From Podarcis pityusensis (lineage: Eukaryota), in assembly GCA_964106645.2 (NCBI GenBank), contig OZ067043.1: a stretch of DNA of 64,000 nucleotides; one strand, 5' to 3'. This document shows, piece after piece, positions 1 through 64,000 of the stretch. The notes under the pieces were generated by a model. It was not told the DNA's origin and ran no database searches. It saw nothing but the letters and a program-made list of their open reading frames with translations. Numbering within the stretch: the first letter of the stretch is position 1; each line of letters begins with the position of its first letter. Both the position numbers and the translations under genes were made by a program.

Positions 1-439
1 GGTGATGATGGGGGCTCAGGAAAAATAAACTAGGGCAAAGGCGACGTCTCTCCAAGAGGCCGAGACTCCCACCCACCGCTGGCCCCGCCTCGGAGTGGGA
101 AAAGGAGAACTGGGGAGATCCGTCGGAAGAACGAGGTGGGCAACCCCTAACTCCGAAGGGAGTCGGGTAAGGGAGGTTCGCCTCCACCCAGGCGAGCTAA
201 GGAGGTAGGTGGGGGACCAGGACGATATGGGGTGATCTTTGCAAGCCCCGCGCCGACCAGTCCTGCGCCCCTCCTTGGCTGAGCAGCCCAGTAGTGTGGC
301 CTGGCCAAAAGACCCCGCCTGAGCAACTGCCTGCCACGAGGGGGCCACTCCCCTCTCGGATTGGCACCCGTTTTCCCACGATTGCTGGGGTACGGGCTGA
401 AGTTTCCTCCAGCCGTAGGTAAAAGAGCACTTGCAAAAG

Positions 440-900
440 AGAAAAGCCCCCCTGTGCAAACTTGCACATCGCGACACGCCCCCCTCCGCTTGCCTTTCTG
501 GCTCCTTTTTAGCACTAGCACGAGGATTTCCCTATCGCCCAGTCCAGTCTGTCTCTGCATTCCTGCCGCAAGGGGGACCTTCCTTCCCAGTTCCGGGATG
601 TAGTTCCGTCTGTTTGCACAGCAAAATGCTTTCTATGCAATTATCTGGCCGCGCTTGGGGACCGTTTGATGTGGGATGTGTGGTAGTGGATCCGCTGCTT
701 TTGAGTGTTGTGCTTGGTTTTTGATCGTAGCCTTTCCGACCCTGCTTATTTTGATGGTAAAGATGCCATTCTTGTTTTGGGATCTGATCCGGCAGCTTTG
801 CTAGTGTTTGTGTTTCTGAGATTCTAGCATTGGGCGGCGGGGAGTCTGAGTGACACACTGAAAAACGTACCAGTGCAACATTATTCATCGGTGGTAAGGA
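440..900. promoter_or_regulatory. GC/CpG-rich putative promoter upstream of the TMEM205-like gene, possibly bidirectional
   Basis: CpG-rich 1-700. GC boxes, TCGCGA near 470, and TTCCGGGATGTAGTTCC at 591-607 (reverse complement resembles the ZNF143-associated ACTACAnnTCCC motif and overlaps an ETS-like CCGGAA). A donor-like GGTAAG lies near 894. No transcript data available. Confidence 0.35.
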
Positions 901-1654
901 AAGTTTTGTTTTGAAGTTAATATTTCAACTTGCTAGTCGCTGAAAACCTGTTTGAAATGTCTTTGGCCGCCCACTCAGCTGCAGCACCTGCTATTCTTTC
1001 AGACTGAAGGGACGTGACAGTACCGCTATACTAAGAGGATCAAGAGCGCAATTTATAATCGTGGGATTCCTTTATGCAGAGTTCTTGCTCATGTACTCCT
1101 AATTGCAATTTATCTGAGAAACCCTTGCGGAATACGTTATTTGTCTTTTGCAAGCCTCAGTTTCCCTTTTGTGTTGCAGGTTGAAGGGATGAGGAAGACA
1201 AGTGTCAGCTTATGTGTTTCTCTGAAAGTAAACTGCTCATCTTGAGGTACTTAGAAGTTTAAGGAGTGGAAAAAACCTGTTACTCTCCTAGTTTGCTTTT
1301 CCTATATTATATGCAATATTCTGTTCAGATCAGGATGTGCGTTACCCTGCTGAAAATATTTTACTGATTGGAATAAGGAGCATGTTGCTGCAATCCATAA
1401 CAATTTAAGAGTCACTTCTCATGAAGCCTCTCAAAGCAGTTTCACAATGCAATAAAAACCATGTAAAACCATTTAAAATAAATTCAGGTATGCACTCTTT
1501 TGTTATAGCAAGTGGCTTTGATGAGCAACTATTAGTTGGGATCTACATTTGTAGTTGATTCTCCACCCGAGGGTCTGTAACAGCAAGTGTATTTTTGGTA
1601 GGTGATTGGAGGGTGACCGGGTGGGATGGCTGCGGGACCTGCTACAGACAATTA

Positions 1655-2003
1655 CCGTATTTTTCGCCCTACAGGACGCACCTTTTCCCCTCCAAAAATG
1701 AAGGGGAAATCTGTGTGCGTCCTATGGGGCGAATGCAGGCTTTCGCTGAAGCGTGGAGAGTGAGAGGGGTCGGTGCGAAGGAAGCGACCAGCAAGACTGG
1801 GGAGCCTGCGGGAGTTCCCACAGGGATCCCTAGGCTGCGGATAGCAGCCTGCTGCACGCAGCGCGGGGCGCACTGAAGCAGAGCGCCCCGTGCTTCGGGC
1901 AGATATCCGCGGCTGGGGGGGGGAATAATTCCCCCCTTTATTCCCCCCCCCAAAACTAGGTGCATCCTATGGGCCGGTGCGTCCTATAGGGTGAAAAATA
2001 CCG
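1655..2003. mobile_element. Tc1/mariner-pogo-type MITE
   Basis: Imperfect ~27 bp TIRs ccgtatttttcgccctacaggacgcac / gtgcgtcctatagggtgaaaaataccg, with TA on both sides; no coding capacity. Confidence 0.75.
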
Positions 2004-2981
2004 TACTGAATAATTTTTTTCATTCCTGCTTGTGGGTTTCTAGATACTAATGATGTAGGAGTTTGAGTTTCTGCTAGCCCACACCATTCTAATGGTTTGG
2101 GGCCGTACCAAAATTTACATTATGCCCTTTGCATCCACTTTGTTACAGCACTCTGGACATTTTAAGAATTTCTCCATAATAATTTATGTGCCCCTCACAT
2201 GGCAACCACCACACATGGAACATTTCCTCTAGCAGGGTTTCCCAAACTTGGGTCTCCAGCTGTTGTTGGACTACAACATAAATTTGTGACATTGGAAGTG
2301 GCCCTAATTTTTGGTAGGCTGGAATAATTGCTTTGAGCTAAATCCAGACCTACTTTACCCAGCCTAAGCATTGACTGGGGTCAGAATTTACCTGAAGTAA
2401 CAGAGAAGCTTCCCTCCACTGTAATTTGAAGGCCATGGAATAAATGCTGGAAAAAATGAATAAATAAGAAGTCTGTGTTCCAAGTCCTTAAGAATGCAAC
2501 CCACACCCCTCTGTAATCACTGGTTAAATGCTCATTGGCATTAATGGTCCCAGATGTTGCCCAAAGCCTTTAAAACCTGCACCTGGCTTTATGGTGGCAT
2601 ATGGTGTGCTGACCTGGCCATCTTTTTATCAGTCTAGTCAAAAGGGGAGGTTATGAGCGCCACTGTTCACAGATGTCTCAGAATACCTTTCTCTTGGGAG
2701 CACTGGCTGAGAATTTTGTTAAGCACTATTAGCTGGTCCATTTAAATTCAACTCCTTCACAGCAGCAATACAAAACATATACCCCTAAGAAATGTGGTGT
2801 GAGAGAGAACACATGTGACAATTACGCACACTTTAATTTTGAGGGGACAGGACATTTCTGACTACTTTGAAGCTAAAGTAATTTTCTTTTGCCTCTCAGT
2901 GTGTCTGAACAGGTAAAACGAGTGTCTCCCAAGTTGAAGTTTGGCCAAGGGAGTTGCAAGCGACTTTCTTCTTGAAGTACC

Positions 2982-4702
2982 ATGTCCACAGATGCTGATC
3001 CCTCGACCTTAGTGAAAGTGCTCCACTTGGTTTTCCTTTCAACTTTCTGGGGAATGCAGATCTGGGTGACTTTTATAGCCAGTAGGTTGGGACCGTTCCA
3101 CAGCCCCCCTCTTTGCACATAGATGCTTAAAGGCCAAATTAATCATGGTTAATTTATTTAGGGAGGGATTCAACATTTGGAGAAATAGGAGTGCTCTGCA
3201 CTAGCATATGCAGTAAATTCAGAAAGGGGAAAAGGGCTACTTTAGCTTGGCAGTAAGATGTAGGCTGGGCAAATAGGGATAACACTGGCTGGCAAGAAGA
3301 TTTACTTTCTGGATTGGTGAGTCTATATTCCTAGACACCAAGCAGCTGAATGATGATGTTGTTGTGAAGGTAAAACCACCAAGTGTGGAAAATCCTAATA
3401 AACAATGGAAATAAGCATAGCTGTCAACTTTCGGATTTGAAAATAAGGGATCAGCAGCCTCACCTGTCCCAGGGACAGTCTACGGGATATCTAACAATCC
3501 GGGATAGCAGCGGAAAGCAGCAGGAAACAGCGCTGAAATAAGGGAATTTCCCGCAAAAAAAGGGAAGGTTGACAGCTACGGAAATAAGCCATTCTGAAGC
3601 TAGAAGAGATTATCTAAAACTGTATACGTCTGTTAATTTTGCATCCAATGGTTTTTTAAAAATAGCTATTCATTATTATTTTTAGCATTTGTAGCATTTA
3701 AATAACCTTGTTCCTTTGTGTTCGCCCCACTTGTTCTTGCAGGTTTTGTGATGGGCAACAATCTCTCACAACATACATTCGGATTCATTCAGAGTTGCCT
3801 CTTCCCTTATTACTTCCACATTGGCTCAGCTTGTGCTTTCATCAACCTGACCATATTTGCCATGTGTCACCCCAGCGAACTTCTCAATGAGGAAGAAACC
3901 ATGCAGGTAGTGGGCTCCCTCTTTTAAATATCACGTGCATCCGTTCGTCCGCCATTCTGCTTTGTTATATGGCCTCGCTTGTGATGGCATGCCTGCCTTA
4001 GGAAGAAGTGGTTGGACCGAGAAGCCACCCACGGTTACCAGCAGGGCACTCCTTGTGTTTCCTGTAACTACCACCACGGCTGGTAGGGGGTAGTGTTCAG
4101 ACAGTAGGTGGTGGGGCAGAGCAGCAAAGGAGCACAGTTTGGTGACTTGGCACAGGAATGGAACATCTTGCACCGAAATATACCCTATTAATCCTAATTT
4201 GAAAATGCAATGGCAGGGCCAACCCACAGGGTTATTTTAAGGATGATATGCACTGCTGGGGCCACAGGAACCTGCCTAGGTACCAGCCATGAATCTAAAT
4301 ATTATTCCTGCAAAGCGATTGCAGCTACATGTGATATGAAAACCCCCACATACTAGCTGATGCTACCAGACAATGAATAGTATAACTATCTTTCCTTTCC
4401 AGATTACAGTCTTCTTCATTTGCGTCATAGTTGCTGCTCTAAACGCTCAGTGGTTTGGGCAAGTGACTTCAGATATTATGGCCGAAATGCACCTGATTGA
4501 GCAAAGCTATGCCTTGGGAGAGGATGCTGGGTGGTTCCCGCATAAGTCCTTTATGCGGCTGCGTCAACTGGATTCTCATTACAGGGAGCTGACAAGCAGA
4601 CTGAGCATCTATCATGGTTTCTCTTCCCTCTGCAACCTGTGCTGCATCGCATGCAATGGCTTGAGCCTCTTCTATATGGCTGCTCACCTTTCAACATTAT
4701 AA
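2982..4702 (+). CDS. Transmembrane protein 205-like (TMEM205 paralogue), 187 aa, 3 coding exons
   Basis: Exons 2982-3081, 3743-3906 and 4403-4702 join in frame with GT-AG introns. Protein MSTDADPSTLVKVLHLVFLSTFWGMQIWVTFIASFVMGNNLSQHTFGFIQSCLFPYYFHIGSACAFINL...YHGFSSLCNLCCIACNGL...HLSTL* contains the TMEM205 motifs WGMQxWVTF, HTFGxxQSxLFPxYFH and YHGxSSLCN. Confidence 0.88.
3416..3580. mobile_element. hAT-type MITE in TMEM205-like intron 1
   Basis: TIRs catagctgtcaac / gttgacagctacg with a perfect 8-bp TSD gaaataag (3408-3415 and 3581-3588). Confidence 0.85.
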
Positions 4703-6830
4703 GCACATGGGTAAATAACCTGCATGGGCATGATTGTGAAAAGATGGACTGCAAATGGCAGGAGCCAGGGCCTGGGTTGCTGTAGAGTGCTCCTCCAAGC
4801 AGGACTCACAGGTGCTTGGATCACCCTGTTCTGAGTGTAGCATGCTATCAGTTTTCCAGCCATCATTGGGTTGGCAGCCCATGCACTAATCAACCTTTCA
4901 TAGAACACTGGACTCCTTGTTGATCAATGAGACATCTCATTGTGATAGTAATACTTGGTCAGACAATTATGAGACAATTTAAATGCCACCAAAATACTTG
5001 ATGCAAGTAACAGGTTTCTTTTTGAAAATGAAAAATTCGTAAGCAGATGCCTACAGCTGAAAAAGGATTTGTCACTTCATGTGCCCTCTGCTCCCCTTAG
5101 TCTTCTAAAGGACCAGATGTTAACCTTTTAAGGTGGCTGCAGCCTTGCTAGTTATGGGTATCAGCTTAAGGGCACCTATGACTTCCTAACTGTGCTTGGT
5201 CCAGTCCAGGGAAAATCTCTTCTGATATCAAATATATTTGATACCAACTTCTGAAAAGGTAAAATGCTCTTCCCAGCCAAAAGGTTTTTAATTCTACCAT
5301 GGATTATATTAAAGCCTTACGTTCCAAAGAGCAACAACAGATGCGGTAATAAAACGAAATCTAACTGCAGTAATGAATTTGTTTCCCGGCCAAAAGTGCT
5401 CCTGTTCTTTATTTGCTATACAACAGAGGTCTAGTTTCAAAAGTCAAGCAGCCGTTTGGTACCTCCTTTTCCCTGGAGACAAGCACTAGCCAGAGTTGTT
5501 CAGGTAGAACTTGCCCTTCTATATAGGTTGAACTCAGGAGTAAGTTGCTGTACAGCACATTCCTTGCCTTATGCGTTTACTGGATCTTCCCACCTCCATG
5601 AAAAGTGATGTGAGTTCCAAGTTCAGAAAGCACATGCATGAGAGCACTTCAAAAACAATTAAGCTGTATACAGAGGGATGCCATAGACTCAGTGTGAAGG
5701 CGCATCCTTGAGATACTGTACTCTAGAAACAAGTCATTTTATGTTGTTTTTTTACTTGTTGTACATTAGCAGCATGGAGAAGGATGCTACTGTGGCCACA
5801 ACTTTAGCAATTGGGTAGGCATAAGAAATGTACCTCCGGAAATTAAAACCATAATTTAGAACCTATAAAATGTGCCCAGCTCCTTTTAAAACTTATTTTG
5901 GATAGGTTAATGCGATCTTGTCACAGCAAAAAGCCAGCAAAATTGTAAAGCTCTCAACAATGGCATTCCACATTCCTTTGCTGAAGTGCACAAGACAGTA
6001 GTGAATAAATCGCAGCTGTGGTTTAATCTCTGTGCCTATTGAGCAGGGGAACGCTCTGAATGAATCTATTGGAAAAGTAACAACAGGTGGCAGGCATTTA
6101 GGGGTCCCCCTCCATATTCTAAATATTCCAAAAACAGAATTGTTAGCTGTGCTTGCATAGCATTGGATGCAAGCATGCTCCCTGACCCCTAGATACACTT
6201 ATTTTATGGCACTTAAATCTGTAAAGTTATACTGTGTTGCCCCAAGCTGCAAGTAGAAGCCCCATTGAGATTAACACGGTTTATGGCAAATTGGATACTT
6301 CAAGAAATAATCAGATATTCGGGGGGTGGGGGGGTGGGATCTATTTCTCTCAAGCAAAACTCAGTGTATTAAATATCTAGGTGAATAACGTAACAGGAGC
6401 CCTGCTGGATCAGGTGAAAAAGAGGCTCATATAATCCAGCAAGTTGTACTCACAGTGCCCAAGCAGATACGTGCGAGGTGCCTGCATGCAGGACCCAAGT
6501 GCCACAGGGTTCTCCCCACCTGTGATACTCCGCAACTGGTATTCAGAGACATACTGCCTTTGACAGTGGAGAGTGAGGTTTTCTACTTGATGTATGCCCC
6601 GTTTTGTTCTATTCCTTTACTTTTAAGGAAATGTGAACGATGCTTATTCACCCCAATTAAATAGAAGTGCAGATGCAGTTTCTGTGGCTAGGATTAGGAA
6701 ATCTGCCATCTCGATGGTTGCAGAAGAAGATACATGTGTACGAAATGTTCCATCTTTCAGTTTATAAATCTAAAGAGGCCTTGTTCCATTATGTGTTGTA
6801 TTCCACCCCCACTCCCCTCAAAATGTTCAT

Positions 6831-9800
6831 TCACTTTAGCCAGTGGACCTTCTTCCCAAAGAAGTAGTTTTTAGAAAAAGGTGCAAGTTTCACCAAAACC
6901 AAAAAGGTAGGAGTTGCAGCTTTTATGAAGTACCTGCAAAAACAATTAGAAAGTCAACCTCCACTCTTGGCTCACAATATTTTAAGATAACCTTATATGC
7001 TTGTGTTTGTGCATGCATGTTTGCTTATACTACTGTCCCATTTCCCCACCCCATTCCACACTGAAAGATACTGGAATAACTTGATAGGTTAGATTCTCAC
7101 CTGCTCTACAAATTTGGAAGAAGATAGGACAGAAACATAATATGGGTGGGATTCACCTAACAAGCCCAGTCAGCAGAAGCTCTTATGCCCAGAAATTGGC
7201 TCTGGGCAGGGGTCAGGAGAATCTGCAGAATAGCGCACAGTGGAGAGAAAGGTAGGCTTCATTCTGTCTGGCAAGCTGAAATGTTTGCACAGAGGGAATG
7301 CTCACCACAGCACGATGCTCAAGTCCATCACCTGCTTTGACTGTTGGAACAATCTAATAGGCTAGGTTGGTAAGAAGAGATGTCCCCACTGCGAAGATCC
7401 ATGACATCCTAAAAGTTCAGGCAGGCACAACTGCAGCAAATTACCCTTTCTTTAGAAGCTGATCACCTAACCTTTTGCTGCAAGGCAGTCTAAAAATACA
7501 GCCACCTTTCAATGCAATGGCTATGCAATGTTATTCTCGTAAGTAACTGTCACGTCTAGCTGGTGCCACCAAGAGAAAACTGAGGCAGCTCTGTAGTGAA
7601 ATGGATGAATAAGCTTCAGCTGAAGCTGACACCTCTAATCTGAAGTGACAACATATGGGCAGTTTTGTTGGCTGTTGATATCTAAGACTACTGTATCCTT
7701 AACAGCAGAATCTGCTGACGAACAATTATTTCTCTGTCAGACTACTGTTAGAAAAAAAAAAATCCTTCTTGATTTTTTGAAGCAAGTAGATGGATCCTGT
7801 TGATTCAACATTACACACGTGTCATTTTGACAATAAAGATGAGTAACATGCAGTCCCCAGCTCAGAATCTCACCTTTGGTGCTGCAGTGCTTGTAGCAAT
7901 GTGGTTTCTGTGTCTATCTGGTATATCTCTCCTTTTTCTTCATCCTCAAAATACAGCTGTGCAATTTAATATGAAAGACAAATCAACTAAATATGTGAAC
8001 AAGGACAAGCAACATTACCTGTACAATATTTATGCAGGTCAGTAGGGCATCTGTAATACTAACAACCAACTACTCATGTGATGGAAAACCCTTTTTATTG
8101 CTTCCGTTTGAGACTGCAGTTTATTAGGGCAAGTTCTGGGAGTCCAGAATTGTGGTAGTTTAGGGGTTGTTTTTTACCGGATTTAATTTTATTTCTATTT
8201 ATTGCTTGCCATATACTTCAAGCCTTTGGAAGAGCTAAATAAATGAATTTTTATTCAAGCCTACAAATCTAAGTACTTAATGGAAGTTTTAAAACAATTT
8301 TGCAGTTGTTTATGGATAACACAACCCTCTGATTTGAGATTATTCTCTGCCTGTCTGACCTATCTGTGGCTATATCAGGGTTGGGGAGTTTGGCCCTCCA
8401 GATGTTTCTGGACTGCAAATCCTATTAACCCCAGCATAGCCAATGATCAATGAAGATGGTAATTTTAGACCCAACAGCATTTGAAGAGCCATGAGTTTCT
8501 CATTCTTCGCCTGGGATGCAGGTAGAGGCTGACTTAGGCTCTGTCAAACTCCATGATGAAGCTGTTGCTTAGTATACTGTTGTGTGAAGGCAAAAAGTGT
8601 GGTTGCTCTCTCAATCTTTGCTGGAAGGCTCCTTTTTACTCCCTCTAACCTCAGTCTTTCTGTCCCCTCTCTCTCCACCTCTGCTAGAGCCCATTGCTCC
8701 CCTCCCGCCCCTCCTTAGGGTATAAAAGGTCTAGACTCCAGGCATCCCACATGGGGCTACACTGCTCAGGGTTATATATATTAGAATATCCATTTTAAGA
8801 AAGGACAGATAAATGCCAAAAGGTGTTGTATCTTACCTCCAGTTCACTTGGAATATATTTCTTTTCTACATCCCAGGGAGGTAGTTCTTCAAACATGACC
8901 ATTAAGTGGTCAATAAATCTGAAACACAAGATGCATCATGTTACTCTCCAAGCCATTAAGTTCAGCTTCAGCAACTACTAGAGTTGAATTCAAGTAGATA
9001 CTGTACACTGACGCCTTTGGAATTCAAAGCAATGTAGCTTCATTAAAGGCTGCTAACCAACGCAGTATTTTTTAAAATTAAATTCTTCAATGCTTTTTTC
9101 AAAATAGGCACGCTCAGGAAGATCATAAATCTATTCTCTTATTTAAGGTTAATCCAAAAATAACTACTTTCTCACAGCACTGCTCAGAGTCTCTAAAATA
9201 GCTCACAACCACCACTTCATATAAACATGCTCTAAGACTCCAAAAGTTTTGGACCACAACTTCCATCATCCCTGTCCATTGCCCATGCTGGCTGGGGCTG
9301 AAATGAGTTGTAGCCCAAAACATTTGATGGAAGGCATCAGGTGGGGAAGACTTGTTCAGACATTACTGAGATTAGCAGATGAGGCTGGCAGGCATGCTCC
9401 CACTCCTACTCTTCACATTCAGAACATCTCAATGGTCTTACCAAAGTACTGGAAAACACAGCAAATAGAATGTGTGAATTGAACCCACTGCCTCCTCCCT
9501 CCCATATTATGTTCATTTGGATTTATATAAATTCAGCTTTAAAAAACAACCACCTCGATTCTTCATGAAAAGAGGAGATGAAGTCAGTTTGCCCATGCTC
9601 GGGATACAGGAACAGCACAGGCCAGGTTAGGCTGCCATTCTCATCTAAACAGACTTTGGCACCGATATCATTTTCTGAGCCAAGTCCATCTAAAGACATC
9701 TCAGCCAGGTCTGCTGATATCGTTGTGTCTTCCTTAGAGGATGCTAGAGACAATTTGATGTTCCGATCCTATATCGGAAGAGAAAAGAAAAAAAAATGAG

Positions 9801-12800
9801 GCAAGTATCCACATCTTTACACATTTAAAATTTCCAGGGGCAATTCTTCCCACCAAAAGAAAAAGTTACCTTGATAGCTTTGAGTAAGGCCTCCTTCCGA
9901 GACTGTTCCCTCTTCTCCTGCAATTTAGCTTTTCTGAAATCCCTCTCTTCAGTGCGCTGAAAGACAGACAAAGCTACATCGTTACTGTGGGGAGGAGAAT
10001 GCTGTTCCACCAGTCTTAGTCTACTGTATAAACAGGTTTCCATTTGCCCGCTTCTAACCTTTAGTCTATCAGCTTTAGCTCTTGTTTCCAGAAGTTTCTT
10101 TTCTTTTGGATCTATTCTCAATCCCTCCTCGCACCATGTTATGGCTTCAGAGAAGTGTTTAAGTTCCAAATGGCACAGTGCTCCTAGAAAAGCAATACAG
10201 TGGTTACATACGCTTCAGGTTACAGACTCCGCTAACCCAAAAATAGTACCTCGGGTTAAGAACTTTGCTTCAGGATGAGAACAGAAATCATGCAGCGGCA
10301 GGCCACATTAGCTAAAGTGGTGCTTCAGGTTAAGAACAGTTTCAGGTTAAGAATGGACCTCCAGAACGAATTAAGTTCTTAACACGAGGTACCACTGTAG
10401 TTTGTTTCACATATGTCTGCAGCAAACACAGATACACTCAACTAATTTTTAAAACATCAGTGTGGCAAACAGGGATGTACACTTACGCTGGTCAATTTGT
10501 TTCCAGACTGAAGGCAGTGAAGAGCCATAGAGGCCTGAATTCTAGGCTGACTTTTATTTATTTTCTTACATTTATGCCCTACTTTTCTTCCCTCATACAA
10601 CCTAACATGACCCTACATTTATTATTACTTTTAGAAGTATTTATAACCCACTCTTCACCGACTATTTTCAATCTCAGAGCAGGGAGCAACATAACAAATA
10701 ATAAAAGCATGTCCAGTAAATAGTAACAAATTTACAGTTCCATTGTAAGGCAAACAAAGCTAAACTACAATAAGGGCACCAATTGTAAAGATCTCCCACT
10801 CCTTTTCCAAAGTAGCAACACCACAAAAAACATCAACAAAAAAGACAAGGGTGGCAATAAGCCTCAACTCTTGTTTCTTTCTTCTTCCTGGTCCCAACGA
10901 AACTCGCAGGGCTCAAATTTGGTAGGGCTGCTGGGAAGGATGCGGCAGGTGGATTTGTGAGCATCTTCCATCTCTCCTTACTAGTGAGCACAAACAGCAT
11001 TCAGCATCCTCCTGTGGTTCCCAGATGCTAACGAGACCAAGACCTGCTTTGCTTCATTGGAGTGGTGGTCTCATGTGCCTTCAGACCACATGCTGCCCCT
11101 AACATACTGCAAATAACTTCGTTCCAAGGTTCCCATGCTTCTTCCTTCTCTTTATCTCAAGTAGACACAACCCTTTTAAGTAGCATTATGTTATTATTTC
11201 ATGGCACTTTGAAAGTTTACTTTTTAAGAATATTCTATACAAACTTTTATTGCTGTTATACAGTGCCCCCACTTTCTTAATTACATGGAGGCCTCTATTA
11301 AAATGCAACTGTTGAACATTCTTTTACCTCTTGTAATTGCCTTGAGGTGATTGGGTTTCAGTTTTCTTGCTGCGATAGCATCATTGAGAGCAGAGCGATA
11401 GTTACCTAAACAAAACATACCTCTGTAAAACCTGGGTCATTACATTGGATTTTTAAGGGAGGCTGGCAAATTGCTCCCTAAGAAACACTGGGCTACACTG
11501 AGGCAAGACACGTGAGGTCTTCAAATATGACATTAATTTATAAGGATAATGAAAAGAGGAGGCATTATAACAGGTAAGATACAGATTCCAAAGGCTGCCC
11601 CTCTTTTTTTAAAAAAAATGTATTTGATAAATAATAATTTGATTTTGTTGCAAAAACTTCAACACAACCTATTACTTCTTGGCTTTCTTTTCAGACTCTG
11701 TATTTGAGGCTATTCATCCCTACTAAAAACCAACAGCACTCAATTCTTTTTTTTTTATCCAGACTAGCTGCTCAAGAGACATCTCTGCTTGCACATACTG
11801 AATCTTGGGACCTGGAATACATTGGATCAAATTCTGTTTAACAAAATTTAAAGCACTGCAATGTGAACAGTGACAGCCAAACCAGACACAATATTATGCA
11901 TATTTGAGAGTAAGTCCCAAGGAACTCAGTGGTGCCTATTTTCTTTGGGAGCTCCACATACACTGTTAAATTAACATCTAACAAGGATCTTGTCAGATAT
12001 GGGTCTAAAATTTAGCATCCTCAATACTACTTGTTTGTTTAAAAAAACATTCAAAAACAACTTTATGACTGCTGGAACATACAGGAGAAAGTCCTACCTT
12101 TGATATTTTTCTGCTATATAGAATTTGAGCTAGGCACAATTTTGAATGCAATACATTACCCAAATAAAACTGGGCTGCAGCTCTGTTTGTATGAAGAACA
12201 GTATTCAATTCTAGGTCATTGCACTTCTTTTTCAGTCCTTCTGAATAGGATATCACAGCCTTCTTATAATCCTTTTCCTTGAAATAATCATTGCCCTCAT
12301 TCTTATAAGCCTGGGCTTGAAAAACACCAATAAAGATAAACATTGCAACGTTAGAAAAGCAATTATAAGCACTCCTTTAAAAGTCAAGTTATCTATAACA
12401 CATAAAGCACAAATCTTATGCTTCCCAGAAAACTCAGGCTAATCAGCCTGCTATACTATGGTTTTTTTTCTTTTACATCAAAGGGGGTCAAGGATATTTC
12501 TGCAGCTATTAAAGTTTTTAATGCTATGATAACCTCTCATTTTTTTATGGAGCTGCGCGTGCTGGCCAAGTTAAATTTCTACAAGTCCTATGAGCCCCAA
12601 TATGTATTTTTTGAAATGGGACGGTGCCCTTTCAAGATAAACACTTGGTTGTTAACCTTAAAGCTCTGGCTTAAAATCTTTATTTTCAAAATGGGAATAC
12701 AGTAGGGCCGTCAGCTCATTTATCTGTGGACACCTATTGCAGCATTTGGACAAAGGTTATGACAGAGGCTGTATTTGACTGTCACCCTTTCTCCTTCAAA

Positions 12801-14710
12801 TGGGACACAACAGAGCACCCGCCTTGGTAAGACAAAGCTGGGATGTCTCTTTTCAAAACATTGAACTGATTGAGATGAAACAATTATGTCCTTTGATTCC
12901 TAGAGAAAGTGTTGCGAGAACAATGTAAATTTCATCAGCTGATACATTTACAGTATGTAAGTGGAGACTACCTTCAGTTGTTTGGTCCTCATCAAAAATA
13001 ATAGACTGAAGACAAGCAAGGTCAGGATTCTGCTTAGGATCTATTTCAGCAGGAGCTTTCCTCATGAACATTGGGATCTGGTCAAATTCCTGTCAACAAA
13101 TGCAGGCAGCCCAAGTTACCAAGGATAGAAGAAAAGGGTTCAAAATAGCCACATGTCTTTGGAAATAGAGCCTTTATTCGAGATACTTAACAGAAGAACT
13201 TGCATTTTTTCCCTCCCATACATTGAATTTTGTCCCTGGGTATTTCTAAAGAATTCACTTAATTCATAGTTCTTGGCTTTCTAGGTAAGTAATTTCAGAC
13301 TTAGCATCAGCCCTTGCTAAACCTTCAAACCCACCATTTTCCTGTTACAAAAACACAAAACCAAACCAAAACCAACAGGAATGTAAGATATAGATCCTGT
13401 AATATCCGTCATTGAATTATATTAAATTTCTCTATTCTTTCAAGTCAATTCTTGTTTACCAAGAAAGACACATTGGCGAGGTTAGCACATAATGCTAAAC
13501 CATTGTTTATTAAACTACAGTTTATTAAACTGTATCATCAATAAACTAGTTAATAATAAATTAGTTTAATAAACAGTATAGAAAAATGTGACTAGAGAAT
13601 TCATCATCTTATTCAACATCTAGCCCTCCCTCCAGAATTCTGGCCCTCCCTCCAAATGTTGTTGGATTCCAATGCCCATCAGCCCCAGTCAGCATGGTCA
13701 AGGGACAGCAAAGTCTGCAGAGTCACAAGTTCCCAAATTCAGGTTACAATTAAAAAAAATTTTTTTTTGATACACTGACATGTATTGTGAACTTGCAACC
13801 CAATACGAAAGTTTAAAATGCTACCTACTCTAATGTCACAACACACATCCCACCCCTTGGTTAGAAAGCCAACATCCACTGTACATGTTCTCTAAAACTG
13901 CTCTCTATATCCAGGTGTGGGAGATGACTGATTATTAACACTGGAAGCAAGGCATTCTGCACAAGCTCTAGAGGCACTCTCATCTTTACTGCTGGTTCAT
14001 ATGCCTTGAAGTTGAAAGTAGGCTCCAGAACTGACCTCTGGCTCAAACATAATTTAGTAAAGCTAACCAGCAATGCTTACAACAAATAACCCTGTTAAGA
14101 TCGGTACCATCACCCCTCACCTTGCAGTGGTTAGGAGGAAGACTGGGAACTAGTGGTTTGCAGAAGGCAAGCCAGTGTTTGTTTACTTTATATCTTACCT
14201 TTCATCCAAGGAGCTCAAGACAGCGCGCATGATCCCACCCCCTTCCACATGTGATCCCAGCAACAACAACCACCACCACCCTGCGAGGTCGTTTAGGCTG
14301 AGAGAGGCAGTGACCGGCTCAGAGCCACCCCAGCAAACTTCCCGGGCGAGTGGGAGATTTCGAACCCGGGTCCTATCCCGACATTCAAAACTGCAGACCA
14401 ATTCCCCCCAAAAGCTCACCCTCTGCCTACCTGACAGGGCTGTTGGAGAGGACGGAAGGGGGGGGGACAAGAGGCCGGTGAAAAGAGGATAAAACTAAAA
14501 GGCTGGAGACTCTTCCCCAACTTGGCATCTCCCCAGGAGCCCGTGCAGTCGAGCGCGGCCCTCGGGTCCTCCCTCGTCCCGCCGCCCGGAGAGACGCACC
14601 TGCTCCCAGTTCTCGGGGCTGAGGGCGCCCGCGTAGCGCTCGGGGCCGCGGAACCTGTCCAGGAAGGCATCCCAGCCCGCCTCGTGCTCTTCCTCCTCCT
14701 CCGCCATCAT
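6831..14710 (-). CDS. TTC4: Tetratricopeptide repeat protein 4 (Hsp70/Hsp90 co-chaperone, Cns1 family), 385 aa, 10 exons
   Basis: Exons 14710-14600, 13089-12972, 12315-12160, 11405-11328, 10183-10059, 9956-9870, 9768-9554, 8918-8837, 7956-7874 and 6933-6831 total 1158 nt, in frame, GT-AG. Motifs PMFMRKAPAEIDP..NPDLACLQS, YKNEGNDYFKEKDYKKA, TNRAAAQFYLGNYRSALND, WPVLFLYPE, LYFEDE and TPTFLV match TTC4. Confidence 0.96.
10198..10397. mobile_element. Tc1/mariner (Tigger-like) MITE, CAGTGG(TACCTC) family
   Basis: TA-cagtgg ... gaggtaccactg-TA; interior nearly identical to the copies at 20029 and 37313; left TIR partly deleted. Confidence 0.8.
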
Positions 14711-14960
14711 TTTGCGCTCCCCTTCCAGGCGCAGCCAGGCTGGCTCGCTCCGCCCTTCCGGAGGCGGCGGCTTCCCGCCCCTGCTGAGCCCGAAGCGGGA
14801 GGAGCCCGACGCTGCTTCCCTGGGCCTGCAAGGGGGAACGCGGCGCTGCAGCGGGGCTTTTGCAAGCTCTTTCTATCACCGCCCCGCCCTTGTTTTAAAT
14901 TATTTCGCTTGTGGGGGCGTCAGTTGTCTGGGGTTGTAGGCGGGAAAAGGCGAGCTGAGG
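14540..14960 (-). promoter_or_regulatory. CpG island / promoter and first exon of TTC4
   Basis: High GC and CpG density around the TTC4 ATG (14710), with several GC boxes (ccgccc, gggcgt). Confidence 0.75.
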
Positions 14961-14989
14961 AAAAACCAGTGCCGGATTTACATATAAGC

Positions 14990-15349
14990 GGGTGGCGCTG
15001 TGGGATGCGGTGGCGCTGTGAGTTAAACCACAGAGCCTAGCGCTTGCCGATCAGAAGGTCGGCAGTTCGAATCCCCACGACGGCGTGAGCGCCGGTTGCT
15101 CGGTCCCTGCTCCTGCCAACCTAGCAGTTCGAAAGCACGACAAGTGCAAGTAGATAAATAGGTACCGCTCCAGCGGGAAGGTAAATGGCGTTTCCGTGCG
15201 CTGCTCTGGTTCGCCAGAAGCGGCTTAGTCATGCTGGCCACATGACCTAGAAGCTGTACGCCGGCTCCCTCGGCCAGTAAAGCGAGATGAGCGCCGCAAC
15301 CCCAGAGTTGTCCGCCACTGGGCCTAATGGTCAGGGGTCCCTTTACCTA
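14990..15349 (+). mobile_element. Sauria (Squam1/POM-type) SINE, near full length
   Basis: tRNA-like head ggtggcgctgtg...gttcgaatcc, body gccaacctagcagttcgaaagcac...agataaataggtaccgct and 3' tail cctttacct; the 5' 12-mer is duplicated. Confidence 0.88.
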
Positions 15350-15519
15350 AGACGACTAAACAACAACATTGGTATTTAAAAGGGGCTTGCAGGAGTGTTG
15401 TATACAAGCTAATAAGTGACTAGGGCATGCATGCCTTGATCTTCATAGAAAAGCCTGTCATGATGTAACTATAGCAAGCAAAAGTCCAGGAGGCTGGATT
15501 CTGTAGGGAATTGATGTTC

Positions 15520-15525
15520 TTTATT
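15520..15525 (-). terminator. Putative polyadenylation signal of the MROH gene
   Basis: AATAAA on the minus strand, about 160 nt after the MROH stop codon at 15683. Confidence 0.5.
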
Positions 15526-15682
15526 ATCCAGGTAGCTGGTAAATTATCAATTCCTTTTATGGTCCTTTATAATGTTCTTGCTGAGGTTCAGTATAGGAAG
15601 AGTGATGTTCACAGCCTTTTTGTTGTTGTTGCTGTTAGGAAGAGCTATGCACCAAGATCCTTTCTCCTCTTCCGGTCCAATA

Positions 15683-18600
15683 TTAATTTCCATTGGCCGA
15701 TCTCCAGAGGTTTATAACAGCAAGAAGTCTGGAAGGGGTGTGGCGGATACTATTCAGGGCTCTGGAACTCCTTAGAGCATTTTCAGCAGCAGTGTCACCG
15801 GCCTCCGTCTTGCAGTTGCTTTCAAGCCTCTCCTTCTGATTGGAGAGAACAGAAGAAACGCGCTCATGGGCATGTGCTGCAGCTATGCAGACAGAAGCAT
15901 CTGGGTCATGCATCAAGCCTTCAAGAGCTGAAAATGAAAGGGAAACATTAACACATAAGGGGGCACTGATCCAAATAAATGCTAAACCTTTCACATTAAA
16001 CCTTCAGCTATTTAGTGTCCTTGTGGTTGTTGTGGACATCTTTAAAAATACCTCCACAAATTTTATGATTTGCACATATTTAGTGAATTTGCTTATTTGT
16101 GTCTTTCATTTCAGGGTGGATCAAAGCAGAGAAAACCCCCCGCTATAAGTAAGTCAGAAATTAGATCATTATAACAAAAGGGAAAAAAACCCTATGGAAA
16201 ATCGCATTTTAAAATTTCTTGCTCTCTGGCACCATCTGGTGTTGTGTGTTTGTAGCACATTCAAATCACTGTTTCTTTAGTAATATGCCTGAGTCCTGAG
16301 TTGCACATTATTATTATGGAAGTTATTATTAGGGACCGATATAATAGAGAGATTGGATGTAGAGAGAAAAGGCACAAGTCCTGAAGGGAAAGAGCCTTAC
16401 CTACAACTATTAGCTACCAAAACATTAGCCGTTATTTCTCTGCAACTGTGGAGATCAGAGTTTACATTTTAGGAAGGAAATATGACAGTCCCATAACACT
16501 GCAGAGTTTTCGGCAGACTTAATTTCCTGAATTGCAGCATAATTGTGTCCAAATCATTATGTGAAACCATATCATAGAATCACCCTTTTACAGCCTTTTT
16601 TTCTAAAACTGATACCCTACAAAAACCAAGACGGTAAATTTACATATGTCTAATAGAGATTTGAAAAATACTTAAAGGTGTTTATATATTACCCTAAACA
16701 CACTTTGATTTCTTCCCCTTCCTAAGTATCTAGCAGCTTGTGCAATTTTGAATGCAACTGGGAGAAAAAGCAAAGTTGATTTTTCTGATTATATTGTGTG
16801 ATTTTATGTATCCCATATGAAAGGATGTGTTCTACTTTAAGCACCACTTGTTGAATATTAAAGAAAAAATACATTGCTGCCTCAGAGGGTGGCCTCAAAA
16901 TTTTTTAAGGTGCTTTCCGTATTATAACAGCAAGAATAATTGATGTGAGTTAATTCATAAATTATCGACCAATCAGTCTTTGAACTTTGCTTATATTCTG
17001 TCTTTTTTGTGTCTATACTATCTTTCACGATTCTGGCATTTTAATAAAAATGAAGGAAGAAAGGGGGAAATATACAATCTATACAAGTGTAACAGTGTCT
17101 ACATCTAATTGTCTCTCCTTTGTGTTCACTCTCTTCATTTAGTACCTAAAGACATGACAGCAATAATCTTACAATTTCTCTATTTAACCTACCATGAATG
17201 ATCATTTCCAAGTCTGTAGTTCCTGCCTTGCTGTCCATATGTTGTACTAGAAAACCTAAATGCAACACACAAGGATTTAGTCGTCATTTACTTGGGTCAA
17301 TGCCTGGTAGCAACTCATGTAACTAATTCCACTTGAAAACAAGCCCTTTGTTTCAATGAAATGTCTTAAGAAAGTGGGTTTAAAATTGTTATATACTCAA
17401 GGACAAGGATGCAACTCTGTCCTGGTTGTCAGGGGAAGGGAGGGCTGGGTGTGCGTTCTGAAGCTAGCATTTGCTGAGTAGAAGCTTTCATCCAAACAGA
17501 TGTCCACAAAACAGCTTTATCGGCATCCTTTCAGCATAGCAGTGGCAAACCTTGCTCCTGAGCTGAATGAGGCCGTGCGTTTGAACTGTGACAATGCCTC
17601 TTGCTTGTCTGGATAAAAGTGTGTGTGTGTTTTGTATAGAAATCTCTGGGTTTGATGTTGCAGGAATGTAGCCTACTGTACAAAGGTTAAGAGTCCTATC
17701 CCTTGTTCGATGAACCCACTACTAGAAAGCTGCTTATAAGTGAATTTGGCCCTTGGGTTTAAATAAATTCCCTAAACTTGTTTTAGGGAATTTGCATGAT
17801 TTTAATGAATCCTCTCCACAGTAAAATGAAGATCAAAAGGTCCTGGCAAGAGCTAATGCAAACAGTTGAACTTGTGTTTTTCATTTACCAAGGAACACGA
17901 TGGAAGCCCTTTTTATCGGAAGAAGTTCACTCTGAGTGTAGTAAAGGTCCTGGTACAAGAATCTCTGGAGATTTGCCTCTTGCTTCTGCACCTGGAAACT
18001 CAAGAAATGCATAATTGGCTTCATTAAAAATAAAGATAAAGAGCTGGTGTGAGAGTTAGGAAAGAGCTACATATATAAACATGCAACCATTATTGCCATC
18101 ATCATATCTGATTTTTTAAAAAGTCTGTAGATGGACAAATATCAGCTTGCTATGAAGAATCAAATGAAGAAAGCTGTGCATAGCCTTTCATAGCGATGAG
18201 CAGGAGGAGGGATGTCAGTGCTGCTGCTCAACTCACAGCATGGCTTTTGTTCCTGCAACTGGCTGCACTAACAGAAGAGGAGGAGAGCATCTTTGAAAAT
18301 CACCTCTTACACGGAAGCAACATTTGGATCGAAAGCCATTATGCGAGCTAAATGGCAGTGTTGAATTCCACCCCAGAATTCCAAAATGTCACAGTTAGGG
18401 ATGTCACTCAGCTCATAATCTTTCAAAAAGATTATCACCCCACTTTGCCCTTAATCTAGACATAAAAAACAAATAAACGCAAAAAATTGTGGCTGTTGGT
18501 TGTTTTTTTAATTCCTTCAAGGTCATTACCCTTGCCACAATCAGGCTTGTGTTCTGCCTCTCTTCCTGTCCTTGTCTCTAGACTCCTTTGTACCAGCAAA

Positions 18601-21600
18601 GAACTTTTAGTGAAGCACTGGGAAGGGTTTATATTCAGTGGTAGAGCACATATCTTCCATGCAAAACACCCTGGGGACAACCCCTGTCATCTGCAGATAG
18701 GGCTGGGGAAGACTCTGACAACCTGGAGAACGGATGCTGTTTAATGTAAAGCAATAGTCAGAACTTGTAGACAACATACAAGGTACTGGCAGGTTTCATC
18801 CAGAACTTCTTCATGCTCAGGCCAAGCTTTTCTGCTGACAACCTGCTTTGGTAGTTTCCATCCCAGGAACTGAAATGATTCATTTAAGGCATAACTACAT
18901 TCCTGCAAGATATGGAGATGATATATCATTTTTTTTTACACCATTCAGAAAACAAAACGCCCAACTACTGAATAGTCTTTAGGAAGGACACACCTTCTGG
19001 TATTTGCTCATCAACGGACAGGAAATGTGCATGTTGAGGTTTAGTATATTTACACTCGAGGAAGCATGAAACACTGTATGGGAAATGCATCCGGAAGACA
19101 AAATGTATTGAGGAGTTAGTGACCTGACACAGAGCCCTTCCTGCCTCTGTTCCTTCCCCCTCCCTCGCTCTTGTTAAGTTTTTTGATGGTGTGAGAACAG
19201 TCTTAGATGTCCTGAGAACATTGGGAGGAGGTGAAGCCCACCCCCCACAGCTGCCTCATCAGTTATGAAGGATAATGATGGGTACCTTCTTCGATGTTGG
19301 ACATTCTTTTGAGAAAGTGAGGTATTGGGGGGGGGCTATCTATAAAATTGGACAGTTCAGGCAGAGTTTTTCTGAAGCTCATGCACAGACTGATTGGCCG
19401 CAGAGCCGTGCAAACTGAGGCTACCTGGGGGAGTCGCTTCACTGCTTCTTGAGGGCTTCTAAGTGGCAAACTGAAGTGCTTGCTTGGTATGTACACATTG
19501 CTTGCTGTTTTAGAATAAAATCTTTAATCTTCTCACTCACTTGTGTAGTTTGTATTGCTTCTGAATCTCATTTTGAAAGAACCACCTTGCCTTTGGCAAG
19601 ACAAGCACTCAGATGGGAGGCAGAAAAGGCTAGAAGAGAGAACTTTTTAAATTATCTGGTTGGTGAGAACCATGATGGTTCTCCTGAAAACAGAGAAATG
19701 TTGGCAGAAGCTTGCCTTGTGGATGTCAGGGTCCTCCTCTTCGAGATGCAGAAGTAATGGAACCAAGTTTTCTAGTACCTGATGCCTCATTGCATGCTTG
19801 TTATTTTTCTTAGCCCGTTTCACCATTTTCCCAAAAAGACATATGGCGGAAGCACGGACACTTGCTCTTTCCTGTCTCAAAAACAAAAGAAGGCAGTGAG
19901 ATTGTTTCAGTAGAGAGTGACATGCAAACTGAGCCTGATTAAAAATTTGCAATCCCATTTCTCCATTATTTTTTAAAAATGATAATTTTATTTCATTTCA
20001 TGAAGCACCTCAAAGCGATTTCACAATACAGTGGTACCTCAGGTTACATACGCTTCAGGTTACATACGCTTCATGTTGCAGACTCCGCTAACCCAGAAAT
20101 AGTGCTTCAGGTTAAGAACTTTGCTTCAGGATGAGAACAGAAATCGGGCTCCGGCGGCGCGGCAGCAGCAGGAGGCCCCATTAGCTAAAGTGGTGCTTCA
20201 GGTTAAGAACAGTTTCAGGTTAAGTAAGGACCTCCGGAACGAATTAAGTACTTAACCTGAGGTACCACTGTACGATAAAAACATATGCCAGGTTAGTGCC
20301 AAATGTATTGCTCTGGTTTCCTTTGGACCATATCAGTGAGGCTGAGAAGTGGGGTCTTTGTCATCTGGGCAGCCCAGAACCTCCATACACACTGCCCAGG
20401 TTTGCGTCCCGGGGAGGTCACTTTGGTGCTGCTAATGCAGCGGTTTGACTTCACCCCCGGAGGTGCACTCCATTGTCTCTCGAGACAAACAGATGCCAGC
20501 AACAAGAACAAACGTATCTAAAACAATCACATAAAAGTAATCCAAAAGCATTATATATTAAAAACAGTTAAAACCAATTACATATACTGCATATGTATGT
20601 AATATAATACTACTGGGATAAAAATCTCCACTTAGAAGGCTTGTTGAAGGTGGAAAGTCTCCAACAGATGCTGAAAAGGCCATAAAGATTCCACCTGTCT
20701 GAAATGTAATGGGAGTTCAAAAGGTTAGATACCAGCACACTAAAAGCCAGGTTCCCCTTCATGTGGAATGAGCCTTCTGATAAGATGGAATCTGCAGTAT
20801 GTCTTCTCCTGCTGAGTGCAGTGATTGGTTTGGTATGTTAGGGATGAGATTATTTTTCAGATATCCTTGTCCCAAGCTGTATAGGGCTATATGGAACGGT
20901 TCATACGAGTGAATAGTAGCTGCTTCATGTTGCCCCCCATAGGGGGATTCTGATTTTGGGGTATTGTTAAAGGATGACAAGTTGTCTACCTTATTACTAT
21001 ATTTTTGGCACCACATGAGGATTTTCTGCCTCAGACTTGGGTTATCTCCATTTTTTTACCTTACTGAAGCTGTGCAGCATCTATCTCTGGGCAGGGTTAT
21101 CAGCTGTCAAATTTTTATTTTGCTCCCCTGAGCTCAGTGTCACACCTATGATTCTCCCCTGCTATTTTATTCTTACAGCAACCTTGTGAGGTAGGTTAGG
21201 CCAAGAAAAAGAGCGACAGCCACAAGGACACTGAGTTTCTTTAATGGCACTGCCAGACTAGGGATCTGAACCTGAGAGTCTTTAAGTCCCAAACTCTAGG
21301 CACTGCACCATATTGGTTCTCATTGTCAACGTGACCTCAAGAGAAAACCACTTCTGTGAGAGGGTAGGCCTGCCTCTTGGCTTGTAACAAAACCCAGCTA
21401 GTGTGACACTGCTTTCTTACATCACTGAATAGTTCCTGAAGAGAAAGGCTGATATCGCAAATACAGTCTGCTCCTTCTGGGCCATTAAGAATCTTCTCAA
21501 TTTCAGCAACTGCCTCTACAAACAGCTGCCCATCCATCCCAGCAAGACCTTTTGTCATGGCAGGCAATACAATCTTTACTTCCTCCTGCACAGAAAGGCA

Positions 21601-23811
21601 TAATTTAAGTTAATAAACAGTCAAACCTTGGTTCTTGAACGGCTCTGTTTTTGAACATTTTGGCTCCCGAATGCCGACAACACGGAAGCAAATGCTCTCG
21701 TTTTTTAACATTTTTCGGAACCCGAACATCCGACGCAGCTTCCGTTTTGAGTTTCCTTATTGAATTGAGGCTTCTGCTTTCAGTTTTCGAATGTTTCAGA
21801 AGTCAAATGGTCTTCTGGAATGGATTACGTTCGAAAACTGAAGTTTCATTGTACCAGACCTATGGATAACAAGCTATCTGGATGTTATGTTTAAACATGA
21901 AGCAGTGGACAAGAAACATAATTTTAAGGCAAAGAAAGTGAAATAGCAATGGAGAATTAAGATTTTTTTGTAATATAATGTATGGTACTCACCTTCTCCA
22001 AGTGATAAAGTCTATTAAAAATAAAATCTTATACATGCCTGCTCAGAAGTAAGCCACACTGGCACATCAATATTTCCAATTTTGGGAATATTTTATAAGT
22101 GCATTCAACTGAGAACACTTTAAAAAATCTTCATGCTAAGCATGCAAAATGCTGAAGAGCAGTCCATGTGCCTATAGGTGTTTAGGGCACAATTTGCTTA
22201 TGCCATGTACTGGAGAATTTGTGGCCATAACTCATAGGCTTTGGAGATTACTGCTATTTTTTGGATGGGATTCAATTCAACATACTGGAAAATTCAGGTT
22301 GCTCAATTAAAGTTCATTTTGTGCTCTTGCACAACAAACACACTTCACCCAAAATCAGACTTTTTGTAATAAGGAAAATTATCGGAAAACACGCTGGAAA
22401 GTATGGGCTAATGATTGATTGACACAACAACATAGAACCTCCCCACAAACAAGTCAGAATTAATGATCAGTACAGTAAATAGTTCATGTTGTCTAACTGA
22501 TCCACAAATTTTGTGCAAATTGAGCTGAATGCAGTTAAATCCTCAACAGATATTTCTGAATTTATCAACTAAATCCAGTGAAATCATATGATGGGCCCTG
22601 TTGTTTACCTTTCCTATCCAGTATGCAATGTTAACCAGTCCTTTGATACACAATGCCCGGATGACTGGGTTTTCATTAGCCAGTCCTCGCTTCAGACGAT
22701 ACAAAGAATATTGTTTGGGAAGTCTTCTGGCCTCTGACATACAAAGAAGCTAAAAGACAAAGAAGAGGTCCATGAGAATTTGGTTCACAAGCAACTGCCT
22801 GCTTCAGATGCCAAAAATGTACTAACTTGTTTCTGGCACTTGGTTATCAATCCTACCCAAAACATCGTCCATGTTAAGCAGAAATGGCCTGCATCCATCC
22901 ATTCTTGTGCCTTCCGGGGGATTTATATTGTTTATTCTTTGTGCTGCAGTCAACCACAGCAGGGGTAGGGAATCTCCAGCATGTGGACCAAATTTGGCCA
23001 GCACAGGTCCCAGTTTGTCCCATGAGGCTATTTCCCCTGAGCCATGCCTACTTGCCGCACATCTGATGTCATACTTGACATGACCTGATGCCAAATGTGG
23101 AGGGAAAAATAAGGACCAACCTAGCATTAGAGATCATGCACTTTCTCAAGTATTACTAGTTGAACAGCTTCTGCTTTCAGGTAGGTAGCCGTGTTGGTCT
23201 GACGCAGTAGAAATACAAATAAAAAAATTAAAAAAATGTCCAGTAGCATCTTAGAGACCAACTAAGTTTGTTCTTGGTATCAGCTTTCTGCTTTGAATAA
23301 GTAAAACTGCATTGTTTTAATAGACCAAATATTGTGTACCTAATTTATTCTGCCCACAGCTTCCTACACAAAACGCAACAGGATGAAGCGGCTATTCAGA
23401 TGCATTGCTACAAATATATTCTGTTTGATCCAACTCCACTTACACCACCAGTAACAACTATCTGAGAACATAACCACAGAGTCACAGGTGGGCATGATCA
23501 CTATGTTTGTACAACCATCCTTGGAATCAAGGTCAACAAGCCACTCTGCATTCCCAGAAAGGCTTCCGGTTCCACAGTGCAGAAGTTGCATCTTCCTTAC
23601 TTCGCTGAAGAAAGCCAATCCTGTGATCTGGTGCTCTTCATCACCTCGCTCCAGGAAGGGAACTAGGAGGTACAAGATCCTCAAAAGGTCATAATTGGAG
23701 GTCTGAAGCATGATTCTGGTTAGAAAGACAATGCAGATGCATACCGTTATGGCCAGTGGTTAACTCTACACTTGGGAATTTTTGTAAATGTTTGGGGTGC
23801 TCTAACCAAAT

Positions 23812-23857
<46 letters not shown>

Positions 23858-26800
23858 TTTATTTATATCCCGCCCTCCCCAGCCAAAGCCGGGCTCAGGG
23901 CGGCTAACAACAATTAAATAATCCAACAGTTTACCACTGCGCACCTTGCAATAAGGCCTACTCCCCGATGGTGATCTTCGCAGCTGGTGAGGAGCTCCCA
24001 GCCCCGCTCCTTCTCAATAAGAGTAAACTCACAATAGCACCTCACAGCTAGGAGAAGAGTCTTCAGTGCTGCTACAATATAGCTGAATTTAAAAATAAAA
24101 TAAAATATGAGACACATCAAGAAGCAGGTGTAGTACAGTGGCGACTTCCAGTTGGGAAGTCCCCAGTTCAAATGTTACCTTTGCCACAAATCCACTCACT
24201 AGGTGGCCTTAGCTAAGGCTAGACTTAACCCTCCATCTGCAATATGGGGATAATACTAGTCTGCTTTACAGGGCTGGTGTAGGATTATCGATGAAGCACT
24301 AGAGCACTTTGGAGAAATTCTATACAGTTGTACCTTGGTTCTCGAACGCCTTGTGACTCGAACGTTTTGGCTCCCGAACGTCGCAAACCTGGAAGTGAGT
24401 GTTCCGGTTTGTGAATGTTTTTTGGAAGCCAAATGTCCGACGTGGCTTCTGTGGCTTCTGCTTGAGTGCAGGAAGCTCCTGCAATCCATTGGAAGCCGCG
24501 CCTTGGTTTTCAAATGTTTTCAGAAGTTGAACATACTTCCGGAACTGATTCCGTTCGAGAACCAAGGTATGACTGTACACAATTTAAACACTGTTGCTCA
24601 GCACTAGCTGAAGCTTCTGAATCAGACTCAGGAGCAGCCCCGTATATAGCATACACTGCAGTAATCAAGCATTGAGGTTACTAATAAGGTTACAGTGGTC
24701 AGGTTGTCCCTATCCAGGAATGGCTGCCTAGTCGTACTCCTGAACTGCTTCTGCAGGACATACATTTTGAAAGGACACCACTCCCTCCACTTCCAGGAGA
24801 ATTGGTGGCCTGCAGGCGAAACCCACCATGCCAGGCCTTTTAAACCAGCCCATTACCCTCTCTTCAGCATCTCTGCTTGCCTGGCAACCTTTCCTCTGCC
24901 CACTTCCTGCAAAAGAGCCATGTTTGGGAACTGCCACTTTTATCATTGCAATCACTGGAGAATGCTGGCTCCTCTGATGTGTGTGATGCTGTGTCCACCC
25001 ACCAGTGCCCCATCAAGGGCATTGCCAGAAATTAAAATGGCGGCCTCCAAAACCACCTGCTTTTTTCAAAGGGAAGGGCTGGGACTCAGGGCAAGGCAAA
25101 AGTGGTGGGCCCCTTTTGTGGGGGTGGGTCCTTGCAGCTGCCTGAGGATGCTGATGCCAGGGCTAGATTATGCCCACCAACAATCTGCTCTGTGTGGGTG
25201 AGATTTACTCAAGAGAACATAGCACATGGATGCATGCCGTTACAAAGGAGCACGTTCACATGTTCTTGGGAGTGGGTTTGGCCCCTACCATAACAATTTC
25301 TCTCATATTTACCCCACAGGCTCAAATTCCTCCTGAGAATCTGAGTTCTTTATTACGCTGTGCCTGATGCTATAGTGCACCTGAACAAGCAGCGCCATCA
25401 GCAGCCGGGGGTAGATGTAGAGGGCCACTTCCGAACTTTTGGGCATAGATAACAGCTTCGAGAAAGCGCTGGCAGCCTGAGGGAGAGGGAGAAGGGAGAG
25501 GGAGAGAGAGACTGTGGTAAGATCTTTTCTCTGCAGAGTTCATTTATGTTTCTGGGGGTTGTTAGTCCTGAACCACTTAACCTTCCTGGATTAATTTTAA
25601 ATGTAAACACCTCTTTCCGAGTCAGGTCAACGGTCTATGCAACCTCTGTATAATTAGGTATATATTATTAGGTATATTAACTGCAATTGATTTGAAAGCC
25701 TAGTTAACAAGGATGTGATTTTGGCAAGAATGGGCACCACCTGAAAGAAATGCAACCCTAAGCCTATTTATTCACGAGTAGCAGTCACTGGATTCAACAC
25801 TTTTGCAGTAACATCACTCAGTTCCTTTACAATCTCCCTGCATGGAGAATGCTCCCTGTCGGACACCGCACGGCACATTTGTTTAATGTGACTGCTAGCA
25901 GATCACATGGCCAACAGTTACATGGGTTTACATTTGCTAGGAAGCAGCAGTGAATGTACATGCTAGAAAATACCTGTGCATGCAATCATTATGTGATGTG
26001 ACATGTATAGGCTGCATGCTACTTCCTACAAGGGATTTTGTCACATCCAAAGCAGGTCCTGTGCCAAAGGAGTTTTGGAAGAAGTAATGGAACTTGCTTT
26101 AGGAACAGAAGAAGCTGCCTTCTGCTGAGTGGACCCTTGGTCCATTTAGCTCAGTATAGCATACACTGACTGGCAGCAGCTCTCCAGGCCTTCAGACAGG
26201 GTTCTCTCCCAACCCGACCTGAAGATGCTGGGATTGAACTTGGAACCTTTTGCAGGCAAGGCAGATGATCTACCACTGAGCTATGCCCCTCCTTCCTTCT
26301 CTCTAGGGAGCTCATTTGCAAAAACCATCCAGACAAATTGGTACAGTTCCTTACAGCCAGAGGTGTGATATAGTTTCCCGTGACCTTTGGGCTCAGCTGC
26401 AGCTTTTTCAGCAGTACATTCACAAGGAGAGTTAGGTCATCATTCGAACATGTTTTGGTCAACACATGCCACATCTCAGAAGCATACCTGCAATTTCAGG
26501 GGAGGGAAACAGAAACATTTCAGGTTGTATACCCACAACCATGTCAGTTGCCCCCTCCCAACTGTTCTGAGTGCATAAATCAGAGATGGGGAAGCTGTAG
26601 TCCTCCAGAAGTTGATGGGACTTCAGCTCCCATCTCCCCCCATCCAGCGTAGCCAAGGGACAGGGATGCTGGAAGCTGCTGTCCAGCAACGTTCGGAGGA
26701 CCACAGCTCCCCCATCCTTGGCATAAATAAAGACTTCGAAGAGTCCCCAGAGAGCAACAATGGCTGCAGTGGTGGGATCAAAAGTATACCATGGAAATCA

Positions 26801-29800
26801 ATCCACCAGGAATGATATGTTATGCTTAAGTAACTGAGGTGCAATACTGTTATTCGGACCAATAGAAATTATTGATTGGTCCTCATAAGGAAACATTCAC
26901 AGAGATATGGCATGTGAGGAGAATGTCCCAATCTGCACTTTGTAAAATGGAGAGGAGAAGGTGTTCTGCAGACTTGGGGGCCAAACTAGATGTGACCCCT
27001 GAGGCGTGTGAATGCATCTCTGTTGCTTTACTTCCCCCTCTGCCCTAAAATAACAGCCATGCCTCTCTCTTTAGCATCAGAAATCCCTTGTTCTATTTCC
27101 CCTCAATCCAGAGCCCTCCTACATTTCCATAACCAGACCAGGCTTCTGCTCCAACCCTCCTAAATCCACGAGCTGTTTGCTTTTTCCGTATGGGAACTGG
27201 TTGTGAAGGATGACCGCGGGAGGCCATTCCGGTTCCCACTCTCTCCTTGCGGGAAAAGGTGGCACTCATAAGAATCTTCCCTGCTAGCTTTAGGTATTTT
27301 CTGATTTGTATTTTCTGGAGCACTGAGGCCTAAGTGCAGGTGGGAGAGAATGGGAACCTGTGTCCCCCCACCCCACCCCAAGGTGTCCAGGGATTGAAGG
27401 CTGACCCAGCAGGACTAAGCATCATTGAACTATGTACCTGTCGATTGGTAAAGGGCACTGGAGAAGGGCACTGCATACTTCTGCCATGTAGGTATGAGCC
27501 AGCTGGGCCAGGACCCCCATCATTATTTGCCTGTCCTGGTACTGGTAAATGGAACCAAGCTGCTGGTAGATCTTATCCACAATTTCCGGCACCTTGAAGG
27601 AAACAAGCATGCTTCAGTTAAGTGCCCTGCTAGAGGGAAGCAGCGCTGGGGCAGGGACCACACCACAAGGTACAAACCAGAGCCCTCAAAGAGCAGAAAA
27701 CAAACATACATTTAAAATATGTCACCCAAAGCATCCTGGGAACTGTAGCTTTGTCAGGGGTAAACTGCAGTTCCCAGGAATATTTGAGGGAAGCCATGTG
27801 CTTTAAATGTGTGGTATGGATTCGACCCCCTGTTTTCATGGCCAAGCAACAAATCATTAAGATATTTATTATTTAAGATTATTTAAGGTATTTAAGATAT
27901 TTATTATTGTTGCACTTTAACTGCTAGGGAGGGGGAGAAGTGCCTGTGGGATTTTCTGTCTCAAGTGCCAAAATAATGTGACTGGACTTAGGCTGGGGAG
28001 GCTATTTGCTCAGTCAGCAAAACATCTGAGGCTGGTCCTGGAGGTGAGAAGGCACAACGATCCCCTGCTCTGGTCATTTGGGTTCTCCCAAAGATTGGTA
28101 GAAGTTGGATGGCCATCTGTCATGGATGCTTCAGCTGAGATTCCTGCATTGCGGGGTGTTGGACTTGATGACCCTCGGGGTCCCTTCCCAGTCTGCAATT
28201 CTATGGTACAGGGAGCAAGCGTCAGCTGATCAATAATTAGGCACTGACACAGGAAAACATCCTGTGAGCACTGACAGAGCCTTGCCAAGACCTTCACCAC
28301 AGATAAACTGTAAATGGGTTTTACGGTTTATCTCAGGGTATAAAATGGTACTGGTGCCTCTCAAGAAGCCGCCTCTGTCACTGCTGGGGTCTCTGCCGGC
28401 TCCAAACATCTCCTACCTGCCCATGTAACCTGTGCATGTATCGCTGCAGGATGACAGATGTGATGTCACGTGATGCCGCAGTGGTGCTCCTATTGGCTTC
28501 CTTTAGGCAGTCTATAGCGGTCAACAAAAGCTCTGTGATCTGTAGTGCTGTGAGGTACGGCAGAAATTCCTAAGAGAGGAGACACAGAGCAGCACTTTGT
28601 GGTAGGGGAAGCAGCTGAGAGGACAACAGCAAGGCAAGCTCAATTGGCAGGGCTTCCTTGTTCTAAGAGACCTTTGCAGGAAGGAATTAAGGGTTCTGTG
28701 GAGGAGCCCGTTCCTCTGCCACTTCACTTGGAAGTTAAATTCAACCAGCTACTTTGCTCCCAAGTAAAGGTGTACAGATTCAAAACCTGATGTTCTCAGC
28801 TTTTTATCTTACGGAGGAAACCAGACTAGTTCTTCTAGCTCAGGACTGTCTTCACTGGCGGGTAGTAAGTCTCCTGGGTTCCAGGCAAAGGACGTTCACA
28901 GCCCGGCCTGGAAATCCCATGGATTGAACCTGAGACCTTTCTTACCCAATGCACGTGCTCTCCCACTGCTCTTACAGCCCTTCTGCAAGTTTTATATCAG
29001 AAAACTGAAAATGGGGGCGATCCCATGCATGCAAGCTCAGAAGTGCCACAGAGTTCAATGGGTCTTTCTCCTCTCAAGGAAGTGCACGCAGAATTGCAGC
29101 ACTGTTGACCTATGATCTGAAAGTGGAAATCTTTGCCTCAAAACACACTACAAAGATGTAGTAATAATTATGGTTCTGCCCCTACCTTACACCCTATCAG
29201 GACTAAGTTACGATGGCCTCTGCAGTTTGCATATCCTCTGCATTGCATCATATCCAGCACTGAACAATTACCTGAATAATATGGGTGATATTTTGATGAG
29301 ACATAGTAGGGTCATAGGAACCCAGAATCTCTTCATACAGTTGGATCTCTTCTGCTTCCAGGGAGTTACTTTTGTTTTCGAAGCCTAACGAGAAAAAGAG
29401 TGACTTTAAAGTTTCTCCAAGCGGAGAGTTTGCTCTCAGGTTGCTGTGTGGGTGTCTGGAGTTTGGAAAAAAGGGAGAGAAGGAGCCAGAATGGCTGGCT
29501 AATGACACATAATGGCCAGGGGCCAAACTGTTCCAGCCACATCTTTTGTTAGGGAAATTGCAGGAAAATGGCACAGAATGGCCAACAAACACTTTGGCAC
29601 TCACCCACAGCTAAGGTGGGTCTTGGGTTCAGTGTATGACAGCAACAACAGAAGTGTGTTTTGGAACAGGAAAGGAAGGCAGAAAAGACACAGACTGCTC
29701 CCAGGAAGCCACTATTTTGCAGGTGAGAATAAATTGCATGCCAACTAGTTAAAGTTGTGAAGGTTGTTTATTTAGATGATAGGCATACTGCTCATTGTAC

Positions 29801-32800
29801 AAGCCACAGCACAGTTAAGTAACTAGAACAAAATAAGCTGTTTGCCTCCTCCAATGCTCCACTTGAACGTTTGCAAATAAAGCAAATATTACAGAAATGG
29901 CATATATCTCTCATCGTCTCTTCTCCAAAAGGAAGCCAAACCCTGGATAGCATTGCCCCTGGAACCTGGAGATGTGGGGATGCATAACAATAACCTGGCT
30001 CGGCCTGCCCCATTCCAAAATCCTCATTAATTCTCAAATTAGCTCTGGAAACTGCAGAGCGGGTATCCTGCTGCAACTGAGATGTGACCACCCATGATTT
30101 GGCACTGAGCTATAGATCAAGAATATCTTCTCCACCAGGGACCTCTCTCAAAGTCCCACTTTGTAGCTACATTAGGCAGGATCTTCTCCAGCTTCTGCAC
30201 AGTGAGGACTACAGGGGTTGTCAGCACAAAATCCAATGCACTATGGCAGAGACAAAAGGAGCATCAAGGGCAAACAGACCAGTGTCTGCAGAACAGCTAA
30301 CTAAATAAAAGCACTCTTTGCTGTTGCACAAAATGGGCATGTCTCTCCAGATTTTTGGAATCCCCTAACAATGATGCAATGCATCAAATTAATAGTCTCT
30401 GCTGTGGATCTTTCCAGAATTCCAGAATACTTCTTTCCACATGAAATAATAGAAAGTTGTTTTGAAAACTTTAAGTTGGTTTTAAGTTGGTGTGCGATTA
30501 TTCAGCTGCAAAGCTGAAGGAAAGCACACACTGGCTTCTGATACCATTGAGAGGCTGCACCTCCTGCCTCACAACAAGAACATTGCAGCAATGTGAAGAC
30601 CAATCTGGCTCCACCCATTGGCTAGTGAAGGTTCCTTCTCCCTCCCCATTCCTTATGTCTAATAGATTGCAAACTTGTGGTCAGAGACAATCTTGCCTTT
30701 TGATATATGTGCAGTGCTTAGAAAATAGGCACCTTATAATAACAGTATTCCTGTAGTTATTTGTCTGCATGTGTGTGCAGGTGTTTTGTCTTTTGCTAAT
30801 GTGGAGGCCTGGAGTTTCTAAGCACCCGTTTTTTCTTCTGTGAAATGGGTATTATGTGGTGCCAACAACAGTTGATTCTTCTTCTTTATTAAATTTATTA
30901 AACACCTTCTCTCACTGCAGGGAACTCAAGGCGTCTTGACAAAAAAAAAAATATTTCCAAATGTGCCCTTGGGCCAAAAAAGAAGAAGAAGAGAGAAAAT
31001 CGGGGATTCCTGATATAATGCAATACTGCCTTTTCAGTACTGGCCCCAACTTGGTGGAACGCTCTGTCACAAGATACTAGGGCCCTGCGGGACTTGACAT
31101 CTTTCCGCAAGGCCTGCAAGACAGAGCTGTTCCGCCTGGCCTTTGGTTTGGACTCAGTCTGACCTTTATGTTTCCTTCTCCTTATGGTCTTGATTTATTG
31201 GCTACTTTAAAATGAGGCTGCATTTTAACCTGTATTTTAAATTGCCCCCCCCCCATTATGTTTTTACTGTGATTTTATTGTGTGTTAGCCGCCCTGAGCG
31301 TGGCTCTGGCCGGGGAGGGCGGGGTATAAATAAAATTAATTTATTATTATTATTATTACCCAGATATAATAAAATACAGGACATAAGAAGAGTCAAGGGC
31401 AACAAGTCAATGGCTGCCAAATAAAGTACAGTCTACTACTTCTATATAGATGCACAGTTTGGATACTGGAGTTATCACAGCTCCTATCTTACCCTTTTGG
31501 CGCAGCATAAGGGAGTACAGGAAATACATGCCTTCCATAGCCTGTTCACCAATTTCCTCTTGGGGGTCATTGAGACGCAGACACAGCTGACCAATCAGAC
31601 GCCCAAGCTTAGGACATCCATCAGGTGACACCTGAATGGAGAAATTGAGAGTGCTGTCTTTTGACACTGCGGGGAAGAGAAGGAATCTTTGTGGTTCTTG
31701 AATGAAAAAAGTTCCCCAGTTTGGATGAACTGATGTTTGGAATTACATTGTCTTTTCCTGATGAGCCTTGTACCCTGTTCAGGCTATTCTCCTCGCACAA
31801 GGAGAGGGAAACAGGGCCATGCTAGCTGCCTCTACTGGCTCCACCATGCCTCCAACAGCCAGCTCTGCCACCCCTCCACACACAGGAAGGCAAACAACTG
31901 CAGCAGGAAGTCTGCTGCACTCTTAATGAGAACAAGCCTTGCATGATCAGGGGGTTCTGAGTCATGAGGGAAGCCTCCACAGAGACAATAGGCTTTGTGC
32001 GGCAGACACTGCAGAGTGCCAGTGTGTTGTTGTGGTTAGAGTGTTGGACTAAGAACTGGGAGACCTGGGATCTAGTCCCCATTTGACCACAAGGCTTGAT
32101 CTTGCTTCTGAGCCTAACCTACCTCACAGGACAAAATGGAGGGGGGGGGGGAACTATGTACACCAACTGAAGTTCCTTACAGAAAAGGTGGGATATAAAT
32201 GTAATAATAATTTTATTTATCTGATTCCATTTATGAATCAATTCACATAAATATATCCAAGCAGCTTCACAGTAAAAACCACAAACACTTAAAAACAATA
32301 GATAAAAGCAGTTTTAAAACCATTTCAAATCCGATTCAGATAGAACTGGGGTACAGACCTCCACTTAAAAAGGCTTGTTAAAGAAGAAAGGTCTTCCACA
32401 GGTCCCTGTGTGATATCTAGTGGAAGGGAGTTCCAGGGGCTGGGTGCCACCAAACTCAGGGCCCAATTCCTATATCATGTGGAATGGACTTCCTGGTGAG
32501 AAGGCATGTGCAGAAGGCTCTCTCCCTGTATATATAGAGGGCGAGATGATCTTTTAGATCATCTGGTCCCAAGTTGTACAGCTGTCTATGGTCTTACTTT
32601 TGCCCTTCCATGTTGCATAGGGGTGGCAAGGCTGGGCAATGGGGATGTGACGGAAGTGCTGGCTAGCTCTCTCACAGTTATCCTAATTGTGTGGGGCAGA
32701 ATACCTTCACAGGGTTTAGATTCATACCCATTATCAGTTTGTAGCAGCAATACTGTGAAAAGGCTATGGCTCATGGCTGTAGCATGGTTTTTGCAGGATA

Positions 32801-35800
32801 TAAGGGATTCAAGTTATAATAGGCCAGTTTTGTCTCTAATAGACCATTTGGATATTAGAAAATGTCTTGTTCATTTGCTTCTGGCCATCCCAGACTCTAG
32901 TCACTAATTCCCCACCCCCTTTTTCAGTAGAAGAATAGTGATGCAGAAATAAAGCACCAGATTCCAGTGAGTACCAGTCCCTAAACTTGCTAGCACAGTC
33001 AAGAGAAGAGACATAGGGTTGCTCTTTTGTTTGGTGTGTGCATCCCTTGAACCCATCCTAGGCCCCTCTAACCTTTTCACAGTCTCTATCCACTCACTTC
33101 AGAGCACAAGAGGAATGCAATATTCACACTACAGAGCCATTCACATCTATCTACCTCCATTTTCTGTCTTAAACATTTGCAGGTCTCACAAGACCCATTG
33201 CCCAGTCGCCTCAAGCCAGAGGGCAGAACTCACATGAAACGTGGGGCAGGTGGCTGCAAATTTTAACAGGGATACATAGGTGTTCGCTGCTCTTGCCCGC
33301 TCATGTGCTTGTCCTGATATCATCCAGGGCATCAAATGCTGTAAGGGTAGTGGGAGCAAACTGTTAGCAACTGTATAAGAAGAGAAAGTGCATACTATTG
33401 TAATTCTTCAAAGTCATGCTTTTGTCTTTCAGAAAGGAACCCAGGAAGCTGCCTTATTCCAAGTCCAGCCATCATTTCATTAAGCTCGCTATTGGCTACG
33501 CTAGGGTTTCCCAAACTTGTGTCGCCAGCTGTTTTTGGACTACAACTCCCATCATCCATAGGTAGCAAGACTAGTGGTCAGGGATGATGGGAACTGTAGT
33601 CCAAAACAGCCGGAGACCCAAGTTTCGGAAAACCTGGGTGGGGAACTTCAGGCATGGACCCTTCAGGTTGCTCTCTCAAAGCTGTCAAAACCTCACAGAG
33701 AGGAAGTAAGCTAGGTTACTTCCTCCCTCATTTCCCCCCCCGACCCTGACACTTTTCCTGGTTTCCAAAGATTAAAGAACATGGGGAAAGGGCACTTCCT
33801 GTGTTACTTCCCAATGTCAAGGAAATTGAAATTCCACTTTGGGTGCTTTCCTTCCGGTCTTTAAAGTTCTGAATAATGTCATGCTAAGTACTGTCAACAA
33901 TCTTATGGCTTGCTGTCTGGCCTCTTATTCCCGTTGTTGTAACTCTCCCTGACCAAACTGAAAGGAGCCATTCTGAGTGGAAATCTTTGAAAATTAATTT
34001 TAACACCCCCTAAGAAAAACAAAAAACCCACAAGTAGATTTCGGTGAATGAGGCACTTCTATGCTCCATGAGCAGCAAATGCCATTTCAACCAAAGATCT
34101 GTCTGAGAGAGCGTGGTGTGGCAATCACACTGTTTGACTATAACAGGGCACAAACTGGTTCAAATCTCTACTCAGCCATGAACCTTATTGGGTGATCTTG
34201 GGCCAGTGAGTATCTCTCATTCCACGATGACTCACATGGTTGTTGTGAGGATTGTATTGGCACGAGGAGAACCATATACACCAAGAAAGAAAAGAAAAGA
34301 AAGACTACTTCATGAACCTAGCTATAGGGCATATTCTCATCACTTGTGATTCTTTGAGCCACAAATAGATAACAGGAGCTTACTTCTAAGAGTGTGGCCA
34401 GTTCATCTATGTTTGGTCTTTCTGCCAATAAGCTTTTCAGCATTGATTCTATAGCCTCTAAGGTCTGCTTGTACAATGCCTGAGAAGGAAAAAAAATGTT
34501 GCATAATATATTACTATAACATTGCAGGTGCAACACCTGCGGGAGAGGAAAAGGCTAAAGAGTAAACTCTACACAAATCTGGAGTGGAGTCCCTAAGATG
34601 GTTGGGTGGCACCTTGTACGCCTGTTTCCAGCAACTCCTGCAGCCAAGCTTGTGCCAAATGTATTGCTCTGCTTTCCTTTGGACCACTGCAAAAGCAACA
34701 CGGGAGGCAGCAGTTACAAGTTACCAGTCTCTGTAGCCATAGCTGTGATTCTCCAGCAGTTTGACTTCACCCCTGGAGGTGCACTCCATTGTCTCTCAAG
34801 ACAGCTGGATGCCAACAGTGTCCATGAACTGACATAACTAATAAAGCTGTGATTCAAAAGTGAGTGTAACTCTCCCCCATAAGCCCTATTACAGTGCATA
34901 GGGGTTGCCTAACAGTGAACAACATGCTCAGTGTATTTCGTCCTACTTTTGCCCAAGGATGGGTTAAGATGGTTGGGGGCCCTGGTGCAGTTCCCAAAAT
35001 AGGGTCCCCTTCTTCCTAAAAAAAGGAATGCATGAAGTAAGGTCCCACAGATAAGTTTTGTGATATCTTAAAGATTAACATGTTTATAATGGCATTAGCT
35101 TTCTTGAACTACACGCAAAAACCCTCTTTCACACTCTCAGCAAACTGCAGGCAATTTTTTTTTCTTTTTTGTGAACCTTGATAAACAAAAACTCATTGTT
35201 TTTGCTCACTTCCTGCCCTGGGCCGGTCACCAACCCAGCTTCACCTAGCTCACATGGTCATCGTGAACATATAGGAGGTACAAAATGGCTTCAAAAGGGA
35301 ACTTAGGGCTTGTTATCATCAACATCAAATTTGGGTTCCTTTAACCAGACTGATGTATCTTTGTTCCACACAGGGTCATGTTTTTGCCGCCCCCTTCCCC
35401 AAATCAGTACAGTTCTTTCTCTTTTCTTTTTAAACCGTATAGATTCAAACAGCAAGATGTTCTTATTCGGGCACATACCGTACCCTCTCCATAAGCAGTA
35501 AATTGGTCGTGAGAAATCTTATGCCCCCCCAGACTGGACGCAAAATCTCACCAGCCCCAGCTAGAATAGCCAAAGGCAAGGAATGATAGGAGCTACAACC
35601 CAGCAAGAGACATCTGGAGGGACACAGTTCCCCCCCACACCTGCAACAAAGTGAGAAAATACCTGTACGTCAACTTCTTCTTTGCTCTGACTTTGTAAAG
35701 TGTCAATTGAGGGCAAGGCAAAGACGCTGGCAATGCAAGTGCTGAGCAGCTTCTCTTTAGGCCAATGAGAAGGCTCCACTTGGCTGAGGAATGGCGGTCG

Positions 35801-36454
35801 GGGGAGAAGAAACAGAGCATTCAATGTACGTTACGATTCTTCCTTACGGAAATGAAGCTTAACACAGAAAAAGTTCAGAGTACCGAGGAAAGAAAATAAA
35901 CCATGTCTGAGCTGTGTAGTGCCTACTGGAATGGGCAGGCTACAAAGGGGTAGCCACTGACCAGAATCTGGTGTGAGTATGCCTGCCTTGAGCCCATGGC
36001 TCTGACTGGAATTCAGAACTACCAGGGTCAAGATCAGAGGACTCCATGCTCACCAATGTAGGTCATGTGATTCGTCAGTAGCGCAATAAAGCAAGACAAT
36101 CCCTTCCATATCAACGGAGCTGAGACAGGTTTGGCTTTTCTGTGTAGTTTGTTTCAAATAATTCCACAGATACAGATGATGATGATGATAATAATAATAA
36201 TAATAATAATAATATTCTTTATACCCCACCCATCTGGCTGGGTTACCCCAGCCTGAGGTAGTCTCTTCCTGATGGCATTATTCAACTCTATTCTTAGCAC
36301 TTTTCTTCTGAGCTTTGCTTCAACATTTGGGTCAGGGAGGATGTTGAGTTGTAGATCCGACATACCTTAGGTCCTGAATGAGAAGCATGCCCTGACAGCG
36401 CAAAGCTGTGGAGCGCGAGTCGATGCTGTCCAGAGGCAGATCTAAAATCTGTGC
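15683..36454 (-). CDS. Maestro heat-like repeat family protein (MROH7-like by synteny), at least 19 exons and 838 aa; 5' end not resolved
   Basis: Phase-consistent exons: 36454-36366, 35783-35663, 34479-34384, 33338-33234, 31631-31493, 29384-29272, 28569-28417, 27592-27438, 26487-26355, 25476-25313, 24082-23945, 23715-23601, 22749-22609, 21585-21421, 19871-19716, 18902-18780, 17991-17889, 17255-17193 and 15927-15683 (2517 nt, no internal stop). MROH/HEAT motifs include HLMPWMISGQAHERARA, LGRLIGQLCLRLNDP, YPRLLMALLVQVHY, GWELLTSCEDHHRGVGLIAR, VRASAICLFGKM, LVPLLLHLEEEDP and ALEGLMHDPDASV. It lies directly upstream of TTC4 on the same strand, as human MROH7 does. Candidate upstream exons: 37685-37571 (with a Kozak ATG), 38231-38134 and 42099-41936. 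Confidence 0.85.
20029..20270. mobile_element. Tc1/mariner (Tigger-like) MITE, intact
   Basis: Perfect 18-bp TIRs cagtggtacctcaggtta / taacctgaggtaccactg with TA TSD. Confidence 0.9.
20296..20510 (+). repeat. Dispersed repeat fragment (unclassified SINE/LINE), second copy at about 34532-34820
   Basis: Shared gtgccaaatgtattgctctg...tttgacttcaccc..ggaggtgcactccattgtctctc...gatgcca; both copies give WSAPPGVKSN in the ORF track. Confidence 0.6.
21618..21851. mobile_element. Degenerate Tc1/mariner-type MITE
   Basis: cagtcaaaccttggttcttgaacg ... cgttcgaaaactgaagtttcattg-TA; related to the 24325 copy. Confidence 0.6.
23814..23912 (-). repeat. (AAT)n microsatellite forming the tail of a short L2-type 3' end
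   Basis: (AAT)n at 23814-23855 is followed by tttatatcccgccctccccagcc...ggctcagggcggctaaca, the reverse complement of the L2 3' end at 31290-31335. Confidence 0.7.
24325..24575. mobile_element. Tc1/mariner-type MITE
   Basis: TIRs cagttgtaccttggttctcgaacg / cgttcgagaaccaaggtatgactg with TA TSD. Confidence 0.8.
31020..31357 (+). mobile_element. L2 LINE 3' fragment
   Basis: Encodes the L2 ORF2 C-terminal signature AFSVLAPTWWNALSQDTRALRDLTSFRKACKTELFRLAF, followed by a 3' UTR ending cgccctgagc...gggcggggtataaataaa and (TTA)n. gatataat occurs near both ends (possible TSD). Confidence 0.8.
34532..34820 (+). repeat. Dispersed repeat fragment, same family as 20296-20510
   Basis: Shared sequence blocks with 20296-20510. 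Confidence 0.55.
36175..36212. repeat. Compound (GAT)n(AAT)n microsatellite
   Basis: gatgatgatgatgataataataat... Confidence 0.85.
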
Positions 36455-36928
36455 CTGTGAAAGAGCAGCAGCAAATTCTGTGAGGAAAAACTCTTCACGT
36501 GTCTGCTCTGTTCACCAAAGTTGCTGCTACAGCTGCACTAATGTGTGATTCCCCCCCCCCTGCACTGGTCAAACACTTACACCAATTGTACAAGCTATTA
36601 AATACACAAATAAAGGATGTGCATTGCATCTGACTCACCATTGTTTGCTCCACCAGCTGCAATTTCTGATTCCCATGCCGATAGTTTTGATTACCGTTCC
36701 CACTCATTTTTGAATCGAATTCCTGTGAATGCATATGAGACTAGCAAGAAAAGGGTGGAAGATTTTAATAGCATTTTCACATATGACCGTATTTGTTCAG
36801 AACCAGTTTCCAGAGCCAGTTGCATCATAACATGTGAAAGGAGGGCAATAGAATGCTGAATGGCATTAGACATTCTGCTGATTGCCCGGTATTCTCTGCT
36901 TTAACACAGAAAACACGCATGTAAACAT

Positions 36929-37300
36929 AAAGGACCCCTGGACGGTTAAGTCCAGTCAAAGGTGACTATGAAGTTGCGGCGCTCATCTCGCTTTCAGGCT
37001 GAGAGAGCTGGCATTTGCCCACAGACAGTTTTCCGGGTCGTGTGGTCAGCATGACTAAACTACTTCTGGTGCAACGGAACACCATGACAGAAGCCAGAGT
37101 GCATGGAAATGCTGTTTACCTTCACGCTGCAGCGGTACCTATTTATCTACTTGCACTGGCATGCTTTTGAACTGCTAGGTTGGCAGGAGCTGGGACTGAG
37201 CAACAGGAGCTCCCTCCCTCATGGGGATTCAAACCACCAAGCTTCCGATCAGCAGCCCAAGAGGCTCAGTGGTTTAGACCACAGCGCCACCCGTGTCCCC
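36929..37300 (-). mobile_element. Sauria SINE
   Basis: Reverse complement of the 14990 element (gcggcgctcatctcgcttt...gcggtacctatttatctacttgcac...gaccacagcgccacccgtgtccc). Confidence 0.85.
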
Positions 37301-37312
37301 ATCCAGCCAGTA

Positions 37313-37543
37313 CAGTGGGACCTTGGGTTACATATGCTTCACGTTACAGACTCCGCTAACCCAGAAATAATACCTCAGGTTAAGAACTTTGCTTCAGGAT
37401 GAGAACAGAAATCGTGCGGTGGCGGTGCGGCAGCAGCGGGAGGCCCCATTAGCTAAAGTGGTGCTTCAGGTTAAGAACAGTTTCAGGTTAAGAACGGACC
37501 TCCAGAACGAATTATCGTAAGTACGTAACCAGAGATACCACTG
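37313..37543. mobile_element. Tc1/mariner (Tigger-like) MITE
   Basis: TA-cagtgggaccttgggttac ... gtaaccagagataccactg-TA; interior matches the 20029 copy. Confidence 0.82.
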
Positions 37544-40500
37544 TACTGGGATACAGGAAGGGAGCAATACCTTTCTCGTGGAAAGCTGTTTACTAAGACT
37601 TTGAACATAATAATCGGAAATCAGTACCATCTCTGCTTTTTCTATTTCCTTCACTCACAATCAGTTCACTTTCCCTTAGTCTTCCCTGAACAATGTGCAA
37701 GAAAGTAATCCCTATGATTATACAAGGGCCAGGTCGTCTGAATGGGAAAAGGAAGACTAAGTTCTAAGAGGTCATGTCACCATAGTAGAAAAAAAAGAGG
37801 AATATTTTTATTTTGCAAGACTTTGAAGTCAGCAAATGATCTATGAGCTAACATGGAGGGTGAGTCCGTGACTGGGATGGGCCCATGAGAAGAGGGACCC
37901 TCATTATACTGGTATAGTCTGATCTCCTCCGTTAGCACCTTACCCCAAATTGAAATTATCTATTATTCAATAAAGCTTTATGCCTTCCAAGGTTGAGCTC
38001 TTGCACTGAAATATGTTCTGAAGCTATCTAATATTAAGGTTCAGGTATATGCAGAATATTGCAGATGTGTTGAAAGGAAAGTGCAGGGAAGGGCAATGTT
38101 AGAGTTAGCAGAGTATTAGGAACAGATTCCTACCATTTTATCACGGTCATCAGAGGCTAGCGGTGTTTCCTTTTCCTTTCCTTTTGCGTCATACAGCATC
38201 ATTCCATAGGCATTGCTGGAGGTTACTGAAGCTGTTACAAAAAAAAAAGTAAATGGAACTGAGGTTGCAGTTGGAACAAAAATGTCTCCTGGTACTGTTA
38301 CTCTAACACAGGGGTGGATAACCTTTGACCTCCCAGATGTTGCTGCCATCATCCTTGGTCATTGGCCCTGCTTGCTAGAGCTGGGAGTTGTAGTTCAGCA
38401 ACATCTTGAGGGCCAAAGGGTTCCCACCCCTGCTGTTGGGATGTGTGACAATAAGCCGAGGTTTGCTCAGACTTGTGCAAAAATCTCCTTCCTCCAAACA
38501 CGACTCTTTTGTTCATTTCTAATCTCGAGCCATTTATTTGGGACTCTTTCTTTGAAACTCAATGGTAGGTCATCAAGAAGTTAAAACATAGTTTCACGGT
38601 GCAAATTAAGACTTCCAGCTGAGGAAGGGTTCTATGCAAGTAGAAATCCTCCAACTGCAATCTTCATCTAACTTCATCTAACCATAGCAAGAGCTATGGG
38701 GTTTTGGTATCTACCTATCATCTACTTACTAACATTATTTCCATTCCACTTAATATATAAAAAATATCTCACTCACAGTTCTTTCTCCAGTCTCTGCCCC
38801 TTCTTCGGCAGTTGCTTTAGTAGACTGGTAAAAATCTAACTATCAAATTGCCAGTCTAATTTTGGTACAACGGCAAAATCAGAGCCGGAAAGGACAGATA
38901 ATATTTCTTTACTTCACACAGGCCCTGTCTGGTTTAAAGCTGTTTGGTCAAGTACTTAGGAAGTTACCTTATAATGAATCTGGCTATTGGTTCATCTAAC
39001 TCAGTACTTGATTACAATTTTTCACACAAGTGCCTGGTGGGCATCAGTGAGGAACCTGCTGTTTCAATATTGTGTAAGTTCTGCCTGGTGGTTTAAAGTA
39101 GTAACAGATGCATTGTTGCACCTGTTTTCTATTTTACCACATCATTTTAAAACTTGTTATCTCACTTTGGAATTGCCCGTGGCAATAAAAAGTAGGTAAG
39201 AAATTACTTAAATAAACTAAACCGAACTGGGTGATATCCAATGCGAGTAATCATCAGAGTAGATTCCACGGACTTGATTCCAGTGGGTCTACTCTGAGTG
39301 TCACTTAGCTGAGTATCATCCACTGACTTGCAGTGGCTTCCCAAGGTCTTTTGGATGTTACGGTTCCCTAAAGATAACCACCTAGAAGCATTAACAAGGC
39401 AACTAAGGTTCAAGCTTGTGCATTGTCAGATGCACATTGGGGAATGAGCTAAAAGATTCAGGTTTTAGTATTTATGCCTTATATATTGTACTTAGTTCTT
39501 CACTCTACATATTTACTCTCCAAACCCTAGAGGTTATTTGTCTTCACCTTCAGAAATTGTATCTGGCAGGCAGTTTTCCAACAGTAGGGGATTCTTGGAT
39601 AATTCTCTCTTTGTCGTCAGGGGGCACTGTTGAATTGTTTGGACTTCAGCTGACTCTTCATTCTCAGTTTTTTTTATTTCTTTTTCCATCTTTGGGATCA
39701 CAGGGAGTTTGTGTTTGTTTGTTTGTTAATTACCAGAAGAGCAACTGATTCTTCACCAGCTAGAAAAAGATTGATGGTATTGTCCTTCCCTTACTCATTC
39801 ACAAAGATCTATAGTAAGATCCATTTTGAAAATCCTGACTCATAGCTTGAATTCTCCAGACTTAGGCATTCCAGTCTTGAAGACCGATGTTCACGACATG
39901 AGCAGTGTTCCTGTATGAGGGTCAGGAATTTAGAATGTCAGTGATGCCTTACTGGTGAACTTCAAATATTTTGCCTTGCAGATTTTCGGCTGGCTTTGGT
40001 CCTCCTGCTGTTGCATTGCTGTGAGATGGCTTAAGCCATGCTTCAGTTTAGTGTCACTGGAATCTGGGCTCATAGTTTATCTTGCTCCAGACAAACTACA
40101 TCCCACAAATAAGGTTTGTCTCCAGTTTATAGCTCAAGGTTTTTCTGGAGGAAACAACTCACGAGCCCAAGCTCAGGCAACATGCTAAGCCAAAGCATGG
40201 CTTACTCACAGCAGGACTTGTGGATGAACAAAGTGGCCTCAATCTGGCAGCTTCCACACTCATGCATTCACATCAAACCATGGGTTGACTTACGTGTAAA
40301 CTAGGGCATATAGAGTTGTGGTGGAATCAAGCCTTCACATTGTGATTAGGGTTGAAGTCTGTCCAATACCCTATTAAAAACAAAGCAACTGTATTGGAGA
40401 GGACCCTAACTGCCAGACTCTCTTCTGAGCTGATCGGTAGAGAGTTCTGTGTACATACAGAAGTTATCAGGTTTTATAGAGATGGTGATGTTATTACAAC

Positions 40501-40861
40501 TTGATTAATTAGAGATCACAAGATATTAGCTGGGGGGGGGGGGAGGAAAACAGCATTGGTGGTCAAAAACCCTTCACCTTTTAAACTTTATGCTGACTTT
40601 ATGCTTGTTTTACACTCTAACCATGGAATTTAGATAGTAAATAGCTCAAGCCTACGCAGTCCAAGATCCTTGCAGAACCCAGACCTATACATTTTGGTTC
40701 CATAGGCAGCTCTTCTAGTTCCTTTAAGAGAAGGAAGTATAAAAGACAGTCTAGTGTCTTTGTAAAAAGAAAAGTTGACAACCAATTCAGATTTTGATAC
40801 GAAATGTTTGGAAAGCAGTAGTCAGCACTGGGAATGTGAAAACCAATATGCCTTGTGGTTG

Positions 40862-41350
40862 GAAGCACAGCTAAAGAATCTCTGACAGATGACCATCCAA
40901 CCTCTCCTGAAATACCTCTACGGAAGGACAGTCCACCACCTCCCGAGGGAGCCTGTTCCACTGCTGAATAGCTCTTACTATTGGAAATTTCTTCCAAATG
41001 CTTCATCAGAATCATTTGAATCCACTTGTTCAGGTCCCATGCTCTGGAACAGCAGAAAACAATTTCACTCCATCTTCCATGTGACAGCCCTTAAGACATT
41101 TGAAGGTGGCTATCATATCAGTTCTCCTCTCCTCCAGGCTAAACATATCCAATTCCCTCAACTGTTCCTCACAAGACTTGGTTTCCAGACACTATCATAC
41201 TGGTCACCCTTCTCTGCAGACCATCTAGGTTGTCAATATTCTTCTTGAACTGTGGTGCCCAGAAATGGACACAGGACTCCAGGTGGGATCTGACCAAGGC
41301 AGAATAGAGTGGTACTATTATTTCTCTTGATCTGGGCAGTATACTTCTTT
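40862..41350 (-). mobile_element. CR1 LINE 3' ORF2 fragment
   Basis: cagatgaccatccaacctctcc...gtccaccacctcccgagggagcctgttccactgctgaa...gtggtgcccagaaatggacacag...ggcagaatagagtggtactatta resembles the antisense of sauropsid CR1 3' regions; decayed. Confidence 0.7.
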
Positions 41351-41386
41351 TATAAGATGCTCAGCTGATCCCTACAGAAAGCTCAC

Positions 41387-42217
41387 ACACTTGCTTACTT
41401 GTTGGTGAACACTCACAGCCATTTGCTAGTTTCACATTCCTTTTCCTCTGAGGGAAGAAAGGTCTTACTAGTCAATGTCACAATGGAGATGTTTGTGTCA
41501 TCGTTCAAGCCAACAGTGCTGGTTGTATAGTATCTAAGATCCTGAACACAATGGGTAAGGTAGCTGACCATGGTTGTAGAATAATACTCGCTGTCTTGAG
41601 CACTGCCCTTTCCTTGGCCCTGTCTTGTATCCCTTAGCAGTATGCTATTGTTTTGGGTAGGGAATCATCCCTACTTCCATCTCTTGGTTTCTTGGGATTT
41701 GCATAGAAATAATCCATAATTAAACATGCCAAACAGATTTGTTACATTTATATTTAGTATCTCAGAAACATGGGACTGTAAATAAGTAGAATTACCAAGG
41801 CGACCTAGTCATGTACTAAATGATTCTGACACATTTGTGGATAAAAGTATTAGACCAGATACTGAGGAACTGATGGACTCAACCATAGAGACTCAGTTGA
41901 GCAGATCAGAAAAAGAAATAAATACACTTGCTTACTTGTTGGTGAATGCTCCCAGCTGTTTGCTGGGTTCACATTCCTTTTCCTCTGAGGGAAGAAAGGG
42001 CTTACTAGTCAATGTCACAATGGAGAGGTTTGTGTCATCATTCAAGCCAACACTGCTGGTTGCATTGTATCCAAGATCCTGGGTAAGGGAGCTGAACATG
42101 GTTGTGGAATACTGTAATATTTGCTGTCTTGAGCACTGTCCTTTCCTTGGCCCTGCCTTGTATCCCTTAGCAGTACACTATTGTTCGGGGTAGGGAATCA
42201 TCCTTACTTCCACCTCT
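41387..42217. repeat. Local direct duplication of a ~295-bp exon-like block (41387-41683 and 41924-42217)
   Basis: Both copies share acacttgcttacttgttggtgaa...ttcacattccttttcctctgagggaagaaagg...ctagtcaatgtcacaatggaga...gtcttgagcactg...tagggaatcatcc. Confidence 0.9.
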
Positions 42218-42336
42218 CAATTATTTCTTCTGTCAAGAAGGATGATTCCGAAGGAGCCCTCCACCTTTACTTGTCCAGGGAGGATGGATGAGAGAGAGCC
42301 CAAGTATATGAAACAGAGAGACCCCCCAAAAGGGAG

Positions 42337-42612
42337 GGTAAAAGGTAAAGGTAAAGGTATCCAGTTGTGGCCGACTCTGGGGTTGCGGCGCTCATCTCAT
42401 TTTATTGGCCGATGGAGCCGGCGTACAGCTTCCGGGTCATGTGGCCAGCATGACTAAGCCACTTCTGGCGAACCAGAGCAGCGCACGGAAATGCCATTTA
42501 CCTTCCCGCTGGAGCGGTACCTATTTATCTACTTGCACTTTGACATGCTTTTGAACTGCTAGGTTGGCAGGAGCAGGGACCGAGCAATGGGAGCTCACCC
42601 CGTTGCGGGGAT
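42337..42612 (-). mobile_element. Sauria SINE, 5'-truncated
   Basis: (AAAGGT)n tail on the plus strand and body ggggttgcggcgctcatctc...ggtacctatttatctacttgcac...gctaggttggcaggagc. Confidence 0.85.
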
Positions 42613-43848
42613 CCCCCAATTCTCCCAGTCACAGGAACACAGTGGGAGGAAGCAACCCGACACTTAATTCTCATCTCGCAGCACACCAGAAGCACACCAG
42701 CAGGAGTAAGTACAACCCTAGACGAAACCTAGACGAAACCAGTCATTATCCCAGGAGATGCTGGCTTCATGCAATGGCTGCTTTTGCTTACATGCTGAAC
42801 TTCAAGCAGGCCAATCCAAGCTATATTTATTTGGGGATAAATGCCACTGAATTCAGTGGGGCTTTCATCCAAAGTGAGTGGGCATAGGGCTTCCTTTGCA
42901 GTAATTCTAAGCACAGGGAACCATGCCCGGGACACCCAGGGGGAGCCAGAGCCTGGGTCACATCCTGGTCCAAAGTGGGTCACAGAAGCAGCACTATCAC
43001 CACACAAATATCTGGCAAAAAGGGAGAGAAATGGGTTCCCCAATGCACTTTGGGGTTAAAGCCCTGGATTTCAAAAAGTTGAAAACTACTGTCCTAATTG
43101 ATCAGTTTGCTGCTGGTTTGACATTTGTACAATTTGACAACAACAATGCTCTAAGCAGACTGAAGCTAAATTCCACAGAATAGGATTTATTGTAAGGATG
43201 TTTTTATTCCCAAGAAAATGTGTAAGAGATGGTAGGAAAGGGGGGGGGGGGGAGAACAATGACCAATAATGGTAACATCCCTACCAGATATCTAAGTTAA
43301 ATGGTTATGCACTTAAATGGTACTTCAGAGTACTCAAAGCACTCCACCTATGTAGTTCTTGTTTGTATGTAACAAACTATGTTTTTACATTACATGAACA
43401 AGTACAGGGATGGGGAATGTGTAATTCTCCAATTGTTGAACTCCCATCAGCCCAAGGCAATGTGACCAGGCCTTCTCAGAGGCCTGGGGAGGCTCATAGA
43501 CCCCTTCCTGCTTTTGAGGCCCCATAATAATAAATGCAGTCATGGAAATATGACAACATGCAAAAACAAAATGAGGCATGTGGGTGGGGGAGGAGGAAAT
43601 AAGACATAATTAGATTTTTTAAAAAGAATACTTTCCCAGTCTCTTTCTGTGCAAATGCATTTATTCACATTTAGCATGTGGCAAAATCTGCATCACTTAA
43701 CAAAAAAGTACCGGTAATGTCTTTTATCAAATCTCATCTCTTATTTGCTTAAATTTGCAGTTCTGAACTAAATTACCTTTCTCCGATTGGCCCTGAACAT
43801 GGCAAAGGGTGAGGGAAGATGGGAGGTGTAAGCCAACACCTTCTAGAG

Positions 43849-43986
43849 CAGCGGTTCTCAACCTGTGGGTCCCCAAATGTTGTTGGACTACAACTCCCAT
43901 CATCCCTGAGCTCTGTTCTTGCTAGCTAGGGGTGATGGGAGTTGTAGTTCAACAACATCTGGGGATCCACAGGTTGAGAAAGGCTG
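43849..43986. mobile_element. Palindromic hAT-type MITE
   Basis: The whole element folds back (cagcggttctcaacctgtgg...ccacaggttgagaaaggctg) and has a perfect 8-bp TSD ttctagag. Degenerate relatives with ggactacaactcccatcat cores occur near 2233, 8380, 9240, 26580, 33500, 38310, 44955 and 48655. Confidence 0.88.
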
Positions 43987-45309
43987 TTCTAGAGGGTCAC
44001 AGGCTTTCCATTCCTAGCTTACAGTGCAATCCTAAACATAGCTACTCAGTAGCAAATCCTATTTAATTCAATGGAGCTTATTTCCAGTTAGGTGGGGCTA
44101 AGATTGCAGCCTTACTCTCTTAGCCATGCTCAATGCTCACAACTGCTTTATCAATGGGAAAAAGTTACAGGAGTGTGGGTACGTCATATTTAAAGCAAAA
44201 CAATATTCAAACTTAGCTGTATATCTTTTAATTAAGTGAAATGTTTATGAATACTGAAAATTCAGATTACAGTACATGATCTTAAAGAGAGGAAGAACAG
44301 CAGCAGCCTATTTGGCAATCAGGTGTCAGGATTTCAGAATAATAGCCAATTTAATTGGCTAACTCAGAAGCTCAGCATTAACCAGGTTCCATCAATTTTG
44401 TTGTTTGGAATTTGTTTTCCATACTTAGAAATTGAACCTTACAATCAGAAGAGGAAAATTTACTTTTAATTAACATGCAGATGGGGGGGGAATACTCTAC
44501 TCAAGAAGGCATGATTTTTCTTTTCTTTAAAAAAAAAAAGTTTACAAAGATCAACTTGGTATATATATATATTTAGCAAAGTCCATCTCGAATCCTTCCA
44601 GGAAGTATTTGGCTAGTATAATCAAGACCCACTAGTATGTAAGCAGCAACTCAGTCTTTGAATTCATGTAGCTGATGATTAGATGGGACAAATCCAGTTA
44701 AGTGCTCAGACCATGAGAATCCCTCACACAGAGGCACAGCGCACCTAAGAAAAACTAGAGGTGGGGATTCACCTTTTGCTTCCATGACCACAGCTGCACT
44801 GGCAAACACATTACTGCAAACTTTCTTTTTACCTTAAGGCTTAATCACATCTAGCTTCAGGCTGCTGTCCCCCAAATAATTGTCAAGCAGGACACTATTA
44901 TTATTTTGCATAACGAAAGGCCGGCCTTTGGTTATGCAAAATAAGCAGTGGGAAAACTGTGGCCCTCCAGATATTGTTAGCCTACAATTCCCATCACTCC
45001 TGGCCATTGGGTCATGTTGGCTGGAGATTATGGAAGGTGCAGCCAACATCATCTGGAGGGCTACAGGATCCTCACCTTTGCAGAAGATCCCAAATGTACA
45101 GATGGAACTGTCTGCTGTTGAAATCAAAGGGCAACCAAGTTTGCACATGAGGCTTTGGCATACAGGCAGCACCATATCTGCCTTCACAGTAATCCTTGGG
45201 CTGGAAGATACAAATAAAAATAATTCCCATAGACTCCCATAGCCATATGCTTAAGATGGCAGAGGGGAAACACTGACATTTCGGTATTCAAAAGCTACAC
45301 ATCCAGTAT

Positions 45310-46740
45310 TTAGCGAGTCTGCACTTTACTCAGCAAGTTAACAATGGCTTCTTTGGTAAGGAACAAAGTCTCATTAGTATTTTGATTGCATACTTCAAAT
45401 AGAGAAGGCTCATCCAAAACCTTCTTGCCACCTATTATAACATAGGGGTACCCAAGTTTACTTGCATCCTTTAATCTTTTACCAATGGTGAATTGTGTCC
45501 GGTCATCCAGTACTATCTCCTCCTTAAGCCAAGGGGCTGCTTCAACAATACAGTCATATAAATCCTCCAGGAGCATTGCCCCTTTCTCCTCCTTGCTCCC
45601 TCTCTTTGGGGGAATAAGGCAGACTTGATATGGTGCAATGAGGCTTGGCCACCGAATGGCGTCCTCAGTAGAAAGCACCTCAATGGAGGCTGCAAGAATC
45701 CGAGTCACACCCAGCCCATAGCAGCCCATTTCAGCCGGAATATGCTTATTTTCTGCAGTGCGGACGGTAGCATTAAAAACAGAGGAGTATTTTGTGCCCA
45801 AGAAGAAGGTATGGCCAACTTCAATCCCTTTGTACTCAGCTAGTTTCCCTTTGCAAACTGGGCAATGCTTCTCATCTGGGTTTATCGTTTCCTCATTGGC
45901 TGCAAAGTCGCAGCCTGTGCACATCATCAATCGGTCCTCACCAACGTCAGCGGGCAGCTGGAATTCATGAGACATTGTCCCCCCGATGCTTCCAGTAGCT
46001 GCTTGGACTTTCACAAACCGAAGGCCTAAGTTGTTGAATATGTTGCCATAAGCGTTGCACACAAGGGCATAGGTCTGGAGGGCAGCTTCCTTGGAGGTAT
46101 CAAAGGTGTACATATCCTTCATATAAAATTCTCTGCCACGCAGCAACCCAAAGCGTGGTTTTGGCTCATCTCGAAACTTTCTTGTTACCTGGTACAGCAA
46201 GAGGGGAAGCTGCTTGTAAGACAAATGGCCTTGGGAAGCAATTAGGTCTGTGATGGCCTCTTCATGAGTAGGTCCTAGGCAGTATTCTTGATTGTGCCTG
46301 TCTGCCAGTCGTAATAGTTCACTGCCCATGAGTTCCCACCTTCCACTGGCTCTCCAGAGCTCTGCTGAGCTCAATGCGGGCATGTTCACTTTCTGACCCC
46401 CTATAGCCTGCATTTCTCGGTCTATCACTCTGATGAGCTTCTCCAGTGCTCGGACAGTGTAGGGCATATAGTGGAAGCAGCCGGGACTGGCTGGGTAGAT
46501 AAGTCCTGCTAGTAACATCAATCTCTGACTTTTACATGTCAGTTCACCTGGTTTGCTGGTTTGCTGTGATGCTATGCTATCCTCCCGCAGATTCATCGAC
46601 TGGAAGTGCTGGGATACACACTTTTGTCTTGCATGAAGATCACAATAAAACCTGCAACACTGTTGCTGCTTTTGGCACCAACCAAACCAATTTTTCAAAC
46701 CAGGAAGAATCGTTTTCCCTCTTCTGAGAAGCCCATCCAT
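45310..46740 (-). CDS. PARS2: Mitochondrial prolyl-tRNA synthetase, 476 aa, single coding exon
   Basis: Class II aaRS (bacterial-type ProRS) motifs SGRWELMGSELLRL, LGPTHEE, YQVTRKFRDEPKPRFGLLRGREFYMKDMYTFD, IEVGHTFFLGTKYS, MGCYGLGVTRI and WPSLIAPY. A splice acceptor (polypyrimidine-CAG) at 46776-46775 precedes the ATG at 46740. Confidence 0.96.
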   Translation of the reverse strand: MDGLLRRGKTILPGLKNWFGWCQKQQQCCRFYCDLHARQKCVSQHFQSMNLREDSIASQQTSKPGELTCKSQRLMLLAGLIYPASPGCFHYMPYTVRALEKLIRVIDREMQAIGGQKVNMPALSSAELWRASGRWELMGSELLRLADRHNQEYCLGPTHEEAITDLIASQGHLSYKQLPLLLYQVTRKFRDEPKPRFGLLRGREFYMKDMYTFDTSKEAALQTYALVCNAYGNIFNNLGLRFVKVQAATGSIGGTMSHEFQLPADVGEDRLMMCTGCDFAANEETINPDEKHCPVCKGKLAEYKGIEVGHTFFLGTKYSSVFNATVRTAENKHIPAEMGCYGLGVTRILAASIEVLSTEDAIRWPSLIAPYQVCLIPPKRGSKEEKGAMLLEDLYDCIVEAAPWLKEEIVLDDRTQFTIGKRLKDASKLGYPYVIIGGKKVLDEPSLFEVCNQNTNETLFLTKEAIVNLLSKVQTR

Positions 46741-47429
46741 TTCGAGACTCACAGATGAAGCTTCTCTTTCAAATCTGCAGGCAGAGAGAGAAAATAAAAG
46801 CAACTCATTTCGCATAAACAGATGCACATTTTATATCTAGCCAAAAGAGATTCCCCACATATTTTAGCTACTGTGAGAGCTGAATGCATTGAACACAGCC
46901 TGTTTGGCTAAACATGGGGCTGAATGATTCTAGCTGATTCAGTTAACTGGCAAATAAATGAGGAGTTTCTAGAAGAATGCGCTTCCCACAACTGCCTCAA
47001 ATGATGTTTAAGACCTGCTTCATCACCTTCAAAATGTATGCACAGGCACAAAAATATACATTTGCAATGCTCACACAACAGCTGTACAGCCCCACTTAAG
47101 GGTACACATCTGTACAGAAAAGGCGTAATGGCCCTTCCATTATCCCTGACCATCGTCCCTGACCCATCAGTCTGGGGCTGATGGGGCTGCACCCGGCAAC
47201 ACCTGCAGGGCCAGAGTCTTCCTCATCCCTGCTGCAATGCAAGAAGCTGCATGTTTTAATACCAATAATGAGCTAGCTTTTCCTATAGTTGCAAAGATAA
47301 CATTTGAAGAGCCACGAAAAGCAACCAAGTGTCTTCACGGTCCAAATTAAGAAGTTGTCCAAATCTGTTATTCTGCAAACGCCTCCAGAGACTTTTTGAG
47401 GAAGCAGGAAAAGAGAAATAAGAAATTCC

Positions 47430-48075
47430 CCTGCGCGTCCCCCAATTACATTGCTATTGTAACATTCCCGTCATTTTCACCACGAGCCACCTATCTCTAT
47501 GGTGCCTGCTTTGACATTTCTGCGAAGAGGGACGCCGGCGGATTGGGCGCAAAGTTGCAAGAGCTTCCTCGGGGGGAAGTCCCACCGAGCACAAGCAGGG
47601 CTTCCTTCCGAGAAAAAACACAAAAGCACTGGACTTGCACGAACCTCGCTGAACTGGAAGCGCAGCCGAGTCAAGTTTCATACGGAGCAGCTCCTTGAGA
47701 AGGAAAAGCGACCATAGGCGCCGCTGAAGTGCAGGACGCAGTTTATATCCCCGGGGAAGCCTGCCGGGCCAGACTCGTCCTTGCAACGGTCGCCGGCGTT
47801 ACCACTCTGCGCTGCAACTTTCCAGCTCTTGCAGCGCCCGTGGCAGAAACCACGCGGCGGCGGGACTGGACGAGCAACACAGTATGCAGCAGCTGCGCAT
47901 GCGCAGCAGCGATGCCCCGTCCCTTTCGGAACGGAGGCGGAACCATAGAGTTGAAGGAAACGAAGAAGAAAGAGCGACGCTCTTTCTCTCCCCCTCCGTC
48001 TCGGGCGTGCAGATGAAGTCCGCCAATAACCATGGCGATTCAGGTTCAGGCAGCCTCTTGTGACACGTGAAGAGG
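47430..48075 (-). promoter_or_regulatory. CpG island promoter / non-coding first exon of PARS2 with NRF1 palindrome
   Basis: CpG-rich. Perfect TGCGCATGCGCA at 47894-47905, CGGAA ETS-like cores at about 47927-47942, CCAAT and ATGGCG near 48023-48038, and a CACGTG E-box near 48064. Confidence 0.75.
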
Positions 48076-49187
48076 CCTTACTAAATAGCATCCCGACTCT
48101 TTAAATGTTCCTCTTTTTAGGCTCCTTGTTGCAGAAGTTTCAGTTTGCCGGCCCAGAGTAATGGGAATAGATATGAATTAATAAAATTACTAACTAAAAA
48201 GGCCAAAGCAGGAAAAGTTTAGTTTCTGCGCTTTCAGTGCGCAAACAAGTCCCAGAAATAACTGGAGGAACACTCACGTTAATTTCCTTCAAATCACCAC
48301 TTCAAATCCCTTATTGGTAAACGGAAATTTGGCAGAAATTTAAGAAAGGCTTCCCCCACCGAGTCACACAAACCCCCCACACAAAGCAAAATATAGCTTA
48401 AATTTGTGTGCTTGAGGAAGGATGACAGGCGACATGGAAAATTTCGAGAGATGCTGCTCTCCCTTTATTAGGTGGATTCATTGGGGAAGGCTGCTCCCCT
48501 TAGGCAACCATTTGAGAGAACAAGATATTCCCCATCCTCCACCCTAAATGAAGCCCAGCACTGTATCTGTAGTGTTGAAATATTGTGTTCTGGGGAAGTT
48601 CTCGGAATGAGTGCCTAAAACAGTCCCTGCTTGGAAAATTACGATCAAAAACAGGTATGGGCAACCTTTGGCCTTCCCTGTGTTGCTGAATTACAACCTT
48701 CACCAGCCACAGCAAGCTGGTCCGATGGCCAGGGATGGTGGAAGTTGAGTACTATCTGGAGGGCCAAAGGTTCCCCCACACCTGTTCTAAAATACATTGC
48801 ACACAAGGAAAAGGGGGTGAGAAGAGATATTTACCTTTTTGACTGCACTTGGCCGTGCCACATTTACTCGCGCTTTTGTAACTTCTAGGCTTGGCTATTG
48901 TAGGGTGCTGTGTGTAGAGCTGCCCTTAAGGACAGCTCTGAAGCATCATTTGGTCTAGAAGGCAGCTTTTTAAGGGTGGGGAAAATGCATTCCCATATAG
49001 CCTGTTTGCATTTGTTGCACTGACTATCGCTATGGCTTGAGGCCCAGTCTAGATGCTATCTGTACCAAAGTAAAAATATCGCTCTTTCAGTAGAGCCATG
49101 TGATACTTTCATTTTTTATTCCCCCCCCCCAAATTTTTTATTGGTTTTCCAAATTTATAACAAACAAATAGAAAAAAGAACATCAAA

Positions 49188-49220
49188 AAACAAACAAACA
49201 AACAAACAAACAAACAAACA
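49188..49220. repeat. (AAAC)n microsatellite
   Basis: aaacaaacaaac... Confidence 0.85.
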
Positions 49221-50071
49221 TTTATCCTAATTGTAACAGTTCCACTTTTGTTAACATTGTTGGGTGACTTCCTCGAATCCCCCTGGCTGAGTTTCCATAT
49301 AAACCATTGTAGCAGTTTTCCAAAACTATTTTCACTAAAATTTACTTGGTCAATTAATATCTTTCTTTCTCCATGTGATACTGTACTTTCAGTTGGTTTG
49401 ATGCTTGTCTCTTTGTTGTCAACAACTCTCTGGTCCTAAACCTTTTCCTGTGAAAGTCTGTCACTTTCTCCATGCTAATGATTCTTCTATAAAGCTTGCT
49501 TCACTGTTAACTGCGCAATACTGTAGAGTATACAGTTTACAAAACCAGATTGGCCATATATTTTGGGTGGGTGGTTTTTTTGTTATCTGATCAGGCATAA
49601 GAGCAGTGAGATTTGCCCCCCCCCCCCCCGAAGTTGAAGAAGCCTGGTAGCTGTAGGATAGAGTTAGTTTTGGTAATATGGGAAAGTTTGACTTAATATT
49701 TCCTGTTTTCTTCCTTCCTTACGCACTAAATCGTTTCCTCGGGGCAACAACATGGGGGTAGGAGAAGGGAGTGGTGGATAGAAAAATTGGCTTTCACTGA
49801 ATGGACATTTTCAGACTATCCTAGGGCAATTGTTTCAAACACAGTTATGTGCGGTCATTAGGGTTTTTGTTGTTTTTGTTCCAGTGTGTATCATTTTACA
49901 TCAATGGGTGCCAACATTTTGGGGCTGTGGTCACATTTGGAATTTTGAATGAGTGTCATGGGTACCAATCTATGGCTTTTAAACTGGTGGGGTTTTGTTT
50001 TTATTTGTTACTAAGTTTTTTGTTTTTTTTTATGTTGTAAACTAACGTTTGCTCATCAGATAAAGGGTGCT

Positions 50072-50072
50072 A

Positions 50073-50103
<31 letters not shown>

Positions 50104-50120
50104 TATTATTATTATTATTT
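50072..50120. repeat. (TAT)n microsatellite
   Basis: attattattatt... Confidence 0.85.
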
Positions 50121-50122
50121 GG

Positions 50123-50528
50123 CAGTGGCGTAGTGTAAGGGGGTCTACTGGGGAGATTGACCAGGTTGCAAACATTTTTGGGGTGCATCTCTGCAGCTGC
50201 CACCCCGACTGGAGGCCCTCCCTATCCCCCCCGCCCACCTTACCTAAGCAGCATGCTGAGCAGGAGCTGTAGTGAGAATGGGCCCTTGCATCCCTCAGCT
50301 GTGTGGTATCCCCACCAGCGGAGGAGGTATGTAGACAGGAGTCTTGCGGCAGCAGCAACCCATCTCCAGCACAAAGAAGCGTGCATGCATGTCCCACCAC
50401 TGCTGCACAGCTCCCTCTGCGAGCAGCAGTGTGCAGTATGGAGGCTCCAGTTAGGGGGCGCAATATTTGTCTTAAGGGGCACAATGCTAGTCTTGCCGTT
50501 GGCCCTGGCAACCCACGCTACACCACTG
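50123..50528. mobile_element. Non-autonomous DNA transposon (hAT-like termini)
   Basis: TIRs cagtggcgtagtgt / acgctacaccactg; GC-rich interior unlike the flanks; no clear TSD. Confidence 0.55.
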
Positions 50529-51019
50529 CAATATGACAAGGCAATGAAGCAAGGGATGATGTAATCTGTTCTTTTTGTTTGCTGCTTGATCACATTTCCC
50601 AGAATTTACTTTTACCCTTGTGCTCACTTAAAGTTCAACCAGGTTTTGAAGCACATGTTTCCGGTTCTCAGTTGCATGGCAGCTTGCAGAAAACATCATC
50701 GCTGCAAAAGAGGCACTTTCACAATTTATGCATATGATACAATTTGCTTCCTTCCCATAGGTGGATGTTGTCTTCATTTGGGAAAATCGCCATGTCAGGT
50801 TGGATTAGCATCCATAGGGCATTAGGGTAGAAGGATCAGATAGCATAGCTAAGAGTCTGGCTTTGAAGAAATTTCAGCACACATCCTTTGGGGAAGTTAC
50901 TTTACTCATGATAGATTTTTATCTCCAGAAAAAGTCTGTGCAATGCATCAAGGATAGCCCTGCCATACACTGACCTTTGTTATTGTGGGTGTGCCTTTCA
51001 CTGATTACATTAACACTCC

Positions 51020-51100
51020 TGATCCCACCCTGTAAAATTATTCTTGCTGTGATTGGTTAGGTCAGTCTTTATATAGCCTTCAAGTATTTTATTGGGAGCG
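51020..51100 (+). promoter_or_regulatory. Putative CpG-poor core promoter of the LSS-like gene
   Basis: Inverted CCAAT (ATTGG 51052-51056), AGGTCA half-site 51059-51064 and TATA-like TTTATATAG 51068-51076, about 180 nt upstream of the ATG at 51255. Confidence 0.45.
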
Positions 51101-51254
51101 TGAATATTTTAGAAACTGTGGAACTTCTGAGGCAGGAACTCTAGCCCAGAGTCCAAGAGTTCAGTGTCCTATTCAGTGTCCTGTGTACCTGAAGCCTTGC
51201 ACCATCTAAAATATAACCAGAACAATCTGAGGCAGTCTTCATCAACCCAAGAAG

Positions 51255-54200
51255 ATGTCTGATGGGACGTAAGTACATTGTGTGCAATCTATATGCTTTG
51301 ATTAGGATGATGGTTAAATAAAATAACAAAGTGTGCCAGTTGCTTGACTTAATTCATGTTGATTAAGCAAGCTTTATTGCAGGAGAAGTTCACAGAAATA
51401 AGATGGGAAGGGTAATTAACCTGATGTATTAAGGAATAAAAAGGCAGCAATTTGGGTTTTCTTTTTTCCTGATGATAATTTTTATTAATTTTCAATTACA
51501 ATCCAAAATAGCCTCATTTGCAACAATACCAAATTATAATACAGTTACTAATACCAATCATTCAAATACTGAATTATATAATTTAGGTGGCCCCCCACAT
51601 GCTAGATTTGATGGTTTGATGGTTTTCTTTATTTCTGTGTTCCAAAATCTTCCTGTGTGGTGTAGTGGTTAAGAGCGGTAGTCACGTAATCTGGGGAACC
51701 GGGTTCGCGTCTCCGCTCCTCCACCTGCAGCTGCTGGGTGACCTTGGGCTAGTCACACTTCTTTGAAGTCTCTCAGCCCCACTCACCTCACAGAGTGTTT
51801 GTTGTGGGGGAGGAAGGGAAAGGAGAATGTTAGCCGCTTTGAGACTCCTTAAAGGGAGTGAAAGGCGGGATATCAAATCCAAACTCTTCTTCTTCTTCTA
51901 ATTTCAATTAAATTCCGGTTAAAATAATCCCTTATACAACAACTGCAGTATTAATAACGTCTATTTGTGTTGACACATTAAATGATTTATAGAACTACAA
52001 GTGAGGCACTCAAACTATATCCTTGTTTTTCCTGTGTGTGGCAATTATTCTGTTCGTGGTGTTTCTTCCTGTCCTTGTAAAATGTTATGTCTATCTTTCC
52101 CCCATTGTTGCTGTTCTCCATCATGCCGTGCGTGGAGCTGATACAGTCATACCTCGGGTTGAATGCGCTTCAGGTTGAGCGTGTTTGAGTTGCATTCTGC
52201 GGCAACCCGGAAGCAAAGGAGCGCATTACTTCCAGGTTTCGCCGCTTGCGCATGCGCAGATGCTCAAAATGATGTCACGTGCATGCGCAGAAGCAGCGAA
52301 AAGCGACACGCGTGTGCGCAGATGTGCCATTGCTAGTTACGTTTGCTTCTAGATGCGAACGGGGCTCCGGAACGGATCCCATTCGTATCTAGAGGTACCA
52401 CTGTATCCCATTTTCCCCCAGAAAAGTCTCCATTGCTCTGTCCCGTGCTTCGTCGTTTTGCAGCTTTAACAACAGCTGTAAAAATCACTCTGTCCCAATA
52501 AATAACCTGTTTTCACCATTTTTCCTCTCAGCCTGGGAAGAAGAGTGGTCTGTCGAACTGCAGATGACTCATTAATGAACCTTATCAGTTACTTGGCAAG
52601 TTCACAGACTCCTTTCATCCTTCCATCCAACTGAAGATAAATGAGCAATTATACTTCCAATTAAATTAAATTCCAAGTCCTTTTAGCGTTATTCAGTTCA
52701 CTCCGTAGATAATAAAGGATGGGGAAGAGTCAGTTCTAAGTTTCCATTGTAAATCTTTTGCAAAATAGAGCTTCCCTCCCCTTTTCCTTTTTTTACAAAC
52801 ACAGTTTATATTCCATATCTATAATCCAGTTTCACCCCTCCTAACTTGTACATATATAATTTGAACTAACATTCAAGGGAGGGTTGCCGAATCATAAACA
52901 TAGAGAAGAAAACTTTATATCAAGAAGCCGTAGGCTCCCCCCCCCCCCCGTCTTTTGCACCAAATGAAATTTTCTCTCAAGTTCAAACCTTAACGACCTT
53001 TTTGCTGGTTCTGTTCCACAGTTTATGATCTCATTTCTTCTAGCATGCACCTGTACTTTAGTCCGCAATTTCTTGATACAAAAAAGTGTGAAAAATAGAA
53101 TGGAACTTTTTGATTGTGATTAGGAACAGAAATGAAAATTGGTGTAAAAAGCTTTTGTTGGATTTCTGGCAAAACAACCTGCAAAAACTAACTTGTAAGC
53201 CTTAGGTAATGGTCTTTCATTGGAAAGAGAAACAAGACAGGTGTGGCCTCTGATTCTCAACCCCCCAACGTACTGACGGTTTAGTTATAATAAATTTGCA
53301 ATAAAAGAGGAATGAGATGAAAATAACTATGATGTTACGTGAAGCTTAGCAAACACTATTTGATAACAGAAGGGGATAAGCAGAAGATGGGTTAAAAATT
53401 AATTTAAGTAAAGCAGAGTCTACAGTACATAAATAGTAAATCTTTTTGGAATTGAATTAGTAGTCCTTATTATTTGTCAATTATTGATTTCAAAAACAGA
53501 TTAATTAGTGGAGGCCAATGAAAGACTTATTAGAAAATTGCACCTAAATTTTCTAACATGAAGTAGTCTACTAGGACAGTCCTGTGCATGCTTACTCAGA
53601 AGTAAGGACCACTGTTTCACTGGGGCTTTTCTCCAGGAAAGGTGTGCAAGAGATTGCAGCAAGGAAACCTCCAAAGAGGTAATGTGAAAGACAGACACGT
53701 TAAAATCCATCATTTTCAAGTTTGAAAAGATATTGTGAAGTAGCTAAGAGAAGAAGGGGGGAGATGTTATGTTGAGGAGAAGACTTGGGTAAATGAACAG
53801 AAGTGGGGAGATTGGAAATTAAAGCTGTGATCCTATGCCAAATTATCTGAAAATAAGTCCTGTTGATCAATCTGGGACTTTTGTATAGGATTGCGTTCCT
53901 AAAAATACTACACTAAGGGAATCGGATATAAAAGAAATTCATAAAGTATCCCTGTTAACCTCTTTATGTTCTGAACAAATGTCTTTAACAACTGGGACAA
54001 AAATATGGTTGTAGAGAATAGGGAGTGTTTCCATAATGAGCTAGTTAGAAAAAGCAAAGGATCTATGGGTGTTACATGACTATGCCATACTCAGAGTAGA
54101 CTCGCTGAAATCAGTGGGCAAATTAGTCATGAATAGACCCACTGAAATCAATAGACATGTCAGTTCCTCACTTCTGGCTGGAAGGACCACAGAATGGGGT

Positions 54201-57200
54201 TCAGAATAACTTCCTGTGATAGGATAACAAACCGATAGTCTGCCTGCATGTTTCAAACTCCCCACCTCCTCTGTGTTCTTTGGTAGATGTCTGCGCAGAA
54301 GAAAAGGTGCACATGAAATAGAACCCAAAACTGATCTTACTCGCTGGCGATTCAGCTCTGTGGAAGGGCGGCAGAAATGGTACTACGTGGCAAGCAGTGA
54401 AGAATGTGCCCGTGAACAGAATGCACTCGAGGCTTACACTTTAGGGCTGGACACTGTAAGTGGCTTAATGATAACAGATGGTACAACACGGAAAGGCTAC
54501 AAAAGGAGCCCAGGGCATGAGGACTGCTGGCTTGGCCCTGCCTAGCGGCAGTTTCTCAAGGGCTGGGTCATTTTTCTTTTGGCTTCTCATCTTCTGACAC
54601 CTCAGTTAGGAACACAGGAAGCTTGGTGATTGCTTTCATGGAACTGTGGAAGGGATCATGAGGGTCATCTCCTCAAACCGCCTGCCACTTGGTGCTGTAC
54701 AACTGCAACTTGATAATGTCAGGGTTGAATATGAAACCCTACTTGAAAAAAGACAAGCCTGCAAGATGAATATGACAATCTGCAGGAAATACTGAAATAC
54801 ATAACTTGGTTATCACTTTCTACAAGGCAGCTTCTTCATGCTTGTTGCCTATAATGATGACTGAATTCATCTGCAAGCAGTTTGCGGCCTCAGTGTTTGG
54901 TTCTTAGCCTTGGAAAGGGAGTTGGACTACATGATCTTCTGGTCCGTCATATTCTATAGTTCTCTGATGTGAGAGCTCTGTGGTGTTCTCCTAGAGAACA
55001 GCCACTCTCTTGCTCTCAATGATCAATCTCCAGTATACTGTGCCTGATACTCATTTCCATGATGCACGGATGATGCATCTGCATGAGGCATTTTGATGTG
55101 CGTGAAAATACTGAGGCACATCAATCCAATATGCAGTTTGTTTGGATAAAGGCCTCTGACTGATGGCTGGATTTCTAAACAGTTGTGATATCCCATATTG
55201 TGAGATGTTGGCAGGTGTAGATTTCACTTGAGATGTGCTTGTAAAACATAGTTTTGGAACCGTCTCTCAGGGCTAAACCATCCAGTACATTGAATGACTT
55301 TTTGTATTTAACATGACTGTTGTTTTAAACCGAAACAAGTTCATGAGGGCCCAATCAGGATAGGGATTGGGGTGGGTGAGGAAGAGAGAGTTATCCCTTT
55401 CCCAGCCTGCCCATGTCTACAGGCAAATACAAATAACAGCTGGCGATGGGCGTTTCATTGAGACTGCTGCTAGGAGGGGAAGTGTTAAATGACACCTCCC
55501 CATCTGCCATGGTCCCATTCCTGACTACCCTTCCCTGCTATATTTATTTCTAAGTGACCAAATAGTTGCATGAAATGTAGCAGGACATTTAACACAATGC
55601 ATACTTTGTCTTGTAGATAGTCTGTTTAGTTTTTGTGCATTTCTCTTACTTTTCCTATTTTGTTTTACAGAGCAAGTTCTTTCCAGATTTGCCCAAAGTT
55701 AGCACCGCCCAGGAAGCAGTCCAGAAAGCGATTAAATTCTTCTCTGGCCTGCAAGCAGAAGATGGCCATTGGGCCATGGAGTGCTCTGGCGTTCTCTCTC
55801 TTGCACCAGGTACATGGACACTAGCGGGTTTACCACATATGCATTAACTGGCTAAGGAGGGCCTCCCTGTATATTTTCTATAAATTTGTTGATCTTCTTT
55901 TACCAGACAGACAGAAATAGGTTGATATTTGGAGAAACCTCTTAAACTGAGGCCTTCTTTTAAGAGCTATTATGCAGTGTGTGAATGTTCCTCGCTCGAG
56001 ACACTTCTCCACTCTCTGAAAACTTCTTTGATCTCAGTGTCATGAATGTCTTTTTCCATGCATGAGAGGCTAAACCTTGAACCCTCTTAATTCAGAAGGG
56101 AGTTTTTGTAACTAAGATATATATCCCTGTTATCTTCCATCACTACATAATTATTTCTGCTGACAGGAGTGTCAGGGGTTGACACTTAGTCTTCCATTAC
56201 CTTCCCTGGAAGTCTGATCCCTGGAAGATGTGTATGTTCTTCAAGCCAGATTGCCTTGGGTCACCTGCCTGGGAAATTCTTCATTCTCAGAATTTCCTAT
56301 AGTTAAATTTATATATATATTTAAATCCCTCTATTTAGGAAAATGAAGTCTAGCCTCTCTCACAAAGCAGAATACAGTGGTGCCTCACAAGACGAAATTA
56401 ATTCGTTCTGCGAGTTTTTTCGTCTTGCGAGTTTTTTCGTCTTGCGAAGCACGGTTTCCCAAAGTCTTCAAAATCACCAAAGTCTTCAAAAACCTCAGAA
56501 AAGGCTACCACACCGCGTGCTATGAGTTGCTCCTCGAAGTCACCCTGGGTATTAACGGTTTTAAGAAAAAGGAAACAAACTTGCAAGACGTTTTCGTTTT
56601 TTTCGTTTTTCGTCTTGCAAAGCAAGCCCATAGGGAAATTTGTCTTGTGAAGCAACTCAAAAAATGAAAAACTCTTTCGTCTTGCGAGTTTTTCTTCTTG
56701 CGAGGCATTCGTCTTGCGAGGTACCACTGTACTTATTCAGTATATCCTGAACAGGGGGATAATCCATTGAATCCATTGTGCAGGATACTGTCCATCGGTG
56801 GCATCATACAGCTGTATGGAGATGTGGTAGACCAGATGATTTAAATTTTTTCTTCCCCTTACAGTTAATCTTAATTATTATTTTTAACTGTCTTTACTGA
56901 AAAGTTTAATATTTCCTGTAAACCACTTAGTGGGATTACGTCACTGAAGTGGTATATAAATAAATAATAAAATTTGATTTGTGTGCAGATCAAGATGAGA
57001 GAGAAATTTGATTCAGTTTGCAGTTAAAGGTCTTATTAGCACTTTCAGAAACAGTTTGAGAACTGAAACACAGGCATTCTTTGAAGTTCGCTCTTCACTG
57101 ATTTTTGTAGTGCATATCCCCAGCCAAGTAGTGTGTACAATGGCATATACTAGAGTAAAAACATAAATCTTGTTATGTTTGACCTTTTTCTTCTGTTTCA

Positions 57201-60200
57201 AGATGGTAAAAACAAACAATGGGGTACAAAAGCATAAGTTACGTTTCGATATCCAAACAGGCGGTTTATTGGCAGATCATACCAAAGTTAAGATTGTCAA
57301 GTACTACACATCTTCTTCTTCTTCTTTTTTAACCAAACAGCTATTTTGATGTCATGTTATGCTGCCAAGATCTCACTACCAGAAGAGGTTGAGAGAGAGC
57401 TCCTGCGCTACATCCTCTCAAAACAGCTTCCAGATGGTGGCTGGGGCCTGTAAGTAGTCCAAGGAGGGTGTGAGCTTCTCTAGAGTGGCCTAGGGAGAGA
57501 TGTTCTAATGCTGCATATCTTTGTCTTGGGCTGGTCCATGATGCAATTCCCCCATGAAGGCTTCTTTAAATCACTTCTGCATTCTGCTGTCTTTTGACTG
57601 TGAGCCTTTTATTTGCAATACTCACCATGTGAACTGGGCACCAGGGTAGATGACCAGAATGCAAGCTGGGCTCAGCATGTACTGAAGTTGCCCAGCTGTG
57701 GCGGAGAAAGATAGAATTCTGGCATGAGGAGTGGAGAGAGGCAACAATAATGAAGACATAATATCTGACATAGCTATTGCCTTTGAAAAGCACCATCTCT
57801 AGGAAGTATTACTATTGATAAATGGTGTGGTGAGGCCAGGTTGCCTCCATCCAAATGTATCCTGTCAAACCACAAAATGGATTGGAGTTTGACTGAGCTT
57901 TGAATCTGAATTCTTAGTAGCATGGTATCAACTTTATTTAGCTGGAATGGAATTTCAACTGGTACTCAGGTTGTATGAGCTGCTTTCAAGCCCATGCTGC
58001 CTCATGGAAGGAAAGATTTCAAAGCACCAAGTGCCCTTCATTAAGGCATTACTTTTTTAAAAAGGTAATAGAAAACAAAAGAAGGTATTCTGCGGTGTCC
58101 CGGCTAATGGATAGCTGGGTATGGGTGAGGCAAATTCTCAGAAAAGCTTTTGAATTTAAGGTAATACACCAGAAGAATGGAAACTAAACAATTCAAAGAG
58201 ATTTCCAGACCTCTGGACTCACTGGTCCACTTTCTAATGGCTCTTTGATCTCTCTTTATTGTAGCCACCTTAAAGAACAGTCAACAGTATTTGGCACAAC
58301 CTTTAGCTACATAGCTATGCGAATCCTTGGACTTGGGCCTGACCATCCAGATGTAGTGCGGGCTCGGATAAATCTCCACAAGAAAGGTAAGGCAGAAATC
58401 TCCGCCAGGGCTGGATCAATCCATTTTACTGGAGTGTAGTGCCCAGGTAAAGCTGGGGGCCCTGATGTAGTTATTTGGGAGCATCTTCCTATTCTGCCTC
58501 CCCCCCCTTCCTCCCTTCTTTTGTGGGTCCTTTTAGAAATCACCATAGACTGATCATAGAAATTGTGTGTTTGTCCCAAATAGAAGATGCTGGTCATATC
58601 TTCCCTCCCATTTTCCCTTCTCTAAAATTTATATTGGGAACTCTTGGGATGGGGGACATGGACCTGCCCTTTTATGCCACTCTGTAATGCACAATATACA
58701 GCGATAAAATTTTATTTTACTGTATTCTTAGAAATACAAAGAATGAGGTGAATTATAACCTCCCTTTTGCAGCAGCATTTTGCGGTGAACCCCCCTCTTA
58801 ACTACTGCTTAATCTTTTTGGTTTTATAAAGAAAACTCTCTGGTACTTGGAGACTTAGGAAAGTTAAACAGGGAAAGGTTTTTATTTTACAGAAACAAGG
58901 TGATAAATGCACAGCTTCTTTTCAGTTATTTCACTTCAGTTCCTAAAACTTAAATGAGTAGATGTTACAGCTTTGGCCTTAATACCTGGGGTCTTAAATA
59001 AGGTGGTGCTTGCTGTCAGTTTCCCAACTTTCTGTAAATCACACCCCTGAGGCTCTAATAGGATTACAGGTGATCACCCTCCAACTGGTTTGGGAATCTG
59101 CTTTTTCTCTAGAAGTTCTGTCACCTACTTTCTGAACTGGGACCCCAAGTAGAGTGTCCCCTCATAACTCTACTTATCCTGTCCCCAATTCAGCTTCCCA
59201 GTTTTTCTCTTGTCTGTACACTCCTAAAAAGACACTAATTAATGTCTTTCAAACTAAACTCAGCAGACTTCCATCTCTGGTTACAGATATTTTCCTCAGA
59301 GTGGAGCTATACACCTATCTAGCTGAACTCCAAGAACGCCAACTTTCAACTCTTCTCTCCCCAACTGTCTCTACGGCTTTCTCTTTTTCCTCCCAAAGTG
59401 CGGACTCCACACACACACACACCCCTGCCCAGCTAGTTGTATCCACAGCCACTCAGAAGGAGGCTACAGCTCAGCTCTGGTGGAATTCCAAGGCACTTCA
59501 TCACTAAACTCTGGTCTAGCTGAGCTTTCTGTCACACATTCACATAAGGTTTAATGGAACTAGGAGGTGAGGTGGTTCCTTCTGCATGGATACAGTCTGA
59601 GAAATACATAGCATATGTTTTCAGGATGATCAGGGCATTCACCCTGTCTCTGGGTAGCTTGGGTAGTTATAGGAAAAATGAGGAGGGAACTCTTTGGGTT
59701 CAGCCAGTTCAGAAACACTGCAGTGAGCATAGCTTAAAGTTGTGCAACTGCTACTAGACTTCCCCTTCAATGTGTGGAGTGTGGCCGGGCCAGGCAATGA
59801 GGGTGTGATGGGGCAGGGGTGGGGGGACTGGGCCAGTAAGCCCAGTTCTCTTTCTCCCCCTCGTGTGATGAGGACATAAAACCTGCATAGAGGTAGTGTT
59901 GGGTGGTATTAAATCTGGACACCACAGCAGTTCTTATACTCATGTCTCCACCTGATATGGGTAAGAAGAAATCTGAAAAACCACATGCCATATGGCTCTC
60001 TCTAAATAATAAGAACAATCCTAGAAAAAAGAAAGCTAGGATTAAATGTCTTTGTCGTGTTCCTGTACAATAGAGAGTCTTTCTAAGCACCCATTTCCCT
60101 TTTTATAGTTTTGCAAAGTATCTTCACAGCAAGGCAATAATCATATCTAGGTTCTCATTGTAAATTTATTTGGCTTTGTCCCCTTCAGTCTACAGAAGCA

Positions 60201-61388
60201 AAGATGTTGATAATTCTCTTTCTAGGTGGCGCTCTTGGAATCCCTAACTTGGGCAAAGTTTGGCTGGCCATTATGAATTTGTACAGCTGGGAGGGAATGA
60301 ATTCACCATTTCCCGAGTTGTGGTATGTGTCTGAAAGTTTACTGATCCCCACCCCACGCCACCAATCATGAACCCCCCCCCCCCAAATGTCTACAGTGTT
60401 GCACAGTAGACAAATTCTTTATTAAATAACAGTGACTTGGAAATTGAAATTAATCCATATTAACCTTCACCACTCTCAGAGGTCCAAAGAGGCCTGGGCT
60501 AGTTCCAGTTTTTGAGGCCCCTAGCCATAAAAAAAAAAAGATAAGAATGACAACTCTGGAAAACAAAATAAGGCACCAACAATATAGTGGGGGATTATTG
60601 CTTTGTTTGTTATTATGTTACCGGGTTTTGTGTTTTTATACTTTAAATTGCCCTGATCCTCAGATGAAGGGCAATATAACCTGCTTTTAGTGTTACCACT
60701 ACATCCAGGATTCCTGACATTGTCTTCCATGAACCTGTTTCTTCCTTCTTTCTGAAATAGGCTGTTTCCTACATGGCTGCCGGGACATCCCTCGACATAC
60801 TGGTGTCACGCTCGCCATATCACCCTCGCGATGAGCTACTGCTATGCCACTCGCCTGACTGTAGAAGAAGATGAATTGATCCATAGTCTAAGACAGGCAA
60901 GACAACATTCTCCAAACATCCCACCATCCTCGGTCAAAGTGGGACCCTCATACTTCCTTGGATCTGCACTTGGGGAATTGCTTGCTTGTATCTGACAGGG
61001 AGAAGGCTGAACTGGATGTCTTATTTTCCATTTAAGGCAGAAGTCAAGCTCAGAGCATCGGTGTTTCAAAATGCCATGGGAATATTTGTTTTGGAGAGAG
61101 GTGGGGGCATGTAAACATGCCACTTGGACATCCCTATTCCATAGGGGAGGGCAACTTTGGGAGGGTAGAATTTGGAGTGGAGATGGTGCACATGGCATCA
61201 CCCTGCCAAGTCACATAAGTCTCTCTCCATTCATGCTCTTATTTTAATTTATTTTAATGGCTCTGTGCTTCCTGTGCCACAGAGTATTCATTAACTCTTT
61301 GCCTCTTCTCGTAAAAACTGGTGAACAACATCAATATTGCCTCCTACATCACAGCAATACCACAATCTCCCTTTTTTATGCTTCTTTT

Positions 61389-61432
<44 letters not shown>

Positions 61433-63523
61433 TTTCCTCCCCTTTCTTTTGGTGTGGTAAAAGGAGCATTCTTCTCCCCTCTTCTGTACTACCAGAAAAA
61501 CAAATCAATGAAGAACTGTTGAACCATTAATCTCCTGTGGAGTACCCTCCTCTTTCTCCTCTAATGTTTTATTTATTTATTATTTATTATAACATACTTT
61601 TTTCCATTTAAGTATCAAAATGGTGATGACGTAGACTATTGCTCATGAAAGCTGATGCCATAACACAGGGAGGGGAAAATGCTAAAATGAATTTGCTGGG
61701 GTTTTTTTAAAGCTCTGTAATGACAGTTGTCAAGTACACTAATACCCTGCTTCTTCTTTACTATGAAAGTCATTTCACTTCATGGTTTCCTTCTAGGAGA
61801 TTTATGTGGAGGACTTCTCCACCATTGATTGGCCAGCCCAGAGGAACAATATTTATGAAGCCGATTTGCATGCTGCACACAGCTGGATGCTGGATGCTGC
61901 TTTTGGTGAGTGATTTTGGAATTGGCAAGTCTTTTTCCAGGAGTTCAGGCCTCCAACGTAGGTTTCCTAGGGTTTAGTTGGCACAGAGAAAGAGATTTCT
62001 GTTGGTATAGGCAAACACTTTTCATCAGAGGATATCCATGGAAACACACAACATTTTCCAAGTTTCGTATTATCATATGTAGCAAGCAAATACTTAGCCA
62101 ATTACAAGGACAAGGGATATTGAATCACACTGTGAAGACAGCCTGTGGGATCTCTCACACGATCTGAATTGTGATTTCTACCCCGCCCATTGCTTTTACA
62201 GTGTGAATTGGGATCCATTGTTGATCAGTTAAGGAAGAACAAGATATGTAACTACTTGATGCAGGGGTGCCAACAGGATTATCTGGGTCCAATGCATTGT
62301 ACCTTGATTGGGCTCTCTGACTCACTTGCCAAAGAGAACGCAGATCTGCATAAAATGTGTGTGTGTTGTGTAACATGCAAATTTGTGTCCTCTTTTGCGG
62401 GTAAGGTGGAAGGCCCACAAATGAAGAAGGGCATGTTTTGCTTCTTTACATTCTCATAGTTTGGTGGCCCTACTGATCCCAATGAGAGCTAGTGGGAGGG
62501 TCCCAGCAGCAGTTTTATGGTGCTTAATGACCCCCCCCCATTTGCTTCCCAGTGAACCTTAAAATGATCAAACTGTTTCATTCCATTTCTCTAGATGTAA
62601 CCTTGCCCAAGCCAAAGGAGAAAATCTGGCAGGGATTGTGATTTTGGCTCTTCAATTTTGGGGGTGGGGGTGGGTCCAGGGTGGAGGTTTGTTGGGAAAG
62701 ATTTTGGGAGGGGATCTGCAAAAGGTTCATGGAAGTTGGGGGTAAATGAAAAGAAGAAAAAAACCAAATGACCCCAAACAACTGGTGCCCACCCGTGATA
62801 AACCCCTTCACTCACACCCATGTTCTTTTGCAGACCCCCCCCCCCAAAAAAATCATATTTGAAATTAGGGGCTGAAATCCTGCCTCTGTTTTGAACCAAA
62901 ATATATTTCAGAAGCAAGTGCCATTGAATTCAATGGCGCCCTCTTCCGGGTAATTGCATGGAGGATTGCAGCCCCAAACACATGAGGAAGATAGAACTGC
63001 ATTAACACGATTGCGATGTTCATAGTGACTCTCTTATTCCTTCTGCAGCTACCTTCAATTTGTATGAGAGATACCATTTCACCAGTTTCAGAAAGCAAGC
63101 CATTGCGGAAATGTATGAGCAAATCAAGGCTGACGACATATTCTCAAACGCCACCAATTCTAGCCCGGTAGGTCCTTTGTGAAGAAAAAAATTGTACTGG
63201 GAACAAATTCCTTTTGATGACAGCATATACTCATTCTCCTGAGGAAGCTTTGCTTCAAAAACCAAACAGAGAGCTATATTTGTGGCAATCTTGTTCTGCC
63301 CGCTTGAGTTTCTGTGTTTGGCTGGTGAGATAGACAGGTAGTCGTGTGGCAGATGAGAGTGTTAAGCATGCAGGTATAGCAGAGGGGAATTCCTAACTGG
63401 AATGATATTCTCTTTTGTCCTGCAGACTTGTAAAGCGTTTCATGTGCTAATAAGCAGGTATGCTGATGGAGCCGATTCTCCAGCTTTTCAAGAACATATC
63501 TCCAGGATCTATGACTACCTTTG
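51255..63523 (+). CDS. Oxidosqualene cyclase, lanosterol synthase-like (divergent LSS paralogue); exons 1-10, gene continues beyond the window
   Basis: Exons 51255-51268 (MSDGT), 54287-54455, 55671-55809, 57341-57449, 58265-58386, 60226-60322, 60761-60896 (GC donor), 61797-61905, 63049-63167 and 63426-63523 total 1112 nt and are all in frame. Protein [26 protein letters not shown]...GRQKW...LQAEDGHW...[10 protein letters not shown]...STVFGT...RILG...YSWEG...HPSTYWCH...IDWPAQRNN...[14 protein letters not shown] is colinear with LSS residues 1-370. Confidence 0.93.
51652..51899 (+). mobile_element. tRNA-derived SINE (Squam3-like) in LSS-like intron 1
   Basis: A-box tggtgtagtggt, B-box-like ggttcgcgtctcc, core gggtgaccttgggctagtcac...ctcagccccactcacctcacag, L2-like 3' end and (CTT)n tail. 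Confidence 0.8.
52144..52403. mobile_element. Tc1/mariner-type MITE
   Basis: TA-cagtcatacctcggg ... ctagaggtaccactg-TA. Confidence 0.75.
56375..56729. mobile_element. Tc1/mariner-type MITE with internal TTCGTCTTGC repeats
   Basis: TIRs cagtggtgcctcacaagacgaa / ttcgtcttgcgaggtaccactg with TA TSD; several subterminal ttcgtcttgc motifs. Confidence 0.85.
61386..61433. repeat. (CTTT)n microsatellite
   Basis: tttctttctttc... Confidence 0.9.
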
Positions 63524-64000
63524 GTAAGCCTGGCATATGTATTCAAACCCATCTTTGTAGAATCCTGAACATGGTCTTGCATAAGTGTGCTTTTGCAGAC
63601 CTGGATCTTTCCTCAAACCAAGGTCAATCGGACTAGGAAACGTAAATGGTGTGTACACCTGTGAAAGCCGTAGTATGTGCACACATGAGCACAGATGCTC
63701 AGATGGCAGCTTCATTACTAGGAGTTCTGAGAGGGTGCGGGGGACCAGCAATGGCATGCACACTCTGTAAAGATCTCTGCCTCTGACGTGAACAACACTG
63801 TGCAAATGCAGCTTGCAGTGCAGTAAGAAAAAATCACCTTGTTGTGTTTTAAGCTGCATATGTGAACATATCCTTTTTTGCAGCATAGGTGGAACTCAGA
63901 AAGGTGTCATGCACACCTGCGTCCCACTCATTGTGTTGTCTGGAAGAGATTTCAGGGAGATTTTGCTTTTTGGCTATTCTTAAAGCCTATTCTAGACTTG

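What the first reader, a model, noticed from the sequence alone, without database searches (positions are those of the whole stretch)
51255..64000. Intact but heavily remodelled lanosterol-synthase paralogue: candidate novel lizard triterpene cyclase
Seen: ten exons splice into an unbroken frame (370 complete codons) colinear with LSS 1-370. The QW structural motifs ([16 protein letters not shown]), STVFGT, YSWEG and W230-C231-H232 are retained. Identity to human LSS is only about 55% (hand alignment against the recalled sequence), and changes cluster in normally invariant cavity and channel motifs. Established: vertebrates are generally considered to have one oxidosqualene cyclase making lanosterol; product diversification of OSCs is known mainly from plants and echinoderms; human LSS lies on chr21, not next to PARS2. 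Inference: this is a duplicate with its fold preserved and a re-engineered active site, possibly making a non-lanosterol cyclic triterpene or acting on another substrate. One possible role is lipid chemical signals of lizard skin or femoral glands.
Basis: partly seen in the sequence, partly recalled or inferred. Interest (0 to 1): 0.92.

Follow-up and report, generated by a model that had tools for sequence, protein, structure and literature searches.

The report
Second, remodelled squamate lanosterol-synthase gene
Wall lizards and at least one snake carry an old second copy of the enzyme that starts cholesterol synthesis; its frame is intact and it is spliced and transcribed, but its substrate pocket is rebuilt, so it may make a ring-shaped lipid not yet known from vertebrates (activity untested).

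Summary
Confirmed. Ten exons (1,112 nt, 370 codons, one GC-AG intron) give an open frame colinear with LSS 1-370. The genome is a Podarcis (PARS2 475/476 to P. lilfordi). Podarcis has a normal LSS on another chromosome, so this is a second copy. P. muralis has an annotated 748-aa orthologue with both cyclase domains at this spot; the tiger snake has a 661-aa one; kiwi and Anolis sagrei do not. Placement and three diagnostic residues put the duplication probably before crown squamates, so it is not lizard-specific. An RNA-like run from a close relative shows exons 4-6 and 7-10 spliced as predicted. 41 of 149 positions invariant in 180 vertebrate LSS are changed, including 10 of 13 pocket/channel residues (Y98C, W192L, C233A, Y237T, I335S, G336S, I338T); QW motifs and H232 are kept. 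Best reading: a neofunctionalised oxidosqualene cyclase with a non-lanosterol product (0.55). DCTAE, F444 and Y503 lie outside the window and could not be read; tissue unknown. No paper found. The scan's other notes are on this same window only.

The parts
51255..51268 (+). exon 1 (ATG, 14 nt, codons 1-5)
   Evidence: identical in P. muralis, where the annotated 748-aa gene starts here; best match in the snake locus falls on the called gene start
54287..54455 (+). exon 2 (LSS 6-60, one residue longer than 1W6K)
55671..55809 (+). exon 3: first QW motif kept; 96-103 loop rebuilt (G96M D97E Y98C G99S P101V F103S)
57341..57449 (+). exon 4: second QW motif (KQLPDGGW)
   Evidence: joined to exon 5 in run X1 (loose end)
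58265..58386 (+). exon 5 (STVFGT; E146K, D147E)
60226..60322 (+). exon 6 (S191N, W192L, F195V; YSWEG kept)
60761..60896 (+). exon 7, GC donor (W230 and H232 kept; C233A, Q235H, V236I, Y237T, P239A)
61797..61905 (+). exon 8 (Y286H, P288A)
63049..63167 (+). exon 9 (S334N, I335S, G336S; P337 kept)
63426..63523 (+). exon 10 (I338T, S339C, N343H); the gene continues beyond the window
   Evidence: run X1 contig continues 1,012 nt past this exon
51051..51075 (+). possible promoter: reverse CCAAT box and TATATA about 180 nt before the ATG, CpG-poor (o/e 0.11)
   Evidence: seen; CpG figure; function is inference only
49381..49970 (.). conserved non-coding segment upstream of the gene (70% in Rhineura, part in Hemicordylus, present twice in Zootoca and Lacerta)
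45310..46740 (-). PARS2 coding exon, head to head with the LSS-like gene; synteny anchor

Best explanation
An old DNA-level duplicate of LSS (introns kept) was inserted on the 5' side of PARS2 in the squamate or lepidosaur stem and has been kept in some lineages as a working class II triterpene cyclase with a new product. Shown: paralogy, age of at least the lacertid-snake split, open frame, splicing, selection on fold positions, and changes concentrated in the pocket. Inferred: it still protonates 2,3-oxidosqualene or a close linear isoprenoid with the C-terminal DCTAE aspartate. Loss of Y98 removes the residue that enforces the B-ring boat, so folding is likely chair-chair or stops early. 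W192L, F103S and the polar 334-339 loop enlarge and wet the distal pocket, and C233A/Y237T widen the entry channel. The product would then be a non-lanosterol triterpene (dammarenyl-type, or a truncated or hydroxylated ring system), made in a restricted tissue while canonical LSS supplies cholesterol.
For: Canonical LSS in P. muralis, P. raffonei, P. lilfordi, Lacerta and Zootoca on 134-139 Mb chromosomes, PARS2 on 95-102 Mb ones; those LSS keep all 27 pocket residues checked. P. muralis orthologue is 748 aa with both SQHop domains. Snake gene of 661 aa with both domains at the same place, apart from its canonical LSS. Spliced contigs in run X1. Invariant positions are kept at 74% against 44% for variable ones (p=6e-6). 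pN 0.015 against pS 0.039 versus P. muralis; 6 amino-acid-changing differences where about 18-20 are expected if neutral. Pocket/channel set changed 10 of 13 against 31 of 136 other invariant sites (p=1.5e-4; the set is from own knowledge of 1W6K; a 7-residue set from PMC8911567 gives 4 of 7, p=0.09). The 96-103 loop matches the plant OSC 8J5Z (E, non-aromatic residue, G-V) better than it matches LSS. Precedent: sea cucumber LSS duplicates changed product through one pocket residue (PMC9236903).
Against: D455, C456, F444, Y503, W387 and W581 were not seen; without D455 it is no cyclase. The number of pocket changes is far above that of known product switches and could equally kill activity. 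Lacerta and Zootoca lack the gene at the orthologous spot within 10 kb, and Anolis sagrei has CETN3 there. The snake model is short (661 aa) and its first codon reads ACG. No matching lipid was found in the lizard or snake secretion papers read. The dN/dS counts are small.
Confidence: 0.55

Rival explanations
1. A maintained pseudo-enzyme or repurposed fold: no cyclisation, but lipid binding, sensing or another reaction (for example hydration or isomerisation) on an isoprenoid or sterol in the enlarged pocket.
For: Pocket positions change faster than the rest; G380V and Q379K follow in the relative's transcript; the fold is under selection.
Against: H232 and W230 are kept inside an otherwise rebuilt pocket; both domains are full length in P. 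muralis.
Confidence: 0.2
2. A tissue-restricted isoenzyme that still makes lanosterol, or prefers dioxidosqualene and feeds the 24,25-epoxycholesterol shunt.
For: H232 is kept; a wider channel and distal pocket could suit a bulkier or more polar tail; TTC22 lies on this side of PARS2 in kiwi, and DHCR24 lies beyond TTC22 in mammals (own knowledge).
Against: Y98, P101, W192, F195, C233, Y237 and P239 are invariant or nearly so in 175-182 vertebrate LSS and are all lost here.
Confidence: 0.12
3. A slowly decaying duplicate under relaxed selection, already lost in several lineages and on its way out in the rest.
For: Branch of 0.74 substitutions per site; apparent deletion in Lacerta and Zootoca with different breakpoints; ACG start and short model in the snake; pN/pS 0.38 is not very low.
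Against: Open frame and splice sites over ten exons, a 748-aa model in P. muralis, spliced RNA, and selective retention of invariant positions, after an origin older than the lacertid-snake split.
Confidence: 0.11
4. The sole, fast-evolving LSS of this lizard, moved next to PARS2.
For: The canonical gene was not read in this very assembly.
Against: Three Podarcis species, including P. lilfordi, have a canonical LSS on another chromosome, and P. muralis has both genes.
Confidence: 0.02

Closest known systems
Vertebrate lanosterol synthase (LSS, EC 5.4.99.7; PDB 1W6K)
   Same: Same exon boundaries and phases over residues 1-370, QW motifs, W230 and H232; 52-61% identity; both Pfam domains in the orthologues.
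   Different: Other chromosome; 41 invariant positions changed, among them Y98, F103, W192, C233, Y237, I335, G336 and I338; branch about five times longer than the longest reptile LSS tip outside birds.
Sea cucumber parkeol and lanostadienol synthases (PMC9236903)
   Same: Animal LSS duplicates with a changed pocket; the only characterised animal precedent found.
   Different: There one residue (444) within 5 A of the product differs, the genes are tandem and LSS itself is lost. Here LSS is kept, the copy is on another chromosome, and at least ten N-half pocket or channel residues differ; residue 444 is unknown.
Plant dammarenyl-type oxidosqualene cyclases (for example PDB 8J5Z, which I recall as the Tripterygium pentacyclic synthase TwOSC; identity not confirmed by a tool)
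   Same: The loop after the first QW motif has E, a non-aromatic residue at 98 and G-V, as in 8J5Z.
   Different: Convergence on a few residues only; the gene derives from vertebrate LSS and keeps H232, where pentacyclic plant enzymes mostly have Y (MWCYCR; PMC13657253).

Membership tests
Oxidosqualene cyclase / class II triterpene cyclase | QW repeats and homology to the SQHop N domain | tested here: met
   (single exons score below the Pfam cut-off; PDB hits are clear)
Oxidosqualene cyclase / class II triterpene cyclase | Two-domain full-length protein (SQHop N + C) | tested here: met
   Met for the orthologues: P. muralis 748 aa, Notechis 661 aa; the window itself ends at codon 370
Oxidosqualene cyclase / class II triterpene cyclase | DCTAE motif with the catalytic D455 | not testable with these tools
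   Outside the window; the full-length orthologue protein could not be retrieved
Oxidosqualene cyclase / class II triterpene cyclase | Cyclises 2,3-oxidosqualene | not testable with these tools
   Needs expression and GC-MS
Lanosterol synthase (LSS orthologue) | Invariant N-half pocket residues Y98, W192, C233, Y237, I335, G336, I338 | tested here: not met
Lanosterol synthase (LSS orthologue) | H232-Y503 dyad | tested here: inconclusive
   H232 present; Y503 outside the window
Lanosterol synthase (LSS orthologue) | T381, C/Q449, V453 (PMC2817430) and F444 (PMC9236903) | not testable with these tools
   Outside the window; only Q379K and G380V were seen, in a 30-letter loose end of a relative's contig
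Lanosterol synthase (LSS orthologue) | Being the genome's LSS orthologue | tested here: not met
   Separate canonical LSS in Podarcis and Notechis; placement next to Podarcis LSS rejected, AU p=0.009
Pseudogene | Stops, frameshifts or lost splice sites | tested here: not met
   None in ten exons; 748-aa model in P. muralis; downstream exons of this genome not seen
Pseudogene | Neutral evolution and no spliced RNA | tested here: not met
   (small counts; run X1 is only guessed to be RNA, but its contigs skip the introns)

The most novel reading that the evidence does not exclude
Squamates possess a dedicated second oxidosqualene cyclase, older than the lizard-snake split, that makes a non-sterol triterpene skeleton by a chair-chair or truncated cyclisation. 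It would be the first vertebrate triterpene synthase other than LSS, reached convergently with plant enzymes, and one of several reptile LSS duplicates with altered pockets (turtle and garter-snake copies carry F444L).
Probability: 0.45. Interest if true: 0.88.

Novelty: new variant of a known kind. Interest (0 to 1): 0.7.

Why it matters
Animals are said to have normally a single OSC gene, encoding LSS (PMC9236903), and the characterised exceptions are echinoderms. A second, long-kept cyclase with a rebuilt pocket in lizards and snakes would mean a vertebrate pathway to a specialised triterpene. It would offer an endogenous source for some of the unidentified steroids and terpenoids listed in wall-lizard secretions (PMC3263623), and it is directly testable by one yeast expression. 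It is also a natural multi-site mutant of a drug target whose pocket is otherwise invariant across vertebrates. The gene is called in public annotation of P. muralis and Notechis, but no paper on it was found in the library.

Tried and rejected
The tree used separate per-exon alignments as partitions. The full-length orthologue protein was therefore not retrieved: the exon-2 search of representatives gave only canonical-like fragments, 63% at best; the two LSS homology searches list only the 120 closest canonical proteins; a metagenome scan found nothing; the Atlas gave only generic SQHop clusters. The loose-end letters have no reference and were not searched. A free tree search timed out, so placement on a fixed vertebrate tree was used; it is weakly resolved, and lacertid or older placements are not rejected by the AU test. 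PARS2 look-ups failed for Eublepharis, Varanus and Grus; Rhineura and Hemicordylus are uninformative at 10 kb. Rejected: retrocopy (introns kept at LSS positions); recent Podarcis duplicate (snake synteny); mis-assembly (colinear in P. muralis, covered in three DNA runs). A 300-nt promoter alignment to the snake was not above shuffles; only the 47-nt exon-1 test was. No contig taken for human was met; human LSS appeared only as PDB chain 1W6K/1W6J, and numbering was carried by the 732-aa Saimiri protein.
Full report
Observation. The ten exons are real: 51255-51268, 54287-54455, 55671-55809, 57341-57449, 58265-58386, 60226-60322, 60761-60896, 61797-61905, 63049-63167 and 63426-63523. All acceptors are AG, all donors GT except a GC after exon 7, phases agree, and no stop occurs in exons or junction codons (1,112 nt). 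Exons 2, 3 and 7 align colinearly with lanosterol synthase 1W6K. Summed exon by exon, identity is 52-61% to 39 vertebrate LSS, whereas canonical LSS from lamprey to mammals are 73-89% identical to a lizard LSS.

Organism and paralogy. The neighbouring PARS2 is 98% identical to Podarcis muralis and 475/476 to P. lilfordi, so the genome is a Podarcis. Canonical LSS proteins are on record for P. muralis, P. raffonei, P. lilfordi, Lacerta and Zootoca on 134-139 Mb chromosomes, while PARS2 lies on 95-102 Mb ones. The P. muralis, P. lilfordi and Lacerta proteins keep every pocket residue checked. In P. muralis the place next to PARS2 holds a called gene of 748 aa with both SQHop domains, starting at the same ATG, and its exons 2-5 are 95-100% identical to the window. 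The window gene is therefore a second copy, full length in a congener. It kept the LSS introns, so it is a DNA-level duplicate.

Age and range. The tiger snake Notechis has a 661-aa gene with both domains head to head with PARS2, apart from its canonical LSS on another scaffold. The best match of the window's exon-1 region in 10 kb of snake DNA falls on that gene's called start and beats 200 local shuffles, though the ATG reads ACG. In kiwi a TTC22-like gene ends 700 bp before PARS2 with no cyclase between; in Anolis sagrei CETN3 is the neighbour. On a fixed vertebrate tree the exons place best on the tuatara, squamate-stem or lepidosaur-stem branch. A Podarcis-specific origin is rejected (AU p=0.009); lacertid and older placements are not rejected; the branch is 0.74 substitutions per site. 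At three positions where nearly all crown-squamate LSS share a derived residue (K150, S167, A241) the window has the ancestral one, as tuatara does. In Lacerta and Zootoca colinearity with the window breaks at about 49.7 and 50.8 kb and is followed by a second, 78% identical copy of the upstream segment, with no cyclase exon within 10 kb. This looks like loss of this unit from a once-duplicated region, but the gene could lie further out. So the gene is old and patchily kept, not a lizard novelty.

Alive or dead. Contigs of run X1 (guessed RNA, a close relative, about 98% identical in exons) join exons 4-5-6 and 7-8-9-10 at the predicted places and run 1,012 nt past exon 10. The tissue is not given, and contigs do not give a level. 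The 30-letter loose end reads, by hand, IGQDGMLIKV after W370, that is Q379K and G380V. Against P. muralis, exons 2-5 show 5 synonymous and 6 non-synonymous differences (pN 0.015, pS 0.039; about 18-20 non-synonymous expected if neutral). The five coding differences listed are four synonymous and one conservative, but that list is a selected subset. Positions invariant in vertebrate LSS are kept at 74%, variable ones at 44% (p=6e-6).

What changed. Of 149 positions at least 98% invariant in 180 canonical LSS, 41 differ; the canonical median is 0. They include G96M D97E Y98C G99S P101V F103S, S191N W192L F195V, C233A Q235H V236I Y237T P239A, and S334N I335S G336S I338T S339C. W230, H232 and P337 and both QW motifs are kept. 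A 13-residue pocket and channel set from my own knowledge of 1W6K is changed at 10 positions against 31 of 136 elsewhere (p=1.5e-4). An independent 7-residue set from a docking table (PMC8911567) gives 4 of 7 (p=0.09), the same direction but not significant. The rebuilt 96-103 loop aligns better with the plant OSC 8J5Z (GHWPAENGGVS) than with LSS.

Mechanism. Established knowledge: D455 of DCTAE starts cyclisation and is present in all characterised OSCs (PMC13657253); H232 with Y503 ends it in animal LSS (10.64898/2026.05.26.727834); from my own knowledge, Y98 enforces the B-ring boat and C233/Y237 narrow the entry channel. Inference: with Y98 gone and a loop like that of a plant non-sterol enzyme, the substrate would fold chair-chair or stop early. 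The smaller, polar residues at 103, 192 and 334-339 leave room for another ring or for water, and the channel is wider. If D455 is kept, the likely product is a non-lanosterol triterpene (0.55). Rivals are a non-catalytic or otherwise repurposed protein (0.2), a lanosterol or epoxylanosterol isoenzyme (0.12), a decaying duplicate (0.11) and sole LSS (0.02). Nothing here ties the gene to femoral glands; the secretion papers read name no triterpene skeleton, though they list unidentified steroids and terpenoids.

Comparison and novelty. It belongs by descent to the OSC family and works most likely like the sea cucumber LSS duplicates (PMC9236903). It fails the LSS membership test on pocket residues and orthology. 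Searches for LSS with lizard, Podarcis or squamate terms, and for 'lanosterol synthase-like', found no paper on it; subscription journals are mostly not covered. Reptiles seem to have duplicated LSS more than once: models named LSS-like in turtles and the garter snake carry F444L or H232Y. That raises the prior for real product diversification, though these are unverified gene models.

Limits. This is the decisive gap, and it keeps the score at 0.7.

Noticed in passing
P0342, P0424 (Mauremys mutica XP_044888607.1, XP_044888606.1); P0443 (Gopherus evgoodei); P0434 (Emys): Turtle 'lanosterol synthase-like' models, 82% to lizard LSS: Mauremys G380S N382S F444L V695L, Gopherus H232Y, Emys I335V T381S V695L. 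F444L is the parkeol determinant in PMC9236903. Probably a separate, younger duplication near turtle LSS.
   Followed up: partly
P0472, P0465 (Thamnophis elegans XP_032070632.1, XP_032068335.1): Several LSS-like models on one garter-snake chromosome within the canonical 90% cluster; one has I338M + F444L, another P337S I338M C456S.
   Followed up: partly
window 48238-49964; L006 2940-4540 and 6061-8793; L005 5015-5664: The segment upstream of the gene is present twice in Zootoca and Lacerta (copies about 78% alike) but once in the window; the gene itself is missing after the first copy.
   Followed up: partly
L007 849-890: Snake orthologue: the codon matching the lizard ATG reads ACG; the annotation starts two bases before the same donor, and the product is about 70 aa short.
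   Followed up: partly
L003 1-6087; L008 857-9282: The 5' side of PARS2 differs by lineage: CETN3 in Anolis sagrei, TTC22-like in kiwi, the cyclase in Podarcis and Notechis; it looks like a rearrangement hot spot.
   Followed up: partly
window about 19600-34600 (-) and 9500-14900 (-): Exons of a MAESTRO/MROH-type HEAT-repeat gene and of TTC4, both on the minus strand after PARS2; no MROH gene is called between PARS2 and TTC4 in the snake and kiwi loci.
   Followed up: no
window 60897-60898: Intron 7 has a GC donor and is spliced in run X1; whether canonical LSS shares it was not checked.
   Followed up: no
P0006 (Logan, unnamed, 78 aa): The only exon-2 hit closer to the window than to canonical vertebrate LSS (63%); origin unknown, possibly an invertebrate exon.
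   Followed up: partly

What the first reader, a model, noticed from the sequence alone, without database searches (positions are those of the whole stretch)
55764..55809. Tyr98 (B-ring boat determinant) replaced: GHWTGDYGGPLF becomes [12 protein letters not shown]
Seen: codon TGC at 55782-55784 gives Cys at the position of human Y98, alongside G99S, P101V, F103S and G107A. Established: Y98 in human OSC (Y99 in yeast Erg7) helps force the chair-boat-chair protosteryl fold. Protosteryl-type cyclases keep DYGG, while dammarenyl-type plant cyclases such as beta-amyrin synthases typically have a non-aromatic residue here (AENAG-type). Inference: loss of this Tyr could permit all-chair folding or truncated cyclisation, a convergent change of product class.
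Basis: partly seen in the sequence, partly recalled or inferred. Interest (0 to 1): 0.8.

Follow-up and report, generated by a model that had tools for sequence, protein, structure and literature searches.

The report
Remodelled second lanosterol synthase gene
This reptile genome carries an extra, long-conserved copy of the sterol-ring-building enzyme lanosterol synthase whose pocket has been rebuilt, so it probably makes something other than the cholesterol precursor; the scale of change is unusual for an animal, but the product is untested.

Summary
Observation confirmed: TGC at 55782-55784 puts Cys at human Tyr98, in exon 3 (55671-55809) of a lanosterol synthase (LSS) paralogue beside PARS2. 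Exons 1-10 are open; the catalytic half (Asp455 onward) lies beyond the window and was not seen. A distant orthologue (L001) shares E-C-S-G-V-L, with dN/dS about 0.09 at dS about 1.5: the change is old and was held by selection, although L001 itself is now broken. The window also changes W192, Y237, I335, G336 and I338; 64 of 183 fish-invariant sites differ. The all-chair inference is only weakly supported: the plant equivalent Y118L gives cucurbitadienol plus cycloartenol, both chair-boat-chair, and the gene keeps His232 and Pro337, which dammarenyl-type cyclases usually lose. Best reading: a neofunctionalised cyclase giving truncated or re-routed products (about 0.45); all-chair about 0.15. 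No paper on such a paralogue was found. The scan noted this gene only on this same window.

The parts
55782..55784 (+). TGC codon, Cys at the position of human LSS Tyr98 (one transition from TAC)
55764..55809 (+). rewritten segment after the first QW motif: G96M, D97E, Y98C, G99S, P101V, F103S, L105A (human numbering)
51255..51268 (+). exon 1, coding part (14 nt from ATG, GT donor)
   Evidence: exon length as in human LSS (from my knowledge)
54287..54455 (+). exon 2 (169 nt, open)
55671..55809 (+). exon 3 (139 nt, open), holds QW motif and position 98
57341..57449 (+). exon 4 (109 nt, open), QW motif kept
58265..58386 (+). exon 5 (122 nt, open)
60226..60322 (+). exon 6 (97 nt, open), S191N, W192L, F195V
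60761..60896 (+). exon 7 (136 nt, open, GC donor): W230 and H232 kept; C233A, V236I, Y237T, P239A
61797..61905 (+). exon 8 (109 nt, open)
63049..63167 (+). exon 9 (119 nt, open): I333T, S334N, I335S, G336S; P337 kept
63426..63523 (+). exon 10 (98 nt, open): I338T, S339C, N343H; last exon in the window
51052..51095 (+). TATATA at 51070 between two ATTGG (inverted CCAAT) boxes in CpG-poor DNA; possible promoter, untested
45310..46827 (-). neighbour: single long ORF of a class II tRNA synthetase (PARS2 by my recognition), divergently oriented

Best explanation
The segment belongs to an old duplicate of lanosterol synthase, copied as DNA with its introns to a site beside PARS2, that kept the alpha-barrel fold but rebuilt the middle and far part of the substrate pocket. 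SHOWN: open exons 1-10, kept QW motifs, W230, H232 and P337, loss of Y98, F103, W192, Y237, I335, G336 and I338, and long purifying selection on the new state. INFERRED: the enzyme still opens 2,3-oxidosqualene at an Asp455 that I could not see; with smaller, more polar residues around rings B-D and the side chain, cations at C8, C13/C14 or in the protosteryl rearrangement are no longer guided to lanosterol, so it releases truncated (mono- to tricyclic) or re-routed chair-boat products, possibly water-quenched. Y98C is one permissive change among several, not a switch by itself. SPECULATIVE: a tissue-restricted role, for instance in skin or gland lipids.
For: Exon structure and open frames. 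64 of 183 fish-invariant sites changed, against a median of 0 and maximum of 5 in fish LSS. Window versus L001 over 119 codons: 75% identical, dS about 1.5, dN 0.14, ratio 0.09, bootstrap 0.04-0.18; E-C-S-G-V-L identical with synonymous changes at E, G and V. Canonical Anolis LSS keeps all the pocket motifs. Plant Y118L changes the product within the protosteryl class; positions G116, Y118 and I365, which separate cucurbitadienol from cycloartenol synthases, map by my motif count to human 96, 98 and 335, all changed here. Yeast Tyr99 is described as stabilising cations in B/C ring formation (PMC8944845); from memory, Erg7 Tyr99 mutants give chair-boat tricyclic isomalabaricatrienols. W192, C233, V236 and I338 are ligand contacts in 1W6K docking (PMC8911567). 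Precedent for animal LSS duplication with new products: sea cucumbers (PMC9236903).
Against: Asp455, Trp387, Phe444, Tyr503, Trp581, Phe696 and the DCTAE motif are outside the window and unseen. No RNA run holds the stretch. The only orthologue found is broken (1-nt deletion in exon 4, TGA in exon 5), so the gene is dispensable in at least one lineage. Enrichment of changes in the pocket is significant only with a residue list drawn partly from memory after seeing the data (11 of 14, p 0.0007); with the independent published list it is not (4 of 7, p 0.2). So many lost aromatics could equally abolish cyclisation.
Confidence: 0.45

Rival explanations
1. Convergent switch to all-chair (dammarenyl or malabaricanyl) folding.
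For: The L001 motif HWPAECSGVL and the window's E-C-S-G resemble plant dammarenyl-type P-A-E-N-(A/S/T)-G, including the paired D97E, which the cucurbitadienol comparison does not list. Tyr98 is credited with enforcing the B-ring boat (Thoma 2004, from memory; paper not held).
Against: Y118L in AtCAS and natural cucurbitadienol synthases stay protosteryl. His232 and Pro337 are kept, whereas the plant non-Tyr proteins examined lose them (H to Y, F or D; P to C) and, where the region is present, keep W192, which this gene lost.
Confidence: 0.15
2. Not an oxidosqualene cyclase any more: a lipid-binding pseudo-enzyme, or an enzyme for another isoprenoid substrate, kept by selection for that role.
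For: Four pocket aromatics lost (Y98, F103, W192, Y237) and a polar 333-339 loop; strong purifying selection needs only some function; catalytic Asp unseen.
Against: W230, H232 and P337 are kept amid heavy local change, which suggests continued cation chemistry.
Confidence: 0.17
3. Still a lanosterol synthase, slower or leakier, expressed in a special tissue.
For: His232 of the lanosterol deprotonation dyad is kept; C233A occurs in other His-type OSCs; a rainbowfish record named lanosterol synthase-like has Ser at 98 (P0138), though untested.
Against: Sea cucumber enzymes changed product with one pocket difference; here at least seven contact or near-contact positions differ, each invariant in fish LSS.
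Confidence: 0.1
4. A gene that was functional but is now dying, with lesions in the unseen half.
For: The orthologue L001 is a pseudogene; a GC donor at intron 7; no RNA evidence; a second similar copy exists, so this copy could be redundant.
Against: Ten of ten exons seen are open with proper phases over 1,112 nt; GC-AG introns are a normal minor class (established knowledge).
Confidence: 0.13

Closest known systems
Vertebrate lanosterol synthase (LSS, EC 5.4.99.7; human PDB 1W6J/1W6K)
   Same: Best PDB match for four of five other exons searched and for exon 3 (exon 9 also hits LSS, behind a repetitive lectin); same exon lengths and phases; QW motifs, W230, H232, P337 kept; 56% identical to the fish consensus over exons 3-10.
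   Different: Y98C, G99S, P101V, F103S, W192L, C233A, Y237T, I335S, G336S, I338T, S339C; lies beside PARS2, an MROH-like gene and TTC4, not at the MCM3AP-linked site I recall for canonical LSS (not tested); CpG-poor start.
Sea cucumber parkeol synthase and lanostadienol synthase (PMC9236903)
   Same: Animal LSS duplicates that changed product; tandem copies.
   Different: They differ from LSS at one residue within 5 A of lanosterol (position 444) and LSS was lost; here many pocket positions differ and canonical LSS is present in squamates (Anolis). Position 444 not visible here.
Plant cucurbitadienol synthases
   Same: Non-Tyr residue at 98-equivalent with His232-equivalent kept; differences at equivalents of 96, 98 and 335.
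   Different: Leu rather than Cys; independent origin from cycloartenol synthase; W192 and Y237 not reported as changed.
Plant dammarenyl-type cyclases (beta-amyrin, lupeol, dammarenediol synthases; PDB 8J5Z)
   Same: E-x-(S/G/A)-G motif with a small polar residue at 98.
   Different: They usually replace His232 by Tyr and Pro337 by Cys or Ser and keep W192; this gene does the reverse.

Membership tests
Oxidosqualene cyclase family | Sequence homology and QW repeats | tested here: met
   QW motifs in exons 3 and 4
Oxidosqualene cyclase family | Catalytic DCTAE motif (Asp455, Cys456) | not testable with these tools
   lies in exon 15, beyond the window end; no locus reaching it was found
Oxidosqualene cyclase family | Cyclises 2,3-oxidosqualene | not testable with these tools
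   needs an assay
Canonical vertebrate LSS orthologue | DYGGPLF at 97-103 | tested here: not met
   ECSGVLS; Anolis keeps the canonical motif
Canonical vertebrate LSS orthologue | W192, C233, Y237, I338 pocket and channel residues | tested here: not met
   L, A, T, T
Canonical vertebrate LSS orthologue | His232 of the His232-Tyr503 dyad | tested here: inconclusive
   His232 kept; Tyr503 outside the window
Canonical vertebrate LSS orthologue | Conserved exon lengths and phases | tested here: met
   against human exon lengths from my knowledge
Canonical vertebrate LSS orthologue | Synteny with MCM3AP | tested here: inconclusive
   upstream neighbours are a class II tRNA synthetase, an MROH-like gene and TTC4; canonical synteny is from memory
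Dammarenyl-type (all-chair) cyclases | Non-aromatic residue at 98-equivalent | tested here: met
   Cys; plant examples
Dammarenyl-type (all-chair) cyclases | His232 replaced, typically MWCYCR or MLCYCR | tested here: not met
   YWCHAR
Dammarenyl-type (all-chair) cyclases | Pro337 replaced (GCVEK type) | tested here: not met
   Pro kept; only two plant examples covered this region
Dammarenyl-type (all-chair) cyclases | All-chair product stereochemistry | not testable with these tools
   needs product isolation and NMR

The most novel reading that the evidence does not exclude
A vertebrate specialised triterpene synthase: a reptile LSS duplicate that long ago converged on the plant dammarenyl-type motif at 96-101 and makes an all-chair or otherwise non-sterol triterpene scaffold, with further copies in this lineage and loss in others. 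The broader version (any non-lanosterol product) has probability about 0.6.
Probability: 0.15. Interest if true: 0.88.

Novelty: new variant of a known kind. Interest (0 to 1): 0.62.

Why it matters
[quoted passage not shown] An old, selected, pocket-remodelled second OSC in a reptile contradicts that, and would be the first vertebrate candidate for home-made non-sterol triterpenes. It is directly testable in yeast, and it is a natural experiment on whether Tyr98 governs B-ring conformation or only later steps. Public annotations may already list it as 'lanosterol synthase-like'; I could not check that.

Tried and rejected
Assembly error at the codon: rejected. Canonical LSS orthologue: rejected. 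Retrocopy: rejected, introns kept. Neutral decay as the cause of the motif: rejected for exons 3-5 by dN/dS 0.09. Homologue search with exon 3 alone gave nothing; with a fish LSS it returned only fish; with the exon-3 alignment only P0002 was close. The metagenome scan found nothing above 57% identity; those loci were not examined further, as some may be host or human DNA. ESM Atlas gave only generic cyclase clusters. P0003, P0019 and P0049 contigs keep Tyr and are not orthologues. Paper searches for a squamate LSS paralogue found none; searches for Tyr98 papers found none directly. Structure prediction was not run: single exons are uninformative and the joined model was left out. My first dN/dS run was misaligned at an insertion in L001 exon 5 and is superseded.

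Full report
Observation. The + strand at 55764-55799 reads [12 protein letters not shown], and TGC at 55782-55784 is Cys. The exon is 55671-55809, 139 nt, between AG and GT. It aligns without gaps to residues 62-106 of human lanosterol synthase (1W6K, E 2.5e-10), so the Cys stands at Tyr98. A contig of run X1 covers 55739-56398 with no difference; that run may be the source sample, so the stronger check is the distant orthologue below.

The gene. Ten exons (51255 to 63523) have lengths 14, 169, 139, 109, 122, 97, 136, 109, 119 and 98 nt, all open, with sense junction codons; nine donors are GT and that of exon 7 is GC. These match the human LSS exon pattern as I recall it, so this is a DNA-level duplicate. 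The gene runs off the window: no exon 11 was found before 64000, so Trp387, Phe444, Asp455, Tyr503, Trp581 and Phe696 are unseen. Upstream lie, all on the - strand, a class II tRNA synthetase ORF (PARS2), an MROH-like gene and TTC4. From memory this is not the MCM3AP-linked site of canonical LSS. As the operators require, the model was searched exon by exon by reference and the joined search was left out; this is why no full-length orthologue, annotation name or structure model is given. One hit (P0047) looked like a human exon fragment and was not used further, and the loci were not examined. The organism was not identified independently; short motifs shared with Anolis LSS rather than fish or human (AMRILG, EEDELI, machine-read text, by eye) fit a reptile and a duplication from a sauropsid LSS.

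The refutation test. The supplement of PMC9236903 lists Anolis LSS with AGDYGGPLFLLP, IPSWGKFWL and WCHCRQVYLPM, and alligator, plover and Xenopus likewise. Of 189 held proteins with the DGHW motif, 174 have Tyr at this place and only P0002 has Cys. So the change is particular to this paralogue.

Age and selection. P0002 comes from a 2.5 kb contig (L001, SRR32478113, species unknown, 35% GC) holding exons 3-5 of an orthologue with unalignable introns. It reads HWPAECSGVLTLAP with the same TGC-TCT codons. Over 119 codons the two are 75% identical, dS about 1.5, dN 0.14, ratio 0.09 (bootstrap 0.04-0.18; dS is near saturation and rough). The new motif is therefore old and was preserved. L001 has a 1-nt deletion in exon 4 and a stop in exon 5, so that copy has died, probably late. 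G107A is not shared with L001. In one search, runs X1 and X4 each hold a second contig over 55555-55885 with 38-45 differences and 10 gaps, and X1 another over 57761-58116, too divergent for alleles: at least one more copy exists in this lineage.

Extent of remodelling. Against 55 full-length fish LSS, 64 of 183 invariant positions in exons 3-10 are changed; fish themselves change a median of 0 and at most 5. Changed: Y98, P101, F103, W192, C233, V236, Y237, I335, G336, I338, S339. Kept: W230, H232, P337 and both QW motifs. A pocket list partly from memory and chosen after seeing the data gives 11 of 14 changed (p 0.0007); an independent docking contact list (PMC8911567) gives 4 of 7 (p 0.2). 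Pocket enrichment is thus suggestive, not shown.

What Y98C does. Against: Y118L (G116-x-Y118 is the same motif as G96-x-Y98) separates cucurbitadienol from cycloartenol synthases, and AtCAS Y118L makes both, each from the protosteryl cation; the authors call it permissive (10.64898/2026.05.26.727834). Yeast Tyr99 is described as stabilising cations during B and C ring formation (PMC8944845), and from memory its mutants give chair-boat tricycles. His at 232 marks cycloartenol and cucurbitadienol synthases and Tyr marks most amyrin and lupeol synthases (PMC13657253); this gene has His. The plant non-Tyr examples also lose Pro337 and keep W192, the reverse of this gene. The signature matches neither class.

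Mechanism. Most likely (0.45) an active cyclase with a roomier, more polar pocket that stops early or ends the chair-boat cascade at another point. Rivals: non-cyclase or other substrate 0.17; all-chair 0.15; dying gene 0.13; still lanosterol 0.10. Shown: sequence changes, open exons, age, selection. Inferred: activity and product. No RNA run holds the stretch, which does not show silence; a TATA box and CCAAT boxes in CpG-poor DNA before exon 1 only hint at tissue-restricted expression.

Novelty. The closest precedent is the sea cucumber pair of parkeol and lanostadienol synthases, which differ from LSS at one pocket residue; that paper says all other animals have one OSC gene. Five paper searches found no account of a reptile paralogue, in a library that lacks most subscription papers. 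Verdict: new variant of a known kind, interest 0.62; the gene as a whole is the finding, and Y98C is one part of it.

Noticed in passing
L001 1213-1320 and 2145-2269: The distant orthologue has a 1-nt deletion in exon 4, and a 3-nt insertion and a TGA stop in exon 5: a pseudogene in that species despite low dN/dS.
   Followed up: yes
window 55555-55885 and 57761-58116: Extra contigs about 83-86% identical in runs X1 and X4 point to at least one further copy of this paralogue in the same genomes.
   Followed up: partly
window 60884: All four runs show G where the window has T, at full depth (His to Gln at the third-last codons of exon 7; Gln is the human residue). Polymorphism or assembly difference.
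   Followed up: no
window 60897-60898: Intron 7 begins with GC rather than GT.
   Followed up: partly
window 56373-56729: A 357-nt high-copy repeat insertion in intron 3, absent from organisms B, C and D.
   Followed up: no
window 51052-51095: TATATA flanked by two inverted CCAAT boxes about 185 nt before the ATG, in CpG-poor DNA, unlike the CpG island at 47600-48000 near the PARS2 start.
   Followed up: no
window about 19000-42000, - strand: An MROH-like HEAT-repeat gene lies between TTC4 and PARS2, all three on the same strand; from memory TTC4 and PARS2 are adjacent and convergent in human.
   Followed up: no
P0138 (XP_041857392.1, Melanotaenia boesemani): A fish record named lanosterol synthase-like has Ser at position 98 and Ile at 103 with other motifs canonical; a second record is in the same cluster.
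   Followed up: partly
L002 (P0003): An unidentified vertebrate-like exon 3 keeps Tyr but shares KFF, KFFS and a change at 96 (Glu) with the paralogue; possible intermediate or sister lineage, unresolved.
   Followed up: partly

What the first reader, a model, noticed from the sequence alone, without database searches (positions are those of the whole stretch)
60798..60833. Substrate-channel gate opened while His232 is kept: LWCHCRQVYLPM becomes [12 protein letters not shown]
Seen: H232 retained (CAC 60807-60809), with C233A (60810-60812), Y237T (60822-60824), L229Y and P239A. Established: this is the MWCYCR/WCHCR product-specificity motif of OSCs; H232 takes part in the terminal deprotonation, and C233 and Y237 (with I524) form the constriction between the membrane channel and the cavity in human OSC. 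Inference: keeping the catalytic residue while shrinking both gate residues argues for a functional enzyme handling a different or bulkier substrate or product, rather than random decay.
Basis: partly seen in the sequence, partly recalled or inferred. Interest (0 to 1): 0.7.

Follow-up and report, generated by a model that had tools for sequence, protein, structure and literature searches.

The report
Rebuilt second sterol cyclase in squamates
Many lizards and snakes keep a second, intact copy of the enzyme that builds the sterol ring system, and its rebuilt active site likely makes a triterpene other than lanosterol, although animals outside sea cucumbers are reported to have only one such enzyme.

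Summary
The motif is real ([12 protein letters not shown], 60798-60833). It lies in exon 7 of an intact 22-exon, 748-residue lanosterol-synthase (LSS) paralog. A second intact copy sits 40 kb downstream, and the ordinary LSS, with LWCHCRQVYLP, is on another contig. The paralog forms one clade across lacertids, a worm lizard, iguanians and snakes, and one assembled contig covers it spliced. So it is a kept gene, not decay. The third gate residue is also changed (I524C). But the gate alone is not diagnostic: snakes have Leu or Met at 237, yeast gate mutants stay active, and Pichia LSS has Thr233/Ala237. The stronger signal lies elsewhere. The protonation site (D455, W387, F444, W581) and H232/Y503 are kept, while Tyr98 is lost, the 380-382 loop is one residue shorter, and N697Y, I702L and W192L are near-fixed. 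Most of these changes mirror plant chair-chair-chair triterpene synthases. Best reading: an active oxidosqualene cyclase making a non-lanosterol triterpene, likely by the dammarenyl-type route. No activity, product or tissue was tested. I found no paper on it in a limited library.

The parts
60798..60833 (+). The finding: [12 protein letters not shown] (human LSS 229-240); H232 kept, C233A, Q235H, V236I, Y237T, P239A
51255..64000 (+). LSS-like gene, copy A, exons 1-10 of 22; it runs on past the window to its stop at G000:C6:57,794,912; 748 aa, no internal stop, 2 differences to P0002 over the 743 residues aligned
51255..51268 (+). Exon 1, coding part (ATG, GT donor)
   Evidence: an X1 contig covers 51119-51267
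54287..54455 (+). Exon 2
55671..55809 (+). Exon 3; holds D97E (55779-81) and Y98C (55782-84), ECSGV in place of DYGGP
   Evidence: covered by the spliced X1 contig
57341..57449 (+). Exon 4
58265..58386 (+). Exon 5
60226..60322 (+). Exon 6; holds W192L (60249-51) and F195V
60761..60896 (+). Exon 7, with the finding; non-canonical GC donor in both copies (GT in the canonical LSS)
   Evidence: contig spacing fits use of this donor
61797..61905 (+). Exon 8
63049..63167 (+). Exon 9; I335S and G336S (63159-64), NSSP in place of SIGP
63426..63523 (+). Exon 10; I338T in copy A (Ile in copy B). Exons 11-22 lie outside the window and hold the shortened 380-382 loop, D455, F521Y, I524C (C6:57,790,632), N697Y and I702L/S703H

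Best explanation
This is an old, intact duplicate of lanosterol synthase kept across lacertids, worm lizards, iguanians and snakes, and it is likely an active oxidosqualene cyclase that makes a triterpene alcohol other than lanosterol. Shown: the acid site that opens the epoxide (D455 with C456/C533) and the aromatic residues around rings A and B (W387, F444, W581) are kept, as is the H232/Y503 base pair. Shown: the residues around the middle and far end of the cavity and the gate are replaced and mostly fixed at new states (Y98C, W192L, C233A, Y237T/L, one residue lost at 380-382, F521Y, I524C, N697Y, I702L, S703H). Inferred: substrate still enters epoxide-first and is protonated by D455. Without Tyr98 and with the shorter loop it would fold chair-chair rather than chair-boat, as in plant non-sterol synthases. 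With F696 and H232/Y503 kept it would most plausibly end as a tetracyclic euphane/tirucallane/dammarane-type alcohol, or stop at three rings. Inferred: the canonical LSS on C1 covers cholesterol supply, which freed this copy for a specialised lipid. The opened gate is part of the rebuild, not the cause of the product change.
For: Intact frames and 22 conserved exons in two copies. dN 0.028 against dS 0.095 between copies, Fisher p 9e-9. One contig of run X1 (RNA by guess) joins exons 3, 7 and 9 at spacings of 330 and 110 letters, exactly the exon lengths between them. Single clade, stem 0.44, SH-aLRT 100. Of 332 positions invariant in 23 canonical LSS, 87 differ in copy A, and 43 of these are identical in all 7 full-length paralogs compared: new conserved states. 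D455 in 24 of 24, Cys98 in 24 of 24, H232 in 23 of 24. Model matches 1W6K at TM 0.93. Tyr98 is present in 32 of the 34 sole-lanosterol enzymes whose position I could read (hand count). In 61 scorable library representatives Tyr98 went with the long loop 30 times and with the short loop never; all 23 short-loop proteins lack Tyr98. PMC4346913 states that amyrin and lupeol synthases have two residues where cycloartenol synthases have three in this loop. The paralog aligns gap-free there to TwOSC1, a friedelin/amyrin synthase, and shares its E97, V101, H528, L702 and H703. Four plant enzymes that keep His232 but lack Cys233, Tyr98 and Asn697 make poaceatapetol, pre-alpha-onocerin, a malabaricadienediol and 19-epi-lupeol; two that change only Cys233 make lanosterol.
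Against: No activity, product or tissue was measured. His232 is typical of sterol-route enzymes; most chair-chair-chair plant enzymes have Tyr there. V453, F444 and F696 are lanosterol-compatible. The plant signatures are correlations from other kingdoms. Most of the 23 short-loop representatives look like one unnamed clade of unknown product, so they are not independent. E97 also occurs in fungal lanosterol synthases, and H703 occurs with Tyr98 in several representatives. By my eye count only 11 of the 86 changed positions match TwOSC1. Two lanosterol rows lack Tyr98 (VealbLAS, CpalOSC5). Two of 21 paralog models with the exon keep the long loop (P0174, P0193). Pogona and Thamnophis models have Gly456, and the Sceloporus model is 467 aa with H232Y and F444A. 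The TwOSC4 row is discordant between the two supplement files. Recalled: yeast Tyr99 mutants give chair-boat tricycles, not chair-chair products.
Confidence: 0.5

Rival explanations
1. Active on oxidosqualene and non-lanosterol, but still on the chair-boat route: a truncated isomalabaricane tricycle, a protostane/parkeol-type tetracycle or an arborane-type pentacycle.
For: H232, Y503, V453, F444 and F696 are kept. Val at 381 matches V411 of the protostadienol synthase AoPDS (PMC10246894; equivalence by recalled numbering). Recalled, not checked: yeast Tyr99 mutants make isomalabaricatrienols, and the bacterial eudoraenol synthase carries Tyr at 697.
Against: AoPDS owes its product to Thr in place of F696 and sea-cucumber enzymes to residue 444; both are unchanged here. 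Loss of Tyr98 comes together with the short loop, the plant non-sterol pattern.
Confidence: 0.2
2. The change is mainly in substrate: the widened gate and far cavity take dioxidosqualene, squalene or another isoprenoid.
For: All three gate residues are changed. A233 and A239 match squalene-hopene cyclase in the printed alignment, and residue 237 is non-aromatic as in that enzyme (PMC3141018). LcLCC, which shares the His-kept, Tyr98-lost pattern, makes pre-alpha-onocerin (from dioxidosqualene, recalled).
Against: The acid motif is DCTAE, not DXDD; the hopene-cyclase model scores 230.5 against a cut-off of 431.1. Of 16 yeast mutants only N211A raised inhibition by squalene, not the gate mutants. 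Residue 237 varies from Ser to Leu. Squalene epoxidase matched one locus only.
Confidence: 0.12
3. It is a tissue-specific lanosterol synthase isoenzyme under relaxed constraint.
For: Catalytic and deprotonation residues are kept; N449 with V453 resembles a lanosterol-favouring pair in plants (recalled). Gate changes are tolerated by true lanosterol synthases. It lies one gene from a DHCR24-like sterol gene.
Against: Y98, the three-residue loop, W192, N697 and I702 are invariant in all 23 canonical LSS and are replaced and near-fixed in the paralog. Relaxation would not fix 43 new states across lizards and snakes.
Confidence: 0.1
4. It no longer cyclises: a sterol- or lipid-binding protein, or a duplicate now decaying in several lineages.
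For: Partial or low-quality models in Zootoca, Sceloporus, Thamnophis and Crotalus adamanteus; Gly456 in two models; a broken partial copy between A and B; no paralog listed for Anolis, Elgaria or geckos among the 120 hits shown per search (absence not shown).
Against: D455 is kept in 24 of 24 records; full 748-753 aa models exist in lacertids, Rhineura, Pogona and six snakes; purifying selection between copies.
Confidence: 0.08

Closest known systems
Vertebrate lanosterol synthase (human OSC, PDB 1W6K/1W6J)
   Same: Same fold (TM 0.93), colinear over 728 residues, matching exon series in this genome's LSS, D455/C456/C533, W387, F444, W581, H232/Y503, V453, F696. 58% identical to a primate LSS, 60.5% to lacertid LSS.
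   Different: Not the ortholog: canonical LSS is on C1, this gene on C6 between PARS2-like and TTC22-like genes. Tyr98, W192, C233, Y237, T381, F521, I524, N697 and I702 are replaced and one loop residue is lost.
Sea-cucumber parkeol and lanostadienol synthases (Thimmappa et al. 2022, PMC9236903)
   Same: [quoted passage not shown]
   Different: They replaced LSS, kept Tyr98 and the long loop, stay on the protosteryl route and differ by residue 444. The squamate gene coexists with LSS, keeps F444 and is rebuilt at many other cavity positions.
Plant dammarenyl-route synthases (TwOSC1, PDB 8J5Z; amyrin, lupeol, tirucalladienol and euphol synthases)
   Same: No Tyr98, two-residue loop at 380-382, non-Asn at 697, Leu-His-Tyr at 702-704. 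The Brassica euphol synthase and rice OsPTS also lack Trp192.
   Different: Unrelated origin (31% identity in the fold match), so any likeness is convergent. Most have Tyr at 232 and Cys at 233; the paralog has His and Ala.
Squalene-hopene cyclase (PDB 2SQC)
   Same: Gap-free alignment at the short loop; Ala233, Ala239 and a non-aromatic 237 as in its gate helix.
   Different: No DXDD motif; 21% identity; below the family cut-off.

Membership tests
Oxidosqualene cyclase family (TIGR01787; PF13243/PF13249) | Two alpha-barrel fold and full-length family match | tested here: met
   TIGR01787 690 bits against cut-off 322.7; model of P0002 (mean pLDDT 82.7) matches 1W6K at TM 0.93
Oxidosqualene cyclase family (TIGR01787; PF13243/PF13249) | Catalytic Asp455 in DCTAE with Cys456 and Cys533 | tested here: met
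   D455 in 24 of 24 records, C456 in 21 of 24, C533 in 22 of 22 with the position; both copies here have all three
Oxidosqualene cyclase family (TIGR01787; PF13243/PF13249) | Intact, spliced gene | tested here: met
   748 aa, no internal stop; exon-only spacing in one X1 contig, run type RNA by guess only
Oxidosqualene cyclase family (TIGR01787; PF13243/PF13249) | Cyclises 2,3-oxidosqualene | not testable with these tools
   needs an assay
Lanosterol synthase (LSS/ERG7) | Tyr98 (boat-ring residue; role recalled) | tested here: not met
   Cys in 24 of 24 paralog records, Tyr in 23 of 23 canonical; Tyr in 32 of 34 characterised sole-lanosterol enzymes read
Lanosterol synthase (LSS/ERG7) | Three-residue G380-T381-N382 loop | tested here: not met
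   exon 12 is 54 nt in both copies against 57 in the canonical gene, no alternative splice site 3 nt away; short in 19 of 21 models with the exon
Lanosterol synthase (LSS/ERG7) | Asn697 and Ile702 | tested here: not met
   Tyr697 in 18 of 20 and Leu702 in 19 of 20 records with the position
Lanosterol synthase (LSS/ERG7) | H232/Y503 pair, V453, F444, F696 | tested here: met
   23 of 24, 23 of 23, 23 of 24, 23 of 24, 20 of 20
Lanosterol synthase (LSS/ERG7) | Orthology to vertebrate LSS | tested here: not met
   a separate canonical gene lies on C1; canonical squamate LSS forms its own clade, SH-aLRT 100
Lanosterol synthase (LSS/ERG7) | Lanosterol as product; rescues erg7 yeast | not testable with these tools
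   needs an assay
Plant dammarenyl-route synthases | Two-residue loop, no Tyr98, non-Asn697, Leu702 | tested here: met
Plant dammarenyl-route synthases | Tyr at 232 (MXCYCR) | tested here: not met
   His in 23 of 24; Tyr only in Sceloporus; motif counts in PMC13657253 section 5
Plant dammarenyl-route synthases | Descent from the plant clade | tested here: not met
   57-58% to human/primate LSS against 31% to TwOSC1; the trees held vertebrate sequences only
Plant dammarenyl-route synthases | Chair-chair-chair product | not testable with these tools
   needs product NMR
Squalene-hopene cyclase | DXDD acid motif and family score | tested here: not met
   SDCTAE; TIGR01507 230.5 against 431.1

The most novel reading that the evidence does not exclude
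Squamates evolved, from their own sterol cyclase, the first known vertebrate non-sterol triterpene synthase. It converged on plant chair-chair-chair enzymes and gives lizards and snakes a home-made euphane/tirucallane/dammarane-type lipid, so some 'plant-derived' or 'lanosterol-like' peaks in reptile skin and gland secretions could be endogenous.
Probability: 0.4. Interest if true: 0.88.

Novelty: new variant of a known kind. Interest (0 to 1): 0.72.

Why it matters
A 2022 paper states that animals other than sea cucumbers have a single oxidosqualene cyclase (PMC9236903). All 7 characterised vertebrate enzymes in a 2026 table of 348 make lanosterol, and none is from a reptile (PMC13657253). 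A paralog kept across lizards and snakes breaks that rule and points to an unrecognised branch of vertebrate lipid metabolism. It is cheap to test in yeast. It is also a natural experiment on which residues switch the cyclisation route, starting from a protein about 58% identical to the solved human enzyme. Databases already label the gene 'lanosterol synthase-like', so its existence is annotated; its range, rebuilt cavity and likely new product are what I could not find described.

Tried and rejected
Pseudogene or assembly artefact: rejected. Diverged ortholog: rejected, the canonical gene is on C1. 'Gate opening means a new product': rejected as sufficient. E97 and H703 as route markers: weakened. 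Short loop as a splice artefact: rejected for this genome. Expression level and tissue: no RNA holder is on record; runs X5, X7 and X8 showed no cover of exon 7, which proves nothing; raw reads were not obtained, so level, tissue and direct splice joints stay open. PF13249 found no exon in the genome (short exons). A duplicated epoxidase or clustered pathway genes: one squalene-epoxidase locus; Pfam on 145 of 758 candidate frames found no P450 or transferase nearby, a partial scan. A full bootstrap tree timed out; one search used the fast search with 42 of 53 sequences (11 near-duplicate or partial rows dropped). The AU test used 5000 replicates, fewer than advised. Literature: searches (0 papers; 7 papers, none on reptile enzymes by listing; listings only; the last four were loose and dominated by unrelated papers) gave nothing on this gene or on reptile triterpenes; subscription journals are mostly missing. 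The eudoraenol-synthase paper was not held. PMC4191879, PMC10343288, PMC11641436 and PMC7062908 (term look-ups only) gave nothing useful. Earlier scan notes: none on this gene.

Full report
Observation. They lie in a 136-base exon (60761-60896) that aligns without gaps to human lanosterol synthase (LSS) 217-261. All residue numbers below are human LSS numbers.

The gene. A search of the genome with this exon gave three places: the window, a copy 39.5 kb downstream on the same contig, and a locus on contig C1. Mapping P0002, a database protein named lanosterol synthase-like of Podarcis lilfordi, gave two full copies and a broken fragment on C6 and an ordinary LSS on C1 that keeps LWCHCRQVYLPM. 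Copies A and B each have 22 exons and 748 codons without internal stops. Copy A starts at window 51255 and differs from P0002 at 2 of 743 aligned residues, so the host is a lacertid lizard. Between the copies dN is 0.028 and dS 0.095 (about 47 changes in 1722 replacement sites, 46 in 510 silent sites; Fisher p 9e-9). One 2022-letter contig of run X1 covers exons 3, 7 and 9 at spacings of 330 and 110 letters. These equal the summed exon lengths between them, so the gene is spliced and the GC donor after exon 7 is used. The run is RNA by guess only; three other runs laid in that call did not cover exon 7. Tissue and level are unknown.

Range and age. Three protein searches and a cluster look-up gave relatives in lacertids, Rhineura, Pogona, Sceloporus, a boa, vipers, colubrids and elapids. 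I aligned 22 database records from 18 named species with the two copies here, 6 turtle proteins and 23 canonical LSS; some cluster members, mostly isoforms and fragments, were left out. In a tree of 42 of these 53 sequences the paralogs form one clade on a stem of 0.44 substitutions per site (SH-aLRT 100), apart from canonical squamate LSS, which includes geckos (100). Among ten fixed topologies, duplication on the squamate stem (p-AU 0.73) and grouping with two side-necked turtle proteins (0.64) both stand; duplication inside the lacertid-iguanian-snake group is marginally rejected (0.038, 0.005). P0002 is 78% identical to the boa paralog, against 83% between canonical lacertid and viper LSS, so after a fast start the gene is nearly as constrained as LSS. 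No paralog was listed for Anolis, Elgaria or geckos, but only 120 hits were shown per search.

What is kept and what is rebuilt. Of 332 positions invariant in 23 canonical LSS, copy A changes 87, and 43 of those are identical in all 7 full-length paralogs compared. Kept: D455 (24 of 24 records), C456 (21 of 24), C533, W387, F444, V453, W581, Y587, F696, Y704, Y707, H232 (23 of 24) and Y503. Replaced: D97E and Y98C (24 of 24), W192 (L in 22 of 24), C233 (A in 21), Y237 (T 10, S 3, L 10, M 1), P239, F521Y (23 of 23), I524 (C in 21), N697 (Y in 18 of 20), I702L and S703H (19 of 20 each). The 380-382 loop is one residue short in 19 of 21 models with that exon; here exon 12 has 54 bases against 57 in the canonical gene, with no alternative splice site. 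An AlphaFold model of P0002 (pLDDT 82.7) matches 1W6K at TM 0.93; I could not inspect the cavity.

The gate argument. PMC3141018 (parts 1-3 of 4 read) confirms that Tyr237, Cys233 and the Ile524 equivalent form the constriction. It also shows that yeast T235A and Y239A keep 35% and 51% of control activity, rescue sterol auxotrophy and are not more sensitive to squalene. In the supplement of PMC13657253 (sequence cells cut at 400 letters), Lotus and Trichosanthes lanosterol synthases have Thr or Ser at 233, fungal ones Thr, Met, Ile or Val, and the Pichia enzyme Thr233 with Ala237.

The stronger signal. Four changes outside the finding point away from lanosterol. (1) Tyr98 is present in 32 of 34 sole-lanosterol enzymes whose position I could read (9 animal, 17 of 18 fungal, 6 of 7 plant; hand count). 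Its role in forcing the boat ring is recalled. (2) PMC4346913 (passage) states that amyrin and lupeol synthases have two residues where cycloartenol synthases have three in the 380-382 loop; the paralog has two and aligns gap-free to TwOSC1 and to squalene-hopene cyclase there. Among 149 unnamed library representatives, 61 could be scored: Tyr98 with long loop 30, Tyr98 with short loop 0, no Tyr98 with short loop 23, no Tyr98 with long loop 8. Most of the 23 look like one clade; an earlier scan note (e1-6787663, untested by me) suggests the long ones are epoxidase fusions of unknown product. (3) Asn697 marks 47 of 52 cycloartenol synthases and Met 67 of 85 beta-amyrin synthases (section 5); the paralog has Tyr. 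(4) Leu-His-Tyr at 702-704 matches TwOSC1 and Leu734/Tyr736 of beta-amyrin synthase (reference title). Against this, His232 is the sterol-route residue. In the plant motif table I counted by hand 72 His rows, 65 with Asn697, 6 without and 1 blank. Four of the six also lack Cys233 and Tyr98, and these make poaceatapetol, pre-alpha-onocerin, a malabaricadienediol and 19-epi-lupeol. The other two are PgPNX (Asp; a cycloartenol synthase by recalled name) and a row that disagrees between the two files. So the paralog's exact combination, where it occurs in tested enzymes, went with non-sterol products 4 times in 4. This is a small sample from another kingdom.

Mechanism. Shown: an intact, spliced, conserved OSC-fold gene with the acid site and final base kept and the rest of the cavity and gate fixed at new residues. 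Inferred: D455 opens the epoxide of oxidosqualene; the substrate folds chair-chair instead of chair-boat; F696 and the H232/Y503 pair allow a fourth ring, rearrangement and proton loss to a euphane, tirucallane or dammarane alcohol, or the cascade stops at three rings. I give this 0.5, a different chair-boat product 0.2, a different substrate 0.12, lanosterol 0.1 and no cyclase activity 0.08. Recalled: euphol and tirucallol have mass spectra close to lanosterol, so such a product could hide in published reptile lipid lists.

Context. The pair sits between a PARS2-like and a TTC22-like gene, with a DHCR24-like gene next. This may be chance insertion into an old gene block. Squalene epoxidase matched one locus.

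Known and new. PMC9236903 (passages) says animals other than sea cucumbers have one OSC. The 2026 table lists 7 vertebrate enzymes, all lanosterol synthases, none reptilian. Searches found nothing on this gene, but the library lacks most subscription journals and four of these searches were loose. The gene is a member of the OSC family, fails several defining sequence features of lanosterol synthase, and works, by inference, like plant non-sterol synthases without belonging to them. Verdict: new variant of a known kind, interest 0.72; a single yeast experiment would settle it.

Noticed in passing
G000:C6:57,806,453-57,835,431 (L006-L008): Second intact copy B, 748 aa, 42 differences to P0002 over 743 aligned residues. 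Differences to copy A are uneven by exon (0-1 in seven exons, 10-16 in four), which may reflect gene conversion. It groups with P. raffonei and Lacerta copies, so the tandem pair appears older than one species.
   Followed up: partly
G000:C6:57,799,910-57,802,985 (L005): Broken partial third copy of exons 3-5 between A and B; exon 4 is split by about 550 bases.
   Followed up: partly
L012:5960-9244, minus strand: Exons of a DHCR24-like sterol delta-24 reductase lie 36-40 kb past copy B, one gene away. The name is recalled from motifs; tools show only weak FAD-oxidase family hits. The gene order matches the recalled human PARS2-TTC22-DHCR24 block, so the closeness may be chance.
   Followed up: partly
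window 45313-46830, minus strand: Single 506-residue open frame of a proline-tRNA ligase (PARS2-like), head-to-head with copy A, 4.4 kb away.
   Followed up: partly
window 9526-12376 and 19650-31742, minus strand; L009:1496-2023 and L010:2419-3240, minus strand: TTC4-like (Wheel, TPR) and Maestro/MROH-like exons upstream; TTC22-like exons downstream.
   Followed up: partly
P0079 and P0155 (database proteins): Two side-necked turtle LSS-like proteins also have altered gates (C233S/A, W230Y, I524T/A) but keep Tyr/Phe98 and the long loop. They join the squamate paralog in the tree (SH-aLRT 97.5), which may be shared origin or long-branch attraction.
   Followed up: partly
P0200 and P0007 (database proteins): The iguanian members are further diverged: Pogona has DGTGE, I524Y and N697L; Sceloporus has H232Y, F444A and is 467 aa. 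They may make other products or be decaying.
   Followed up: no
P0118 (database protein): A mullet LSS-like protein carries P101I, F103L, P239S and T381I, a possible separate teleost duplicate.
   Followed up: no
window 60897-60898: GC donor after exon 7 in both copies; the canonical LSS has GT there.
   Followed up: yes
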